The notes: generated from the letters alone by a model not told the origin. 64,000 nucleotides of DNA from Reclinomonas americana ATCC 50394 (GCA_048213135.1 PS015010.1:1426001-1490000), one strand, 5' to 3'; positions 1 to 64,000 are shown, counted from the first letter of the stretch. A program made the numbers and translations.

Positions 1-521
1 GCATAAATGAAACCGCCGCCCAGTTCATCAATAACACGGATGCGCTCTTCACCGGTCTCCGGTGTTACCAGGAAAATAAAATGCAGGTTATACTTTTTAA
101 AAAGTTCCCGGTACTGCGTGCTGAATTCATACATCGGCAGATCCGGGAGGATAATACCATCAATACCCAGGGAAGCCGCTTTTTCGCAGAACCGCTCCAT
201 GCCATATTGCAATACGGGATTCAGGTATCCCATAAGAACTACCGGAACAGTAACAGAAGACCGCATGGCAGCCAGTTGTTCAAACAGCACAGGTATGGAC
301 ATGCCATTAGCCAGTGCCACAGCGCTGCTTTGCTGTATCACGGGGCCGTCGGCCAGCGGATCGCTGTAAGGCATGCCAATCTCAATCATATCAGCCCCGC
401 CTTCCTGCAGGGCCTGCAGTACTTCCAGGGTAGCATTCAAATGGGGATATCCTGCCGTGCAGTACACGTTCAGCACATCCTTCTTTTTTTGTTCGAATAA
501 TATATCCAGCCTGTTGGTCAT
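1..521 (-). CDS. trpA: Tryptophan synthase alpha chain (5' part; runs off window start)
   Basis: Not in the ORF track. Manual reverse-strand translation from CAT at 519-521 gives MTNRLDILFEQ...NVYCTAGYPHL...GGADMIEIGMPYSDPLADGPVIQ, the TrpA signature. Last gene of the trp operon. Confidence 0.96.
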   Translation of the reverse strand, partial: MTNRLDILFEQKKKDVLNVYCTAGYPHLNATLEVLQALQEGGADMIEIGMPYSDPLADGPVIQQSSAVALANGMSIPVLFEQLAAMRSSVTVPVVLMGYLNPVLQYGMERFCEKAASLGIDGIILPDLPMYEFSTQYRELFKKYNLHFIFLVTPETGEERIRVIDELGGGFIY

Positions 522-524
522 CGG

Positions 525-884
525 TCAGAATTTTGTTGCCGGCACCACTTTGATCTCCCTGCCATCGAGAAAGATATGGTGATAGGCGGGTTTCGCATCT
601 ATATCAAGCGTAACACGGAAAAGGGATTGACTGGCACCGTCTTTGGGAAAATTGACCTTAATACTATCGCCATCCCTTGTTATCGTGTATGCCTTACCGT
701 TAAAGTCACTGTTCATGCACTGCTGAAACTCGTAACGTTCCCCATTGATGTTGGAGATCATCCGTATGGGTACATTCTCCTTCCCGCACTCGCCGATTTT
801 TTCAAACTTAAGCTCGTGATTGATGAAGGAGGAACTGCAGGAGTTGAAGAAAATGATGATGCCGGCCAGTAAAGTGTATTTCAT
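525..884 (-). CDS. Hypothetical lipoprotein between trpB and trpA
   Basis: 119 aa; N-terminal hydrophobic stretch with lipobox-like FNSC; co-oriented and 3 bp from the trpA start. Confidence 0.75.
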   Translation of the reverse strand: MKYTLLAGIIIFFNSCSSSFINHELKFEKIGECGKENVPIRMISNINGERYEFQQCMNSDFNGKAYTITRDGDSIKVNFPKDGASQSLFRVTLDIDAKPAYHHIFLDGREIKVVPATKF

Positions 885-915
885 AAAAGTTAAAAATTAA
901 AAAATCAAGAAACTG

Positions 916-2100
916 TTATTGAAGAAACTTCATGTAGGTGGCAAGATCTTTATCTCCTCTCCCGCTCAGGCACACCACCACGTTGTCGCCCGGGTTGAAA
1001 CGGAACTGGTTCAGTGCATGCAGGGCGTGAGCGCTTTCCAGCGCGGGGATGATGCCTTCAAGCCTGCACAGTTCCATGGCCGCACTGATCGCTTCATCAT
1101 CGGTAGCACTTAAAAATGCGGCCCTGCGGGTTTCAAAAAGATGCGCATGCAATGGGCCGATACCGGGATAGTCGAGTCCCGCGGATATGCTGTGCGGTTC
1201 CACTACCTGCCCGTCTTCTGTTTGCATCAGCAGGCTTTTACTGCCATGCAGGATGCCCGGTTTGCCCAGTTGTGTTGTAGCGGCGCTCTTACTGCTGTGG
1301 ATACCACAACCGGCGGCTTCTACCGCAACAAGCTGCACCTGTTCTTCTTCCAGGAAATGATAGAATGCACCTGCCGCGTTGCTGCCACCACCTACGCAGG
1401 CGATCACATGCGTGGGCATGGCGTTACCCGTTTTTTCCTGCAGTTGCCATTTTATCTCTTCGCTGATCACACTCTGGAAGCGGGACACCATATCCGGGTA
1501 AGGATGCGGCCCCACTACTGAGCCGATGATGTAATGTGTATCGGAAGGATTATTGATCCAGTCGCGGATGGCTTCATTGGTCGCGTCTTTCAGCGTTTGG
1601 CTGCCACTGCGTGCGGGCACTATTTCTGCACCAAGCATTTTCATACGGGCCACATTGGGTGCCTGCCTTTCCATATCCTTCTCGCCCATATACACGATAC
1701 ATTGCAATCCTTTCAATGCGCAAACTGTTGCCGTAGCCACGCCATGCTGACCGGCACCCGTTTCAGCAATGATGCGTTTTTTACCCAAGCGCTGCGCCAG
1801 CAATACCTGCCCGATGGTGTTGTTGATCTTGTGAGCACCGGTATGGCAAAGGTCTTCCCGCTTGAGCCAGGTATTGGTCCCGTATTTTTCGCTTAGCCGT
1901 TCCGCCAAAAAAAGCGGCGTTGGTCTGCCCACGTAATCTTTCAGCAGGCTGTCAAATTCTTTCCTGAATGAAGGATCGCCGATGATGGAAAGATAGTTTT
2001 CCTGCAACTCCCGCACATTCGGGTACAGCATCTCCGGCACAAAGGCGCCGCCAAACTGTCCGAAATAACCATGTTCATCCACACTGTATTTTGTATTCAT
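916..2100 (-). CDS. trpB: Tryptophan synthase beta chain
   Basis: [16 protein letters not shown] (PLP lysine), [33 protein letters not shown]. Confidence 0.99.
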
Positions 2101-2612
2101 TCCTGTGTCACATTAGTATCTGGTAAAATCAATTGCATAAAGCTGAGGTCGAGCCAGCGGTTGAATTTATAGCCTACCTCTTTAAAGCGGGCTACTTCTT
2201 CAAAACCGAATTTTTTATGAAGGGCGATGCTGATCGCGTTATCGGCGTCGATACCGGCAACAATGGTATGTAATCCCATGGCTTTCGCCGCTTCAATGAG
2301 CGGTGGCATCAGCAACTTACCTACTCCTTTTCCGCGGGCATGCGCTGCCACATGAATGGTGTTCTCCACCGTATACTGGTAAGCCGTATGCGGACGAAAA
2401 GGCCCGATCGTGCTCATACCCAGGATGACGCCATCTTCATCCGCCACAAAAACCGGGAACCCTTGTTCCTTTCTTTCACGGAACCATTGCCGGCGCATAT
2501 CAAGTGTATGCGGTTCATAATAGTAGACAGCCGTGGTATTGGCGATCACTTCATTGTAGATGCCGAGTATCTGCGGAAGATCTTCTTCGGTAGCCTGCCG
2601 GACGTTGATCAT
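2097..2612 (-). CDS. GNAT N-acetyltransferase (YncA/MddA/phosphinothricin acetyltransferase-like)
   Basis: [47 protein letters not shown]. Confidence 0.9.
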
Positions 2613-2614
2613 AT

Positions 2615-3247
2615 TTATTTTTTTAATGCCTGCCTGAATTGCAGTACCAGCGCCATATCTTTTACACCGGGCTCTTTTTCAAAAAGGCTGTTGATATCTA
2701 CTCCAAAAAAATCGGGGTGACGGAATGCCTTGATGGCCTCAGCATCTTCAAGCCCGATACCTCCGCTGATGAAGAATGGTTTTTCAATGCGGGCCTTGCT
2801 CAATACCGACCAGTCGAATTTCTTCCCTGTGCCTCCCGCGTCTCCTGATGCGGACCGTGTATCGAAAAGATAATAATCGCATACGGCATCATAAGGCGCC
2901 ACCATTTCGTCAATGTCAGTATCGCCATCGCCAATAGCGAATGCTTTGATCACTTCCACTTCTGTTGAAAGATCATCGCACATTTCAGGCGTTTCATTAC
3001 CGTGGAGTTGTACCACATCCAGGCCATAGTTGTCAATCGCGTCAAGCACGTCAATCAGTTCGGGGTTGACAAAAACGCCGGTTTTCTTTAGATCAAAGTC
3101 GGCTTCTTTAACGGCTTCCGCTTCAATCTTTCCTTCCGCGTAACGGGGTGAATCCTTGTGAAAGATGATGCCCGCAAAATTGACGTCCAGCCCGTCGAGT
3201 TGCTGTAACTGCTTTAACTGGGTGATGCCGCATACTTTAATATTCAT
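2615..3247 (-). CDS. trpF: Phosphoribosylanthranilate isomerase (canonical copy)
   Basis: KVCGIT, VQLHGNE, YLFDT, GGTGKKFDW, ISGGI, GVDINS. Confidence 0.93.
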   Translation of the reverse strand: MNIKVCGITQLKQLQQLDGLDVNFAGIIFHKDSPRYAEGKIEAEAVKEADFDLKKTGVFVNPELIDVLDAIDNYGLDVVQLHGNETPEMCDDLSTEVEVIKAFAIGDGDTDIDEMVAPYDAVCDYYLFDTRSASGDAGGTGKKFDWSVLSKARIEKPFFISGGIGLEDAEAIKAFRHPDFFGVDINSLFEKEPGVKDMALVLQFRQALKK

Positions 3248-3885
3248 ATCGCTGTTTCTTTTATGCTTTTAATAAAACGTTTTACTTCAGGCATATTTTT
3301 AATGCCGGGCAGTATCTCAAACTGTGTATTGATGTCCACCGCGAAGAGCGCCCTGTTGCCGGGCCTTGCGGCGAACTCTTTTAATGACGGAGCCTCTTCC
3401 GAACTGATGCGCCCTGCCAGGAAATAGGGTTTACCGGTTTCGATGCCGGTCAGTCTTTCCCGGTTGAATTTTTTATCCGTGCCACCGTATCCCGCACCTT
3501 CCGTATCAATCATATACATATCACATACTTCCTGGTATTCCTGCAGCCGCCACCCGATATTATCGCTTTCGCTGAAACGGAAGGCCTTGATGACAGATAC
3601 GTGATCGGCGATCTTCTCACAATACCGGGGCGATTCATCGCCGTGCAACTGCACCATGTGCAGCCTGCATTCATCCACCAGTTGCAACACCTCGTCCACC
3701 GCGGCGTTCACAAATACGCCGACTTTATTTACCTGGTTCTCTTTCCTGATCTGGCTGGTGGTCATGTGACGCAATGCGTACCGGGGTGATCTCGGGTAAA
3801 AGACCATTCCTGCAAAGTCGGCGCCCGCAGCATAAAGGGCCTGTAACTGGTCCTGCTGGGTGATGCCACAAACTTTAATTCTCAT
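3244..3885 (-). CDS. trpF: Phosphoribosylanthranilate isomerase paralog with degenerate phosphate-binding motifs
   Basis: KVCGIT, SPRY, VGVFVN and VQLHGDE are present; GGTD, LAGRI and DINT replace the canonical GGTG, xGGI and DxNS. Confidence 0.85.
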   Translation of the reverse strand: MRIKVCGITQQDQLQALYAAGADFAGMVFYPRSPRYALRHMTTSQIRKENQVNKVGVFVNAAVDEVLQLVDECRLHMVQLHGDESPRYCEKIADHVSVIKAFRFSESDNIGWRLQEYQEVCDMYMIDTEGAGYGGTDKKFNRERLTGIETGKPYFLAGRISSEEAPSLKEFAARPGNRALFAVDINTQFEILPGIKNMPEVKRFIKSIKETAI

Positions 3886-4673
3886 GTTTCTTTTGCTTTC
3901 AGTTGTTGAACAAATGCAGCAAAAGCAATCGCAGGATCGGGTGCTTTCATAAAGTTTTCACCAATGAGAAAACCCCGGAAACCCGCCCGTTTGAAGGTAC
4001 AAATTGTTTCCACATTATCAATACCGCTCTCGGTTATCTTTATTTTCCCTGCAGGTATCTTTTCGCCCAGCGCCAGAGAGTGGTCTATATCCACAGAAAA
4101 ATCTTTCAGGTTACGGTTGTTGATTCCTACGATGCCGGTCTCCTCACAGATATGATCCAGTTCGGTTTCGTCATGAATTTCAAGTAATACTTCCATGCCC
4201 AAACCAGTCGCCAGTCGTGCCATTGAGCGCACTCCCGCGGGTTGCAGGCAGGCGGCTATGAGCAGGATTACATCAGCACCCATAGCACGGGCCTCCAGCA
4301 CCTGGTAATCATCGATCATAAAATCCTTGCGGAGGATGGGTATGGAATTGATCCGGGCTGTTTCCAGGTCGGCTGTGCTGCCGCCAAAAAATGGTTCATC
4401 GGTCAATACCGATAAAGCGCTTGCGCCATAACTGGTATAAGCACCCGTAACTGAGGCCACATCCGCGGTTCCGTTGATCAATCCTTTTGATGGTGAACGT
4501 CTTTTGAATTCAGCGATGATGCCGGTCTTTGATACATCATTTAATGATGCCGCCAGTGAAAATACCTGACGCTGAAAGGTTGGAAATTTTTCGAGTTCAC
4601 TGACAGAACGGCGTTGCTTTCGTTCCGCCACTTCCTTTTTTTTATGTGCGATAATGGTATCGAGTATATTCAT
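3882..4673 (-). CDS. trpC: Indole-3-glycerol phosphate synthase
   Basis: IIAEFKRRSPSKG, SVLTDEPFFGGS, LRKDF, GINNRNL, ESGI. Confidence 0.98.
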   Translation of the reverse strand: MNILDTIIAHKKKEVAERKQRRSVSELEKFPTFQRQVFSLAASLNDVSKTGIIAEFKRRSPSKGLINGTADVASVTGAYTSYGASALSVLTDEPFFGGSTADLETARINSIPILRKDFMIDDYQVLEARAMGADVILLIAACLQPAGVRSMARLATGLGMEVLLEIHDETELDHICEETGIVGINNRNLKDFSVDIDHSLALGEKIPAGKIKITESGIDNVETICTFKRAGFRGFLIGENFMKAPDPAIAFAAFVQQLKAKET

Positions 4674-5665
4674 AATGCCAGGCTGATGAGTTGCTGAAAA
4701 GATTGATAGGCCCTGCCGCTTTCAAGACTTTCTACTGCGTGACGGTAAGCTTCATCATAATTATCGTACTTACCCGTTCCGTGAAGTGCCATCGCCGCAT
4801 TGGCCAGCACTACGGCGTTCTGTGCCCAGCTGCCCTGCCCTTTCAGTATGGTTAAGAATATTTTTGCCGCTTCTTCCACGCTGTTGCCTCCGTGTATATC
4901 AGCAGGTGTTACCGATCGTTTGCCCAGTTCTTCGGGCGTGCAGATCTTTTCACCTTCATTGCTGATGACACGGGTGTCGGCAGTGAGTGATATTTCATCG
5001 TAACCATCAAGACTGTTGATGATGGTAAAACGGCTGCTGCCCTGCTGTAACAGGTAATTGTATATCCTCGCCATTTCCGGGCTGAACACACCAATGAGCT
5101 GGTACTGCGGCGAGGCGGGGTTTACCAGCGGCCCCAGCATATTGAAGAAGGTACGCATGCCCAGGCTCTTCCTTATGGGCGCCACCACTTTCAATGCGGG
5201 GTGAAACAGCGGCGCATGCAGGAAACAGATACCCGCCTGGTTGAGCTGGCGGTTCAGGGCATTGCTGTCATTGGTAAAACGATAGCCCAGTTGCTCCATC
5301 ACATTGCTGGAACCGCTGATGGACGATGCTCCATAGTTACCATGCTTGGCCACTTTATTGCCGGAACCTGCTACAATAAAACAACTGAGGGTTGAAATGT
5401 TGAACGTATTCTTACCGTCGCCTCCGGTGCCTACAATATCCAGCAGTTCATGTCCATCCAGTTGCACCGGCACGCACAATTCCAGCAACGCGTCACGAAA
5501 CCCCTGCAGTTCTTCGATGCGGACACTGCGCATAAGGTACACCGTTATGAAAGCGGTGATCTCCGCTTCATTATAACTGTTCCGGGCCAGGTTGCAAAGC
5601 AGGTCCTTTGCCTGTTCGCGGCTAAGGTGTTTGTGTTCGAATAAATGATATAATATCTTTTTCAT
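4670..5665 (-). CDS. trpD: Anthranilate phosphoribosyltransferase
   Basis: DIVGTGGDGKNTFNIST, AKHGN, HPALK, RTFFNMLGPL. Confidence 0.98.
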   Translation of the reverse strand: MKKILYHLFEHKHLSREQAKDLLCNLARNSYNEAEITAFITVYLMRSVRIEELQGFRDALLELCVPVQLDGHELLDIVGTGGDGKNTFNISTLSCFIVAGSGNKVAKHGNYGASSISGSSNVMEQLGYRFTNDSNALNRQLNQAGICFLHAPLFHPALKVVAPIRKSLGMRTFFNMLGPLVNPASPQYQLIGVFSPEMARIYNYLLQQGSSRFTIINSLDGYDEISLTADTRVISNEGEKICTPEELGKRSVTPADIHGGNSVEEAAKIFLTILKGQGSWAQNAVVLANAAMALHGTGKYDNYDEAYRHAVESLESGRAYQSFQQLISLAL

Positions 5666-5668
5666 GAT

Positions 5669-6238
5669 TTATTGTTTCAGCCAGTTACGCATGATCTTTT
5701 CTCCGCCGGGGGTAAGCACGCTTTCAGGATGGAATTGTACGCCCTGCAGGTCGAACGTTTTGTGCTGCAGCGCCATGATGTAGCCGTTACTGTCGCGTGC
5801 CGTTACTTCCAGTTCTGCCGGCCAGTTATCATCGCTGATCACCCAGCTGTGGTAGCGGCCAACAACGATGCTTTTGTCAAGCCCGCGGAATAATGGTGCC
5901 TCACTGCTGATGATGTCAACCGGCGTGGCTACACCATGGAATACCGTACTGAGGTTATGCAATTCACCGCCAAACGCCTCTCCTATAGCCTGGTGCCCCA
6001 AGCATACACCCAGTATGGATTTGGATGAGGCGTAGGTTTTGATCAATGGGAGCAACAACCCGGCTTCCGATGGTATGCCCGGCCCGGGAGATAAAATGAT
6101 CTTGTCGTATTCTTTTATTTTCTCCAGGTCAATTTGATCATTGCGGTATACATCCACTTTATCATGCATGATCTTCTCTACCAGGTGAACCAGGTTGTAG
6201 GTAAAAGAATCGTAATTGTCGAATACCAGTATTTTCAT
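5669..6238 (-). CDS. trpG: Anthranilate synthase component II
   Basis: DNYDSFTYNL, SPGPG, GVCLGHQ, RYHSW, QFHPES. Confidence 0.98.
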   Translation of the reverse strand: MKILVFDNYDSFTYNLVHLVEKIMHDKVDVYRNDQIDLEKIKEYDKIILSPGPGIPSEAGLLLPLIKTYASSKSILGVCLGHQAIGEAFGGELHNLSTVFHGVATPVDIISSEAPLFRGLDKSIVVGRYHSWVISDDNWPAELEVTARDSNGYIMALQHKTFDLQGVQFHPESVLTPGGEKIMRNWLKQ

Positions 6239-6247
6239 GATCGGTGT

Positions 6248-7651
6248 TTATAATTGTCCGGCCAGGGTGATGGCCTGTTTCAACGCGTTAAGTTTATTAT
6301 TCACTTCCTGCAGTTCATTTTGCGGCTGACTGGCAGCTACCACACCTGCACCCGCCTGGTAAGTAAGTGTATTGTTGCGGCTGAGCAGGCTGCGGATCAT
6401 GATGGCTTTGTTCACGCTGCCATCGAAACCCACAAAACCAATGGCGCCGCCATAATAACCACGTGATGTACTTTCCTGTTCATCTATGATCTGCATCGCT
6501 CTTATTTTAGGCGCACCGCTTAGTGTACCTGCAGGAAACGTAGCGGCCATCAGCCGGAAAGGACTGATACCTGCGGACACCTTCCCTGTCACTTCGCTTA
6601 CCAGGTGGATCACATGGCTGTAGTACTGTGTTTTACGGTATTGCGATACCTGCACATGGCTGCACACACGGCTCAGGTCATTGCGGGCCAAATCCACCAG
6701 CATCACATGCTCGGCATTCTCTTTTTCATCGTTCTCCAGTTGCTGTGCCAGTTTGCGGTCTTCGGCGTCATCGCCTGTGCGTTTCACGGTGCCGGCAATA
6801 GGATGAACAATCGCGTGACCATCCTGTACGATCAGCTGGCTTTCGGGTGAAGAGCCCATCAGCCGGTAATCACCATAATCAAAATAAAAAAGATAAGGAC
6901 TGGGATTAACACTGCGCAACGCCCGGTATACATTGAATTCATCGCCGGTAAACGACTGGTAAAAAGGACGGCTGAGTACCACCTGGAACACGTCACCACG
7001 GTGACAGGAAGCAATGCCCGCTTTCACCATTTCCATATACCGGTCATCGGTTATGGCGGAAGTCTCCTCGCCTTTCACGGCAAAAGGAAACACAGGTACA
7101 TCACGGCTGCGGATAAGACTTTCCACAACTGCCAACTCACTTTCAATACCACTGATGTGGTTCTCGCAGATGTACAATTCATCCCTGAAATGATCGATGG
7201 CGATCACATACTGGTAAAGCCGGTAACGCATCAATGGGATACCAGGCTGCTTTTTAATGGTTACGCTGTCGAAGAATTGCACCGCATCGTAACAGAGATA
7301 CCCGAACAAACCCTGTGCGGCAGCCACAGGCATTTTAGCCGGCTCCTGTACTTCAAAACGCTGCATGAATTCTTCCAGCAGGGCGGGCACCGACGCGGGT
7401 TGTGTTATCGCGACCTTCTCGGGTTGCTGCGCCGGCAGTTTGTATTCCAACCGGCCCGGGTTGCTGATCTCGATGCCGGCAATAGCGTTAATACCGATGA
7501 AAGAATAGCTGTTCTCTCCCGCATGAAAATCTGTGCTTTCCAGCAGAATGGTATCGCGGAAGCGGTCACGGAGACGCAGGTAGATACCAACAGGTGTGTA
7601 TACATCTGCCAGCATTTTTTTCGCGGTGGTGTGGATCGTAATTTTTTTCAT
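6248..7651 (-). CDS. trpE: Anthranilate synthase component I
   Basis: LLES, NPSPY, PIAGT, AEHVMLVDLARND, FPAGTLSGAPK; start moved to MKKITI (7651), downstream of the attenuator. Confidence 0.97.
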   Translation of the reverse strand: MKKITIHTTAKKMLADVYTPVGIYLRLRDRFRDTILLESTDFHAGENSYSFIGINAIAGIEISNPGRLEYKLPAQQPEKVAITQPASVPALLEEFMQRFEVQEPAKMPVAAAQGLFGYLCYDAVQFFDSVTIKKQPGIPLMRYRLYQYVIAIDHFRDELYICENHISGIESELAVVESLIRSRDVPVFPFAVKGEETSAITDDRYMEMVKAGIASCHRGDVFQVVLSRPFYQSFTGDEFNVYRALRSVNPSPYLFYFDYGDYRLMGSSPESQLIVQDGHAIVHPIAGTVKRTGDDAEDRKLAQQLENDEKENAEHVMLVDLARNDLSRVCSHVQVSQYRKTQYYSHVIHLVSEVTGKVSAGISPFRLMAATFPAGTLSGAPKIRAMQIIDEQESTSRGYYGGAIGFVGFDGSVNKAIMIRSLLSRNNTLTYQAGAGVVAASQPQNELQEVNNKLNALKQAITLAGQL

Positions 7652-7656
7652 AATTA

Positions 7657-7727
7657 AAACAAAAAGCCCCAACACATCGTGTCGGGGCTGATCAAATATG
7701 GTCAATACATATCAATAGGGCGACACG
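7657..7727 (-). promoter_or_regulatory. trp transcription attenuator (terminator/antiterminator)
   Basis: Minus-strand terminator AGCCCCGACAC-GAT-GTGTTGGGGCT (7665-7689) followed by a U-tract. CGTGTCG just after the leader stop (7721-7727) is complementary to CGACACG in the 5' arm (7678-7684). Confidence 0.9.
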
Positions 7728-7781
7728 TCAATCTTTTGACTGCCACCACCAACCGGTATTGTATGTACGTTTTGTTGTCAT
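7728..7781 (-). CDS. trpL: trp operon leader peptide MTTKRTYNTGWWWQSKD
   Basis: 17-codon ORF with three consecutive TGG codons directly upstream of the attenuator hairpins and trpE. Confidence 0.92.
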   Translation of the reverse strand: MTTKRTYNTGWWWQSKD

Positions 7782-7865
7782 TGTGGTACAAAGATGGGGA
7801 TTCCCGTCAATTAAAAAAAACTTTTCTGAAATCACAATGAATAAATCAATACACGATAAATAATT

Positions 7866-7958
7866 ATGGCGTGTCCCGCCGGAAGCGGGCCGGGCTATCC
7901 GCTACTGGTCCTCGCTGCCTGCGGCATCTGTGGGCCATCCGCTGCTATCCCTCACGCA
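7866..7958 (+). repeat. Structured GC-rich dispersed element, copy 1 (Flavo-1 RNA motif-like)
   Basis: Shares ATGGCGTGTCCC...GCGGGCCGGGCTnTCCGCT...TCCTCGC...TCCGCTGCnATCCCTCACGCA with 50423-50513; the Flavo-1 resemblance is from memory and unverified. Confidence 0.7.
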
Positions 7959-7971
7959 TCCCCCGACCGCC

Positions 7972-8106
7972 ACCCACCAAATGTCCCTACGGGACATGAC
8001 GCATGGCGTATGGCGTTCATCATTTTTTTCTACCCACCAAATGTTCCTATGGAACATGATGGATGATTTGTTCGCCTTACCCACCAAATGTTCCTATGAA
8101 ACATGA
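7972..8106. repeat. Three 28-bp REP-like palindromic direct repeats
   Basis: ACCCACCAAATGT(C/T)CCTA(C/T)G(G/A)(G/A)ACATGA at 7972-7999, 8032-8059 and 8079-8106; core hairpin ATGTCCC-TAC-GGGACAT. Confidence 0.8.
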
Positions 8107-8206
8107 TGCGGGGCTGGACGGTCGGTCGTTTGTTGTCCGTCGTCTTCCCTCCATGAACATTTTATCCGGTATAAGAGTTAAATTGTGATAACAACATTCA
8201 ACGCGT

Positions 8207-8836
8207 ATGAAACTCATTGTCTTTGGCGCCACCGGCATGGTAGGCAAACAACTGGTACAGCAGGCCCTGTTCAAAGGTCATCATGTAAAGGCTTTCGGCA
8301 GAAATGTATTCACAACCGACTTCCTGGAGACCGATAACCTGGAACTGGTGCAGGGCGCACTTTTTGATGAAAAGGAAGTGTACCGGGCGCTGCAGGACTG
8401 CGATGCGGTATTATCGGCCCTGGGCGGAAATTCAGATGGCACCGACAAAACCCGCAGCCTGGGTATGAAGATCATCGCGGCACAAATGGAGAAGGCCGGT
8501 GTTAAACGTATTGTAGCCGTAGGCGGACTGGGTGTGCTCAATGGTGAAGACGGCAAACTGTTACTGGAAGCCGAAGATTACCCGCAGCAATACCTGGCCG
8601 TTGGCATGGAACACCGCAAAGCCTGGGAATACCTGCAGGCCAGTCCACTTGACTGGACCTTTGTCTGTTCGCCCGACATCATCGACGCCGGTCCTACCGG
8701 GCATTACATCACCCGTGCCGGTTACCCGCCTGAGCCCAACCAGTACCGCATCAATGCCGGAGACCTGGCCCTGTTCATGCTGAATGAACTGGAGAAAAAT
8801 GAATATGTGAAAGAACGCGTAGGTATATCAAATTGA
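8207..8836 (+). CDS. NAD(P)H-binding oxidoreductase (flavin reductase/BLVRB-like atypical SDR)
   Basis: VFGATGMVG Rossmann motif, DAVLSALG, LDWTFV. Confidence 0.88.
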   Translation: MKLIVFGATGMVGKQLVQQALFKGHHVKAFGRNVFTTDFLETDNLELVQGALFDEKEVYRALQDCDAVLSALGGNSDGTDKTRSLGMKIIAAQMEKAGVKRIVAVGGLGVLNGEDGKLLLEAEDYPQQYLAVGMEHRKAWEYLQASPLDWTFVCSPDIIDAGPTGHYITRAGYPPEPNQYRINAGDLALFMLNELEKNEYVKERVGISN

Positions 8837-8921
8837 TGAACGGTGCTGAAACTGTACAAGTGAGTGACACAACGATGCCGGGGTGAGTACATTTGCCGGT
8901 AACAAAATTCAAACTACATAT

Positions 8922-11321
8922 ATGAGAAAATTACTCTTGATCCTGCTGACCGGTTTCAGCGGAGCTGCTGTGGCACAGGATGCCATCAGCTACCAGGTGC
9001 CGCCGAAAGCCATATACGACCTGGTGATGGCCAAACCCACACCCAGTGTAAGTTTCGACGATAAAGGCGAATGGATGCTTACCCTCGAACGCAGCAGCAT
9101 GCCTTCGGTGGAGGACCTGGCCCAGCCTGAGTTGCGTATCGCCGGTCTGCGCATCAATCCCAATAATGCAGGGCCGAGCCGCAGCAGTTATTTCACCAAT
9201 ATCATCATCGGCAATGTAAAGACAGGCGCCTCTTTCCCTGTAAGCGGTTTACCCGCCAACCTGAAAGCAGGCAATGTGCAGTGGAGCCCGAACGAGGACA
9301 AGTTCGCTTTTACACAGACCGGCAACAACAGTATTGACCTGTATGTGGCGGACATCAAAACACGCAAGGCGGTAAAGATCAACCGTACACCACTGAACCT
9401 GGTGCTGGGCAGTGCTTACAGTTGGTTCGACAATAATACCCTGATATATAAAGCCATCAGCAAACCCATCAGCATGGCACCGCCAAAACCGCTGGCGCCC
9501 AAAGGCCCAACTGTACAGCAGAACCTGGGTAAAGTGGCGGCCAGTGTTACTTACCAGGACCTTATCAAATCTCCTTACGATGAGCAACTGTTTGAGTTTT
9601 ACGGTACCACGCAAATGATCAGCAACAATAACGGCGTTGAGAAAAAAATCGGCCCTGCCGGTATTTACAACAGTTTTGACGCCTCTCCCGACAACCATTA
9701 TTTCCTGGTGGAAAGGATCGACAAGCCCTTTTCCTATCTCGTTACTGCAGGAGGTTTCAACTCCACCGTGTACATCACCGATGCAACCGGTAAAACCGTA
9801 AAAGAGCTGGCCAAGCTGCCCAGCAGCGAACTGGCGCCCAGCGGTTATGACAATGTGCTGTATGCACCACGTGCCCACAGCTGGCTCGATAATGAGCCGG
9901 CCACTGTTAGCTGGATCATGCCCCTCGACAGCGGGCTGATCAAAAAGAAAGTGGACTATCACGATGCCGCCTACACCCTTTCCGCTCCTTTCACCGGCGC
10001 ACCCAAAGAACTGGTGAAAACCGCTATGCGCATGTATGGCCTCGATGATGTGAGCAGCGATATCTTTTTCATCACCGAAGGATCGAGGGTAAAACATACC
10101 CGGAAAATGAGCAAACTGAACCCTGCTACAGGCGTTATGACAACACTTATCGACAGGAGTACAGACGATGCTTACAATGACCCCGGTACACCCGTTAATG
10201 CAAAGAATAAATTCGGCCGTAATTCCGTAAAACTCATCAATGGCACACAGGTGCTGATGCGGGGCACAGGCGCTTCTCCCAAAGGCGATCTGCCTTTCCT
10301 TACCTCTTTTGACCTGAACAGCAAAGAGACCAAAATGCTCTGGCGCTGCGAAGAGCCTCATTATGAAAGCGTGACCGACGTACTGGACTTCGACAAACTG
10401 GTGGTGATCACCAGCAGGCAAAGCCAGGACGATCCGCCAAACTATTACATCAAAGACCTGAAGAACAATACGGCGAAAATGGTAACCCATTTTACCGACC
10501 CGCAACCCGGCATTCGTGGTATCACCCGCCAGAAGATCACGTACAAACGGAAAGATGGTGTTGATCTGGCTGCAGATCTTTACCTGCCTAAAGGTTACGA
10601 TGCGAAAAGGGATGGTCCGCTTCCCGTGATCATGTGGGCCTACCCCCGTGAGTTCAAGAGTGCTTCCGACGCGGCGCAGATCAGGGGCAGCAAGTACATG
10701 TTCACCCGTGTAGGCTACGGCTCCATTGTTTTCTGGGCAACACAGGGCTATGCCATCATGGACAATACCGAATTCCCCATTGTGGGCGAAGGCGACAAAC
10801 AACCCAACGACAACTTCGTGGACCAGCTTACCTGGAGCGCAGAAGCCGCCATCAATAAGGTAGCTGAAATGGGTGTTGGTGACAGTACCCGTGTAGCTGT
10901 CGGCGGTCACAGTTATGGCGCATTCATGACTGCTAACCTGCTGGCCCATACTAAGCTTTTTAAAGCCGGCATTGCCCGCAGCGGCGCCTATAACAGAACG
11001 CTTACTCCTTTCGGCTTCCAGAACGAGGAACGTACGTACTGGCAGGCCCCGGACCTGTATTTTAAAATGAGCCCGTTCAGCTATGCCAACCAGGTAAAAA
11101 CCCCGCTGCTGATGATCCACGGCGAGGCCGATAATAACCCCGGCACCTTCCCTATCCAGAGCGAACGCCTTTTCAACGCGATCAAAGGACACGGCGGCAC
11201 GGTAAGGCTGGTACAACTGCCTTATGAAAGTCATGGCTACGCTGCTAAAGAGAACATACTCCATATGTTGTGGGAACAGGACCAATGGCTGGAAAAATAT
11301 GTGAAAAAGAATGGAAAATGA
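8922..11321 (+). CDS. Secreted S9 (prolyl oligopeptidase family) serine peptidase
   Basis: Signal peptide MRKLLLILL...AVA; GGHSYGA nucleophile, HGEADNN (Asp), ESHGY (His); TACATTTG -7 box at 8888-8895. Confidence 0.93.
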   Translation: MRKLLLILLTGFSGAAVAQDAISYQVPPKAIYDLVMAKPTPSVSFDDKGEWMLTLERSSMPSVEDLAQPELRIAGLRINPNNAGPSRSSYFTNIIIGNVKTGASFPVSGLPANLKAGNVQWSPNEDKFAFTQTGNNSIDLYVADIKTRKAVKINRTPLNLVLGSAYSWFDNNTLIYKAISKPISMAPPKPLAPKGPTVQQNLGKVAASVTYQDLIKSPYDEQLFEFYGTTQMISNNNGVEKKIGPAGIYNSFDASPDNHYFLVERIDKPFSYLVTAGGFNSTVYITDATGKTVKELAKLPSSELAPSGYDNVLYAPRAHSWLDNEPATVSWIMPLDSGLIKKKVDYHDAAYTLSAPFTGAPKELVKTAMRMYGLDDVSSDIFFITEGSRVKHTRKMSKLNPATGVMTTLIDRSTDDAYNDPGTPVNAKNKFGRNSVKLINGTQVLMRGTGASPKGDLPFLTSFDLNSKETKMLWRCEEPHYESVTDVLDFDKLVVITSRQSQDDPPNYYIKDLKNNTAKMVTHFTDPQPGIRGITRQKITYKRKDGVDLAADLYLPKGYDAKRDGPLPVIMWAYPREFKSASDAAQIRGSKYMFTRVGYGSIVFWATQGYAIMDNTEFPIVGEGDKQPNDNFVDQLTWSAEAAINKVAEMGVGDSTRVAVGGHSYGAFMTANLLAHTKLFKAGIARSGAYNRTLTPFGFQNEERTYWQAPDLYFKMSPFSYANQVKTPLLMIHGEADNNPGTFPIQSERLFNAIKGHGGTVRLVQLPYESHGYAAKENILHMLWEQDQWLEKYVKKNGK

Positions 11322-11494
11322 AGTAATGAAGGAGGGAAAGAAGGAAGGAATTAAAGAATGGAAAGCATGATCCAATTTTTAATTTTGAATTTTTACTTTT
11401 GAATTCCCCCGTCATTAGCTGTTTTTTAACAAACCCGCGTACCCCATACCTTTGAAGTGGCACAGAATTTTCTTTTCTTGCGGAAAAAAAGCAC

Positions 11495-11893
11495 TTGAAA
11501 AGAATTCTATTCATTGTGGGTTTGGTATCAGCACTGGGAACAAAGGCCCAGGATATACAGAGTATTCATGTGAACCTGTATACCGACAGCCTGAAAAAAG
11601 GGACGTTCAACTATATTAATGTTGACGGGCAGTTGTCCAATGGCCGTTATCTTCCGCTCGACAGCACGCAGTTGCGTTTCAGTTGTTCAGCTGGCAGGTT
11701 TGAAGGCAATAACCTGTGGATAGACAAGGACATTAAAGAAGACAAAGTGAACATTAAAGTAGTGCTGAAAAAGAACCCTGCCCTTGCAAAAGAATTCGTG
11801 ATACATGTGAAACAACTGCCCGATCCGCAGTTAAAGACGATGGATGAGATCATGAACAGTGAGAGTTCGAAGAAGAACAAGAAAGGGAATTGA
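11495..11893 (+). CDS. Hypothetical secreted protein
   Basis: 132 aa, TTG start, signal peptide ending TKA-Q, followed by a terminator. Confidence 0.75.
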   Translation: MKRILFIVGLVSALGTKAQDIQSIHVNLYTDSLKKGTFNYINVDGQLSNGRYLPLDSTQLRFSCSAGRFEGNNLWIDKDIKEDKVNIKVVLKKNPALAKEFVIHVKQLPDPQLKTMDEIMNSESSKKNKKGN

Positions 11894-11928
11894 TAATTAC
11901 GAATTAGGAATTACGAATGTTTTATAAC

Positions 11929-11962
11929 AAGAAGAGGTTTCCCGCAAAGGAAACCTCTTCTT
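11929..11962. terminator. Intrinsic terminator between convergent genes
   Basis: AAGAAGAGGTTTCC-CGCAAA-GGAAACCTCTTCTT, a perfect 14-bp stem. Confidence 0.85.
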
Positions 11963-11992
11963 TATTTATTAAGATTCGTTGTATATAAATTA

Positions 11993-12646
11993 TTAAGAAA
12001 ACTTTTTGGCATCTTCCAGGAACTGCGCCAGGCCGATGTCGGTCAGCGGGTGTTTGAGCAGCCCAAGTATAGAAGTGAGCGGACAGGTACAAACGTCGGC
12101 ACCGGCCTCAGCACATTTGATGATGTGATTGGGATTGCGGATAGAAGCGGCGAGTATTTCCGTTTTGTAACCCTGTATGGAAAATATCTGGCGGATCTGG
12201 TGAATGAGGTCCATGCCGTCCCAGCCGCTGTCGTCGATCCTGCCAATGAAAGGAGAAACATAGCTAGCGCCTGCTTTAGCAGCAAGGATAGCCTGCCCGG
12301 CTGAGAATACCAGTGTACAGTTGGTACGGATACCATTATCGGTAAACCATTTGATGGCTTTGATGCCTTCTTTGATCATCGGTACTTTCACCACGATATT
12401 GGGGTGAATGGCGGCGAGTTTTTTACCTTCCGCGATAATGCCATCAAAATCGGTTGACACTACTTCAGCGCTGATGTCGCCATCAACAATTTCACAGATG
12501 GTTTTATAGTGTGCCATCACGGCCGCTTCTCCTTTGATGCCTTCTTTAGCCATCAGGGAAGGGTTGGTGGTTACGCCGTCAAGAATACCCAGGTCGTTGG
12601 CTTCGCGGATCTGGTCGAGATTGGCGGTATCGATGAAGAATTTCAT
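11993..12646 (-). CDS. fsa: Transaldolase / fructose-6-phosphate aldolase (TalC/Fsa family)
   Basis: FFIDTAN, GVTTNPSL, VVKVP (Schiff-base Lys), NCTLVFS, YVSPFIGR, LAASIR. Confidence 0.95.
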   Translation of the reverse strand: MKFFIDTANLDQIREANDLGILDGVTTNPSLMAKEGIKGEAAVMAHYKTICEIVDGDISAEVVSTDFDGIIAEGKKLAAIHPNIVVKVPMIKEGIKAIKWFTDNGIRTNCTLVFSAGQAILAAKAGASYVSPFIGRIDDSGWDGMDLIHQIRQIFSIQGYKTEILAASIRNPNHIIKCAEAGADVCTCPLTSILGLLKHPLTDIGLAQFLEDAKKFS

Positions 12647-12690
12647 TGTATGTAATATTTAAGATTGAATATTTACTATTTATTTCAGGC

Positions 12691-13035
12691 TCAATTGTGC
12701 CGTTTTCCTGGCGCGGCTAAAATACTGGCCAGTTCCTTCGCTTCCTGAATCAGGACTTCCAGCCTGGTAAGCGGTAAAAGGCTCAGTTCAAGAATAATCT
12801 CGACCCAGAACAACGACTCATCCGACTCTTCAAAGGCTATACTTAACTTGGAAACAAAAGCTTTTTTACTGATTGCTTTACATGCAGCCCTGTAATTCGC
12901 TGCTGCTGAAAATGAGGATCGCAAAAGCTGATCTTCAATAATTTTCGACATTCTTCCGGCAGGTAACGCCGCACACATGGAAACAATCCTGATCGCAAAA
13001 TCACGCAAGCGCCCCTCCATTTCCTTCGCATCCAT
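12691..13035 (-). CDS. Four-helix-bundle (IVP/S23-like) protein, possibly frameshifted in the last helix
   Basis: QLLRSSFSAAANYRAAC...FVSKLSIAFEESDESLFW...EAKELASIL. Confidence 0.88.
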   Translation of the reverse strand: MDAKEMEGRLRDFAIRIVSMCAALPAGRMSKIIEDQLLRSSFSAAANYRAACKAISKKAFVSKLSIAFEESDESLFWVEIILELSLLPLTRLEVLIQEAKELASILAAPGKRHN

Positions 13036-13095
13036 CTATCCTCATTTTACTGTTCCTCAATATTCAATATTACCTCGAAAATAGGAAATAAAAAA

Positions 13096-13190
13096 TGGCA
13101 AGTTACTTACATCGCACCGCTCAACCACCTACCCTTGCTACCTTCCGGTCCTGGGGGAGTTCAGCAGGAGCTGGTCGTATAAGACTTGCC
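13096..13190 (-). ncRNA. ffs: Signal recognition particle (4.5S) RNA
   Basis: Minus strand GGCAAGU...CAGGACCGGAAGGUAGCAA...ACUUGCCA: helix-8 GGAA tetraloop motif, complementary ends, TATCTTTG box 4 nt upstream. Confidence 0.93.
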
Positions 13191-13245
13191 GGTGCAAAGA
13201 TAAGGAAATACTGTTTATCAACACGAATTACCCGTTACAAATTTA

Positions 13246-14526
13246 TCAGAAACTGATACCGGGCCTGTCGTCGGTACGGGAATTGATGGAACCTACGCCA
13301 ATCAGCCTGTCGGCCCTGTCGGTGAAGGATTTATAGTACATCAGTATGGTATAATTATTCTCGGTTTCCCAGTAATTGCCTTCCAGGTCGGTGCGGTTGT
13401 CGGGGTTATTCCTGTCCACCGCCACATAAGTATAGTTGTAATACCCCTGTTTCAGGTAGACGGTACACTCATACACCCCTTTTTCGGCATTGAACTTCAT
13501 CCTGGTTTTGTCGTTGAATTCATAGCCGGTGAGCTGCCCGTTAAGGTAGATGTCTTTATTCGGATACTCCTTACCGTTAGACCCGGCCAGGCTGAAGTAC
13601 ACTGTTGCATAATCTCCCTGCGAATACGGGTTGATGGTTTCGTAAGTCTCCACCATGTACATGCCGTTATAATCCTTGAAATATACATACCGCTGGGCGC
13701 TGAGGTCGCGGTCGGTACGCAGGTAAATATCCGTAGATGCTTTATTATACCGGGCGCTGTCTACCTTATCGCTCTGCAAACGGAAACTCCGCAGGTCAAG
13801 CCACCGCCATTCCTTGCCTCCCGGAAATATGGCGCTGTTCTCGCTGCTGTAGTCGAGCAGGTTACCGCGAACGAAAGCGGGTACAATATCACGCTGGCTG
13901 TTGTCCCAGCGGTTATTCTGCAGGATCACCACTTTAACCTGCTGTGCCGCGCTGAAAGAATTGATACCGGTGATATTGGCGGTGAACGCGATCTTCTGGT
14001 GTGTACGTGCCACCTGCGGTGAGAAAGGCTGCAGCACCTGTGCTTTAATGGCCGCCCGGGGTTCCAGCACCAGCAACCGGCGGGTGAACACCAGTTTGGA
14101 AGTATCGCCATCGAGGTACACTTTAAGGAGGTAATTGCCGGACATGGTAAGCGTGGTACCGCGGTCGGGCAGTATGGCCGAGTAATGTGTGTAACGGGTG
14201 AGCGCAATGGATGAATACCGGTAAGTGCTCACGCGTGTCTGCGTAAAACCCTTGGTATACAGGAATGGGCTCAGGTCAAGCGGTTTCCAGTCATAGTCGC
14301 ATAACTGTAAACAATAATAATAGCTCTTCAGATCGGCATCCATGTCATCAAAATGCAGTTCAACCTGGTCGCCGCTATTCATATTATACACGGGTAGCGA
14401 CAATTGGTTGCCATACATGTGGAACCTCACCGATTGTATATTGGATTTATACACCCAGTCGGGCAACTGCGCTTTTGTGATATGGGGCAGGCAGAACAGG
14501 CAGAGGCACAATAACAGGCGGGTCAT
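13246..14526 (-). CDS. DUF5103 / type IX secretion system plug-domain protein
   Basis: Signal peptide MTRLLLCLCL...TKA; LHFDD, SGNYLL, QNNRWD, GGKEWRWLDLR, LKQGYYNY, EGNYWETENNY; start moved from 14742. Confidence 0.8.
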   Translation of the reverse strand: MTRLLLCLCLFCLPHITKAQLPDWVYKSNIQSVRFHMYGNQLSLPVYNMNSGDQVELHFDDMDADLKSYYYCLQLCDYDWKPLDLSPFLYTKGFTQTRVSTYRYSSIALTRYTHYSAILPDRGTTLTMSGNYLLKVYLDGDTSKLVFTRRLLVLEPRAAIKAQVLQPFSPQVARTHQKIAFTANITGINSFSAAQQVKVVILQNNRWDNSQRDIVPAFVRGNLLDYSSENSAIFPGGKEWRWLDLRSFRLQSDKVDSARYNKASTDIYLRTDRDLSAQRYVYFKDYNGMYMVETYETINPYSQGDYATVYFSLAGSNGKEYPNKDIYLNGQLTGYEFNDKTRMKFNAEKGVYECTVYLKQGYYNYTYVAVDRNNPDNRTDLEGNYWETENNYTILMYYKSFTDRADRLIGVGSINSRTDDRPGISF

Positions 14527-14617
14527 CTTTTTCACAGGCACCGGTTGAAAATGTAATAGCTTATCGTTAATCATTACGTCTAAATAAAATACATTTGTAA
14601 GATACAAAAATATACCG

Positions 14618-15940
14618 TTGAACGTATCTGTCTTCATAGCCCGCCGTATTGCATTCAACCGGCAAAAGACGTTTTCCAGGTTCATCATTGGCCTTGCCAT
14701 CGGCGCTACCACCATCAGCGTGGCCGTTATGATCGTGGCCATGAGTTTCGTGAACGGCTTTCAGCAGGTGATCAGCAATAAGGTTTTCAGCTTTTGGGGG
14801 CATATACGGGTACAGCAGGATATAGAGAACAAGGCCAGCATTGCCGAAGAATATCCCATCATCCGCAACGACAGTATTGAGCAGTACCTTTCCTCTTTAC
14901 CCGGTGTACGCAGCGTGGAGCGGTTTGCCACCAAGTCGGCCATCATCAAATATGGCGATGCCATCGAAAGCGTGCTCATGAAGGGCATCGATTCCTCTTT
15001 CCATTTTGAACGGTTACAGCCTTTCCTGAAAGAAGGCAAATGGCTATCCTTCAAAGACAGTGGTTACAGCTATGAGATCAATATATCCACCTATACCGCA
15101 AGTCAGTTGCAACTGAAGCTCAGCGATAGCGTGCTGGTGTTCTTTTTCCGTAAAGACGGCATCCGAACGGCACGCAAACTCAGGATCAGCGGCATTTTCA
15201 AAACGGCCATTGAAGAGTATGATAAGAATTTCGCCCTGTGTGATATCAACCTTATCCGGCGGCTCAACAACTGGCAGGGCGGCCAGATCGGTGGCTATGA
15301 AGTGTTCCTGAATGATTACCGCAAAACAACCGAATACAATACCCGTATCGACGATGCGCTGAATGATATGTGGTACCGCTCTACCAAGATCAGCGGTCCG
15401 CCTGCAACGGAGCCGGGGGCTGACCCATCGGAGACCGATCCGGCAGACAGTAAAAATTACCGCTGGTACAGCAAATCCATCAAAGAAATCTATCCCAATA
15501 TATTCGACTGGCTCAACCTGCAGGGGAAGATCAAGAATATCCTCATCGGCATCATACTCGTGGTGGCCATTGTAAACCTGATCACCTGCCTGATCATCCT
15601 GGTGCTGGAAAGAACAAGGATGACGGGTATTCTTAAAGCGGTTGGCGCTTCCGACTGGACGGTGCAAAAGATATTCCTTTACAATACTTCTTTTATCGCG
15701 TTGACAGGTATCATCGCCGGCGCCCTGCTTGGACTGGGCATTTGCTGGCTGCAGGAGCGAACGGGATTCATTAAACTGGATGAAGATGCCTATTATATGG
15801 CGCAGGCCCATGCCGATGTGGTGTGGTGGCAGGTACTGCTGATCTGCGGCGGAACTTTTGCCGTAGCCCTTGCCACGCTTATCATTCCTACATTACTGAT
15901 CAGGAAGGTAAAACCGGTGAAAGCAATTCAATTCAGGTAG
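14618..15940 (+). CDS. ABC transporter permease, LolC/LolE (FtsX-like) family
   Basis: FIARRI, N-terminal TM, periplasmic domain, [14 protein letters not shown], three C-terminal TMs, VKPVKAIQF. Confidence 0.9.
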
Positions 15941-16019
15941 CCAATTTGAAAATTTGATGATTTGAAAATTTGCTAATGAAAGTTCCCTGCGGGGTGAAGG
16001 CTATCGCATCGTATGATAT

Positions 16020-16766
16020 TCAAATTTTCAAATTAGATATAATGATGGCCGCCGCCACTGCCGCATTCAGCGATTCGGCCTGGCCTGTACGGGGGATGCT
16101 GATCTTTTTATGACTGCACTGCAATACCGCTTCACTGATACCACGCCCCTCATTGCCAATGATGATAAAACCTTCTTTTATTTTTTCAATCCCGGAGATA
16201 CTTTCCCCGTCCATAGCCGTGGCATAAGCCGTAATATCGCGATGTCTTGTGAGAAAGATCACCAGGTCCGTATAGATGACATGCACCCTGCCCAGGCTGC
16301 CCATGGTACCCTGTACCACCTTGGAATTATAACAGTCTGCCGAATCCGTTGAACAGATGATATGACTGATGCCAAACCAGTCGGCAATGCGGATAAGGGT
16401 GCCCATATTACCCGGGTCCTGGATGGTGTCGAGCACAAGCGTTATTTTGCCTGACGGATCAAAAGCCCCGTCCTCCCCCGCCTGTTCAAAAACAGCCAGC
16501 ACCTGGTGGGCGTGGGTCAGTGCCGATAACTTCTGCAGTTCATGTTCCTTCACTTCTGTTATAGCAGTACCGGTATGCGATGCGGCAAGGGTTGTATTTT
16601 CGTCTATCCATTCCGGTAAGGAAAAGATCTCCCTGCATTTGAAGTTACCGTCACGCAGCAGGTCGGCTACCAGCTTCGGGCCTTCGGCAATAAAAAGCCC
16701 CGATTCATCCCTGAATTTTTTGTGCTGTAAACTTTGAATATATTTGGTATGTGATTTGCTAAGCAT
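16020..16766 (-). CDS. TrmH/SpoU family RNA methyltransferase
   Basis: FIAEGPK, IQDPGNMGTLIRIADWFG, IGNEGRG, ESLNAAVA; start MLSKSH. Confidence 0.95.
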   Translation of the reverse strand: MLSKSHTKYIQSLQHKKFRDESGLFIAEGPKLVADLLRDGNFKCREIFSLPEWIDENTTLAASHTGTAITEVKEHELQKLSALTHAHQVLAVFEQAGEDGAFDPSGKITLVLDTIQDPGNMGTLIRIADWFGISHIICSTDSADCYNSKVVQGTMGSLGRVHVIYTDLVIFLTRHRDITAYATAMDGESISGIEKIKEGFIIIGNEGRGISEAVLQCSHKKISIPRTGQAESLNAAVAAAIIISNLKI

Positions 16767-16779
16767 TTCGCACTGTATT

Positions 16780-19263
16780 ATGTTACGACAACCGTTCCGC
16801 AATATATCAAAAAACCAATTGCCGGGCCTCCTGTTGGTTTGTTGCGTCCTCGTATACGGTTGTAAGATCACTTCGGTAAGGAAGCCACCGGCCGACAAAC
16901 CCTTTCTTTTCAAGAACAGCATCACCCTTAACGGGGGTAAGTTTACCAAGGATGAACGGACTACGGTAAAGCAACGGCTTAACGGCCAGTTGGATGACAG
17001 TTCAAAGATCAGGGTAAAGGAGAAATTCCTTTTCCTGCGCTATATCGTCAACCCGCCGGTGTATGATACAGCCGCTTCGGCCCGATCGGCCCGCAATATG
17101 GAAACCTCCATGCTGCATATAGGCTATTACAAATCGAAAGCCGCTTTTACCGACGACACCAATAAAGTGGGCAGGCAACGGCGGGTAGATGTAAAATATA
17201 CCGTAGAAGCCGGCAAGCCCACGCTGATCGATACCGTTCAGTACATCATGCGCAAACCCGATCTGCAGGAACTGGCCTTACAGAACAAGAACAAAACGCT
17301 GCTGGTGGAAGGTAACCCGGTGACCAAGGCAGCCGTACTCGGTGAAATTGGCCGTATGGTGGATGTGTACCGCAATAACGGGTATTATAAATTTACTTCT
17401 GAAGAACTGCGGGTAAGGGGCGATACCACTGTGGCAGCGCTGACCACCATTACCGACGATATCTTTGAACAACTCCGCCTCCTTGCCGAAGCACAGGCTG
17501 CGAGGGACTCTCCCACTATTAAGCTGGCCGTGATACTGAATCCGCCGACAGACAGTTCCAAACTGCGGAAATATTATATCAATGAGATCTACGTCCTCCC
17601 CGACTTTCTGCCGGGCGATAACTTACGTGATACCGCGGGGATGATCATAAGGCCCCTGCGCCGGAAAGTTGATCCCAAATGCAAATCCGGTTGCCGCTAT
17701 GATACGCTGGCCTGGGTTCACTATCATAAAAAACTGTTCCGCCATGGCTTCCTTTCCCGCAGCCTGGTAGTAAAACGCGGTGACCACTACAAGCAGGATG
17801 ATTTTTACAATACCATCAGCAATTATTCCAAAACCGGCGTATGGCAGAGTGTGAATATACAGGTGATTGAACGCAAAGGCGACAGCAACAAGATTGACCT
17901 GGTGGTACAACTGATCCCCGGTAAACAATTTGGTTTTGAAGCCGCGGTGGAAGCCAGTTATTCGGCCAACAGCAATACCAATAACGTAACGGCAGTCAAC
18001 TCGGGTAACCTGCTCGGCTTGTCGGGCAACGTGTCGCTGCTGAACCGCAATTTTGGTAAGGAAGCTATAAGAATGACCAACTCGGTACGTGCCGGTGTGG
18101 AATTCAATTTCCGGTCAGACAGCAGCAGTAAAAAGAACCTCATTAATTCCAACGAACTGAGTTATTCCAACAGTATTGTATTTCCGAGATTCATTTTCCC
18201 GTTCAAATCACTGAACCGTGATAAACGTTTTAAATCAACCGAATCCTTCATCAATACCAACCTGTCGTATATCAACCGTATCAACCTTTTCAGTCTGCAG
18301 TCTGTGAACCTGGCTGTGGGTTACAACTGGAATTCGAAGAACGACCGGGTGTGGACGTACAAACCGTTGAATATTGAGTTTGCCCGCCTGTATAATGAGA
18401 CCGACAGTTTTAAACGTACACTGGACCAGAACCCTTTCCTCCGGTATTCTTTCAATACTGCACTGGTAATGGGTTCCAGCCTGGGTTACCGTTCAGCCAA
18501 GGTAAGCCCGCGCCACCCCAACTGGCAGCGCAGCTTTCGATTTAACATAGAAGAATCGGGGCTTATCTGGGGAAGACTGAATATATTCAATAAGTACCTG
18601 CGCCAGTTTGTAAGAACCGATGCGGAATATATCTTCACCATCACACAACCCAAGTCAGCCATTGTATTCAGGTTGTTCGGCGGTGTGGGTGTACCTTTTA
18701 AAAGAGATACCACCCTGCCGTTCTTCAAGCAGTATTTTGGCGGGGGAAGCAACAGTATGCGGGGCTGGCCGGTAAGGGGCATCGGTCGTGGATCGCAGCC
18801 GTTGGCACCATACAACGGCAACCGGTTCAACGACCGTACAGGGGACATACAACTGGAAGCCAACCTGGAATACCGGTATAATATCGCACAGATCATTCCC
18901 AATTCACTTGTACTTAAAGGAGCCCTGTTCATTGATGCGGGCAACGTATGGAACCTGCGCAACTCCAAACCCGACGGCAGTACAGACAGCGCTCAATTCA
19001 ACATCAAAAATCTTTACCGCGACCTGGGTATATCGGCAGGCACAGGTTTCCGTCTCGACTTCAACTATTTTGTCCTCCGCTTCGACCTGGGCTTCCGTTT
19101 CAAACGGCCCGAACTGGCTTATATCAATAATGGCTGGAAAGCACCACCAATCGGCTTCAACGACTTTTTCCAGAAGTTATTCGCCCGTGGCACCAATGAT
19201 GAGTACAGGAAATGGCGGTATGAAAATTTCAACTTTACGATCGGGATAAGTTACCCTTTTTAA
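16780..19263 (+). CDS. tamL: BamA/TamA-family outer membrane protein (TamL-like lipoprotein)
   Basis: Lipobox-like VYGC, POTRA-like region, YFGGGSNSMRGW, FIDAGNVW, C-terminal ISYPF. Confidence 0.85.
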   Translation: MLRQPFRNISKNQLPGLLLVCCVLVYGCKITSVRKPPADKPFLFKNSITLNGGKFTKDERTTVKQRLNGQLDDSSKIRVKEKFLFLRYIVNPPVYDTAASARSARNMETSMLHIGYYKSKAAFTDDTNKVGRQRRVDVKYTVEAGKPTLIDTVQYIMRKPDLQELALQNKNKTLLVEGNPVTKAAVLGEIGRMVDVYRNNGYYKFTSEELRVRGDTTVAALTTITDDIFEQLRLLAEAQAARDSPTIKLAVILNPPTDSSKLRKYYINEIYVLPDFLPGDNLRDTAGMIIRPLRRKVDPKCKSGCRYDTLAWVHYHKKLFRHGFLSRSLVVKRGDHYKQDDFYNTISNYSKTGVWQSVNIQVIERKGDSNKIDLVVQLIPGKQFGFEAAVEASYSANSNTNNVTAVNSGNLLGLSGNVSLLNRNFGKEAIRMTNSVRAGVEFNFRSDSSSKKNLINSNELSYSNSIVFPRFIFPFKSLNRDKRFKSTESFINTNLSYINRINLFSLQSVNLAVGYNWNSKNDRVWTYKPLNIEFARLYNETDSFKRTLDQNPFLRYSFNTALVMGSSLGYRSAKVSPRHPNWQRSFRFNIEESGLIWGRLNIFNKYLRQFVRTDAEYIFTITQPKSAIVFRLFGGVGVPFKRDTTLPFFKQYFGGGSNSMRGWPVRGIGRGSQPLAPYNGNRFNDRTGDIQLEANLEYRYNIAQIIPNSLVLKGALFIDAGNVWNLRNSKPDGSTDSAQFNIKNLYRDLGISAGTGFRLDFNYFVLRFDLGFRFKRPELAYINNGWKAPPIGFNDFFQKLFARGTNDEYRKWRYENFNFTIGISYPF

Positions 19264-19350
19264 ATTTACGATTTACCATTAGCCTATTGAGTTAGCGTAT
19301 CAACAGCATGCTAATCCGTCATCTGCCGTGCATCAAAATGGTAAACATAT

Positions 19351-20115
19351 TTATTTTTCCCTTATAGACGTTTCAAACTCATCCATCGTAACAGCATCAT
19401 CCAGTTTAAAATCACCTATACGTGTGCGGCACAAACCACTGAGATAAGCACCGCAACCCAATGCAGCACCAAAGTCGTGTGCCATACTCCGTATATACGT
19501 TCCCGTTGAACATACAATGCGGAAGTGAACGACGGGCAATTCAACTCCGGTTATTTCAAAGGCGTGAATCGTAACGGCACGCGGCTCCAGTTCCACGTCA
19601 ACCCCTTTGCGTGCAAGCTTGTACAGGGCCACCCCGTCTTTTTTTACGGCCGAATGTACCGGCGGGTACTGCTGTATATTCCCGGTGAATTGAGTTGTTG
19701 TACTGTTCAGCAGTTCGGGTGTAACAAATGAATAATCCTTCTCCTGTTCAGGTTCACTTTCCAGGTCGTAGGTGGGTGTAACGGCGCCCAGGGTAAAAGA
19801 ACCGGTGTATTCTTTTTCCTGCGCCATATATTCATTGATGCGCTTGGTGAATTTGCCGGTGCAGATGATGAGCAGCCCGGTAGCCAGGGGGTCCAGCGTT
19901 CCGGCATGGCCTATTTTTTTGATCTGCAGCAGCCCGCGGAGTTTGCGTACCACGTCAAAAGAGGTCCAGTGCCTGTCTTTATTGATCAATACCGCTTTAC
20001 CCTCCAGGAATTGTTCCTGCAATGCCGGGTCAATGGGCTCCCACTGCCGTTTGGGTTCCTGCTGCGGGATCTTGTCACTCTGCCTGAAACGGTATGTCTG
20101 CTTTTTATGGGCCAC
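19351..20115 (-). CDS. truB: tRNA pseudouridine(55) synthase
   Basis: TSFDVV, GHAGTLDPLATG, KEY, CSTGTYIRS. Confidence 0.97.
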   Translation of the reverse strand: MAHKKQTYRFRQSDKIPQQEPKRQWEPIDPALQEQFLEGKAVLINKDRHWTSFDVVRKLRGLLQIKKIGHAGTLDPLATGLLIICTGKFTKRINEYMAQEKEYTGSFTLGAVTPTYDLESEPEQEKDYSFVTPELLNSTTTQFTGNIQQYPPVHSAVKKDGVALYKLARKGVDVELEPRAVTIHAFEITGVELPVVHFRIVCSTGTYIRSMAHDFGAALGCGAYLSGLCRTRIGDFKLDDAVTMDEFETSIREK

Positions 20116-20290
20116 TTGTTTTTTCGGCGAAGGTAGAGATCAATTACTAATTATGAATCGTGGAGCAGCAGTCTTTCTGTATTTATTCGTAAGGGCTTTC
20201 ATTTTAAAGCAATTGGTTTATTATCAAATTATTCAATTGCATTTTCGAATCTTCAAATTGTCTCATTTTCAAATCTGCTCATTCGCACAT

Positions 20291-21637
20291 CTATATCGCC
20301 TGCCGGGCTTTCAATTCCAGGTATTTGTTTACCGTATTAACGGTGAGCTGGCTGGGAGGTGTAAGTATAGAGAGGATACCATGTTTTTTCAGTTCCTTAA
20401 CGATGAGCCTCTTTTCAAATTCATATTTTTCAGCGATGGTCTTAATGTAAACATCTTCCACGTTGTTTACATCCAGCTTCGACAACTGGTGCAGTTCTGT
20501 ATTTTCGAAAAACACCACCATCAGCAGGTGATGCCGGGCTATGGAGCGCAGGTAATTGAGCTGCCTGCGGAGGCCCGACAGCGATTCGAAATTGGTATAC
20601 AGGATAAGCAGGCTGCGGTGTTTGATGCGGTTACGGATCTGCATGTACAGCATTTCATAATCGCTCTCCAGGAAAGCCGTTTCCTGGTTGTACAATACCT
20701 GCAGTATGTGTTCGCGTTGTATGGGTTTACGGTCGGCGGCCAGCACAGCACCCATTTTATTGGCGAAGGTGATCAGCCCGATGCGGTCCTGCTTCTGCAA
20801 ACAAACATTCGCCATCACCAGCGTACTGTTGATCGCATAATCGAGCAGGGTAAGATTGGCGAAAGGCATTTTCATGAGCCTGCCTTTGTCGATGATACAA
20901 TATACCTGTTGCGATTTTTCATCGGTATAATTGTTCACCATCAGGCTGCCTTTCCGGGCGGTGGCTTTCCAGTTGATGGTGCGGATATCGTCGCCGCGAA
21001 CATACTCTTTAATTTGCTCAAACTCCATACTGTGGCCGATCTTACGCATACGCCGGCTGCCTTGCTCCGATTGTATGGTGGCACCCGACAGCAACGCATA
21101 GTTACGCAGTTGCATGTAAGAAGGATAAACAGCCACGGTTTGTTCCGCCTCAATATTGTAACGCCTCCTCAATAATCCCAGCAGCGAACGTACATACAGG
21201 ATGATGCGTCCGAATTCATATTCTCCTCTTTCCACCGGTCTTAATTGGTAAAGCACCTGCTTCTGTTCATTCGGGGAAAAACGGGTTCGCAGGTTCCAGT
21301 CCCTTTTCTGAAATTGTACCGGCAATTCGTCTATAATGTCCATCTCCACCGGGAAGGACGCCCTGTTCCTGATCAGCAGTTCAATGCTGTTTTCGTCGCC
21401 ATTGCTGAGGCGCTCGGCCATGATGCGTTTTGCCGTTGGAGGCCTGTTCAGGAAATAAAGAAAAACATAATCGATGGCTACCAGCGCCAGGAACGCCCAC
21501 ATACCTATGCGTACGAAAGGATACAGCCCTGGCACCAGGAAAGCGATGATGAACAGTACGATAAGCGTACCCAGCACGATAAAGAACCGGGTGGGCAGGT
21601 ACAGTTGCCAGTAAATGATATGGAAGAGTCTTTCCAA
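20291..21637 (-). CDS. DUF58 domain protein
   Basis: EFEQIKEYVRGDDIRTINWKATAR; next to MoxR. Confidence 0.92.
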   Translation of the reverse strand: MERLFHIIYWQLYLPTRFFIVLGTLIVLFIIAFLVPGLYPFVRIGMWAFLALVAIDYVFLYFLNRPPTAKRIMAERLSNGDENSIELLIRNRASFPVEMDIIDELPVQFQKRDWNLRTRFSPNEQKQVLYQLRPVERGEYEFGRIILYVRSLLGLLRRRYNIEAEQTVAVYPSYMQLRNYALLSGATIQSEQGSRRMRKIGHSMEFEQIKEYVRGDDIRTINWKATARKGSLMVNNYTDEKSQQVYCIIDKGRLMKMPFANLTLLDYAINSTLVMANVCLQKQDRIGLITFANKMGAVLAADRKPIQREHILQVLYNQETAFLESDYEMLYMQIRNRIKHRSLLILYTNFESLSGLRRQLNYLRSIARHHLLMVVFFENTELHQLSKLDVNNVEDVYIKTIAEKYEFEKRLIVKELKKHGILSILTPPSQLTVNTVNKYLELKARQAI

Positions 21638-21653
21638 GAATGATCAGGGTTTA

Positions 21654-22652
21654 TCAGCGTGGTACTTCAATGGCTTTGATGATGTTCTCGATAAGGTCAT
21701 CTTCCGTAATACCTTCCATTTCTTTTTCCGGCGTGAGCATGATACGGTGACGAAGTACATGTGGCGCCATTTCCAGTACATCTTCCGGCGTAACAAAGTC
21801 GCGGCCCTTGATAGCGGCATTGGCTTTGGCAGCCCGCAGCATGGCCAGTGAAGCCCTGGGCGAAGCCCCCAGGTAGAGGGCCGGGTTGTTGCGGGTTTCA
21901 TGAACGATCCTGGCAATGAATTCCAGCAATTTGGGTTCAATGATAATACCCTGCACCAGGTTACGGAAATGATGAATATCCGCGGCAGTAATCACTTTGC
22001 GAACACCGTCGAGCAGCTGTGTTTGCGTCTTGCCCTGCTGGCTGCTGAGGATCGCCACTTCTTCCTGCAGGCTGGGGTAACCTACTTCCACTTTGAACAG
22101 GAAACGGTCGAGCTGTGCTTCGGGCAGGCGGTAAGTACCCTCCTGCTCTATAGGATTCTGTGTAGCGAGTACGATAAAAGGAAAACTCATGGGATGTGTA
22201 ACCCCGTCTACGGTAACCTGGCGTTCTTCCATCACTTCAAACAGCGCCGCCTGGGTTTTTGCCGGGGCCCGGTTGATCTCGTCAATGAGGATGATATTGC
22301 TGAATACCGGGCCCTGTTTAAAACGGAAATCACCTTCCCTCGGGTTAAATACGGAAGTACCGGTAACGTCACTGGGCATGAGATCGGGGGTGAACTGCAG
22401 CCGCGAAAAATCAATATCGATAATGCGGGCCATCAATTTGGCAGTGAGGGTTTTGGCCACGCCGGGAACACCTTCTATCAGTATATGCCCGTCGCACAGC
22501 AGCCCGATCAGGAGCAGGTCCACCATTTTATGCTGACCGATCACTACGGTGCCGATCTCATTCCTGATATCGAATACCGCCCTGCTGAGTCCGCTCAGGT
22601 CAATACGTTGCTGGAATATATTCTCCTGCGCCGGTTGTATTTGCTCTTCCAT
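21654..22652 (-). CDS. MoxR family AAA+ ATPase
   Basis: EGVPGVAKT, QFTPDLMPSD, DEINRAPAKTQ, ATQNPIEQEGTYRLPEAQLDRF. Confidence 0.96.
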   Translation of the reverse strand: MEEQIQPAQENIFQQRIDLSGLSRAVFDIRNEIGTVVIGQHKMVDLLLIGLLCDGHILIEGVPGVAKTLTAKLMARIIDIDFSRLQFTPDLMPSDVTGTSVFNPREGDFRFKQGPVFSNIILIDEINRAPAKTQAALFEVMEERQVTVDGVTHPMSFPFIVLATQNPIEQEGTYRLPEAQLDRFLFKVEVGYPSLQEEVAILSSQQGKTQTQLLDGVRKVITAADIHHFRNLVQGIIIEPKLLEFIARIVHETRNNPALYLGASPRASLAMLRAAKANAAIKGRDFVTPEDVLEMAPHVLRHRIMLTPEKEMEGITEDDLIENIIKAIEVPR

Positions 22653-22677
22653 CAGTGGTTATGTTTGGGTTTACAAT

Positions 22678-23889
22678 CTATGATTTTATTTTCTTATTGA
22701 ATTGCTGGATCAGTTCATTCAGTTTCAGCAGGTCAGCATCGGTAACACTGCCGGCCGACTGTACACGGGTGATCGTTTCATACAAACGGGTCACATGCTC
22801 CTGCTCAACCCCGCTTTTACGGCTGAGCATGCTGATGAAATCGGTATTGATGTTGTTTGTATTCAGGAAATAAGTATTGCGTACCTGTTCGTTGAAATAG
22901 GTCACCATTTTATCGGCAATATTGCGGTTGTCCTTTTTCTGAAGATACAAACGGCCGATGGTTTCGGTAAACGTAACCGTGCTGTTCTCATTGGGTTTGA
23001 TCACTTCCACCTCCCGCTGTGTACGTTTGATGCCAAACAGTATATACAGTAAGAGCCCTGCCAGTCCGAGCCAGAAAGCACTGGCCAGCGGGGGCTGGTT
23101 CATAATGGCACTGAGGGAAGAGCCTCCCTCCTCATCGCTGTCGCTGTTGCGTTTATTGTAATAATTATCCCAGTACAAACGTGTAGGGCTCGGCCGGGCA
23201 AAACTGAGCAGGTAACTGAGGTAGGCCGTGTTATTGGCCGTGAGCAGGAAGTAGTTGCTGAATACCCGGGGATCGCAATGCACGAATATCCTGCCTTTAC
23301 CGGTAAAGAACACCATAAAGTTGGCCCGTCCTTCATCATTATAACCCAGCACCCTGGAGCGGGACATGTCGGCCTTGATGAAATAATTCCGGAACGGTAC
23401 ATAATAATAACCATAGGAACTGTCGTATGGCGTTGCGGTAGACAACAGGGTATATTTCATGGAATCGTACCACAGGTAAGGCAATATCTCGTGATGATAA
23501 ACCTGGCAATTGAGCCTGGTGAGCAGGTCATCGTCTATATTATCCGCGGCGATGAACAGGTCATTTCCTTCTTCGGCAAACAGCATCATTGCATTCAGTT
23601 CATCCTCTCTCAGGAAAAGATTCCGGCTTACTGAAATGTAAAGCGATGAGGTATCATACATATCAGCAAAAACCCTGTTGAACGGTGCATAGGTTTCACG
23701 TATGCTGTTGTAACGGTAGATCGCGTCCAGCTGGCGGAAGGCGACATAAGAGCCGAAGGGCTTTTTATCGGCCCGGTTATACGTCTCCTGCAGCGAAGGC
23801 AATTTCTTTTTTGAATTATTGCCCCCGCAGCCTGCCAGTGCCATCAGCATTACGGCAGCCAGGAAAAAATATGTATACCGTTTAAACAA
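22678..23889 (-). CDS. DUF4350-type lipoprotein of the MoxR cluster
   Basis: Lipobox LAGC; DKKPFGSY; C-terminal TM followed by FTETIGRLY. Confidence 0.75.
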   Translation of the reverse strand: MFKRYTYFFLAAVMLMALAGCGGNNSKKKLPSLQETYNRADKKPFGSYVAFRQLDAIYRYNSIRETYAPFNRVFADMYDTSSLYISVSRNLFLREDELNAMMLFAEEGNDLFIAADNIDDDLLTRLNCQVYHHEILPYLWYDSMKYTLLSTATPYDSSYGYYYVPFRNYFIKADMSRSRVLGYNDEGRANFMVFFTGKGRIFVHCDPRVFSNYFLLTANNTAYLSYLLSFARPSPTRLYWDNYYNKRNSDSDEEGGSSLSAIMNQPPLASAFWLGLAGLLLYILFGIKRTQREVEVIKPNENSTVTFTETIGRLYLQKKDNRNIADKMVTYFNEQVRNTYFLNTNNINTDFISMLSRKSGVEQEHVTRLYETITRVQSAGSVTDADLLKLNELIQQFNKKIKS

Positions 23890-23892
23890 TGT

Positions 23893-24717
23893 TTACCATT
23901 TTCTGCCGAAGGCTTTAAAACCTTCGGCTATCCTGTCATAAATATCTTTACCGATCAGGAATTCACCATACCATACATACTCGTAATTGAGTGTAAGTGC
24001 GGCAAATTCATTCTGCTGGTTATAGTCTTTCAGTTCTCTTACATACTGGTAGTTGGTCTTGTCTGCTGCCAGTTCTACGCGTTCCTGTTCTGCCAGGCGA
24101 TGCAGTGCTTTCAGGTACTGGTAACGTACCGCCAGGCGGAAATTACCTTCGGCTTCAGCCTGCCTGATCTTCATATCCAGTTCGGCGGGTTGCGTGATCT
24201 CTCCTTCTTCCGTTACCTCCGGTTCTGCTGTTTCCCTGGCCTTCACCGTACGTTTGAAAATGCCCTGGGTAAGGAACAGGCGGTAAAGGATGAAAAGGAC
24301 AAAACCTCCGGCCAGTATCCACATGATCACTTCAAAGATCCCGGAAGCAAATATCGACGACAGGAAACCGGGTTCCCTGGCTTCAAACCGGGGCTGGTTG
24401 TCAGGCTGCTTATTCTCTTTTCGCTTTGCCTTAAGGAGACTATCGATATAGGCCATGTATTCAAGCCCCCTGGCCTTTGACCATTTCTTTACCGAGTCAG
24501 CCGGAAGGGAATGGGCATAGAAATACAGCGTGGTGTCGGGACCGCCCTGCTCAACCACAGGCGACTGCACATATTGTTCGTCCTGCTGCTCTTCTACAGA
24601 CGGGGATTCTGCCTGCTGTTCATTGAGTGAACTGTCTTGATAAATGTATTTCTTCTGCGCCGTAAGCGAAAAGGAAAAACAAAACAACAGTATGGTTATG
24701 TAAACGATCTTACGCAT
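23893..24717 (-). CDS. DUF4129-type membrane protein
   Basis: AVRYQYL, DKTNYQY, YEYVWYGEF. Confidence 0.78.
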   Translation of the reverse strand: MRKIVYITILLFCFSFSLTAQKKYIYQDSSLNEQQAESPSVEEQQDEQYVQSPVVEQGGPDTTLYFYAHSLPADSVKKWSKARGLEYMAYIDSLLKAKRKENKQPDNQPRFEAREPGFLSSIFASGIFEVIMWILAGGFVLFILYRLFLTQGIFKRTVKARETAEPEVTEEGEITQPAELDMKIRQAEAEGNFRLAVRYQYLKALHRLAEQERVELAADKTNYQYVRELKDYNQQNEFAALTLNYEYVWYGEFLIGKDIYDRIAEGFKAFGRKW

Positions 24718-25732
24718 CCTCTTTTTTCAACCGGTTGATGATACCATCGGGCTGGAGATAATAACCTTTGCGGTTCAGCCGGATGGGAAGGATGATAAAA
24801 TACCAGATGATGAAGATCAGCGATACGCTTAAAATAAGCACACTGGCCCATACCGGCAGACCTGCATTATTCTCTTTGTCGAAGGTCTGGCTCATAAGGT
24901 GGGTAACATAGCTTTCAAAAAAAGCCGCTACAATAAAAATGGGAACAAGAGATATGAGGATCTTGGCGGCATCTTTGGCACCCCGTTTAAACGATACCAT
25001 CCTGGGGTAAGTGCCCGAGAACAGGATACCATTGGCCAGTACAAAACCGGCTGTGCAGGCAATAACGATAGCGGATATCTCCAGTGTGCCATGGATCCAG
25101 ATCACCAGTATGGATTTTATACCCAGCCCTTTAGAGAAAAAGATATACTGGAAAGCACCGAGCATAATTCCATTACCCCACATGATCCGGAACGTGAAAA
25201 TACCCAGGGTAAAGCCGCCGATGAAACTCATGAAAGCCACGCCTATGTTGTTGTACGCGATCCGCACAAACATGGTGAACGGGTTTTCATCCTTATATAT
25301 TCCGAAGGGATCGCCTTTGGCAATGTTCTCTTCTGTCTGGTCCATGTACCTATCCCCCAGTATACTCCTCACAAAATTTTCATCATTCATGGAAGCGTAT
25401 ACGCCTATGGCAACGAAGGCGACAAAAAGTATGGTGGTAAAAAGGAAGATGCGGTGGTATTTCCGGAAAAGGAGCGGCAGTTCAAATTTCCAGAAGCGGA
25501 AAATGCGGCTGTACTTTTCTTTTTTATTCTGGTAGATGCTCTGGTAAATAGAAGCGGCGATGCCATTCACCCAACGGGTCACTTTGCTCCTGGGGTAAAA
25601 GGTTTTGGCATAAGAAAGATCGTCGATAAGGGTCACAAAACGATCGGCGGTCTCGTCCGGGTCATCTGTAGGGGAATTCTGGTACTTATTCCACTTATCC
25701 GCATTTTTTTTGATGAACATTGCCTCCCTCAT
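24710..25732 (-). CDS. Stage II sporulation protein M family membrane protein
   Basis: MREAMF, DDLSYAKTFYP, NNIGVA, IHGTLEISA, AAFFESY. Confidence 0.88.
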   Translation of the reverse strand: MREAMFIKKNADKWNKYQNSPTDDPDETADRFVTLIDDLSYAKTFYPRSKVTRWVNGIAASIYQSIYQNKKEKYSRIFRFWKFELPLLFRKYHRIFLFTTILFVAFVAIGVYASMNDENFVRSILGDRYMDQTEENIAKGDPFGIYKDENPFTMFVRIAYNNIGVAFMSFIGGFTLGIFTFRIMWGNGIMLGAFQYIFFSKGLGIKSILVIWIHGTLEISAIVIACTAGFVLANGILFSGTYPRMVSFKRGAKDAAKILISLVPIFIVAAFFESYVTHLMSQTFDKENNAGLPVWASVLILSVSLIFIIWYFIILPIRLNRKGYYLQPDGIINRLKKEDA

Positions 25733-25845
25733 GCGCTAAAATTACTGATTAGACCAATTAGGAATACAAATTCATCAATTTTTAATAAATAAAAAAATTT
25801 CCGCTCCGGGCCATTCTGTCGCAGCAATCCTTAATTTGCAGCAGG

Positions 25846-26628
25846 ATGCCCATAATACAGATCGCCACGGCTTTTAATATCGACCTCGAGTTCGAGATCG
25901 CGGAGTTTCATAAAAGACTCCTGGCCTATTGTATTGATTTCGTGATCATGCTCATTTACCTGTTCAGTATGAAATACCTGTTGTATACAGGTTTTTCCCT
26001 TGCTGAAGAAAACGCGGGGCTCGACATCCTGGTTATTTCCATCCCGCTGCTGTTGTATTCCCTGCTGACGGAACTGTGGCTGAACGGTCAAACCGTAGGT
26101 AAAAAACTGATGGGGATCCGGGTCATCAGCCTTGAAGGCGGTGAGCCCACGCTGGGACAATATGTACTCCGGTGGATCACCCGTTTCTTTGAATGGCCAT
26201 TTCTTTTCGGCTATATTTTCTTTTCTCCCCTGCTCATCTACCAGTATACCATCATAACCGGCTTTTTCGGCATTGTGGTGGTCATCATCATAGCGGTTAC
26301 GGCCAAAAACCAGCGGCTGGGTGATATGATCGCCGGCACAGTGGTTGTGAATACCCGCTCTGCCCTCACTGTAAACGATACGGTATTCATGCAGGTGAAT
26401 TCATCTGATTATAAAGTGACCTTCCCCGATGTGATGCGGCTGAGCGACAGGGATATCAATACCATCAAAAGTGTGCTTACACAGGCCAGCAAACGCAATA
26501 ACTACGACATGTGTAACCGGGTGGCCGGCAAAGTGAAGGAAGTGCTGAACATTCAGACAGACATGCACTCCGACCAGTTTCTTGAAAAATTACTGGAAGA
26601 CTATAATTATCTCGCAACGAAAGAATAA
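25846..26628 (+). CDS. RDD family protein
   Basis: KRLLAYCID, GQTVGKKLMGIRV, QRLGDMIAGTVVV. Confidence 0.92.
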   Translation: MPIIQIATAFNIDLEFEIAEFHKRLLAYCIDFVIMLIYLFSMKYLLYTGFSLAEENAGLDILVISIPLLLYSLLTELWLNGQTVGKKLMGIRVISLEGGEPTLGQYVLRWITRFFEWPFLFGYIFFSPLLIYQYTIITGFFGIVVVIIIAVTAKNQRLGDMIAGTVVVNTRSALTVNDTVFMQVNSSDYKVTFPDVMRLSDRDINTIKSVLTQASKRNNYDMCNRVAGKVKEVLNIQTDMHSDQFLEKLLEDYNYLATKE

Positions 26629-26658
26629 GATGCTCCTCAGGCTTGCTGTACAAGTGTT

Positions 26659-27102
26659 TTAGGAGAAGCTCGCCATAATACCAATCAGCCCCAGCGCACT
26701 TAATCCCAGGCTAATGATGGTGATCACGCCGCAGATGCGGTAGTAGATCTTAAGATTACGGAAGGCATGGTCCAGGTCTTCCTGGTTACTGTCCTGGATG
26801 GCACTTTGCACTTTCGACGCGAAACGGAACTGGTAAACAGAAGTTACGCACCATACAATGCCTATAACGATATAAACCATCATAGCTCCCGCCAGTCCGC
26901 TTGAATAGGAACTGCCATAACGGCCATAAGACCGGCTGTTCAGCACAGACATATAGAACAGCGCAAAGATCACGATCATACCACTGAAAATAAACCCGGC
27001 CACGGCTATGAATTTGGCCCACCTGGCGGTTTCGGATAAATTCGCCTGCACACCGGGATCTATCTGCAGGTCGTTACTGATAAGGTTGATGTCATCGTTC
27101 AT
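26659..27102 (-). CDS. DUF5362-type membrane protein
   Basis: LSETARWAKF, FRNLKIYY, three TMs; start MNDDINL. Confidence 0.75.
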   Translation of the reverse strand: MNDDINLISNDLQIDPGVQANLSETARWAKFIAVAGFIFSGMIVIFALFYMSVLNSRSYGRYGSSYSSGLAGAMMVYIVIGIVWCVTSVYQFRFASKVQSAIQDSNQEDLDHAFRNLKIYYRICGVITIISLGLSALGLIGIMASFS

Positions 27103-27114
27103 ATTGCTGGGTTT

Positions 27115-27142
27115 AAAAACCGGGATGAAGTTCATCCCGGTT
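27115..27142 (-). terminator. Intrinsic terminator after proS
   Basis: Inverted repeat AACCGGGATGAA-G-TTCATCCCGGTT with a T-run on the minus strand. Confidence 0.75.
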
Positions 27143-27149
27143 AAAAATA

Positions 27150-28628
27150 TTAATATGCTCTCGCGAACAGCACCCTTTGTGTACTGGGGTTGCCGGTGAG
27201 GATACATTTCCCTTCCTCCGCCGCATTGTTGATGGGTATACAACGGATGGTAGCCTTGGTCTGTTCCTTGATCTTTTCCTCGGTCTCCGGGGTTCCATCC
27301 CAGTGGGCAGATACAAACCCGCCTTTCTCATCCAGCAGTTTCACGAATTCGTCCCAGGTATCGGCACGGGTGATGTGCTCATCCCTGAACTGCAGGGCTT
27401 TGTTGTAGATGTTCTGTTGTATTTCTTCGAGCAGGGCCGATACATGTTCTGCCAACCCATCGATAGATAAAGTCGCTTTTTCTTTGGTATCCCTCCTGGC
27501 CACTTCCGCCACATTATTTTCAATATCACGCAGGCCCATGGCAATACGAACGGGCACACCTTTCAGTTCATATTCAGCAAACTTCCAGCCCGGGCGGCTG
27601 TTATCATTATCGTCGTACTTAACGCGAACACCCAGTGCTTTCAGTTGCTTTTCCAGGTCCCTGGCCTTTTCGTCTACCACGGCTTTGCTGTCCTCTCCCT
27701 TATAAATGGGTACGATCACCACCTGCAGCGGGGCGATCCTGGGCGGCATAATCAGCCCCTGGTCGTCGCTGTGCGCCATAATGAGCGCTCCTATGAGACG
27801 TGTGGATACTCCCCATGAAGTGGCCCATACATAATCCAGTGTATTGTTCTTATCGCTGAACTTCACATCAAAGGCTTTGGCAAAATTCTGCCCCAGGAAG
27901 TGCGAAGTACCGGCCTGCAGTGCTTTGCCATCCTGCATTAGCGCTTCAATACAATAAGTGTCTTCCGCGCCGGCAAAACGTTCGTTGGCTGTCTTCACCC
28001 CTTTGATCACGGGAACCGCCATATAGGTTTCAACAAAATCGGCGTATACATCCAGCATTTTCACCGTTTCTTCAACCGCTTCTTCTTTTGTAGCATGGGC
28101 TGTATGGCCTTCCTGCCAGAGGAATTCCGCTGTGCGCAGGAACAGGCGGGTACGCATTTCCCAGCGCACTACGTTGGCCCACTGGTTAATGAGGATGGGC
28201 AGATCGCGGTAAGATTGTATCCAGCCTTTATAGGTATTCCAGATGATGGCCTCACTTGTGGGACGCACCACCAGTTCTTCTTCCAGCCGGGCTTCGGGGT
28301 CAACAATAAGTTTGCCTTTATGTTCGGGGTCGCTTTTCAAACGGTAATGGGTCACCACGGCGCATTCCTTGGCAAAGCCTTCGGCATTTTTTTCTTCGGC
28401 CTCGAATAAACTCTTGGGAACAAAAAGCGGGAAATACGCGTTAACGTGACCTGTTTCCTTGAACATCCTGTCCAGCTGGTCACGCATATTTTCCCACAGG
28501 GCAAATCCATAGGGTTTGATCACCATGCAACCGCGTACTGCCGAATAATCGGCCAGGCCGCCTTTAATGACCAGGTCATTGTACCATTGAGAGTAGTCCT
28601 CTTCTCTTGTTGTCAGTTCTTTCGCCAT
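27150..28628 (-). CDS. proS: Proline--tRNA ligase (eukaryote/archaeal-type)
   Basis: [47 protein letters not shown]-terminal ARAY. Confidence 0.98.
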
Positions 28629-28817
28629 TTGTTCTCCGCCGGTGGCGGATAATTTTTTGTTAGGGAATCCGGCCTTACACAGGCCGTTGATTTTTAGCAC
28701 ATAATTAACAGCGGATGATTAAACTTTACCGTGTTGTGGCAAAGGTTTTGCTGAAATTTATATATACACCAGCTACAAAAATAATAACTTCATTTTTAAC
28801 GGTTCAAAACAAAAGCT

Positions 28818-29510
28818 ATGAATATTAAACTTTTACTCTTTTCCTTATCTGTAGCGGCTTTGAGCAGTTGCAGCACCAGCTATAAAAGCGGCCAGACGCC
28901 CGATGACGTCTATTTTTCACCCGTAAGGCCCGATGATGACGGCAGGGACAGGGATGACCGGAAGGACGAAAAACGTACCGAAACCGCCACTACCCGTTAC
29001 CTCGATTACCGGATCACCATGGGCATCCACGACCGCCGGTGGCGTGACCTGGATGATGAATATGACTACAGTTACAAGTATGCCTACAGCCCGTACAACT
29101 ATGGCACCTGCTACAGTTATTACGGCTATTACTACAATCCCTATTACAATACCTGGCCGGTTTACAACCACATCATCAGCCCTCAGCCCAATACCCCGCG
29201 TAAGGTGAACCTGAATGCTTACAGTGGTTATGGCAATGTGCGAACTTACAACAATGTCAAAACCGCAAGCGGTGTAACGCTGAACCGTCCGTCGGTACGT
29301 TACAACAATGAAAACAACAACAGCAACACCAGGGAAAGACTGAGAAGGCAGAATGAATCCTACAACCGTTCTTCCAATTCCTCCTCATCCAGTAACAATG
29401 AAACGCGGTCGTATACGCCGTCTTCTTCCAGCAGCTCCTCATCCGGCAGCAGCAACTCTTCTTCATCAGGAAGTTCAGGCAGTGTATCAAGACCTAACAG
29501 GGGCGGATAA
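28818..29510 (+). CDS. Hypothetical lipoprotein with Tyr-rich and Ser-rich low-complexity regions
   Basis: Lipobox LSSC, TPDDVYF; upstream of the FadL-like OMP. Confidence 0.8.
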   Translation: MNIKLLLFSLSVAALSSCSTSYKSGQTPDDVYFSPVRPDDDGRDRDDRKDEKRTETATTRYLDYRITMGIHDRRWRDLDDEYDYSYKYAYSPYNYGTCYSYYGYYYNPYYNTWPVYNHIISPQPNTPRKVNLNAYSGYGNVRTYNNVKTASGVTLNRPSVRYNNENNNSNTRERLRRQNESYNRSSNSSSSSNNETRSYTPSSSSSSSSGSSNSSSSGSSGSVSRPNRGG

Positions 29511-29610
29511 ACGCTGCCCGTATTCCTTATTCCGGCGGGCCCATCGCCCGGACGGTTTCGCAGGAGCATAACCGGCAGGCAACAGCCCGGCCCTTTAAAA
29601 CCATACAAGT

Positions 29611-31164
29611 ATGAAACGATATATACTCCTTTCCGCGATCCTGATGAATGGCGCCGCGTTTGCGCAGGTGCCCGAAGACGCCATACGTTATTCTTTCTTC
29701 CCGCAAAACGGCACAGCCCGCAACCTCGCCATTGGTGGCGCTATGGGCTCGCTTGGCGGTGATGTGAATGCCACATTTGTAAACCCCGCCGGGCTTGGAT
29801 TTTACAAGACCAGCGAAGTGGTATTCACGCCGGGCATACTCATGCACAAACAGGAAGCCGGCTTCCGTGGCTCCAAAACCAGCGAGAAAAAGAATCATTT
29901 CAGTTTTGGTACTACTGGTTTTGTACTGGGCTTCAGTGACGGACCCAAAAGCAAAACCAGTAATGCACTGAGCTTCGCCGTTACCCAAACCGCCAGTTTC
30001 AATAATGTACTGCATTACAAAGGCCTCAATAATTACAGCTCTTTCAGTGAACAATTTGCCGAGGAGTTTGCCAAAAGCGGTTATACCATTGATGAAGCAC
30101 TCAGCTATAATACGCCTTTCCCCTACTCTTCCGCCCCGGCGCTGTATACTTACCTCATTGATACGGTAAGGGAAGGCGGCAACCTGGTGGTAAAAGGCGC
30201 CCCGGAATATATTCTTGATGCCGGGCAGGCCCTGTCGCAGGAAATGACCCGCATCACCAAAGGCGGCATCACCGAAGTAGCCATTGGTTTCGCCCACAAC
30301 AGCAACGACAAATGGTTCATTGGCGGCTCTGTTGGCATACCCATCATTTCTTACAAGAGCAATACCAGTTTCACGGAATCAGATACCTCTTCCAATACAT
30401 CGAATCATTTTAAATCATTCAGTTATACAGATGATTTCACCACCAAAGGTTATGGCATCAATTTTAAACTGGGCATTATTTACCGGCCGCAGGAGTATAT
30501 ACGGCTGGGGCTGGCCATACATACGCCCAGCTGGATGTCGCTGAAGGATACCCGTACCACTTATTTTGCCACGCAACTCGAAAATCCCATCGGCAATTTC
30601 GATATCAGTTCCCAAACCTTTACCGGTAACGAACCCGGCAGGAGCAGGTATGCGCAGAACTCGCCCTGGAAAGCCATCCTGAGTGCTTCCTATGTCTTCC
30701 GTGAAGTGGAGAATGTAAAACGCCAGAAAGGATTTATTACTGCCGATATTGAATATGTGAACCATCGGGGTACCCGTTTTAATGCGGATAAAGATGATGA
30801 AGGCGAGATCAGCGACGATGATAAAGCCTATTACAGGCAGCTGAACCAGGTAGTGAAGGCTCAGTACAAGGGTAACGTCAACTTCAGGGTAGGCGGCGAA
30901 CTTAAATTCAATGTGCTGATGGCGAGGCTGGGTTTTGCTTACTACAGCAACCCTTATAAAGACAGCGAATTAAAAGCCAGCCAGATGTTGCTCAGCGGCG
31001 GATTGGGGTATCGCAATAAAGGCATGTTTGTGGACCTTACTTATGTATACGGCATTACCAAAGACGTGAATTTCCCTTACCGTCTTGAAGACAGAGCCAA
31101 TACATTCGCCAGCACCAAAGACCAGAAAGGCAATATTGTGGCAACGGTAGGTTTTAAGTTTTAA
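29611..31164 (+). CDS. OmpP1/FadL family outer-membrane transporter
   Basis: Signal peptide, GTARNLAIGGAMGSLGGD...NPAGLG, C-terminal GFKF. Confidence 0.85.
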   Translation: MKRYILLSAILMNGAAFAQVPEDAIRYSFFPQNGTARNLAIGGAMGSLGGDVNATFVNPAGLGFYKTSEVVFTPGILMHKQEAGFRGSKTSEKKNHFSFGTTGFVLGFSDGPKSKTSNALSFAVTQTASFNNVLHYKGLNNYSSFSEQFAEEFAKSGYTIDEALSYNTPFPYSSAPALYTYLIDTVREGGNLVVKGAPEYILDAGQALSQEMTRITKGGITEVAIGFAHNSNDKWFIGGSVGIPIISYKSNTSFTESDTSSNTSNHFKSFSYTDDFTTKGYGINFKLGIIYRPQEYIRLGLAIHTPSWMSLKDTRTTYFATQLENPIGNFDISSQTFTGNEPGRSRYAQNSPWKAILSASYVFREVENVKRQKGFITADIEYVNHRGTRFNADKDDEGEISDDDKAYYRQLNQVVKAQYKGNVNFRVGGELKFNVLMARLGFAYYSNPYKDSELKASQMLLSGGLGYRNKGMFVDLTYVYGITKDVNFPYRLEDRANTFASTKDQKGNIVATVGFKF

Positions 31165-31180
31165 TGAAGGAAGAGGAAAT

Positions 31181-31302
31181 GGTAGTGCGCCAGTTTCATT
31201 TTGAGTCATTCCGACGAGAGGAGGAATCTCTTTTTTCTGGCGAAAGATACCTCGTTACCTCGGTATGACACAAAGGGATAAGGTTCAAATTGGTACACTA
31301 CC
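31181..31302. mobile_element. MITE-like element with imperfect TIRs and REP-like core, copy A
   Basis: Left end GGTAGTGCGCCAGTTTCA, right end TTCAAATTGGTACACTACC; core GTCATTCCGACGAGAGGAGGAATCT...AGATACCTCGTTACCTCGGTATGAC shared with 33298-33412. Confidence 0.75.
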
Positions 31303-31374
31303 GAAAAATGAGCGAGGCGTTCTTCATCGGAAAGAATTCGTAATTTGTAATTAATATTCAGTAACTATCTGCTC

Positions 31375-31779
31375 ATGAAAAAAACCTTATTCCTCTTTGC
31401 TTTTATTTTCGCTGCCGTGTTCACCATGCGTGCTCAGGATTCGTTACAGCAATATGTTGCCAAATACAAATTTCCCGATGGCAGCGTGGTAACGGAGATT
31501 GAAGTCGTTGTGGAAAACGGCACGCTCACCATCAATTCGGCGATGGGCAACAATGCCCTGGAAAAAACAAAGGCAGATGAGTTTTACCTGTCGGTGTACC
31601 AGGCAACGGTAACCTTTGTGCGCAATGAGGCTAAAAAGATCACCGGTATAAAGATTGAAACACCTAGCCTGTTACTGGAAGGCACCCGGCAGGAACCAGC
31701 CAGCGGACCGGCAGCCGATATGAACGACCTGGCTGAACCTATGCGATTCCCTTCCACACCAATTCCCAATCACTGGTAG
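31375..31779 (+). CDS. Hypothetical secreted protein (DUF3471-like)
   Basis: Signal peptide; LQQYVAKY...FVRNEAKKITGI; 3' end overlaps the miaA 3' end. Confidence 0.7.
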   Translation: MKKTLFLFAFIFAAVFTMRAQDSLQQYVAKYKFPDGSVVTEIEVVVENGTLTINSAMGNNALEKTKADEFYLSVYQATVTFVRNEAKKITGIKIETPSLLLEGTRQEPASGPAADMNDLAEPMRFPSTPIPNHW

Positions 31780-32632
31780 CGGATACCCATTTTACCCTTT
31801 CGTCTTTACGGAACCAGGTCATCTGCCGCTTGGCATACTGGCGTGTATTGATCTTGATGATTTCGACAGCGTCTTCCAGTTCCAGGTCGCCGCAAAGATG
31901 ACCGAACAGTTCGCGGTATCCCACTGTTTGCAGGGCATTCAGTTTTTGATAGGGCTCCAACCCTTTCACTTCCTTCAGCAAGCCTTCTTTCATCATCAGG
32001 TCAACACGGGTGTTTATGCGGCGGTGCAACTCTTCTTTTGGCAATTCAAGTCCGATAAGCACCAGCCGGAAAGGCCTTTCCTTATGCGGTTGTGTATGAT
32101 AATCGATGATGGATCTGCCGGTCGATAACTTCACTTCCAGTGCACGCATGAGCCGTTGCGGGTTTTTGACCTCGCCCTTTTCCCAGAATACAGGATCATG
32201 TTTTTTCACTTCATCCTGTAACCAGGCCAGCCCCTCCCATTCATAGGTTTCGGTGATCTGCCGGCGTATAGCGAGATCTACTTCAGGTACTTCATCAATA
32301 CCATTGCAAAAAGCTTTTACATAAAGACCGGTACCGCCAACTACTATCGCTACATCCTTCTTTTTAAAAATGGCATCCACCTTTTCTAAAGCATACTGTT
32401 CAAAAACGGCGGCATTCACTTCATCATGTATGGAGTGGGAACTGATAAAATGATGCGGCACCATGGCCAGTTCTTCGGGGGAAGGTTTGGCTACGCCGAT
32501 ATTCAGTTCTTTAAAACACTGCCTGCTGTCGGCAGAAATAATCTCAGTTTGAAAATACTGCGCTGCTGTAATGGCAAAGGCCGTTTTACCTACCGCGGTA
32601 GGTCCAACTATAACTATGCAGGTCTTTTGCAT
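31739..32632 (-). CDS. miaA: tRNA dimethylallyltransferase
   Basis: GPTAVGKT, SADSRQ, VGGTGLY, TRQYAKRQMTWF. Confidence 0.98.
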   Translation of the reverse strand: MQKTCIVIVGPTAVGKTAFAITAAQYFQTEIISADSRQCFKELNIGVAKPSPEELAMVPHHFISSHSIHDEVNAAVFEQYALEKVDAIFKKKDVAIVVGGTGLYVKAFCNGIDEVPEVDLAIRRQITETYEWEGLAWLQDEVKKHDPVFWEKGEVKNPQRLMRALEVKLSTGRSIIDYHTQPHKERPFRLVLIGLELPKEELHRRINTRVDLMMKEGLLKEVKGLEPYQKLNALQTVGYRELFGHLCGDLELEDAVEIIKINTRQYAKRQMTWFRKDERVKWVSATSDWELVWKGIA

Positions 32633-32675
32633 GTGGATCTAAATTCCCGGATGGTTTAAAAAAGTTTACCGCGGA

Positions 32676-33248
32676 TCAGTACCCGTCATTACCTTCCTCC
32701 GTACTGTTGTCCTCTTCCGTCTCCATGGATTCGCCGTCTTCATCTTTTTCCCCGAAACCATCTGTTAAGGCGTCGGGCTGCAGGTCATACTTCTCTTCCA
32801 TTTCGGCCAGGCGGCTGTCTACGAGTCCCTTGGTACCATATTGCGAAGGTGCTATTCCTTCCGTTCTGACACAGGTGGGATAAGTGAGTTTTTTATTCTC
32901 TTCCTTGTCGATCTGTATCAGTTCGACCATGAAGTGCCAGTTCTTATTGAAGTCGTATTCGTAAATGAATTTCTGGTTGGGATTGCTGATCTCTGAGCCG
33001 ATAGTGGTTTCCGCCATGATCAGCGGATCGGCCTTATAAGCTTTATCATATTTTTCCAGCGATATTTCCCGCCCGCGCAACCAGTTATCGTTGCTGCGGT
33101 AAAAAGTCGCTTTATGCTTGGAGTCAAATTCAAAAGATTTCAAAATGGCAGTATGCAGGTCAAAAAAGTGCTGCGTATGGCGTATGGCCACATCCCTGTA
33201 TATGCTGTCGTCGTCTTCCCAATATATCCTGAATCGTAAAATTGCCAT
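32676..33248 (-). CDS. pRiA4b ORF-3 / IS1096-passenger TnpR-like conserved protein
   Basis: LHTAIL, FIYEYDFNKNWHFMVEL, acidic tail. Confidence 0.75.
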   Translation of the reverse strand: MAILRFRIYWEDDDSIYRDVAIRHTQHFFDLHTAILKSFEFDSKHKATFYRSNDNWLRGREISLEKYDKAYKADPLIMAETTIGSEISNPNQKFIYEYDFNKNWHFMVELIQIDKEENKKLTYPTCVRTEGIAPSQYGTKGLVDSRLAEMEEKYDLQPDALTDGFGEKDEDGESMETEEDNSTEEGNDGY

Positions 33249-33297
33249 AGCGTAAAATTACGGATTAATTTAATTACTAATTACGAATTACCAATTA

Positions 33298-33412
33298 GGT
33301 ACTGCTATAGTCTCATTATGGGGCATTCCGACGAAAGGAGGAATCTCTTTCCTCCCACGCACGAGAGATACCTCGTTACCTCGGTATGACAGATTCAAAC
33401 TGGCGCACTACC
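33298..33412. mobile_element. MITE-like element, copy B
   Basis: Core CATTCCGACGAAAGGAGGAATCT...AGATACCTCGTTACCTCGGTATGAC; right end AAACTGGCGCACTACC is the exact reverse complement of the first 16 bp of copy A. Confidence 0.75.
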
Positions 33413-33443
33413 ATTAATTATGAATGTTTTCAGATTAAAGCAG

Positions 33444-34859
33444 TTAGTCTTTTGTAATCCCCATTTCTTTTGCTTTACGCAACATAAATTGATACGCGGC
33501 ATCGTAGTCATTGGGAATGTCACCGTCAAGTATGGCTTCACGGATGGCGTTCTTGATATCGCCTACCTGGCGTCCGGGCTGAAGGCCAAAGGTTTCCATA
33601 ATAAGTTCGCCACTGATGGGCGGTTGCCAGTTGCGCAGGTGATCTTTAGCTTCCACTTCAGCACAACGCTGGCGCACCAGTTCAAAATTATCGAGAAAGC
33701 GTTTTACCTTTTGTTTGTTCCTGGAAGTAATGTCCGCCTCGCAGAGCGTCATCAGCGCATCAAAGTCCTCCCCGGCATCAAACAGCAAACGGCGTATAGC
33801 GCTGTCCGTTATGTTCTCTTTCGTGAGCGATATCGGCCGCAGGTGAAGTTCCACCAGCTTGCGTACGAAACGCATGGCTTCGTGCTGCGGCAGTTTCAGC
33901 CTGGCAAATATTTTCGGCACCATACGTCCGCCAATCACTTCATGCCCGTGAAAAGTGAACCCGTGTCCTTCTTCAAATTTTTTTGTCGCGGGTTTACCTA
34001 TGTCATGCAAAACTGCCGCCCAGCGTAACCAGAGGTCACTTGTTTTTTGAGCAATGTTATCCACAACCTGCAGGGTATGATAAAAATTATCCTTATGCCC
34101 CATACCGTCGATATTTTCAGCACCGGCGAGATCGGTCATTTGCGGGAAGATGATGGACATCAAACCTGTCTTGTATAAAAGATCAAAACCAACCGAAGGT
34201 TTTTTACTGAGCAGTATTTTATTGAACTCATCGGTGATCCTTTCCGTACTGATGATCTTTATACGGCCGGCATTGGCGCTGATGGCGGCAAGCGTTGGCG
34301 GAGCAATGGTAAAACCGAGTTGTGATGCAAAACGGATAGCCCTCATCATGCGCAGCGGGTCATCGCTGAATGTGCGGGAAGGTTCGAGCGGTGTCTGAAT
34401 GATGCCTGCAGACAGATCTTTCAGTCCTTCGAAAGGATCCACCAAACCGCCGTAATCATTTTTATTCAGGCTGATGGCCATGGCATTGATCGTGAAATCT
34501 CGGCGGTCCTGGTCATCTTCCAGTGTACCGTTCTCCACTACCGGGTTACGGCTGTCGCGGGAATAACTCTCCTTCCTGGCGCCAACGAATTCTATTTCCA
34601 TGTCGGCCACTTTGATCTGCGCCGTACCGAAATTCTTAAAGAAATGTACTTCGGGTACGGGGTTGAACTGCTGCGCTACCTGGTGTGCCAGGGCAATACC
34701 GTCACCCACACATACTATGTCCATATCCTTAGTGGGGCGGTCCAGTATTTTATCCCGCACAAACCCGCCGATAGCATAGGCCGGAACACCCAGTTCTTCC
34801 GCGGCATGGGCGATCTTTTTAAAAATAAACAGTTCTTTATCGGTGCAGGTGATGTACAT
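33444..34859 (-). CDS. CCA tRNA nucleotidyltransferase (HD domain)
   Basis: [38 protein letters not shown]; start MYITC. Confidence 0.94.
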
Positions 34860-35047
34860 GGCGCAAAAGTAATTACGAATTGGCAATTACAAATTACCAA
34901 GCAGGTGATAAGTTAGAGCAGATTCATCGTAATTCATAATTCGTAATTAACCAAAAGGTGGCACCAATATTGACCATATAACCGTCCACACAAAAAACCG
35001 GCATTTGGCTGCGGCGTTTGCCATTTTGGCTTTATATTTAAAAAACT

Positions 35048-37447
35048 ATGGATACAAACTATTTTTTCCAGGGCTCTGAAGATGAAATGGAGTTCATGCC
35101 CATTATCCCTTTGAACGAAGATGAGGACGGAAGTGCTGATGAACAGCCCATTCCAGACGAATTACCCATACTCCCCCTGCGTAATACGGTACTCTTTCCC
35201 GGCGTGGTGATCCCCATCACCGTAGGCAGGGACAAAAGCATAAAAGCTGTAAATGACGCTTACAAGGCTGACAAATTGATAGGCGTGGTGGCGCAAAAAG
35301 ACAGTAATGTAGAAGAACCTACTATCAGCGATCTCGAAGACATTGGCACCGTGGCCAAGATCGTGAAAATGATCAAAATGCCCGACGGCGGTACCACCAT
35401 CATCATCCAGGGACGCAAACGCTGCAAGATCGATGAGATCATCACCGATGATCCTTATTTTAAAGCCCGCATCAGCGTACTCACCGATAAAGTACTGAAA
35501 GACGACAAGGACTTTGACGCCATGGTAAGCAGCATCAAGGACCTCGCCGGGCAAATCATGAGCCTGTCGCCCAACCTGCCCAGTGAAGCGGCCATCATCC
35601 TGAAAAATATCGAGAACCCGTCGTTCCTGATTCACTTCGTGAGCAGCAACCTCAACAGCGATATCAAGGAAAAACAACGCCTGCTCGAGATCAGCGACAT
35701 CAAAGCACGTACGGAACTGCTCATGAACCTGATGCAGACCGAACTGCAGTACGCCGAGCTGAAGAATAAAGTGACCAATAAGACCCGTGCGGAACTTGAT
35801 AAACAACAACGGGAATATTTCCTGCAGCAGCAGATGAAAGCTATCAAGGAAGAACTGGGTGGCGACAATGTAGCGGAGGTGAAGGAAATGCAGAAAAAGG
35901 CTGAAACCAAAAAATGGCCGGCTGCCGCTAAAGAAATGTTCAACAAAGGCGCAGAGAAACTGGAAAGGATGCATCCTTCCACACCTGATTATTCCGTGGT
36001 GTACAACCACCTCGACCTGATGCTGGACCTGCCCTGGGAAGATTATACCGAAGATCATTACGACCTGAAAAAGGCGAAAAAAGTGCTGGACCATGATCAT
36101 TATGGTATGGAAAAGATCAAGGACAGGATACTGGAATACCTGGCCGTACTGAAGCTGAAAGGCGACATGAAATCACCGATCCTGTGTTTCCTCGGTCCTC
36201 CCGGCATTGGCAAGACCAGCCTGGGCAAAAGCATCGCGTCGGCGATCAACCGCAAATACGTACGGGTGAGCCTGGGCGGACTGCACGACGAAAGTGAGAT
36301 CAGGGGACACCGCAAAACCTACATTGGCGCTATGCCCGGCAGGATACTGCAATCCATCAGGAAAGTAAAATCGGGCAACCCGGTGATGATACTCGACGAA
36401 ATCGATAAAGTAGGCAATGACCAGCGTGGCGACCCTTCCTCTGCCCTGCTGGAAGTACTGGACCCGGAGCAGAACAATACCTTTTACGACAACTACCTCG
36501 AACTGGAATATGACCTGAGCAAAGTGTTGTTCATTGCCACGGCCAATAACATCAACAGCATACAGCCCGCGCTGCGTGACAGGCTGGAGATCATCGACCT
36601 GAGCGGTTATGCCGTGGAAGAAAAGATAGAGATCGCCCGCCGCCACCTGGTACCCAAACAAATGGAAATGCACGGCCTGAAAAAAAGCAGTTTTAAGATC
36701 AGTGATTCCGTACTCGAAAAGATCATACAGGATTATACACGTGAAAGCGGTGTAAGGGAACTCGACCGGCAACTGGCCAGCGTTATGCGCTACCAGGCCA
36801 GGGAACTGGTAATGAAAGACAAGGTAAAAGCAACCATCACCGGCAACGACATTGAAAAGATACTCGGCAAACCCCGCTACACCAATGACCTCTATAAAAC
36901 GGCCAATATGCCCGGCGTAGCCGTTGGACTGGCCTGGACCTATGTAGGCGGTGATATTCTTTTTATAGAAACACAACTGAGCGACGGGAAGGGAGAACTG
37001 AAACTGACCGGTAACCTGGGTAATGTAATGAAGGAAAGCGCCTCCACAGCCCTCACGTACCTGCAGGCCAATGCCCGTAAAATGGGCATCGATCCCGAAC
37101 AATTCGCAAAAAAAAGCATACACATACACGTACCCGAAGGGGCAGTACCCAAAGACGGGCCCAGCGCTGGCATCACCATGCTGACCGCCCTGGCGAGTGC
37201 CTTCACCGGCAGAAAAGTGAAGCCCTACCTGGCTATGACGGGAGAAATTACCCTCCGCGGACAGGTATTACCGGTAGGCGGCATCAAGGAAAAAGTGCTC
37301 GCCGCGAGGCGTGCCGGGCTCAAGGAGATCATCATGTGCTGGCAAAATGAAAAAGACGTACAGGAGATCAACCAGCAATTCATCAAAGGCATCAAATTTC
37401 ATTATGCGAAGACCATGCAACAGGTGCTAGATATTGCTTTAACATAA
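35048..37447 (+). CDS. lon: ATP-dependent protease La
   Basis: [26 protein letters not shown] (Ser), GGIKEK (Lys). Confidence 0.99.
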
Positions 37448-37543
37448 CATTTACGCAACCCAACACAACCCCGGCTACCCTTTTTACGTATATATAGGTA
37501 GTTAAGTTAATCAACAGATTCATGTTGGTTGTTTTAAGGGTTA

Positions 37544-37577
37544 AAAAATTCCCCCTGATTCTTCAGGGGGAATTTTT
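37544..37577. terminator. Bidirectional intrinsic terminator
   Basis: AAAAATTCCCCCTGA-TTCT-TCAGGGGGAATTTTT. Confidence 0.88.
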
Positions 37578-37603
37578 ATATAGTAAAGATCTGTCAACCG
37601 TGT

Positions 37604-38077
37604 TCAGGATATATTTCCCCGCTCCATCCAGTCCTTTTCCTTTTCGGTAGTGAACGCCTGCAGCAGGGCCACCAGGAACAAGAGTGCGATATTACCCGCC
37701 AGGAACAGCAGGCTGAAGCTGAAATAATCGGTGATATTATAACCTCCCCCCCTTTCAAAGAAATCAATAAAACCCTTTACAAGCGTATAACCGCACCCCA
37801 GCAGGGCGAGAACGAACAATACATAGGATATGCCCCTTACTATAGTGGAAGGGTGTTTTTTGGTACGCCGGAAAAAGATCACGTAAGCGGTAGAAAATAT
37901 AGCCACCGGCATGGTGATCACCCCCAGGGCAAAGATCATATCCACCGGCCGGGAAGACACCAGTTTGGAAAACCCGTACAAAGCGCCGAACACAATGCCA
38001 AATGCCACGGGAATGGCGAGAAAAGCGAAAAAAATGAGGATGTATAGTTTGGTATACTTGATGAACCTGTCTTCCAT
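37604..38077 (-). CDS. Hypothetical 4-TM membrane protein
   Basis: Start MEDRF, 4 nt downstream of TATCTTTG; four hydrophobic helices; EKEKDWME tail. Confidence 0.8.
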   Translation of the reverse strand: MEDRFIKYTKLYILIFFAFLAIPVAFGIVFGALYGFSKLVSSRPVDMIFALGVITMPVAIFSTAYVIFFRRTKKHPSTIVRGISYVLFVLALLGCGYTLVKGFIDFFERGGGYNITDYFSFSLLFLAGNIALLFLVALLQAFTTEKEKDWMERGNIS

Positions 38078-38188
38078 TCGGCAAAGATATGAGAGATGCG
38101 GGAGATGGTGGGTATGAGATATAAGATGCGGATATGGAATAATATGATCTTGCACTCTGTATCCCTTATCCTGTATTGTATCCCGCTT

Positions 38189-39307
38189 CTAATCCTTCGT
38201 CCTCACATCCTTCCGCCATACTTCTTTACCACTGTCGGCCTGCAGCGCCATCACAAGATTTTCAAATACCAGCAACAGTTTGCCGGAGTTCACATAAGCG
38301 AACAGCAGTTCCTTATCGTTGGAAGATAACTTTTCCGTGCCTTTGATCTCGGTTTGCCATACCGGCTGTACGTCTCCCCCGTATTCTATTTTAATGGCGG
38401 CCAGTATCCAGTTGAAATCATTACCCATCATAGATTTGGAGATCACATAAATGATATCGCCCTGTTTAAGGAGCGGATCACGCTCCCCATCGCCGGTTGG
38501 GGCCTGCCTGTTCACCAGCGCATGGGGATCTATGAAACTGATAGCAGATATCATTTTCTCCGGTTTGCTCTTATAATACAGGCTTTTGCCGGGTTCGTGG
38601 GTGCCGCCACGGCTGAAGAAGGCATAGCTTGACGCATCAAAAGTTTTCTCATCCACACGCAGTGTACTGCGGGGATTACCAGTGAAAGAAATATAAAGGC
38701 TGTCGTTCAATCGGAGGTTGGAAACATTCGTAGTGGCATCGGAAGAAAGATAATACCGCCGGCTGCTCCTGTCGCCTGTTTTGGTGGCGGCATAGGTTTT
38801 CGGATCAACCAGGTAATTGTAACCGTCTTTGGTGGTGATGAAAATATATTTGCCGCTGGTGTCCATCTGCGTCTGGTAACCTTCTTCGGTCAGACCTGCG
38901 GAAAGCTGCGGATTTTTGGACAGTATATCTTTCGCGGTTACGGTGATCTCCAGGGTGCGGGGATCACGGGCATGGAGGCTCACATCCGGGTCGTGACTGA
39001 AGAACCACGCTTTGCCACCGGCATCGCCCAGGTATTCCACCCGTTCTTTAAAGTCGCCGATCTTTTTATGCTTGATCGTTTCGCCGGTGTTGATGTCAAT
39101 GGCATTAAGATAACTGGTGGTATACCCGCTGCGGGTATTGATGCCACCGCCGGTCTTTTTGGAAGTTACCGTAAACACCGATTCGTTGGTGAACAATACC
39201 GCCGACTGCCCGTCGCTGTATATCCCTCCCCCGCTGAGTACGGGTTCGTCTTTACAGGATGACAGTAATGCGATCACAGTCACCAGTGCGAGGTACCTGG
39301 TATACAT
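38189..39307 (-). CDS. Hypothetical lipoprotein (PA2928-like / beta-propeller-like)
   Basis: Lipobox LSSC; repeats of the type AIDINTGE, ARDPRTLE, ALQADSGKEVW. Confidence 0.65.
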   Translation of the reverse strand: MYTRYLALVTVIALLSSCKDEPVLSGGGIYSDGQSAVLFTNESVFTVTSKKTGGGINTRSGYTTSYLNAIDINTGETIKHKKIGDFKERVEYLGDAGGKAWFFSHDPDVSLHARDPRTLEITVTAKDILSKNPQLSAGLTEEGYQTQMDTSGKYIFITTKDGYNYLVDPKTYAATKTGDRSSRRYYLSSDATTNVSNLRLNDSLYISFTGNPRSTLRVDEKTFDASSYAFFSRGGTHEPGKSLYYKSKPEKMISAISFIDPHALVNRQAPTGDGERDPLLKQGDIIYVISKSMMGNDFNWILAAIKIEYGGDVQPVWQTEIKGTEKLSSNDKELLFAYVNSGKLLLVFENLVMALQADSGKEVWRKDVRTKD

Positions 39308-39324
39308 ACCCTATGATTTTATTT

Positions 39325-40431
39325 TTAGAAATAACTGAGATTCGTCTTCGGTGTCAGCGTCAGCAAGGTCTCGTACATCAGTTGAATCGTGTTCTCCACA
39401 TCAGCCTTGTGCAGCATTTCCACTGTAGTATGCATATACCGCAGCGGTATGGAAATGAGTACCGACGGGCAACCATCATTGGCATAGGCAAAGGAATCGG
39501 TGTCGGTGCCTGTACTCCTGCTCACCGTGCGCAGCTGTACGGGTATTTTATTTTTCTCCGCCGTTTTCTGTACAATGTCCAACAGTTTGTTGTGCACCGC
39601 CGGGCCATAAGCCAGCGACGGACCTTTACCGCAGGCGCACTCCCCTTCAATTATTTTGTTGATCATGGGTGTGGTGGTATCATGCGTTACATCGGTAATG
39701 ATGGCCACATTGGGTTTGATGCGGCGGGCGATCATTTCGGCACCACGCAACCCTATCTCTTCCTGTACGGCATTGACAATGTACAAAGCGTAAGGCAGCT
39801 TTTTCCGGTTTTGTTTCAGCAGCCTCGCCACTTCGGCGATCATAAAGCCACCGATGCGGTTATCAAAGGCACGGCCAATGAGGTAATCGTAAGCCAGTTC
39901 TTCATATCCTTCTTCATAAGTGGCTACCGCCCCTATATGTATGCCCAGCGCCTCCACTTCCGCTTTGGAGCGGGCGCCGCAGTCAAGAAACAGGTTATCA
40001 ACTTTGGGTTGTGTTTCTTTATTATCAGGATTGCCCAGGCGGGTATGAATGGCCGGCCAGCCAAATACAGCTTTTACTGGCCCTTTTTTGCCATGAATGA
40101 ATACCCTTTTGGCCGGGGCAATCTGGTGATCCACACCGCCATTGCGTTTCAGGTAAATAAGCCCTTCATTGGAAATATAATTCACAAACCAGCTGATCTC
40201 ATCGGCATGCGCCTCAATCACTACTTTGAATGTGGCTGACGGATTGATGACACCAACAGCGGTACCATAAGGATCGGTAAAATGACTGTCGATATACGGC
40301 TTCAGGTAATCGAGCCATAATTGCTGACCACTGCTTTCAAAGCCCGTAGGTGAAGGGTTGTTGATATAGTTCTGTAAAAAATCGTAGGATTGTCCGGTAA
40401 GAATGCTTTTGGTCTTCTTCGCTTTAGCCAT
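39325..40431 (-). CDS. M42 family metallopeptidase
   Basis: EAHADEI, AFDNRIG, VQEEIGLRGA, TDVTH, TGTDTD, LRYMHT. Confidence 0.95.
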   Translation of the reverse strand: MAKAKKTKSILTGQSYDFLQNYINNPSPTGFESSGQQLWLDYLKPYIDSHFTDPYGTAVGVINPSATFKVVIEAHADEISWFVNYISNEGLIYLKRNGGVDHQIAPAKRVFIHGKKGPVKAVFGWPAIHTRLGNPDNKETQPKVDNLFLDCGARSKAEVEALGIHIGAVATYEEGYEELAYDYLIGRAFDNRIGGFMIAEVARLLKQNRKKLPYALYIVNAVQEEIGLRGAEMIARRIKPNVAIITDVTHDTTTPMINKIIEGECACGKGPSLAYGPAVHNKLLDIVQKTAEKNKIPVQLRTVSRSTGTDTDSFAYANDGCPSVLISIPLRYMHTTVEMLHKADVENTIQLMYETLLTLTPKTNLSYF

Positions 40432-40503
40432 GGTATATAATATTAACAGGTTGAGTGACAAATGTACTCAATACCGGTTATATATGTTACGGAGCGAAAA
40501 AGT

Positions 40504-40633
40504 GGCAGTGTCCAACCTGGAAACAGGTAAGACCTCCCGCCAAGCCGCTAAGGCCACAAATGGTTAACAGGTAGAATATATACTTAGTGTTCTTCGTGTT
40601 TTGCGGGAAATATATTCAAATTGAGACACTATC
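40504..40633. mobile_element. MITE-like element, copy C (same TIR family, different core)
   Basis: Ends GGCAGTGTCCAACCTGGAA and TTCAAATTGAGACACTATC; followed by GAAAAA as in copy A; internal imperfect inverted repeat TCCCGCCAAG...TTTTGCGGGA. Confidence 0.55.
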
Positions 40634-40643
40634 GAAAAAGTGA

Positions 40644-41078
40644 TCAGGGAATATAATAAGCGGGCTGATCTGTACGGATGACGTTGCTCTTGTTCTTGGC
40701 GAAATCCTTAATATAAACGTCGTAATAAATGGTATCCGGCGTTTGCAGGGGTGCAAATATAGCCTTGAGGTTTACCCGCAGCTCGGCTTCAAAGTTTTTG
40801 CCGGTGGCAGATGAAATATCGGTCATGGGAATAGAATCGAGATCGGTGGTGCGGGGGTCCTGAATATAGATGAACGCCGTGTCTTTACCCGCAAGAAAGC
40901 CCAGGTCGCCTTCGGAATCGGTCACCGACAACACCATTACCGGCACCTGGCTGAGCCCGCCACGCCATACATTGGGACTGAATTCCTTGAACTTAATCTG
41001 CGGAGCAGTAGTATACTTATCCTTGTTACAGGACAGGAGTCCAAAAGCAAGTATGGCTATTAATAAAGTATAACGCAT
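40644..41078 (-). CDS. Hypothetical lipoprotein
   Basis: Lipobox LLSC; DSEGDLG, YIKDFAKNKSN. Confidence 0.8.
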   Translation of the reverse strand: MRYTLLIAILAFGLLSCNKDKYTTAPQIKFKEFSPNVWRGGLSQVPVMVLSVTDSEGDLGFLAGKDTAFIYIQDPRTTDLDSIPMTDISSATGKNFEAELRVNLKAIFAPLQTPDTIYYDVYIKDFAKNKSNVIRTDQPAYYIP

Positions 41079-41107
41079 CTTTGTGTATTATATATCAAAT
41101 GTAGGGA

Positions 41108-42130
41108 TTGATATTGAAAAACCCCGTTAAAAATATTGACCTTCAGCAGCGCATTTTCGCTGCCCCGCCCGCAGAATTCGATGGTATGGCGCTGGAATTA
41201 TTCCGCTACCAGCACGAATACAATATTCTTTACCGGCAGTACTGCGACACGCTGCGCATTGACCCGCTCAGCATACAACGCATAGAGGATATCCCTTTCC
41301 TGCCCATCAGTTTTTTTAAAACACACCAGGTGATCACCTACGGTTTTGAACCCGAAGCTTTTTTTGAAAGCAGCGGCACCACGCAAAGTGTCAGCAGCAG
41401 GCACTGGGTAAAAGACCTTTCCCTGTACCGCGAAAGTTTTACCCGTGCTTTTCAAAAATTCTACGGCAGTGCCGAAGGCAAATGCATTATCGGTCTGCTA
41501 CCCTCCTACCTGGAACGGCAACACTCTTCACTGGTGATGATGGTGGACCAGCTTATCAAAGACAGTCACCACTCGCTGAGCGGTTTTTATCTATACGATC
41601 ATGAGATGCTGCACCGCACTTTATTACACAACGAGATACTTAAAAAAGATACCCTCCTCATTGGCGTTACCTATGCCCTGCTCGATTTCGCGGCAGCATT
41701 CCCCATGCAACTGCGGCATACCATCGTTATGGAAACGGGCGGTATGAAAGGGCGCCGTGAAGAAATGACACGACAGCAGGTACACGCCGAACTGCGGGAA
41801 AACCTGGGACTGAATCTCATACACTCGGAATATGGCATGACGGAACTGTTGTCGCAGGCCTACTCAAAAGGAGACGGCATCTTTCACTGTCCTTCCTGGA
41901 TGAAAGTATTGCTGCGGCAGGAAGATGACCCCTTCGATGTAGGGCGGGCTGATCAGCAAAACAGCAAAGCGCTTAGTGGCGTGATCAATGTGATTGATCT
42001 TGCCAACATCTACAGTTGTGCTTTCATTGCTACTGATGATATGGGCAGATTGTATGGCAACGGCAGTTTTGAAGTGATGGGGCGTATGGACAACAGTGAT
42101 GTAAGGGGATGCAGCCTGCTGACCGTTTAA
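41108..42130 (+). CDS. LuxE/PaaK-family acyl-protein synthetase-like acyltransferase
   Basis: IPFLPISFFK, FESSGTT, METGGMKGRR, HSEYGMTELLSQAY, RGCS. Confidence 0.88.
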   Translation: MILKNPVKNIDLQQRIFAAPPAEFDGMALELFRYQHEYNILYRQYCDTLRIDPLSIQRIEDIPFLPISFFKTHQVITYGFEPEAFFESSGTTQSVSSRHWVKDLSLYRESFTRAFQKFYGSAEGKCIIGLLPSYLERQHSSLVMMVDQLIKDSHHSLSGFYLYDHEMLHRTLLHNEILKKDTLLIGVTYALLDFAAAFPMQLRHTIVMETGGMKGRREEMTRQQVHAELRENLGLNLIHSEYGMTELLSQAYSKGDGIFHCPSWMKVLLRQEDDPFDVGRADQQNSKALSGVINVIDLANIYSCAFIATDDMGRLYGNGSFEVMGRMDNSDVRGCSLLTV

Positions 42131-42280
42131 TCAATGTGAAGATGTGCGAATGTTTTTCCAAGCGTTCAGGCAACAATTACCAACCACCTGCTGTTCCTAA
42201 TCCATAATTAGTAATTCGTAATTAAATAAAATGGTCTTTTGCACCTTTTTTCTTACTCCTTTTTTCCCTTACTTTACTTC

Positions 42281-42853
42281 ATGAATCTGACTGCTTCCGT
42301 TTATGTTGACGCGTTACTGAACAATGATGAAAAAACGCTGGCCCTGTTGTACGCCGAGGCGATGCCTTCGGTGATCAACTATATTACCCAGAACAGCGGT
42401 ACGGAGGCGGATGCAAGGGACATTTTCCAGGAAGCCCTGCTGGCTGTTTTTCAGAAAGCCCGGTCGGGACGCCTCCAGATCAATTCCGGTTTTCAACCCT
42501 ACCTGTTCGCTGTATGCCGCAACCTGTGGCTCATGGAGTTACGAAAAAGATCAGGAAAAAGGGTTACAAACATGGAAGAAAAGCAACATATAGTATCGAC
42601 AGACAGTTTTGCGGAAGCCGAGCAAACCGCCAACCAGTATGCCAGGCAGCTGCTGATAGAAGAACAGCTGCAACAACTGGGTGATGGCTGCAAAAACCTG
42701 CTGCAACTGGCCTGGAGCGGCAAACCACTGGAAGAGGTAGCAAGGATACTGAACAACAGCTATGCCTATATCCGGAAGAAGAAGAGCGAGTGTATGGCTA
42801 AACTGACAGGACTGGTGAAGGCATCTCCGCAATATGAATATCTGAAATGGTAA
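42281..42853 (+). CDS. ECF RNA polymerase sigma factor
   Basis: DARDIFQEA (region 2), YLFAVCRNLW, LGDGCKNLL...EVARIL...KKSECMAKL (region 4). Confidence 0.9.
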   Translation: MNLTASVYVDALLNNDEKTLALLYAEAMPSVINYITQNSGTEADARDIFQEALLAVFQKARSGRLQINSGFQPYLFAVCRNLWLMELRKRSGKRVTNMEEKQHIVSTDSFAEAEQTANQYARQLLIEEQLQQLGDGCKNLLQLAWSGKPLEEVARILNNSYAYIRKKKSECMAKLTGLVKASPQYEYLKW

Positions 42854-42875
42854 GAAAACAACAATCCAACCCGGC

Positions 42876-43610
42876 ATGACCGATTTTGAACAATTTGAAC
42901 ACTTCCTCGCCCATCAGCTAACAGCTGAAGAAACAACCGCTTTCGAAGAGCGGCTGAAAAACGACCCCGCCTTCGCCGAATCATTCCGGCACTACCAGTT
43001 ACTTCAGCAGGACATGGAACAGTGGCACCAGGCAACACCAGGCAGACAACAACTGAAAGAAACACTGCAGGGTATTGTACAGCAACCCGCACAAAAGGCA
43101 AAACTGCGTTCAATGCGGTGGTACCTGTGGCGGGCCGCGGCTGTATTTATCATCGCGGCTGCTGTATGGTGGATGTTATTACCCGCTTCAAAAAGCAATG
43201 AGAAACTGTACGCGGAATACTCGGCAGGAGAAACACTTTCCTTTACCCGTGGCGGTGTTGCAGACAGCCTGTGGTCACAAGCATCAGCTCTGTTGTACGA
43301 TAAAAAATACAACGAGGCCATTGTTCCCTTACAACAAATCATCAATTCCGGTAAAGACAGCCTGCAGGAAGCCGCTCTCTATCTTGGTTATTCCTATATG
43401 CAGGCCGATAAAAACGAAACTGCGGAAAGTACATTCAACAGCATCCATACTTCCAACACCACCGCTGCGGAAAAACTGAGCTGGTATAAAGCCTTGCTTT
43501 ACCTCAAAACAGGAAAAAAGCCCGCCTGCATCAACCTGCTAAAAGAGATAGTTGCGGACGGCGGCGCTTATAGCGGTAAAGCAAAACAATTACTGAAAGC
43601 AGCAGACTGA
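42876..43610 (+). CDS. Putative anti-sigma factor (N-terminal helical domain, TM, TPR-like C-terminus)
   Basis: LTAEETTAFEERLKNDPAF, WRAAAVFII TM, ALYLGYSY / WYKALLYLK TPR-like helices; directly after the sigma gene. Confidence 0.78.
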   Translation: MTDFEQFEHFLAHQLTAEETTAFEERLKNDPAFAESFRHYQLLQQDMEQWHQATPGRQQLKETLQGIVQQPAQKAKLRSMRWYLWRAAAVFIIAAAVWWMLLPASKSNEKLYAEYSAGETLSFTRGGVADSLWSQASALLYDKKYNEAIVPLQQIINSGKDSLQEAALYLGYSYMQADKNETAESTFNSIHTSNTTAAEKLSWYKALLYLKTGKKPACINLLKEIVADGGAYSGKAKQLLKAAD

Positions 43611-46383
43611 TGAGCAGCACGCCCAGTAACCACCTGCTGTCCTTTCCATCACCCTCTTTGTCCTGCCCGGTATGTACCAGTCCTGCCCAGTAGTAAGGTG
43701 CATTTAAGGAGCCGGTATTTTTTTGCAGGTATTGCAATTTGGCTTTACGCAGGGCATCACCCGAATTTCCCTGGGTATAGGTTTTATAGAACACGTTGAA
43801 GAGTTGCGCCGTTGCCGCGTCGTCAATCGGCCAAAGACTGTTGATCACATTGCCCGCCCCGGCATAATAGAAGGCCCTCGATAAACTAAGCGGGCCTTCA
43901 TTCGGATCAAGCGTACCCAATCCTGTTTCACAACCACTGAGCATAACCAGGTCGGCGGTGGTACCCAGCGCATACAATTCCTGCATATACAATATGGAGT
44001 CGCTGAAATAGATACGGGGCTCATGCCCGTCGCCCAGGTCGGCATGCGTGGCAATGTGAATGACCGCGTCCTGCTGGAGCGAATTTCTGAAATGGCCAAT
44101 GGTGGCTGCCGCATCATCAAACAAACGGCTACCGGGGTGAGATTTTGTAACTGCATCCGCTTCTTCTTTCGTAAAAGGCAGCCTGGGCAGGCGGTGAAAA
44201 CCCTGGCGGCTGAAAGGCGTAAAAACAGCGAGGCGTTCATTTCCTGAACGATCCGTATTATTCACCAGCAAGGTGCTGATCGAAGAAGCCTGGCTTACAG
44301 TTATATTTCGGATGAGGAATTCATTGTTGTTCACCGTCAGCGCTTCAAAAGGCAAAACACTGAATACACCGTCGGGTATTACCAGCAGGTGATCGCAATC
44401 GCCATTCCTGATGGCAGTTGCTACCGCAGGCGGAAGTATGGTCCGTGTACAGGAATCCGTGAGCCGGAAAAAAGCGGCCCTGTCTTTTTCAAACAACCCG
44501 TGGGGGTCTTTGCAGTGCTGAAGAAAATGAGCAACGACCGGTAAGGCATTGGCTGCAATAAACGCCATACCGCTCCCTTTTTTATCATCCAGCCAGGTTA
44601 CATAGGCACCATTGCCCGCAGTAAAATATTGCAGTAATACCGTATTGCGTTGTATAACGGAATGGCGGAGTTCACTGGTATGAAGACGTGCGGTATCCAT
44701 GCCCGTTCGCCTGAGGGCGGGATATTGCTGGTTGAGCCTGCTTTCCTGTTCCAGGAACACACGGTTCTGCATTTCCAGTTCCCTGCGGATGCTGTCCTGT
44801 ATGCCCGGGTCAGTGGCTAACGCCAGGCTTCTTTCCAGTATCACAATACGATAGCGGGTATGGTTAAGCGGTTGGGCGGCACTGTCGATAACAGGCACGG
44901 CTTTCAATACATTATTTCGTTTTACGGAATGCAGCAGTATGATAGATTTGCTGTGCTCATTCAGCAGGATGGCTTCCTGTACCCAGGCCTCTTTTTTTTC
45001 CTGCTGCCACAACCGGTAACAATTATCCAGCGCTTTTTCACTCCTGTCCTTTCCCTGCCGCAGCATCGTCTGCATGGCATCATCGTAACTGAACGCTTCC
45101 AGTAATTTTTTCTCCGCGATGAAAGCCAGCTTACGGGCCTGTAATGCCTGTTTTATAAAACGGGTATCCTGCGATGTGGTATATTGCTGATCCCAAACTG
45201 CGGCCAGGCTGTCGAGGGCATCCATAATGGTATTCTCGGCGTAAATGTCTTTTTCCGCAGGCAGTGCGTTCCTGTCCGCCGAATCCACCCGTGTTACAGT
45301 ATACAATGCCTGATGAAAAGCGATCACAGCGCTGTCGGGTAACTGCAGTTTACGGTAAGCCGCACCTTTCTGCAATAATATTTTCCCGGCAATCCTGTCG
45401 CGGTACACACCCTTATAAGCAAGGGCCGACTGTAATGACAGGTTACATTGCCGCAGGCACTCCCGGTAACGGCTAAACGCGTATTCAATACCCGAGCGGG
45501 TCATACCCAGTTCCAGTTTCCTTTTTGGCAGATCTTCTGCCGGAACGAAGGGCAGCATGGTAGCAGCAAGCTGTGATTCCGCAACAGCTCCCCCCAGGTC
45601 GCCGGTACGCAGGAAGGCTTCCGCCCTTGTGGTATGAAGAACAGACAGGTTTTCGCGGGAGAAGGAAAAGGTACGCATCAGCCGGCCGGTAAAGCGGATC
45701 ACCGAATCATAAAGGCCGTTCTCCATCAATGGTATACAAAGATTGGGGGCCGATCCGCTGATATTATACAGATCGCCGGTACTGAGATCATAGTTCACCA
45801 GTTCCAGGTCATAACTGATCGCTTTCTTCAGGTCCCCGGCCACATTGTAGCCGATACCTAAACTTTCCTTGAAATCGAGGAGAGTCGTTTTATCGAGCCA
45901 GGGCTGGCTGTTCTGCAACGCGATGAAATATTCAGCGATCTCCGTATACTGCGGGTCATACACATCAATGCGAAATGCATAAGCGTACTGGCCGGCAAAA
46001 AGTGAATAGAACAACCTGGAAGCTGCCGTATCTTTTTCTATTGTGCTCCTTTGTGCATACAACAACAAGGCGGCATTTTTTTGCTGCGGGCTCCTGTCGG
46101 GCAAAAGAGCAAAAGCCCTGGCAGCTACATGTACCGCTTCAGGTGAACGTTGGGCTGCCACCCTGTTCCCGATCCATCCCTGCAGGAAACCCTGCAGCGT
46201 ATCGTACTCCCCGGCACGGGCCCAGCGGCTCACCAGCGTATCCGCCTGCGCCTGTGTTATATTCGTATATGCAGTGTCGTTAGTATCCGATTCCCCTGAA
46301 TGAGAAGGCCCGCTGCGTTTTGATGTGCAGCAGGCCAGCCCGCAATAAAATAATATAATGATAAAAGATGTTCTCGTCAGCAT
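43531..46383 (-). CDS. TPR + CHAT (caspase-like) protease with N-terminal signal and C-terminal TM
   Basis: LLVIPDG..LPFEAL, IHIATHA (His), LSGCETG (Cys), AFYYAGA..SLW.IDD, APYYWAG; start coupled (TGATG) to the upstream gene. Confidence 0.9.
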   Translation of the reverse strand: MLTRTSFIIILFYCGLACCTSKRSGPSHSGESDTNDTAYTNITQAQADTLVSRWARAGEYDTLQGFLQGWIGNRVAAQRSPEAVHVAARAFALLPDRSPQQKNAALLLYAQRSTIEKDTAASRLFYSLFAGQYAYAFRIDVYDPQYTEIAEYFIALQNSQPWLDKTTLLDFKESLGIGYNVAGDLKKAISYDLELVNYDLSTGDLYNISGSAPNLCIPLMENGLYDSVIRFTGRLMRTFSFSRENLSVLHTTRAEAFLRTGDLGGAVAESQLAATMLPFVPAEDLPKRKLELGMTRSGIEYAFSRYRECLRQCNLSLQSALAYKGVYRDRIAGKILLQKGAAYRKLQLPDSAVIAFHQALYTVTRVDSADRNALPAEKDIYAENTIMDALDSLAAVWDQQYTTSQDTRFIKQALQARKLAFIAEKKLLEAFSYDDAMQTMLRQGKDRSEKALDNCYRLWQQEKKEAWVQEAILLNEHSKSIILLHSVKRNNVLKAVPVIDSAAQPLNHTRYRIVILERSLALATDPGIQDSIRRELEMQNRVFLEQESRLNQQYPALRRTGMDTARLHTSELRHSVIQRNTVLLQYFTAGNGAYVTWLDDKKGSGMAFIAANALPVVAHFLQHCKDPHGLFEKDRAAFFRLTDSCTRTILPPAVATAIRNGDCDHLLVIPDGVFSVLPFEALTVNNNEFLIRNITVSQASSISTLLVNNTDRSGNERLAVFTPFSRQGFHRLPRLPFTKEEADAVTKSHPGSRLFDDAAATIGHFRNSLQQDAVIHIATHADLGDGHEPRIYFSDSILYMQELYALGTTADLVMLSGCETGLGTLDPNEGPLSLSRAFYYAGAGNVINSLWPIDDAATAQLFNVFYKTYTQGNSGDALRKAKLQYLQKNTGSLNAPYYWAGLVHTGQDKEGDGKDSRWLLGVLLISLLLSVIVLLYRYKRRRPQLSLLAG

Positions 46384-47960
46384 CAGGCACGGCGGCGTCT
46401 TCTGTACAGCCACCACAGCAAAAGTATCAATAAAATCAGCAGTATCACCCACCAGTAGCAGAGCAACCAGGCTACTACCCCTTTCGAACAATCATGCGGG
46501 GCATTGCCATCACAGCAGGCGCTGTACACTACCAGTGCATTGTTGGTACGCACCGGCATTTCAAATCCTTCTGTACCGGCAATTACAATACCATCGCTCA
46601 CCAGCCCGGCGGTAATGCTTGAAGGCGATTGCGCCGTGGCACCGTGGAAGTAAATATCGGCAGAGGCTTCCAGCACATCCGGGCTGTTAGGATAACTGCC
46701 GGGCATTACCTGCAGGTCAAACGACAACTGCCCCATCGTTTTGGGATTGCTTACCGGGTAAGGCAAACCTTCGGTGCCATCCAGCAGGTCGGTAGTGGGA
46801 TCGAGTGTGAAAATGATCCGGCTGTTGTCCCAGTCATAAACGATATTATTGATCACATAATCCGGTATATCGCTGTATGAAGCTTTCAGGTTCCATATTT
46901 TCTTCGCCTGGTTCATGTCCTGCGGTATATGAAAAGCCACCATCACCTTATCCGCAGCGCCTTTACCTGTGTTCTGAAAATTGATGGTATAGTGCAGTGT
47001 TTGCAGTGTTTTGGGCAGCGACAGGCACCTGGGGGAAACAGAAATACTGTTAGGATCATGTGCATATACACTCTGCATATTGGAAACAACACTGGTACCG
47101 CGGCTTATCCACTGTCCGCCTTTGTCATGGCGGTAAAACAACTCTGCCTCCATATTCGAAAAAGCCGGCAGCACATCCTTCTCTGCTGCAAGGAGTGAAA
47201 TAAAAATATTGGCGGTATCATCACTGGGCTTGATATTGTCAAACGTCAGGCCATACCTGTAGGCATTCAGATCGGCAGCGGCAGCGAGATTTACATTCTC
47301 ATTGTTAAACTTCCGCACATCGTTTACCTGTACCATCCGCTGCGTGTTAAAATCCTTTATGCCCGACATCTGCGCAGGATTGAGAATGGGTATAAAAGTG
47401 TTCTTCTCATTATTGTTGTAGCGGAATACCAGTTTGTAATCATAAATATTCTCCTGCGGAAATAACTTAGGAACATAACTGATGGCAGCCACCACGTAAT
47501 CGCTGTCCACAATGTCACGGGTGCTGGTAAACAACTTCACCTGGCCACTGGTGAGTGCCGGCGACGACATTTTCCCCGGCGCTGCTGCCGGCGTGCCTAT
47601 CATAACGGAACTGGCGGTGGTTGGAGGTCTGCGCCTGTGTTCGTACAACGCACTCGCCATCATTACCGGGGCGCCAAAGCAGGCTGAACTGGGAATCGTT
47701 ACAGGGCCACTTGAAAAATTACAGCAATAGTTGCCATCGCCTTTTTCCAGCCACAGGGAATACCTGGGGCTTTCACTGCCTGCGGGAAGATCCTGCCAGG
47801 AATACACCACCACCCCCGGTGGCAGGTAGATATTGATATTACTGCTGCCAATGCTGTTGGGCACCTGCAGGTAAGGCGCTGTTTGCGGGTACAGCAGGGA
47901 TGCCGGGAGAAAGGCCAGCAATAAACACAACAATTTCATGCCGGTGGGTATTGATTTCAT
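46383..47960 (-). CDS. Secreted/membrane-anchored protein with a DUF11/DUF7619-like Ig domain
   Basis: Signal peptide; HDPN...LHYTINFQNTG...ADIYF...PVRTN; C-terminal TM followed by RRRRR. Confidence 0.75.
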   Translation of the reverse strand: MKSIPTGMKLLCLLLAFLPASLLYPQTAPYLQVPNSIGSSNINIYLPPGVVVYSWQDLPAGSESPRYSLWLEKGDGNYCCNFSSGPVTIPSSACFGAPVMMASALYEHRRRPPTTASSVMIGTPAAAPGKMSSPALTSGQVKLFTSTRDIVDSDYVVAAISYVPKLFPQENIYDYKLVFRYNNNEKNTFIPILNPAQMSGIKDFNTQRMVQVNDVRKFNNENVNLAAAADLNAYRYGLTFDNIKPSDDTANIFISLLAAEKDVLPAFSNMEAELFYRHDKGGQWISRGTSVVSNMQSVYAHDPNSISVSPRCLSLPKTLQTLHYTINFQNTGKGAADKVMVAFHIPQDMNQAKKIWNLKASYSDIPDYVINNIVYDWDNSRIIFTLDPTTDLLDGTEGLPYPVSNPKTMGQLSFDLQVMPGSYPNSPDVLEASADIYFHGATAQSPSSITAGLVSDGIVIAGTEGFEMPVRTNNALVVYSACCDGNAPHDCSKGVVAWLLCYWWVILLILLILLLWWLYRRRRRA

Positions 47961-48111
47961 GCTTGCAGATTTTATTGATTAAATAATATCAAGTTGTACA
48001 GCCTGCAAATTTGTTACCTGTAAATCAATGCATTTCACATTTTTTTCACAGGTCAGCTATAAAGATATACCCCGGCGCTACAACTTGTATATAAAATAAC
48101 AATACCCCATA

Positions 48112-48144
48112 AAGAAAAGACCGGAACCCTGGGGCCCGGTCTTT
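48112..48144 (-). terminator. Intrinsic terminator
   Basis: AAAGACCGG...CCGGTCTTT hairpin with a T-run on the minus strand, just after the 48172 stop. Confidence 0.75.
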
Positions 48145-48171
48145 GATCGGTTTTCTGCGATCGTACTTACA

Positions 48172-50289
48172 CTATTTCAAACAGATGATACGCGATGTAT
48201 GGCTGTAATTGCCGGTGGTAACACTGTTGTAAATGGTTTTTTCATACGCGGTGAGCGCTACATAGCCGCACGGGTTCGATGTGGGCAGCGTCTGTATCTC
48301 AAACGTACCCGATCCGTTGGTCGTGCCGGACGGCGCAATACCTCCCGTACCCACAACCGTACCGAATGGTGAGGACACCTGGTAGTTCAGCAGCCAGGCA
48401 TCATTTACAGTAAAGCTGCCGGTGATCTTGCTGCCTTTGGTATAGTGCGAGCAATCGCCACCATCATCAATCACCAGGTTAACGTAAGGTACAATACTGT
48501 CCATTTGTATTACCTGGCTGGCACTGCCGGTTACAGTTACACCATCTGCCGCCATATTCTCAATGGTAATACGCAGCCTGTCATTGGTACCCGGGCTCCA
48601 CAACGCCACCACGCTGTTGATGTTGTTGGAGAAGTCCTGGTATTCGTAACAGTTATTCACCGCCGATACTGTTGGGTGCGTTATACCGGAACCGTTGAAG
48701 CCCAGCAGGTGCAGGTCATTGTTCACAAAATACTCGGCACTGGTGTTCAGGTTATTTACACGGATGCGGTATTTCGTTCCCACAAAGGGCGAGCACAGGG
48801 CCTGTACCACAATGATGCCGCCAAACGGACTGCCAGTGTAGGTATTGGTCTGGTTGATCTCAATCTTGGCGCCGGCTTTGGTCAAACCGCTTACGCCATC
48901 AATATTATCAACAGACACACCTCCTACGGTAAACAGCTGCGGATTTTTTCCATCCCAGGGTTTACCCGGGCGGATCTGGATATAACTGTCCAGCACATTG
49001 CCCCAGTAAGAAGGTTTGAAACCACTGGCCGGCGTGTTCCACGACAGTACAGCCCTCAGTTTCAGTACCACCGGTGTATCGCATTTTTTGCGGTAGGCCG
49101 ACAGGTCAACGGGCAATATCACGGAGTAGGAAATGCCTTCTTTCGGGTATTCACCCAGCAGGTCATGCACGTCTACCGATGCGGTGCCTATCTGCTTCCA
49201 TTGGCAATCACCATCGCTCTGTATCCAGAAGGTTACATATTCTTTTGATCCGCGGTGACAGAGGTCGCCACCATAACCGCCGGGCCTTTTTATCTGCAGC
49301 GTACCCACCAGTGCCTCGTTGTGATAATCAAGACCGGCACAGAAGATCTGTTCATAGCTGGTGTTGTACTGCAGCAGTTGCAGTTTGGCCAGGCTGTCTT
49401 TCCACACCAGCCCCGCTTTGGAGAACAGGCTTTCATTCAGCTTGATCTTTTCCACGTCGGGTGTGTCAATGGATTCAGCCAGCAGTTTCACACCCACGCG
49501 GTGCGATTCCACATCCAGTTTCTGGTCCTTATAAAATTTAGCCAGTTCAGCGATCTCCATTTTCGGTGCTTCCAGTTCATCTTTTACCGACAGCAGTTTC
49601 TCTTTTCCGCCGGGCACAAAATCAGCCAGGCTGTTGATGGAGATAAAAGGATTCAGGATCGCTTTTTCCAGGAGCGGCCCCACGCTTTCCAGTCCAAAAT
49701 GCGGATTCAGGATCATGAGCGGCCTTATTTGTACCCTTACGTCTTTTTTATCGGCCCACAGGTAAGGAAAACTGCTGGTACAGTTCGGGTCATTGGCCGG
49801 AGGTATCGCGTTCCAGCACAGTACAGCGCGTACCTTAGGCAGGTTGGCCTTGCGGCAGGTAAAATGACGGGGGTTGATCTTCAGGCGAAGGGTGTAGGAA
49901 ATGGGTTTCTCCAGTTTCTTGTCACAATCCTTCGTATCGGGAATGTCGTGTACGTTCACACCGGTGAATCCCATGTCATTCCAGGTGCCGTCACCATAAT
50001 CAAGGTAGAAGCGTACATATTCATAGCTTCCCTTGCTGCACAGAACGCCACTGTAGCCCTGCGCTCTTTTGATGCTGATCGTCGCCGTCAGTTCTTCCTG
50101 TTGCGGGTTAAAGCCCACACAGCCAATGGCTTCATAACTGGTATTGAATGGCTTGGGTATAAAGCCAAATACCGCTTCCGCCGTTTTCATAGACAGTTTG
50201 GCGGGATCCTGTGTCAGTACCTGGAGGAATTTGTTACGATTGTCGAGGAGATCCAGGAGATCCGCGGCATCGGATGTTGCTTTTGCCAT
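48172..50289 (-). CDS. Hypothetical 705-aa protein with two homologous ~140-aa Cys-containing domains
   Basis: NTSYE..C.G...E.L...(I/L).IKR..GY.G.LC..GS.EYV.F...RAVL.WN...QIRP occurs twice, 260 aa apart; start MAKATSD. Confidence 0.85.
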   Translation of the reverse strand: MAKATSDAADLLDLLDNRNKFLQVLTQDPAKLSMKTAEAVFGFIPKPFNTSYEAIGCVGFNPQQEELTATISIKRAQGYSGVLCSKGSYEYVRFYLDYGDGTWNDMGFTGVNVHDIPDTKDCDKKLEKPISYTLRLKINPRHFTCRKANLPKVRAVLCWNAIPPANDPNCTSSFPYLWADKKDVRVQIRPLMILNPHFGLESVGPLLEKAILNPFISINSLADFVPGGKEKLLSVKDELEAPKMEIAELAKFYKDQKLDVESHRVGVKLLAESIDTPDVEKIKLNESLFSKAGLVWKDSLAKLQLLQYNTSYEQIFCAGLDYHNEALVGTLQIKRPGGYGGDLCHRGSKEYVTFWIQSDGDCQWKQIGTASVDVHDLLGEYPKEGISYSVILPVDLSAYRKKCDTPVVLKLRAVLSWNTPASGFKPSYWGNVLDSYIQIRPGKPWDGKNPQLFTVGGVSVDNIDGVSGLTKAGAKIEINQTNTYTGSPFGGIIVVQALCSPFVGTKYRIRVNNLNTSAEYFVNNDLHLLGFNGSGITHPTVSAVNNCYEYQDFSNNINSVVALWSPGTNDRLRITIENMAADGVTVTGSASQVIQMDSIVPYVNLVIDDGGDCSHYTKGSKITGSFTVNDAWLLNYQVSSPFGTVVGTGGIAPSGTTNGSGTFEIQTLPTSNPCGYVALTAYEKTIYNSVTTGNYSHTSRIICLK

Positions 50290-50381
50290 AGCGTTTGATT
50301 TTATTATGTGAAGAATAGTTTTCCCAGGTCGGGTTGTACCTGCTGTTGCCCAAACCGGCAATTTGTTACCGGGTGCAACCC

Positions 50382-50396
50382 TACCACAATGTGGTA
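50382..50396. promoter_or_regulatory. Perfect palindrome, candidate operator
   Basis: TACCACA-A-TGTGGTA in a divergent intergenic region. Confidence 0.4.
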
Positions 50397-50422
50397 ATAC
50401 GTTTCCTGTGAAAACCTTTGCC

Positions 50423-50513
50423 ATGGCGTGTCCCTGCGGGCCGGGCTCTCCGCTGCAAATCCTCGCCGCTCGTACCTCGCCGCTGCGGGTTTTCCGCTGC
50501 CATCCCTCACGCA
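50423..50513 (+). repeat. Structured GC-rich dispersed element, copy 2 (Flavo-1 RNA motif-like)
   Basis: Homologous to 7866-7958. Confidence 0.7.
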
Positions 50514-50673
50514 CTTTCATAGAACAGTGCATTGAAATAATTGAGTACTGTATACTTGTTGGCAGCTCTTCTTCTTACTGCTAAAAAACAAAACCCGTAC
50601 TTCTACGCTCCCCTGTTTTCTTTTACTGTACTAACATTAACCCGCCTAAAAAAACCTATTACTGATCTGCCTT

Positions 50674-51882
50674 ATGACAACAACTGAAACCCATTACGAT
50701 GTCATCGTTACCGGCGGCGGCGCCATGGGACTGGCTGCTGCTTATGAACTCAGCAAACGAAAAGTGAAAGTGCTCGTACTCGAACAATTCACTTTCATGA
50801 ACCAGCTGGGCAGTTCTGCCGGTGTATCCCGCCAGTACCGCATCCCCTACCCGCAGGACTACATGGTAAAAATGGCGCTGGAAGCCCAGCCTTACTGGGA
50901 CGAACTGCAAAACCATACCGGTGCCACACTCATGGATAAAGTGGGTACACTCTGGTTTGGCGATCCCACGGTACATTCAACCGAAGGCAATATCGCCGAA
51001 GCGGAAAAAGCATTACAGTCCATGAAAGTGCCTTACACATCGCTTTCTTCCAAAGACATCGAAACGCAATACCATTTCCGCGATCTTCCAGGTAATTACA
51101 CCGGTCTTTTTCAACCAGATGGGGCCAGCATTAACCTGCAGGCCACACTGCAAACCCTGTACGACCTGAATAAGATAAGCGGCTATGTAACGCTAAAAGA
51201 TGAAGCGCCGGTTACCGGTATCCGTTCTTTCGGTAAATCCACACTGGTATCCATACCCGGCATTACTTATTCCACCAGTAAACTGGTAGTGGTACCGGGC
51301 CCCTACATCAACAGTATCATCAACCTGATGGATTTTACCATAGAGGCCACTTACTGGAATATGGCATCGGCTTATTTCAAAAAAACAAACCCTTCCATTC
51401 AATACCCCACCTGGTTCGTTTTCCAGAATGCCGTGGGGCAAAATGGCAACCAGTTCTATGGCTTCCCCGAAGTGGACTGGAATTACCCGGGGTACATCCG
51501 CGTAGCGCCCGACTTTGTGATGCACCCGCTAACGGACCCGGACAAACGCAGTTTCGTTCCCAACCCAGATGAGCTGGCTTATACATCGCAATGGGTAAAG
51601 AACCACATGACAGGCCTCGATCCTGTTCCGCACTTCACCTCTACCTGCCTGGTGGCGCTGAGCCGGATACCCGATAAGGAACTGCTGATTGATTTCGCCC
51701 CGCCCTTTGTACCCAATCACCAGAACATCGCGATCTACGCTACGGGCTGGGCGGCTAAATTCATTCCCCTGCTGGGTAAAATACTGGCAGAGATGGCACT
51801 CGACGGGTACTCTTCCTACGATATCAAGCCATTCGCACTCGGACATATCTATTTCAAATCATTAAAAGAAGAAACATCATGA
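50674..51882 (+). CDS. FAD-dependent oxidase, monomeric sarcosine oxidase/SolA family
   Basis: VIVTGGGAMG, GSSAGVSRQYR, FQPDGA, STCL (putative FAD-attachment Cys), KFIPLLGKILA. Confidence 0.85.
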   Translation: MTTTETHYDVIVTGGGAMGLAAAYELSKRKVKVLVLEQFTFMNQLGSSAGVSRQYRIPYPQDYMVKMALEAQPYWDELQNHTGATLMDKVGTLWFGDPTVHSTEGNIAEAEKALQSMKVPYTSLSSKDIETQYHFRDLPGNYTGLFQPDGASINLQATLQTLYDLNKISGYVTLKDEAPVTGIRSFGKSTLVSIPGITYSTSKLVVVPGPYINSIINLMDFTIEATYWNMASAYFKKTNPSIQYPTWFVFQNAVGQNGNQFYGFPEVDWNYPGYIRVAPDFVMHPLTDPDKRSFVPNPDELAYTSQWVKNHMTGLDPVPHFTSTCLVALSRIPDKELLIDFAPPFVPNHQNIAIYATGWAAKFIPLLGKILAEMALDGYSSYDIKPFALGHIYFKSLKEETS

Positions 51883-53606
51883 ATAAGAATACTCCCCTCA
51901 ACAACGGCATGCAACCCGGCATGAAGACCAAAGTCGCCATCATCGGCGCAGGTACATCCGGTCTATATACAGCATGGCGCCTCACCACCGATGCCGGTTA
52001 TGCCGGCAGCGATGTGCAGGTACTCGACATGAATACCAAACTCGGCGGCAGGCTGGAATCCGTTATCATGCCCGGTATGAATGTAGTGGGCGAACTTGGC
52101 GGTATGCGCTACCTCACTTCACAGGCCATTGTAACCACGTTGATAGAGCAGGTATTTAAAGATGAAATGACAGCCGTAGATTTTCCCATGGGTAACCCCG
52201 CCGACCTCATCATGTACCTGCGCAAACAAAGGAGCAAGCAGGACGCGTGGACACAGGCACAGCAGCAGGGACAGAAATTCATTACCCGGTATTATCTCAA
52301 TGATGACAACATGGGTTACAGTGTAGATCAGTTGTTCAACAAGATCATCTATGATGTTCTCATGGCCGATCCCTGGTTTGTACAGCAATACGGCAGTAAA
52401 GTGAGCAAAGGCCCCGGCCCATACGATTATAATTTCCAGCTGACCAGTTACGACTGGGACCAGGTAAAACCGCGGCTCATCTATAACTTCCCCGGCTCGC
52501 CTTATTACAACCGCAAGGTGAATGACCTGGGTTTTTGGAACCTCATCAAAGACCAGGTATCGGAAGAAGGATATTCATTCGCCGCCAATGCCGGTGGTTA
52601 TTATTCCAACACCATCAACTGGAATGCAGCGGAAGCCTTTCCTTATATGGTGGGCGATTTTTCCAGCGGCGACATCAAATACAAAACCATACAGGAAGGT
52701 TACGACAGTATCGCTTATGCGCTGGCCAACGCCTACATGGCAGTGAAAGGCGCCTGCATCTGGTCGGAGAACCAACTGGTTACTTTTTCAAAGGACCATG
52801 CGTTGAGCAGCGAATACAAGTATGAACTGGAATTCCTTAACCTGCCTTCCAACAAACGGTGGACAATTTATGCCGACACCATCGTACTGGCCATGCCCCG
52901 CCGTTCGCTTGAACTGCTCGATCAGAATAATTTCTTCTTCGCCATTGATGAAAGAAAGGAACTCAATTACAACATCCGTTCCGTGATCATGGAACCATCA
53001 TTCAAAATACTGATGGGCTTTGAATATCCCTGGTGGAAAAAACTCAACATCGATTCGGGGCATTCCATCACCGATCTTCCCCTGCGCCAGTGTTATTATT
53101 TCGGCACCGATCCGCAAAACGATCACTCCCTGCTGCTCGGCAGTTACGGCGATATGGAAACCGAAACGTTCTGGAAAGCCCTCTCCGATGACAAAGTGCT
53201 GTTCACCATGAGGCCCACACAATCCGCATCCCTGGCCGAATTACGACAACTGAATGATGTACAGGCCACGCAAATGATGGTGGACGAGGTACTTAACCAG
53301 TTACGGGAAGTGCATGGCCCGGATGTGGAGATACCTTCACCTTATGTGACCTGGTTCAAGGACTGGACCGACGATCCGTTTGGCGCCGGCTATCACGCCT
53401 GGAAGGCGGGCTATTCCGTTAAGGATGTAATGCCTTACATGCGCAAACCGCTACCCGGCGAACAGGTACACATCTGCGGCGAAGCCTATTCCGATCAGCA
53501 GGGCTGGGTGGAAGGCGCTTTCTGCGTAGCGGAAAATATGCTCGAAGAATGTTTTGGCATGACAAGGCCTTCGTGGCTGGACCCGAATTATTATATGGGC
53601 TGGTAA
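51879..53606 (+). CDS. Flavin monoamine oxidase / L-amino-acid oxidase family protein
   Basis: IIGAGTSGL, LGGRL, GELGGMR, ITDLPLRQCYYF, GEAYSDQQGWVEGA; ATGA overlap with the upstream gene. Confidence 0.88.
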   Translation: MNKNTPLNNGMQPGMKTKVAIIGAGTSGLYTAWRLTTDAGYAGSDVQVLDMNTKLGGRLESVIMPGMNVVGELGGMRYLTSQAIVTTLIEQVFKDEMTAVDFPMGNPADLIMYLRKQRSKQDAWTQAQQQGQKFITRYYLNDDNMGYSVDQLFNKIIYDVLMADPWFVQQYGSKVSKGPGPYDYNFQLTSYDWDQVKPRLIYNFPGSPYYNRKVNDLGFWNLIKDQVSEEGYSFAANAGGYYSNTINWNAAEAFPYMVGDFSSGDIKYKTIQEGYDSIAYALANAYMAVKGACIWSENQLVTFSKDHALSSEYKYELEFLNLPSNKRWTIYADTIVLAMPRRSLELLDQNNFFFAIDERKELNYNIRSVIMEPSFKILMGFEYPWWKKLNIDSGHSITDLPLRQCYYFGTDPQNDHSLLLGSYGDMETETFWKALSDDKVLFTMRPTQSASLAELRQLNDVQATQMMVDEVLNQLREVHGPDVEIPSPYVTWFKDWTDDPFGAGYHAWKAGYSVKDVMPYMRKPLPGEQVHICGEAYSDQQGWVEGAFCVAENMLEECFGMTRPSWLDPNYYMGW

Positions 53607-53623
53607 CAGGCTGTCGTGATATA

Positions 53624-54226
53624 TTACTTGTTATCCAGGATGTCGGATACTTTATCAAAAAGGGCAAGCGCATCTGTTTCGTTCAGCCCTTTCGCAAGGG
53701 TGATGTTTTTAGCCCCGTAACGCATGCATATCCTGTAAGCAGAATTACGCATATGCCTGCGTATCGCCTGCCCTGTTTCGTGTGACAACGCTACCATTCC
53801 GGAAGACAGGTTGGATATGGCTCCCGGCACCGATAAGGAACCGCCGGAAGTAACAATCGTTGTAGTCGTATACTCCTGCCCCGATGGGGTTTTGATAAAA
53901 TATTCCGCGACATTCTTTCTTTCATACACATTAGCGCCAACAACAATATTGCTGGCATTGATCTTAAACTCTTCCTGCCGCCGGAGCAGGTTAATAAGGT
54001 ACATGAGCCCGATAGCGAGTACAACCATCCATATCAGCCAGGCAAAAATACCTGAAACCAAACTTTCCGGAGCCGACCTGAAGACGATCAGGGCTGCGGG
54101 AATCGCTGTGAAAAAACAAAGCGGGGCCGCCATCTTAAAGCTGAGGGGTGATTTTTTATATACGACCTTTGTATACTCACCCTCTTCCGTGATGGCGAAA
54201 TTGTAAACAGGGTTAACTGTGTTCAT
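53624..54226 (-). CDS. Hypothetical 2-TM membrane protein
   Basis: 200 aa, two TMs followed by a soluble domain. Confidence 0.72.
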   Translation of the reverse strand: MNTVNPVYNFAITEEGEYTKVVYKKSPLSFKMAAPLCFFTAIPAALIVFRSAPESLVSGIFAWLIWMVVLAIGLMYLINLLRRQEEFKINASNIVVGANVYERKNVAEYFIKTPSGQEYTTTTIVTSGGSLSVPGAISNLSSGMVALSHETGQAIRRHMRNSAYRICMRYGAKNITLAKGLNETDALALFDKVSDILDNK

Positions 54227-54314
54227 AGCAGTAGTTTTACTATTAGTGATGTAAAATGGTTACGAATTTTTCGGGAAATCTATTCGGCAGTAAACGGGAT
54301 GGAGTTCACCCGTA

Positions 54315-55145
54315 TTATTTACTTTTTCCTTCATACTCCTGCAACACTTCATTCGCCAGGTCGGGAAAGTCTGTTATAATACCATCCACGCCTATCTTCA
54401 TAAAGTACATCATCTCATCGCGGTTATTGACGGTCCATACGTTGACCTTTTTACCTGCCTTATGCATTTTTTCAATAAAAGACTTGGTGAGCAGCCGGTT
54501 ATAAACAGACACTTCGGTTACATAATCATCAGCGGAAGGAGTATTAAACATACCTGTCAGCAGCAATTGGTGCAGCGGAATTTCCGGGGCCATCGCATGT
54601 ACGGTATCCAGTATTTTTTCTTTAAAGGAATGGATCATGCACCAGCTTTCCGCTTTATGCTTACGGATCAGTTGAATAACTTTACGCTCTATACCCGGGT
54701 ATACATTATTGCCTTCTTTCAATTCTATCAGCAATACCGCTTTCCCGTTCACCACGCGGATCGCATCTTCCAGCAGGGGTATTTTTTCCTGAAGGGTATC
54801 GCCACGAAAAGGTTTGATAAAATATTTCCGGATCTCATCATAGTTCATATTCCTGATCCGGCCTTTACCATTGGTCATCCTGTCGATGGTTTCATCGTGC
54901 ATAACCATGATCTCTCCGTCGGCAGTCTGGTGCACATCAATTTCAATGCGTGCGCATTTCATTTCAAGCCCCTTGCGAATGGCCGACAATGTATTTTCCT
55001 GTGCCAGACCACCCGCGCCGCGATGCCCGGTTATGGTTACCTGCTGGCGCATACCTGTGCAGGGAACAGCGTTTTTCCTGGTGCGGAAGCCGTAGAACAG
55101 CGAGACAGACAGGAGAAGGGCAATTACAATGATGAGTTTTTCCAT
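54315..55145 (-). CDS. Glycerophosphodiester phosphodiesterase (GDPD) with N-terminal signal/anchor
   Basis: GHRGAGG..ENT, IEIDV, MHD..IDR.T, LIELK, VWTVN, GVDGIITDFP; alternative start at 55166. Confidence 0.92.
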   Translation of the reverse strand: MEKLIIVIALLLSVSLFYGFRTRKNAVPCTGMRQQVTITGHRGAGGLAQENTLSAIRKGLEMKCARIEIDVHQTADGEIMVMHDETIDRMTNGKGRIRNMNYDEIRKYFIKPFRGDTLQEKIPLLEDAIRVVNGKAVLLIELKEGNNVYPGIERKVIQLIRKHKAESWCMIHSFKEKILDTVHAMAPEIPLHQLLLTGMFNTPSADDYVTEVSVYNRLLTKSFIEKMHKAGKKVNVWTVNNRDEMMYFMKIGVDGIITDFPDLANEVLQEYEGKSK

Positions 55146-55177
55146 AGTGTATATGATTAGTATCATGAATAAATTTG

Positions 55178-56125
55178 TTAGCCCCGTTCAACTGTTACTT
55201 CAACAGAATAACTGCCATAGTTGTCGTCTTGTATATTATCATTCACCTGGAATTCAATACAACCGCTTCTTGGAGCTATGAAACGTTTGAACTTGCCGGC
55301 AACCTTCCATTCCCTATCGCCGGCAATTCTGTACATCAATGCTGCATGGTTAAACTGTGAAACGATGTTGTAGCTCTCCAGGCTAAACCCTCCTACTCCC
55401 GAAGGCCTTCCATCCGGGTCAGAACTGCCAACCCAACTCCCAACCCTGATATGTCCTGATGCTTCAATGGTTACCAGGTCATTTTTACTGACGCAGACGG
55501 AAGAACGGATAAAGCCGTCTACTTTTGTTTCTTCCGAACGGCCGGGCCGCATCCTGATTATTGCGATCGTATTGATTTCATATAAACCCGGCTCCGACTT
55601 CAGTGGTTTGTATTCCCGCTGCGGGTCCCTCACCTGCAACCGGATGGCATTCGATCCTTCAAGAAGCCCCCTTGGAACGGGTATCTTAAACATGCCAATG
55701 TTATTCGTCAGCACAGGCGCTGATACTATATCACCGGAAACAATACTGACTTCTATCCCGGGAAGTGCATCATTATTTCCTGTCGAGGTAGTGACAATAC
55801 CATAAAGAACAATGCTACCGCGCTGAATCGAAAAGTTGAATATGTAATCACTGCTGATCGTACATTCCTGTTCAGAAGAACCTATTTCCGGGTCTGTAGT
55901 GTACACAGTGAGTGTATACCCGGGCCTGCAATCAGGACAGGCATTAAGGGGCATGGCGTAACGCCCCAGGTCATCTGTACGCACAGAAGCAAAGGAGGTG
56001 TATACAGTCAGCCCTTTCACAGGCAGCCCGTTCATTTTTATCGTCCCTTTCAAAACACGGCCCTGGGCAAAAGCGCTGCAGGCCAGCAACAGGCAGACGA
56101 TAGTGCAAATCATTCTTGTTCTCAT
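55178..56125 (-). CDS. Secreted protein: two carboxypeptidase-regulatory-like beta-sandwiches plus a C-terminal LecA/PA-IL-like lectin domain
   Basis: Signal peptide ending AFA-Q; VTIEASGHI...PDG...AALMYRI..W..AG..F.A..SG.IEFQVND....DNYGSYSVEV. Confidence 0.65.
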   Translation of the reverse strand: MRTRMICTIVCLLLACSAFAQGRVLKGTIKMNGLPVKGLTVYTSFASVRTDDLGRYAMPLNACPDCRPGYTLTVYTTDPEIGSSEQECTISSDYIFNFSIQRGSIVLYGIVTTSTGNNDALPGIEVSIVSGDIVSAPVLTNNIGMFKIPVPRGLLEGSNAIRLQVRDPQREYKPLKSEPGLYEINTIAIIRMRPGRSEETKVDGFIRSSVCVSKNDLVTIEASGHIRVGSWVGSSDPDGRPSGVGGFSLESYNIVSQFNHAALMYRIAGDREWKVAGKFKRFIAPRSGCIEFQVNDNIQDDNYGSYSVEVTVERG

Positions 56126-56126
56126 A

Positions 56127-56993
56127 TTATTGGCTGGATTTAGTTAGAAAAATATTTTTAGTGTATTCTTTCAGGCGGTCGACTACTATGGTTTCCGAAA
56201 ATGTGGCGCTTTCATAACCATCCTTATCCACATTATACTCCAGTACCATACTCCCTTTTTGTGTGGGAGAGAACGAAATGGAGTAACTCCCGTTTTTAGT
56301 TATCGCTTGTTTTCCGGCTACACTTATTGTAGCACCGTCGATTGGTTTTTTGGTCAGAACATCTCTTACGTTTCCGTATAAAAGGATACGTACAGGGGGA
56401 GGAATCGGAGGTTCTCCTGGCGGTTTAACGTCATTGCCTATTATACCTTTAGCTACGTGCTCTATACCTATTGACTGCCTTGAAGTACTACTGTCTGCAT
56501 TTTTCCAAAACCAGTAGCCACAGCAGGACAATACCAATAACAGGGCTACCGCTATACTCAGGCATCTCCTTTTTCTTTTATTCCGCCACACCTGTACCCG
56601 CTTAGCGATCTTGTCTGCGATCTCTGCCGGATTATCATTCCACTTTTCAAATACAGTAAAGCTGTCAATACTTTTACCTTTCATGTTCCAGTCATCCAAA
56701 CGCAAAGTCAGCACATCACTCCCACGTCCTCTTATCCCATGAACAAATTGTTTTTCGATACCGGGCCAGTAATTCTTTTCATAGTTCCTGCTGGCGATCA
56801 GCAAAACAAACTTCGATTCCCTGGTATACACCCTGAGCAGCTTCTCTATGAGTATTTCTCCCCACTGGTCTTCTTTCGTATAGATGTAACAGCGTATTTT
56901 CATCCGCGTCAGTATCTCTTCTATCTGCTGAGCCACCCTGAGGTCCTGCGTTGCAAAGGAGAAGGCCACATCATATTTGTATTTTCTGCACAT
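56127..56993 (-). CDS. TIR-domain protein with a single TM helix and extracytoplasmic beta-sandwich
   Basis: YDVAFSFA, FVLLIASRNY..YWPGIE (putative catalytic Glu), LTLRLDD; KRKRR then TM; Pro linker; LYGNVRD..TKKPIDGATI...KDGYE; alternative start at 57020. Confidence 0.85.
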   Translation of the reverse strand: MCRKYKYDVAFSFATQDLRVAQQIEEILTRMKIRCYIYTKEDQWGEILIEKLLRVYTRESKFVLLIASRNYEKNYWPGIEKQFVHGIRGRGSDVLTLRLDDWNMKGKSIDSFTVFEKWNDNPAEIADKIAKRVQVWRNKRKRRCLSIAVALLLVLSCCGYWFWKNADSSTSRQSIGIEHVAKGIIGNDVKPPGEPPIPPPVRILLYGNVRDVLTKKPIDGATISVAGKQAITKNGSYSISFSPTQKGSMVLEYNVDKDGYESATFSETIVVDRLKEYTKNIFLTKSSQ

Positions 56994-57003
56994 AGCGTCG
57001 TTT

Positions 57004-57954
57004 TTATATTTTACCGGCATTGACCAGTTTCCAGTAATATTTTCCCAATGGCGTAAGCCTGCAGGCGCCGGAATGCTGTGCCTCCAGGTACATGAACTCT
57101 TCACTCACCGGCATCACCAGCCCGCTGCCGTTCATTTTCTGGAGCTGCTTCATGATCTTTACATTCGCTTCTACCGCTATCCCTGTATTGCTGTCTTCAT
57201 AAGAAGGGTCCATCACATGGTGCGCTTCAGGGTCATGGAAAAAGGAAGCAATGCTTCTCAGTATATCCCGGCTGATGCGGGGCTGTACATTCCTCAGCGA
57301 ACAGAAGCTGTTTACATTGGTTTTGAACTGTGGCCGTTGCTGCCAGAAACTCAAAGACCGGTCGATGTAGCTGTATACATCCCCCGGTGAAATATTACCG
57401 GTAAGGTCTGCAGCACCCCCGCTCAGGGCATCGAGTAAGAGGGACGTAAAAATGCCGTGGCCATTCATTTCTACCGCAGACTCATGAGACATGGTAGCGG
57501 TAAGGATCGTGACGCCGTTGCCGAGTATAGAGAACGGGTTGCCAATGATCACGGGTGTACCCGCGGCCCCTGCATGGCAACAATCGATGATGATGATTTT
57601 TTCCCTGATGGCCGACTGGTTGGCCAATATCAGCAATTCATCCATGGCAATGCCTTCGTCATATTGCCTGAAATCGGGCGTAACAATAAAACCGCCCCGC
57701 TCATTAATGCAGCCATGACCGGCGAAATAAAACAGGGCCGTATCGAGTTGGGCGCTGAACAGCTTGATGATACTGGCCCTGAGCTCTGCCCTTGTCTTAA
57801 CATCTTTCCTTAATAAAACAGAAAAATTGTTTGAACCGTCTTCATGGGTCTCCAGCAATTGGGCTAAAGCAACCGCATCATTAACGCTGCCGCGGAGTCT
57901 TGCTGATCCGGGATAATCATTGATCCCTACAATTAATGCGCCTCGTGTATTCAT
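57004..57954 (-). CDS. Caspase-family (C14) cysteine protease
   Basis: ALIVGINDY, LRGSVNDA, FYFAGHG (His), IIDCCHAG (Cys), GHGIFTSLL, QRPQFKTNV; C-terminal LVMPV..FMY..CRLTPLGKYYW extension. Confidence 0.93.
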   Translation of the reverse strand: MNTRGALIVGINDYPGSARLRGSVNDAVALAQLLETHEDGSNNFSVLLRKDVKTRAELRASIIKLFSAQLDTALFYFAGHGCINERGGFIVTPDFRQYDEGIAMDELLILANQSAIREKIIIIDCCHAGAAGTPVIIGNPFSILGNGVTILTATMSHESAVEMNGHGIFTSLLLDALSGGAADLTGNISPGDVYSYIDRSLSFWQQRPQFKTNVNSFCSLRNVQPRISRDILRSIASFFHDPEAHHVMDPSYEDSNTGIAVEANVKIMKQLQKMNGSGLVMPVSEEFMYLEAQHSGACRLTPLGKYYWKLVNAGKI

Positions 57955-58021
57955 GAGCAGGATGGTTTAAGGTTTTTAGAATAATCGTCTTTTCAGACAT
58001 TCCAAAAATCAAAAATGAATA

Positions 58022-58108
58022 CGGGGGAAAAAACTCCAGCCATCCGGAAAATTCCCCTTTTTATAAGTCGTGAAAAAAAGCAGGCAGGCGCACCGGGGAT
58101 TTTTCCGG
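58022..58108. promoter_or_regulatory. Three related palindromic boxes in a divergent promoter region
   Basis: GGGGAAAAAACTCC (~58024), CCGGAAAATTCCCC (58044-58057) and GGGGATTTTTCCGG (58095-58108); the last two are 13/14 inverted copies. Confidence 0.5.
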
Positions 58109-58189
58109 TAAATGAATACCACGCATTGACCGGTTATGGAATGGCCATAGATTAGCATTCATAAACACTCAAACCAAAACCCCTTCATT

Positions 58190-58678
58190 ATGAAAGAACA
58201 ATTCACCGCCACACCGCTACCTTTCTTTTTCATCAGCAAAGAAGTCGCTGCAGAAAGGATATCCAATTATGGCAGCAACAAAGGCAGCATTTTATCCCAG
58301 GAACTTGGAAGAACCGATACCAGGAGCGTATGGTATTCCAGGGAACATATTGAAAGCCTGCTGCAGGAGATCGACCTCGTCAATGGCGACGGGCTGCGCA
58401 TCTTTTTCGGAGCATATGAATCCACGCATGAATATCCCAACCAGACCTGCCTGATCATGGTACCCACCCGCGAGGAGCTGACGGAGAACAACAGCATCAT
58501 TCACAAAAACGTTATCCTGGAAGATGAACCTGATTTTGAGAACAGGAGCAGCCTGGCCAGGGAAATATGGACGATAACAGGCGATGAAGACCTTTCTGAC
58601 GTGTGCCGGAATTTCAACCACGGCTCTCCCTGCCCTCCTTTATGCGATGGTAACGACGGGTTGGAATTTTACAGCTAA
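58190..58678 (+). CDS. Hypothetical protein with C-terminal NHGSPCPPLC motif (first gene of the TCS cassette)
   Basis: DTRSVWYS, DGLRIFFGAY, CLIMVPT, NFNHGSPCPPLC; no signal peptide. Confidence 0.8.
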   Translation: MKEQFTATPLPFFFISKEVAAERISNYGSNKGSILSQELGRTDTRSVWYSREHIESLLQEIDLVNGDGLRIFFGAYESTHEYPNQTCLIMVPTREELTENNSIIHKNVILEDEPDFENRSSLAREIWTITGDEDLSDVCRNFNHGSPCPPLCDGNDGLEFYS

Positions 58679-58695
58679 AAATGTAAATTAGATGA

Positions 58696-59373
58696 ATGCA
58701 GAAATTATTATCGTACCACTATATCTACCTCATTCCTTTATTGCTTAGCGCCATCTTCAGCCTGAAAAGTTTCAGGCGGGGATGGCCCGGGCCGTACAGG
58801 ATATTTTCCATCTTCCTGATTATCACCCTTATGACCGAAGTATCTGCCATCTCCTGGAAATGGTACCTTTATAAAACACCGTACTGGAGTTTTTCAAAGT
58901 CCAACCTGTGGATATACAACGCGGCCCATATCCTGAGGTTTTTCCTGTTCACACTTTTCTATTCGCGGATGCTCACAGCTCCTTTTTTTAAAAGACCCGT
59001 ATGGTATATTGCCATACCGCTGATCATTTTTGGCTGCCTGGAATATGCCTGGCTGCAGGGACCGCATACCATGAACAGCTATACAATAATCCTTACCAAT
59101 TTTTCCTGTATATTATTATCCCTCTCCTTCTTCAGGCAATTGCTGAAAGAGGATAAGCCCATCCGGCTTTCGGCACATCCAATGGTATGGATTTCATTGG
59201 GTTCTTTTGTTTACTTCTCCGGATCACTCCCTTTCTTTATCTTTTTCAACTACCTCTTCAAGCACAATGTCAATCTTGCCATTTCACTGCTCTATATCAA
59301 CCATGCGCTCAACACAATCATGTATTCATTCTTTTTAATTTCGTTCTTATGCAATCCTCACTCTCGGAAGTAA
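58696..59373 (+). CDS. Multi-pass (6-7 TM) membrane protein, putative sensor subunit
   Basis: NLWIYN and WISLGSFVYFSG motifs; overlaps the HK start by 25 bp. Confidence 0.8.
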   Translation: MQKLLSYHYIYLIPLLLSAIFSLKSFRRGWPGPYRIFSIFLIITLMTEVSAISWKWYLYKTPYWSFSKSNLWIYNAAHILRFFLFTLFYSRMLTAPFFKRPVWYIAIPLIIFGCLEYAWLQGPHTMNSYTIILTNFSCILLSLSFFRQLLKEDKPIRLSAHPMVWISLGSFVYFSGSLPFFIFFNYLFKHNVNLAISLLYINHALNTIMYSFFLISFLCNPHSRK

Positions 59374-60146
59374 GTTTTCTGACGATACTGGTATCCACAT
59401 TACTGATCTTGTTATTCAGCGGTGTGATCATCTATTTTCTTTTTCTTTACCAGAAGAAAAGGTATCACCATGAAAGGGAAGTGATTGAACTGCGGGAGTC
59501 ATTCAGTCAGACGCTGCTGCAATCGAAACTGGAGATACAGGAACAAACCCTCGATCATATTGCCAAAGAGCTGCATGCCAACTTCAGCCACCTGGTATCA
59601 CTCATCAATATCAACCTTTCGGAAATACTGCCACAGGGCACCAGCCCCATGAAAGAGAGCATAATTGAAACAAAGTCACTGGCCAAGCAGCTCCTGTCGG
59701 AATTAAAAGCATTGAGTGCCAGCCTCAATACGGATCACATCATGCACATAGGTTTTGTGAGTGCCGTGGATAATGAACTGGCACGGCTGACCAAAGCGAA
59801 AAAATACAAGGTGAGCTTTACTAAAACCGGGGAAGAATACCGGCTGTCTCCCGAACATGAGATCATCCTTTTCAGGCTGTGCCAGGAGGTATTCAATAAC
59901 ATTATGAAATACGCAAAGGCTACTTCCGTTTTCGTATTGATCAGTTACCAGCCTGATCATATGACTATGGAGATCACCGATGACGGCATAGGATTCGATG
60001 TAGGAAAGGCGATGAATACCAGCGCGGAAAAACAAAGTACCGGCCTGGTCAACATGAAAAAAAGAGCGAAACTGATCAATGCTGAAATATTTATTGAAAG
60101 CCGTGAAAATGCCGGCACCACTATAAAGATCATTATCCCACACTAA
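59349..60146 (+). CDS. Sensor histidine kinase (HisKA_3/NarX-type, single TM)
   Basis: IQEQTLDHIAKELHAN H-box, LFRLCQEVFNNIMKYA N-box, ITDDGIGF, STGLVNMKKRA; start MQSSLS. Confidence 0.92.
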   Translation: MQSSLSEVSFLTILVSTLLILLFSGVIIYFLFLYQKKRYHHEREVIELRESFSQTLLQSKLEIQEQTLDHIAKELHANFSHLVSLININLSEILPQGTSPMKESIIETKSLAKQLLSELKALSASLNTDHIMHIGFVSAVDNELARLTKAKKYKVSFTKTGEEYRLSPEHEIILFRLCQEVFNNIMKYAKATSVFVLISYQPDHMTMEITDDGIGFDVGKAMNTSAEKQSTGLVNMKKRAKLINAEIFIESRENAGTTIKIIIPH

Positions 60147-60155
60147 ACCCGACCC

Positions 60156-60849
60156 ATGCAAACAGAAAAAAAGAAATATAACATTGCTATTGTCGATGAT
60201 CATAACCTGTTCAGGAAAGGCCTCATTAAACTGATCAGCATCGGCGACAAAAACAACATTTACAATATTGTACTGGAAGCGGAGAACGGCAACGATCTGA
60301 AAAAAAAAGCTGAACATAAAAAACCTGCCGGACATTATCCTTATGGACATAGATATGCCGGATATGGATGGGTATGAAACCGTAGACTGGCTCCGGAAAT
60401 TCTATCCCGACATCAACATCCTTGTTGTGTCCATGTTCGAATCCCGCGAAGCGATCGTACGTATGATCAGGCTGGGGGTAAAAGGCTACCTGTCCAAGGA
60501 TATTGAAGTGGAAGACATGCACATGGCATTGGAAGCCATTGCCAGTAAAGGATTCTACTACTCCGACCTGGTTTCCGAAGTCATGGTAGAGGCCATCCGG
60601 CTGGGAGAAACTTCTTACGATGAATCCGTTTCCAGTAACCCGGATGCCTGGAAAAATCTGTCCGAAAATGAAAGAGAATTTATCAAACTCGCCTGCACGG
60701 ATATGACCTACCAGCAGATCGCGGATAAAATGAACCTGAGCCCCAAAACCATTGATGGTTACAGGGAAAGCCTTTTTCTTAAGTTCAGCACCAAGAACAG
60801 GGTGAGCCTGGCCATGTATGCGGTAAAGAATGGTCTTGTTAAACTATAG
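60156..60849 (+). pseudogene. NarL/LuxR-family response regulator interrupted by a +1 frameshift in an A9 run
   Basis: ORF 60156-60377 (IAIVDDHNLFRKG) and ORF 60343-60849 (MDIDMP...LSPKTIDGYRE HTH) join as ...LKKKLNIKNLPDIILMDIDMP if A9 at 60300-60308 is A8, giving 230 aa. Confidence 0.9.
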
Positions 60850-61130
60850 CCCCTTTCTCTTTCCTCTGCAGAAACGGTAATTGATCAAGCACAGAACTTT
60901 TGCCAAACCCTCTGCTTTCCGAACGATGGTCATTTGTTCAACTATGTGTTAACAGTATCCGGCATACTGCCAGCTGGCAATGTTTTTGCGGTGGTAAAAC
61001 AAGAAAAATCAGGCCGATATTGAAAAGGACTGAGTGTAGCTTTATGCAAACGGATTCAGCCCCGGATTTTGTGAGGGAGAAATTGTATTTTACCGGCAAA
61101 ATATTTCTTATTTAACCGTACCTGTCCATT

Positions 61131-61625
61131 ATGTATTACCAGGCATTCCCCCAAAAAAACAATAAGCGCAATTACACGTTGTTATATAAACGCTTACCGG
61201 TATCTGCTGCCGCCCTGCTGCTTTTTTACATCATCATCTGCGGCTATGCCTGTCAATACAAGAAAACCAATACTTCAATGAAAGAAAAGGAACCGAACAC
61301 ACAGCCTGCCGATTCAGCCAGACTGCTTACTGTTGCCAATGCGGAAGCAACCGCCAACGGGACTATGATAACCGCCTGGTTTTTTGAAACACCCCAAATA
61401 TTCGAATTCAATCTTGTCAATAATGAACAGGCGCAGCAAATATTCAGCCTGTTAAAAGCCGCTAAAGAAAAAGGAGTTCCCGTTAATGTTTACAGTACAA
61501 CAGCCGGGGGTAAAAATATCATAACCCGTATTGCCGCGGCCACGGAAGCACAGCTCATACAGTACAAAAAAGATAAAGCGATGCGGGAACAACCGGCACC
61601 GGTACCTCCGCCCGGAAATAAGTGA
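61131..61625 (+). CDS. Stand-alone homolog of the protein-glutaminase pro-domain (probable lipoprotein)
   Basis: AWFFETPQIFEF..LKAAKEKGVPVNV..MREQPAPVP aligns with AWFYESPQIFSF..LKYAKENNVPVNV..KREMATPVP of the next gene; GYAC lipobox-like; start uncertain. Confidence 0.78.
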   Translation: MYYQAFPQKNNKRNYTLLYKRLPVSAAALLLFYIIICGYACQYKKTNTSMKEKEPNTQPADSARLLTVANAEATANGTMITAWFFETPQIFEFNLVNNEQAQQIFSLLKAAKEKGVPVNVYSTTAGGKNIITRIAAATEAQLIQYKKDKAMREQPAPVPPPGNK

Positions 61626-61761
61626 TGCGATATGTAATAATACTAAGTATACACTTGTGAATAAAATTCTGCCTGGTCTGCAGCCGGAATACAGAAATTT
61701 TTGTAAGTTTAAAGTGCAGTAATTAGGAATAGTATTCTTAACCAACTAAACCCCCGTACTC

Positions 61762-62805
61762 ATGATTACCAAGTATCCCAAAAAGATACGGTCAGTATTT
61801 GTTATTGCCGTATTACTCCTCACCTGCTTTGCAGGTTTCTATTCCTGCCAGAAAAATAAAGCTCCGGCAGATGATCCACAATCAGAACTGTTACAACCCG
61901 GCGCTCATGACCGCTTCTACTCTGTTGCCAATGTATTTTATACAGCAGATGGCAAATCGGTTCAGGCCTGGTTCTACGAATCGCCGCAGATCTTTTCATT
62001 CAGTGTTACCAACCCGCACGCCAAGGCCAATTTCGACGCGTTGAAATATGCCAAAGAAAATAATGTACCGGTAAATGTACGCCTGTCTGAAAGTGCCAGC
62101 GACCGTATTGATGTCATTATTCCTTCCACCACTGAACAAAGAGCCGGTTTTAAAGCGGATATGGCAAAAAGAGAAATGGCCACCCCGGTACCGTCTCCCG
62201 AAGAAGTGGCCGCCCAGGGAACCAATAACCTGGTAGGCGTAATCCCCAATGTGGCCACACTCAATACCATTTTTAATAAGATAAAAGACCAATGCTGCAA
62301 ATCGCCTGGCCCGTATACCTACGGACAATGTGTTCCCTTCCAGTTTGTAGCCGATGGCTGCTATGCACGGGCGCATAAAATGCGGCAAATCATTGAAAAT
62401 TTTTACGGCTACACTTCGTACAAAGTATTTAACTACGCCTGCAATGGCAGCGGCACACTTTCCGTAAGCGCTACACTGTGGAACAACAACTGTTGTGTAA
62501 ACTGGTGGTACCATGTGGCCTCCTATGTTTATGTACAGGTGGGCAGTTCACAAGTGGCTTACCTGATCGACCCTGCCATGTTCACCGGGCCGGTGAGCAT
62601 CAGCTCATGGGTATCGGCACAAAAAAATGCAGGCTGTGGTTATAACGGCTCGGCACAGGGACAGGTATACTATACCAGTAATGCTTACGCCCCGTCCAGC
62701 CTGAACACAGGTACCTGCACCCTGGTTCCGTTTGCCGACAATACCTATACAGCGGCCGATGCTACCTGCGCAAGTTATGCACCCAAACAAGGTTGCTTCT
62801 TTTAA
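61762..62805 (+). CDS. Protein-glutamine glutaminase (protein glutaminase) pre-pro-enzyme
   Basis: DGCYARAHKMRQ (Cys), CCVNWWYHVA (His), LIDPAMF (Asp), as in Chryseobacterium protein glutaminase; lipobox FYSC. Confidence 0.9.
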   Translation: MITKYPKKIRSVFVIAVLLLTCFAGFYSCQKNKAPADDPQSELLQPGAHDRFYSVANVFYTADGKSVQAWFYESPQIFSFSVTNPHAKANFDALKYAKENNVPVNVRLSESASDRIDVIIPSTTEQRAGFKADMAKREMATPVPSPEEVAAQGTNNLVGVIPNVATLNTIFNKIKDQCCKSPGPYTYGQCVPFQFVADGCYARAHKMRQIIENFYGYTSYKVFNYACNGSGTLSVSATLWNNNCCVNWWYHVASYVYVQVGSSQVAYLIDPAMFTGPVSISSWVSAQKNAGCGYNGSAQGQVYYTSNAYAPSSLNTGTCTLVPFADNTYTAADATCASYAPKQGCFF

Positions 62806-62860
62806 TTGATTATCTCTGATTGTTCCGGTTACTGCAAAAATCAAACAAGAAATATGGTTG

Positions 62861-62891
62861 AAAGGATGGCTGGAAACAGTCGTCCTTTTTT
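62861..62891 (+). terminator. Intrinsic terminator
   Basis: AAAGGATGGCTG-GAAA-CAGTCGTCCTTTTTT. Confidence 0.85.
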
Positions 62892-62928
62892 AATGACATC
62901 CCCTCCGGTAAGGGTAACGCTATTATTA

Positions 62929-62964
62929 ATAGATTTTAGCTATTGAAATATAGAATTAATCGAT
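62929..62964 (+). promoter_or_regulatory. OxyR-type binding site upstream of katG
   Basis: ATAG-N7-CTAT-N6-ATAG-N7-CGAT versus the OxyR consensus ATAG-N7-CTAT-N7-ATAG-N7-CTAT; TAATTTCG -7-like box at 62988-62995. Confidence 0.75.
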
Positions 62965-62990
62965 TGTGATTATTATCAGCAATGTCATAA

Positions 62991-64000
<1,010 letters not shown>

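What the first reader, a model, noticed from the sequence alone, without database searches (positions are those of the whole stretch)
54315..57954. Caspase + membrane-anchored TIR 'receptor' + secreted lectin + phosphodiesterase operon: candidate Toll-like TIR/caspase signalling or defence system
Seen: four co-oriented genes with very short gaps (10, 1 and 11-32 bp). They encode (i) a soluble C14 caspase with an intact HG/DC dyad, (ii) a TIR domain retaining the WxxxE Glu, followed by KRKRR, one TM helix, a Pro linker and an extracytoplasmic carboxypeptidase-regulatory-like sandwich, (iii) a secreted protein with the same type of sandwiches plus a LecA-like lectin domain, and (iv) a GDPD. Established: bacterial TIR domains are NAD+-consuming enzymes activated by clustering, and type IV Thoeris uses a soluble TIR making a cADPR isomer to activate a caspase-like protease. 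Inference: here the TIR is wired like a receptor, with TIR inside and a sensor in the periplasm. The lectin could act as co-receptor that clusters it on an envelope cue (phage entry, predator attack or glycan damage) and so trigger the caspase. I do not recognise this four-gene architecture as described.
Basis: partly seen in the sequence, partly recalled or inferred. Interest (0 to 1): 0.9.

Follow-up and report, generated by a model that had tools for sequence, protein, structure and literature searches.

The report
Thoeris caspase system with membrane-spanning TIR
A known kind of bacterial anti-virus alarm (a TIR enzyme that switches on a caspase-like protease) appears here with the TIR enzyme built like a receptor that spans the cell membrane and is teamed with a sugar-binding protein outside, which suggests, but does not prove, that this version listens to events outside the cytoplasm.

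Summary
The four co-oriented genes are real, with gaps of 10, 1 and 11/32 nt. The caspase belongs to the type IV Thoeris effector family: 74 of 80 relatives' loci have a TIR/ThsB gene directly beside it. The second gene is a TIR with the catalytic Glu (E80), a basic stretch, one TM helix and a transthyretin-like (CarboxypepD_reg) domain predicted outside. It is the only TIR in the window. The third protein has a signal peptide, two sandwiches and a C-terminal LecA/PA-IL fold (TM-score 0.77-0.78). The fourth is an N-terminally anchored GDPD.

New here: TIR-TM, lectin and GDPD recur together in two metagenome loci, but without a caspase. One database protein is a natural TIR-TM-lectin fusion. 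In near relatives the cytoplasmic TIR is 97% identical, the outside domain 70% and the lectin 75%. In Chitinophaga the same caspase is followed by TIR-TM-FGE-sulfatase proteins.

Verdict: a new variant of type IV Thoeris with a receptor-like TIR and two accessory genes. Outside-in sensing is plausible but untested, and the GDPD's role is open. This scan has noted membrane TIR receptors before on other DNA (30 notes), none by sequence for this locus. I found no paper describing it.

The parts
57004..57954 (-). Caspase-like protease of 316 aa, of the type IV Thoeris effector family. It has a C14 domain with H80 and C126 plus a conserved C-terminal domain (about residues 215-316).
   Evidence: Peptidase_C14 E 9.6e-18. 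There are 906 full-length homologues at 50-73% identity. H80 and C126 are invariant and the C-terminal domain is conserved. 74 of 80 relatives' loci have an adjacent TIR/ThsB ORF.
56589..56993 (-). TIR domain (residues 1-135) of the 288-aa TIR-TM protein, predicted cytoplasmic. W76xxxE80 is the catalytic motif.
   Evidence: TIR_2 27.4 bits. A family profile hits AbTIR and other NADase TIRs. The fold matches AbTIR at TMt 0.79. E80 is invariant.
56499..56588 (-). Basic stretch (WRNKRKRR) and a single transmembrane helix (residues 136-165).
   Evidence: KD 2.19 at residues 144-162. The model has a helix at 122-167. In 78 relatives with a TM helix, K+R average 5.2 before and 1.9 after the helix, with more before than after in 70 of 78.
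56388..56498 (-). Low-complexity, Pro-rich linker (residues 166-202), predicted periplasmic.
   Evidence: pLDDT is below 50 at residues 170-191. It is only 24-35% identical even in relatives whose TIR is 97-99% identical.
56130..56387 (-). Transthyretin-like / CarboxypepD_reg sandwich (residues 203-288), predicted periplasmic.
   Evidence: CarboxypepD_reg E 1e-3. Foldseek gives carboxypeptidase D domains and 5aq0 at TMt 0.70. The domain is conserved in 13 full-length relatives.
55178..56125 (-). Secreted 315-aa protein: signal peptide (residues 1-21), two beta-sandwiches, and a C-terminal LecA/PA-IL-fold lectin domain (residues ~199-315, nt 55181-55531).
   Evidence: Model pLDDT 85.3. LecA entries 4cp9, 2vxj and 1l7l match at TMt 0.77-0.78, and PllA/EclA at 0.67-0.71. 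The family has 18 homologue clusters only. It sits beside TIR-TM genes in L081 and L083 and is fused to TIR-TM in P0284.
54315..55166 (-). Glycerophosphodiester phosphodiesterase (GDPD) of 283 aa (276 from the second ATG at 55145), with an N-terminal hydrophobic anchor followed by RTRK.
   Evidence: GDPD E 3.5e-43. It aligns with 2pz0 at E 2.9e-36, with the HRG, ENT, E.DV and HD motifs conserved. It is 62% identical to the GDPDs that end the L081 and L083 modules, and the anchor and YGF(K/R)TR(K/Q) are conserved.
57955..58189 (.). 235-nt divergent intergenic region between the caspase and the opposite-strand 162-aa gene. It is the presumed promoter region of the four-gene unit.
   Evidence: Read. 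No credible terminator-like site lies between the four genes. The promoter itself is inferred, not shown.

Best explanation
This is a variant of type IV Thoeris, an abortive-infection defence. In the characterised systems a TIR protein makes the nucleotide signal N7-cADPR, and that signal switches on a caspase-like protease. Here the TIR protein is a single-pass inner-membrane protein. Its TIR domain is predicted to face the cytoplasm and a transthyretin-like domain to face the periplasm. It comes as a module with a periplasmic LecA-fold lectin and a membrane-anchored GDPD.

Most likely mechanism: the lectin, together with the ectodomain, responds to a periplasmic cue that is probably a glycan. 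This changes how the TIR domains pack on the inner face of the membrane. The TIR then converts NAD+ into a cADPR-type signal, which binds the caspase's C-terminal domain. The activated caspase degrades cell proteins and stops the infection.

Shown here: the gene order, the domain make-up, the catalytic residues, the family placement of the caspase, and the genetic linkage of TIR-TM, lectin and GDPD.

Inferred: the topology, the cue, lectin-ectodomain contact, the identity of the signal, the defence function, and the role of the GDPD. The GDPD could be a second effector acting on lipids, or a helper enzyme.
For: Caspase family. Of the best 80 loci among 451 relatives in reference genomes, 74 have a TIR-type ORF within 500 nt on the same strand. 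Pfam tallies on the immediate neighbours give 46 ThsB_TIR and 14 TIR_2 among 72 upstream ORFs, and 19 TIR_2 and 13 ThsB_TIR among 66 downstream ORFs. This matches the published detection rule: a caspase profile plus TIR_2 or ThsB within one gene. PsTIR E79Q and PsCaspase C129A abolish defence. The window has E80 and C126.

Partner. The TIR-TM protein is the only TIR in the 64 kb and starts 10 nt after the caspase stop.

Same design elsewhere. In 6 of the 80 loci (Chitinophaga, Terrimonas and a Sphingobacteriales MAG) the caspase is followed at 5-29 nt by a TIR-TM-FGE-sulfatase protein. In a tree the window's TIR clade lies in the same radiation as these. Among 401 Chitinophagales genomes 2 hold a full-length TIR-TM-FGE gene, and both have the caspase directly upstream.

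Lectin link. L081 and L083 carry TIR-TM-CPDreg, then lectin (two copies in L081), then GDPD, with lectin at 392-410 bits and GDPD at 382-388 bits. P0284 joins TIR, basic stretch and TM directly to the mature lectin: 54% identity over 298 residues with no gaps, and its TIR part matches at E 1e-11.

Mosaic divergence. Comparing P0007 with the window, the TIR is 97% identical but the CPDreg domain 70% and the linker 24%. The lectin of what is apparently the same contig is 68-83% identical by domain.

Topology. There are 5 K/R before the TM helix. In 78 relatives with a TM helix the mean K+R is 5.2 before and 1.9 after.
Against: In the two other loci whose DNA I could read, the TIR-TM/lectin/GDPD module has no caspase. 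That covers 7 kb upstream in L081, and 1.8 kb upstream plus 5 kb downstream in L083. The module can therefore exist without this effector, and in L083 the TIR is split into two ORFs. None of the 80 caspase loci holds a lectin or GDPD homologue. Caspase-lectin co-location on four further contigs rests only on equal contig lengths and counts. I made no direct comparison with the tested Pseudomonas or E. coli proteins, and no solved structure of this caspase family was found by sequence. All characterised ThsB proteins are described as short and soluble. Nothing shows that a periplasmic event can switch a TIR domain. The GDPD has no visible signal-binding domain. The window's locus is syntenic with a two-component system across a bacterial family, which is not the usual picture of a mobile defence island.
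Confidence: 0.55

Rival explanations
1. This is ordinary type IV Thoeris in which sensing stays cytoplasmic. The TM helix, ectodomain and lectin only hold the TIR at the inner membrane, for example near sites of phage genome entry or tethered to the wall. They carry no signal across the membrane.
For: Ten of 78 TM-bearing relatives have fewer than 60 residues beyond the helix, so an anchor alone can suffice. The TIR domain is of the same clade as short soluble TIRs beside caspases, such as L082 (181 aa, gap 2 nt).
Against: A mere anchor does not explain several observations. One is the recurrent choice of sugar-binding folds outside: FGE-sulfatase in 27 of 68 relatives and LecA-fold here. Another is the TIR-TM-lectin fusion. 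A third is the faster divergence of the outside parts than the TIR.
Confidence: 0.2
2. TIR-TM, lectin and GDPD form an autonomous module with its own output, either NAD+ depletion by the clustered TIR or attack on membrane lipids by the GDPD. The caspase was added later in this lineage, or merely lies beside the module.
For: L081 and L083 have the trio without a caspase. The lectin and GDPD are better conserved (about 60%) than the TIR-TM protein (40-50%). The GDPD shows full-length similarity to a membrane-anchored lysophosphatidylglycerol phospholipase D model at E 1e-17, below its cut-off.
Against: In the window the caspase has no other TIR and the gap is 10 nt. 74 of 80 caspases of this family sit beside a TIR. 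Related TIR-TM proteins follow the caspase in Chitinophaga. The GDPD has no recognisable signal-binding domain.
Confidence: 0.15
3. This is not a defence system. It would be an envelope-glycan or lipid-turnover signalling module, or a developmental cell-death module, of a gliding soil Bacteroidota bacterium, inherited vertically.
For: The caspase locus is syntenic with the same divergent four genes (unknown protein, membrane protein, histidine kinase, response regulator) in 9 loci of several Chitinophagaceae genera. No defence genes were recognised directly beside it.
Against: The caspase family is 50-55% identical across phyla and archaea and occurs on plasmids, which is the pattern of mobile defence genes. 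Its tested members are anti-phage. TIR partners at the syntenic locus vary from genome to genome.
Confidence: 0.08

Closest known systems
Type IV Thoeris (TIR + caspase-like protease; Rousset et al., bioRxiv 10.1101/2024.10.24.620036; abstract and sections 5 and 26 read, passages found in others)
   Same: A caspase-like protease with a C-terminal domain sits beside a TIR gene. Catalytic Glu, His and Cys are present at matching positions. The caspase's relatives sit beside ThsB/TIR genes in 74 of 80 loci.
   Different: The published TIR is a short protein with no membrane segment mentioned. Here it is 288 aa with a TM helix and an outside domain, lies downstream of the caspase, and comes with a lectin gene and a GDPD gene.
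Caspase + TIR-TM-FGE-sulfatase operons of Chitinophaga, Terrimonas and relatives (found here: L038, L044, L048, L049, L060, L069, L142)
   Same: The same caspase family, the same gene order (caspase then TIR-TM-ectodomain), the same flanking two-component genes, and the same TIR radiation.
   Different: The ectodomain is an FGE-sulfatase (C-type-lectin fold) domain in the same polypeptide, and there is no separate lectin or GDPD.
Animal Toll-like and IL-1 receptors
   Same: Binding domain outside, one TM helix, TIR domain inside. A separate soluble binding protein may act as co-receptor.
   Different: The domain order is reversed (TIR at the N terminus) and the ectodomains are unrelated. The TIR here keeps the enzyme's catalytic Glu and presumably signals through a small molecule rather than adaptor recruitment. 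There is no evidence of common descent of the layout.
LecA (PA-IL) of Pseudomonas aeruginosa and PllA/EclA lectins
   Same: The fold of the C-terminal 117 residues (TMt 0.67-0.78). The GD.vti.A.G and ND...DN.G.y.V motifs align weakly with PllA (E 0.88).
   Different: About 20% identity and no Pfam PA-IL hit. Here the domain is preceded by two sandwiches and tied to a TIR gene. Sugar and calcium binding are untested.
Lectin-fold (FGS, NPCBM) sensor-effector conflict systems predicted by Kaur, Burroughs, Iyer and Aravind (eLife 2020 PMC7159879; eLife 2021 PMC8195603; passages read)
   Same: Lectin-fold domains are proposed as invader sensors coupled to TIR or caspase effectors.
   Different: In the passages I read they are described as intracellular sensors. 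The across-the-membrane layout, the LecA fold, the GDPD and the link to the type IV Thoeris caspase are not described there.

Membership tests
Type IV Thoeris | Caspase-like protease homologous to the system's effector, including its C-terminal domain | tested here: met
   The match is indirect. Full-length relatives at 42-55% identity in 80 loci have adjacent TIR/ThsB genes in 74 of 80 (Pfam tallies). The C-terminal domain is conserved. I made no direct alignment with the tested Pseudomonas or E. coli protein.
Type IV Thoeris | TIR_2 or ThsB gene within one gene of the caspase (the paper's detection rule) | tested here: met
   The gap is 10 nt. TIR_2 scores E 5.1e-6 and 27.4 bits, which is 0.6 bits under Pfam's cut-off but far inside the paper's i-E-value of 0.1.
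Type IV Thoeris | Catalytic residues: TIR Glu, caspase His and Cys | tested here: met
   E80 is invariant and aligns to the catalytic motif of solved NADase TIRs. H80 and C126 are invariant.
Type IV Thoeris | Short, soluble TIR-domain protein | tested here: not met
   The protein is 288 aa with one TM helix and a C-terminal sandwich domain.
Type IV Thoeris | TIR makes N7-cADPR, which activates the protease; protection against phage | not testable with these tools
   Needs LC-MS, a protease reporter assay and phage challenge.
LecA / PA-IL lectins | PA-IL beta-sandwich fold | tested here: met
   4cp9, 2vxj and 1l7l match at TMt 0.77-0.78 and rmsd 2.5-2.6 over 126-128 columns.
LecA / PA-IL lectins | Match to the family's sequence profile | tested here: not met
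   No Pfam PA-IL hit at E up to 0.1. A family profile against the PDB finds PllA only at E 0.88.
LecA / PA-IL lectins | Calcium- and galactose-binding residues | not tested
   N295, D296, N297 and N302 are invariant and fall in the stretch that aligns with PllA's ND..GDNSG. Which LecA residues bind calcium is recalled, not checked.
GDPD (PF03009) | Profile match and catalytic His / metal-binding Glu and Asp motifs | tested here: met
   E 3.5e-43. The HRG, ENT, E.DV and HD motifs are conserved against 2pz0 and in three orthologues.
Toll-like-receptor layout (analogy, not homology) | Binding domain outside, single TM helix, TIR inside | tested here: inconclusive
   The charge bias and a single hydrophobic helix predict it. 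No topology predictor or experiment was available.

The most novel reading that the evidence does not exclude
This would be a bacterial outside-in TIR receptor. A periplasmic LecA-type lectin acts as co-receptor for a membrane-spanning TIR enzyme, so that a glycan cue in the periplasm (from phage entry, wall or outer-membrane damage, or attack by another cell) is turned into a cADPR-type signal that fires a caspase. It would be the first Thoeris system to sense outside the cytoplasm. Its outside parts would be evolving fast as a co-adapted pair, and the GDPD would be a membrane-directed second arm.
Probability: 0.3. Interest if true: 0.85.

Novelty: new variant of a known kind. Interest (0 to 1): 0.65.

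Why it matters
How Thoeris TIR proteins notice infection is largely open, and all described ones are treated as cytoplasmic. This locus couples a receptor-like TIR to an effector family for which a published activity assay exists: caspase activation by filtered lysate. Outside-in TIR signalling in bacteria therefore becomes directly testable. The natural split form (TIR-TM plus secreted lectin) and the fused form (TIR-TM-lectin) give a ready-made comparison. If the outside-in reading holds, the Toll-like receptor layout would have a working bacterial counterpart. If it fails, the locus still widens type IV Thoeris to membrane-anchored TIRs with two accessory genes.

Tried and rejected
1. Complex prediction of the TIR ectodomain (residues 196-288) with the mature lectin gave no verdict: score 0.00, controls not run, alignments not used. 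It is neither support nor evidence against binding.
2. A genome-contig scan with the single TIR-TM protein found no relative. A viral-contig scan with the lectin alignment found none.
3. The full-length lectin was not found in 401 Chitinophagales genomes or in 201 relatives of the Lacibacter genome. That second search gave only two unrelated secreted proteins sharing the LecA-like domain.
4. BLASTP found no sequence similarity between the TIR ectodomain and the lectin's sandwiches.
5. PADLOC gave only a generic caspase model and weak TIR models, and no system call. NCBIfam gave only sub-threshold matches.
6. No whole genome is held for the window, so copy number and other Thoeris genes in this organism are unknown.
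7. The sigma-70 and terminator scan is uninformative for Bacteroidota promoters. It found no credible terminator between the genes.
8. Papers: six full-text searches and passages of six papers gave no description of a membrane-anchored Thoeris TIR, a LecA-type partner, or a GDPD in a defence system. Supplementary tables were closed. The published lists of type IV systems may already contain the Chitinophaga operons without comment.
9. I considered that P0284 is a gene-calling read-through of two adjacent genes and rejected this. It lacks both the CPDreg domain and the lectin's signal peptide, and the TM helix joins the mature lectin directly.


Full report
WHAT IS THERE. Four minus-strand ORFs lie head to tail. 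They are a 316-aa caspase (57954..57004), a 288-aa TIR protein (56993..56127), a 315-aa secreted protein (56125..55178) and a 283-aa GDPD (55166..54315, or 276 aa from the ATG at 55145). The sequence gives gaps of 10 nt, 1 nt, and 11 or 32 nt. The scan found no credible terminator-like site between the genes. Upstream lies a 235-nt divergent intergenic region, and the next gene downstream follows after 88 nt on the same strand.

THE CASPASE. Pfam gives Peptidase_C14 at E 9.6e-18. The protein has 906 homologues of the same length, 50-73% identical over 97-100% of the query among the 120 listed. They come from Bacteroidota, Firmicutes and even archaea. In an alignment of 20 of them, H80 and C126 are invariant and the C-terminal third is conserved.

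A scan of reference genomes found 451 relatives, and I examined the best 80 loci. Pfam tallies of the immediate same-strand neighbours gave 46 ThsB_TIR and 14 TIR_2 among 72 upstream ORFs. Among 66 downstream ORFs they gave 19 TIR_2 and 13 ThsB_TIR. With two local profiles, 74 of the 80 loci have a TIR-type ORF within 500 nt on the same strand, and 6 have none. One of those profiles was built by iteration on these same neighbours, so the Pfam tallies are the independent check.

This is the pattern that defines type IV Thoeris. [quoted passage not shown] Defence is lost with PsTIR E79Q or PsCaspase C129A; a methods passage of the same preprint writes E89Q. The authors propose that the caspase's C-terminal domain binds N7-cADPR. 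The window's residues are E80 and C126. I did not compare the window's protein directly with the tested proteins, and no solved structure of the family was found by sequence.

THE TIR PROTEIN. TIR_2 scores 27.4 bits against a cut-off of 28. An exhaustive search found 1718 relatives at E up to 0.001. A profile of 13 full-length relatives hits solved NADase TIRs (7uxr, 7uwg, AbTIR 8g83), with the family's W..iE aligned to their WT.YE. The model has pLDDT 78.9 and one long helix at residues 122-167. Its N-terminal domain matches AbTIR at TMt 0.79, and its C-terminal domain matches the transthyretin-like domain of carboxypeptidase D (5aq0, TMt 0.70).

WRNKRKRR precedes the hydrophobic helix at residues 144-162. 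By the positive-inside rule this places the TIR in the cytoplasm and the C-terminal domain outside. That is an inference and was not run through a predictor. It is the only TIR in the 64-kb window.

A FAMILY OF MEMBRANE TIRs. I classified 149 of the representative relatives listed:
- 68 have an N-terminal TIR, a TM helix and at least 60 further residues.
- 10 have a TIR and TM helix with little beyond.
- 53 have no TM helix.
- 15 have the TIR elsewhere in the protein.
- 3 lack the domain.

In the 78 with a TM helix, K+R average 5.2 before and 1.9 after it, with more before than after in 70 of 78. Among the 68 longer proteins, 63 match TIR_2, 27 match FGE-sulfatase and 4 match CarboxypepD_reg, and E80 is invariant.

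In 6 of the 80 caspase loci the caspase is followed at 5-29 nt by a TIR-TM-FGE-sulfatase protein of 357-375 aa. These are four Chitinophaga genomes, Terrimonas ginsenosidimutans and a Sphingobacteriales MAG. The hydrophobic score is weak in one of them, L038 (1.35). In 401 sampled Chitinophagales genomes only 2 have a full-length gene of this kind, one being L038's own genome. Both have the caspase directly upstream.

In a tree of TIR domains, the window's group (P0001, P0006, P0007, P0128, P0130 with L081, and P0129) has support 100/89. It lies in a poorly resolved radiation that contains all six caspase-adjacent TIR-TM-FGE proteins. The CarboxypepD_reg-bearing proteins are scattered across the tree, which suggests shuffling of outside domains. 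The root is at the midpoint only, and the rows were picked by me.

THE LECTIN. The protein has no Pfam family. Its family is small, with 18 clusters among 5.8 billion proteins. The model (pLDDT 85.3) shows two sandwiches and a C-terminal domain. That domain matches LecA/PA-IL (4cp9, 2vxj, 1l7l; TMt 0.77-0.78) and PllA/EclA (TMt 0.67-0.71). At sequence level only a marginal PllA match appears (E 0.88), but it falls on the expected motifs. The N terminus reads as a Sec signal peptide. No lipoprotein Cys is conserved and there is no type IX secretion tail, so the protein most likely stays in the periplasm; this is an inference.

THE GDPD. This is a standard GDPD with intact catalytic motifs. Its N-terminal hydrophobic segment is followed by a conserved YGF(K/R)TR(K/Q). 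The charge bias would put the catalytic domain in the cytoplasm, tethered to the membrane. This is an inference and could be wrong. Below-cut-off matches are to cytoplasmic UgpQ-type enzymes and to a membrane-anchored lysophosphatidylglycerol phospholipase D.

DO THE GENES BELONG TOGETHER? None of the 80 caspase loci holds a lectin or GDPD homologue. A metagenome scan with the TIR-TM family gave 57 loci. Two of them have full-length relatives: L081 at 40% identity and L083 at 50%. Both continue with the lectin (two tandem copies in L081) and the GDPD, at 392-410 and 382-388 bits. Neither has a caspase in the DNA held. That DNA covers 7 kb upstream in L081, and 1.8 kb upstream plus about 5 kb downstream in L083. 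In L083 the TIR is split into two ORFs. The flanks differ among the three loci.

TIR-TM, lectin and GDPD therefore form a conserved module, and the caspase is joined to it in the window's lineage. Four further contigs probably hold both a caspase of this family and a lectin. The two proteins share the same number of contigs and the same longest contig: 37,637 and 24,365 nt for near relatives, and 20,178 and 9,906 nt for pairs at 54-59% (caspase) and 49-50% (lectin) identity. That is an inference from lengths, not a reading of gene order.

THE FUSION. P0284 is a partial protein from a Chitinophagaceae MAG. It consists of the C-terminal half of a TIR (with W..EE), a basic stretch and a TM helix. 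About ten residues later the mature lectin begins: 54% identity to the window's lectin over 298 residues with no gaps. Its TIR-TM part matches the window's at E 1e-11. It has neither the CarboxypepD_reg domain nor the lectin's signal peptide, so it is not a read-through of two neighbouring genes. In this protein the lectin is the outside part of the TIR protein. This is the strongest evidence that in the window the separate lectin works with the TIR-TM protein.

MOSAIC DIVERGENCE. Between the window and P0007 the TIR domain is 97% identical, the basic-TM part 90%, the linker 24% and the outside domain 70%. The lectin that appears to share that contig (P0278) is 83%, 68% and 76% identical in its three domains. 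The caspase cluster that includes that contig is at least 90% identical. The parts predicted to lie outside thus diverge, or are exchanged, faster than the inside parts, and they do so together. This rests on two near relatives.

CONTEXT. The divergent genes upstream are a 162-aa unknown protein, a 225-aa membrane protein, a histidine kinase and a LuxR-type response regulator. The same four genes stand beside the caspase in 9 loci: L021, L038, L044, L048, L049, L052, L055, L060 and L069. The best scores are to Lacibacter luteus, so the window is most likely from a Chitinophagaceae bacterium (inference). At this conserved site the TIR partners vary: short ThsB types, WD40-TIR, TIR-TM-FGE, and the present module.

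HOW IT MOST LIKELY WORKS. The TIR-to-caspase step is taken from the characterised systems and fits the residues and the gene pairing. Input from outside is suggested by four things: the layout, the choice of sugar-binding folds outside, the fusion, and the mosaic divergence. It is not shown. The co-folding test gave no verdict. The trio's existence without a caspase means it may have an output of its own, such as NAD+ loss through the TIR or action of the GDPD on lipids. I put 0.55 on the main reading, 0.20 on anchoring without outside sensing, 0.15 on an autonomous trio with the caspase as a later addition, and 0.08 on a non-defence role.

KNOWN OR NEW. Type IV Thoeris is published. The papers I could search do not mention a membrane-spanning Thoeris TIR, a LecA-type partner or a GDPD (searches; passages 51, 52, 67, 81, 83, 84, 105). 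The Aravind group predicted lectin-fold sensors (FGS, NPCBM) coupled to TIR and caspase effectors, and called them intracellular in the abstract and passages I read. Supplementary tables were closed and may list such operons without comment.

Within this scan, a word search returned 30 earlier notes in at least 28 genomes on membrane TIR receptors with lectin-like outside domains. Searches by sequence for this TIR and this caspase returned nothing. The receptor-like TIR as such is therefore a recurring find of the scan. Three things are particular here: its operon link to an effector with a known assay, the split and fused lectin forms, and the GDPD.

Noticed in passing
window 60156-60849 (+): The LuxR-type response regulator is split over two frames (60156..60377 and 60343..60849). 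The second ORF matches the receiver profile only from position 48 of 111. This is a frameshift or a sequencing error. Relatives have one ORF of about 222 aa.
   Followed up: partly
window 58190-60849 (+); L021, L038, L044, L048, L049, L052, L055, L060, L069: A divergent four-gene unit stands beside the Thoeris caspase in nine loci of several Chitinophagaceae genera. It comprises a 162-aa protein of no known family, a 225-aa membrane protein, a histidine kinase and a response regulator. I did not test whether it regulates the system or is only syntenic.
   Followed up: partly
window 43531-50532 (-): A 986-aa CHAT-domain (caspase-superfamily) protein is followed by a 525-aa DUF7619 protein and a 786-aa protein with an internal duplication and no Pfam family. 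This may be a second conflict system about 7 kb from the finding.
   Followed up: no
window 61131-62805 (+): Two adjacent secreted proteins share an N-terminal domain (AWF.E.PQIF.F ... VPVNV). The second also carries a protein-glutaminase domain (Gln_deamidase_2, E 7e-24). They may be an enzyme with a paralogous pro-domain or inhibitor.
   Followed up: no
L083 1813-2714: The TIR-TM gene of this caspase-less module is broken into two ORFs (84 and 216 aa) near residue 84. This is either decay or an assembly error.
   Followed up: no
L081 7892-9829: There are two tandem lectin paralogues between the TIR-TM gene and the GDPD. The window and L083 have one.
   Followed up: partly
L055: This record is labelled as a Minisyncoccia MAG, yet it carries the Chitinophagaceae-type synteny (two-component genes, ThsB, caspase, WD40-TIR). 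It may be a mis-binned contig.
   Followed up: no
L139 844-1824; L140 1492-2547: Unrelated secreted proteins of 326 and 351 aa in two Chitinophagales genomes end in a LecA-like domain (E 6e-9 to the lectin profile). No TIR lies nearby, so the fold occurs in this order outside the TIR context.
   Followed up: partly
window 54294-54313 (-): A weak hairpin (ACGGG, 10-nt loop, CCCGT, then TTTAC) starts 2 nt after the GDPD stop codon. It may be the end of the transcription unit. The scan tool did not list it because its loop limit is 8.
   Followed up: no
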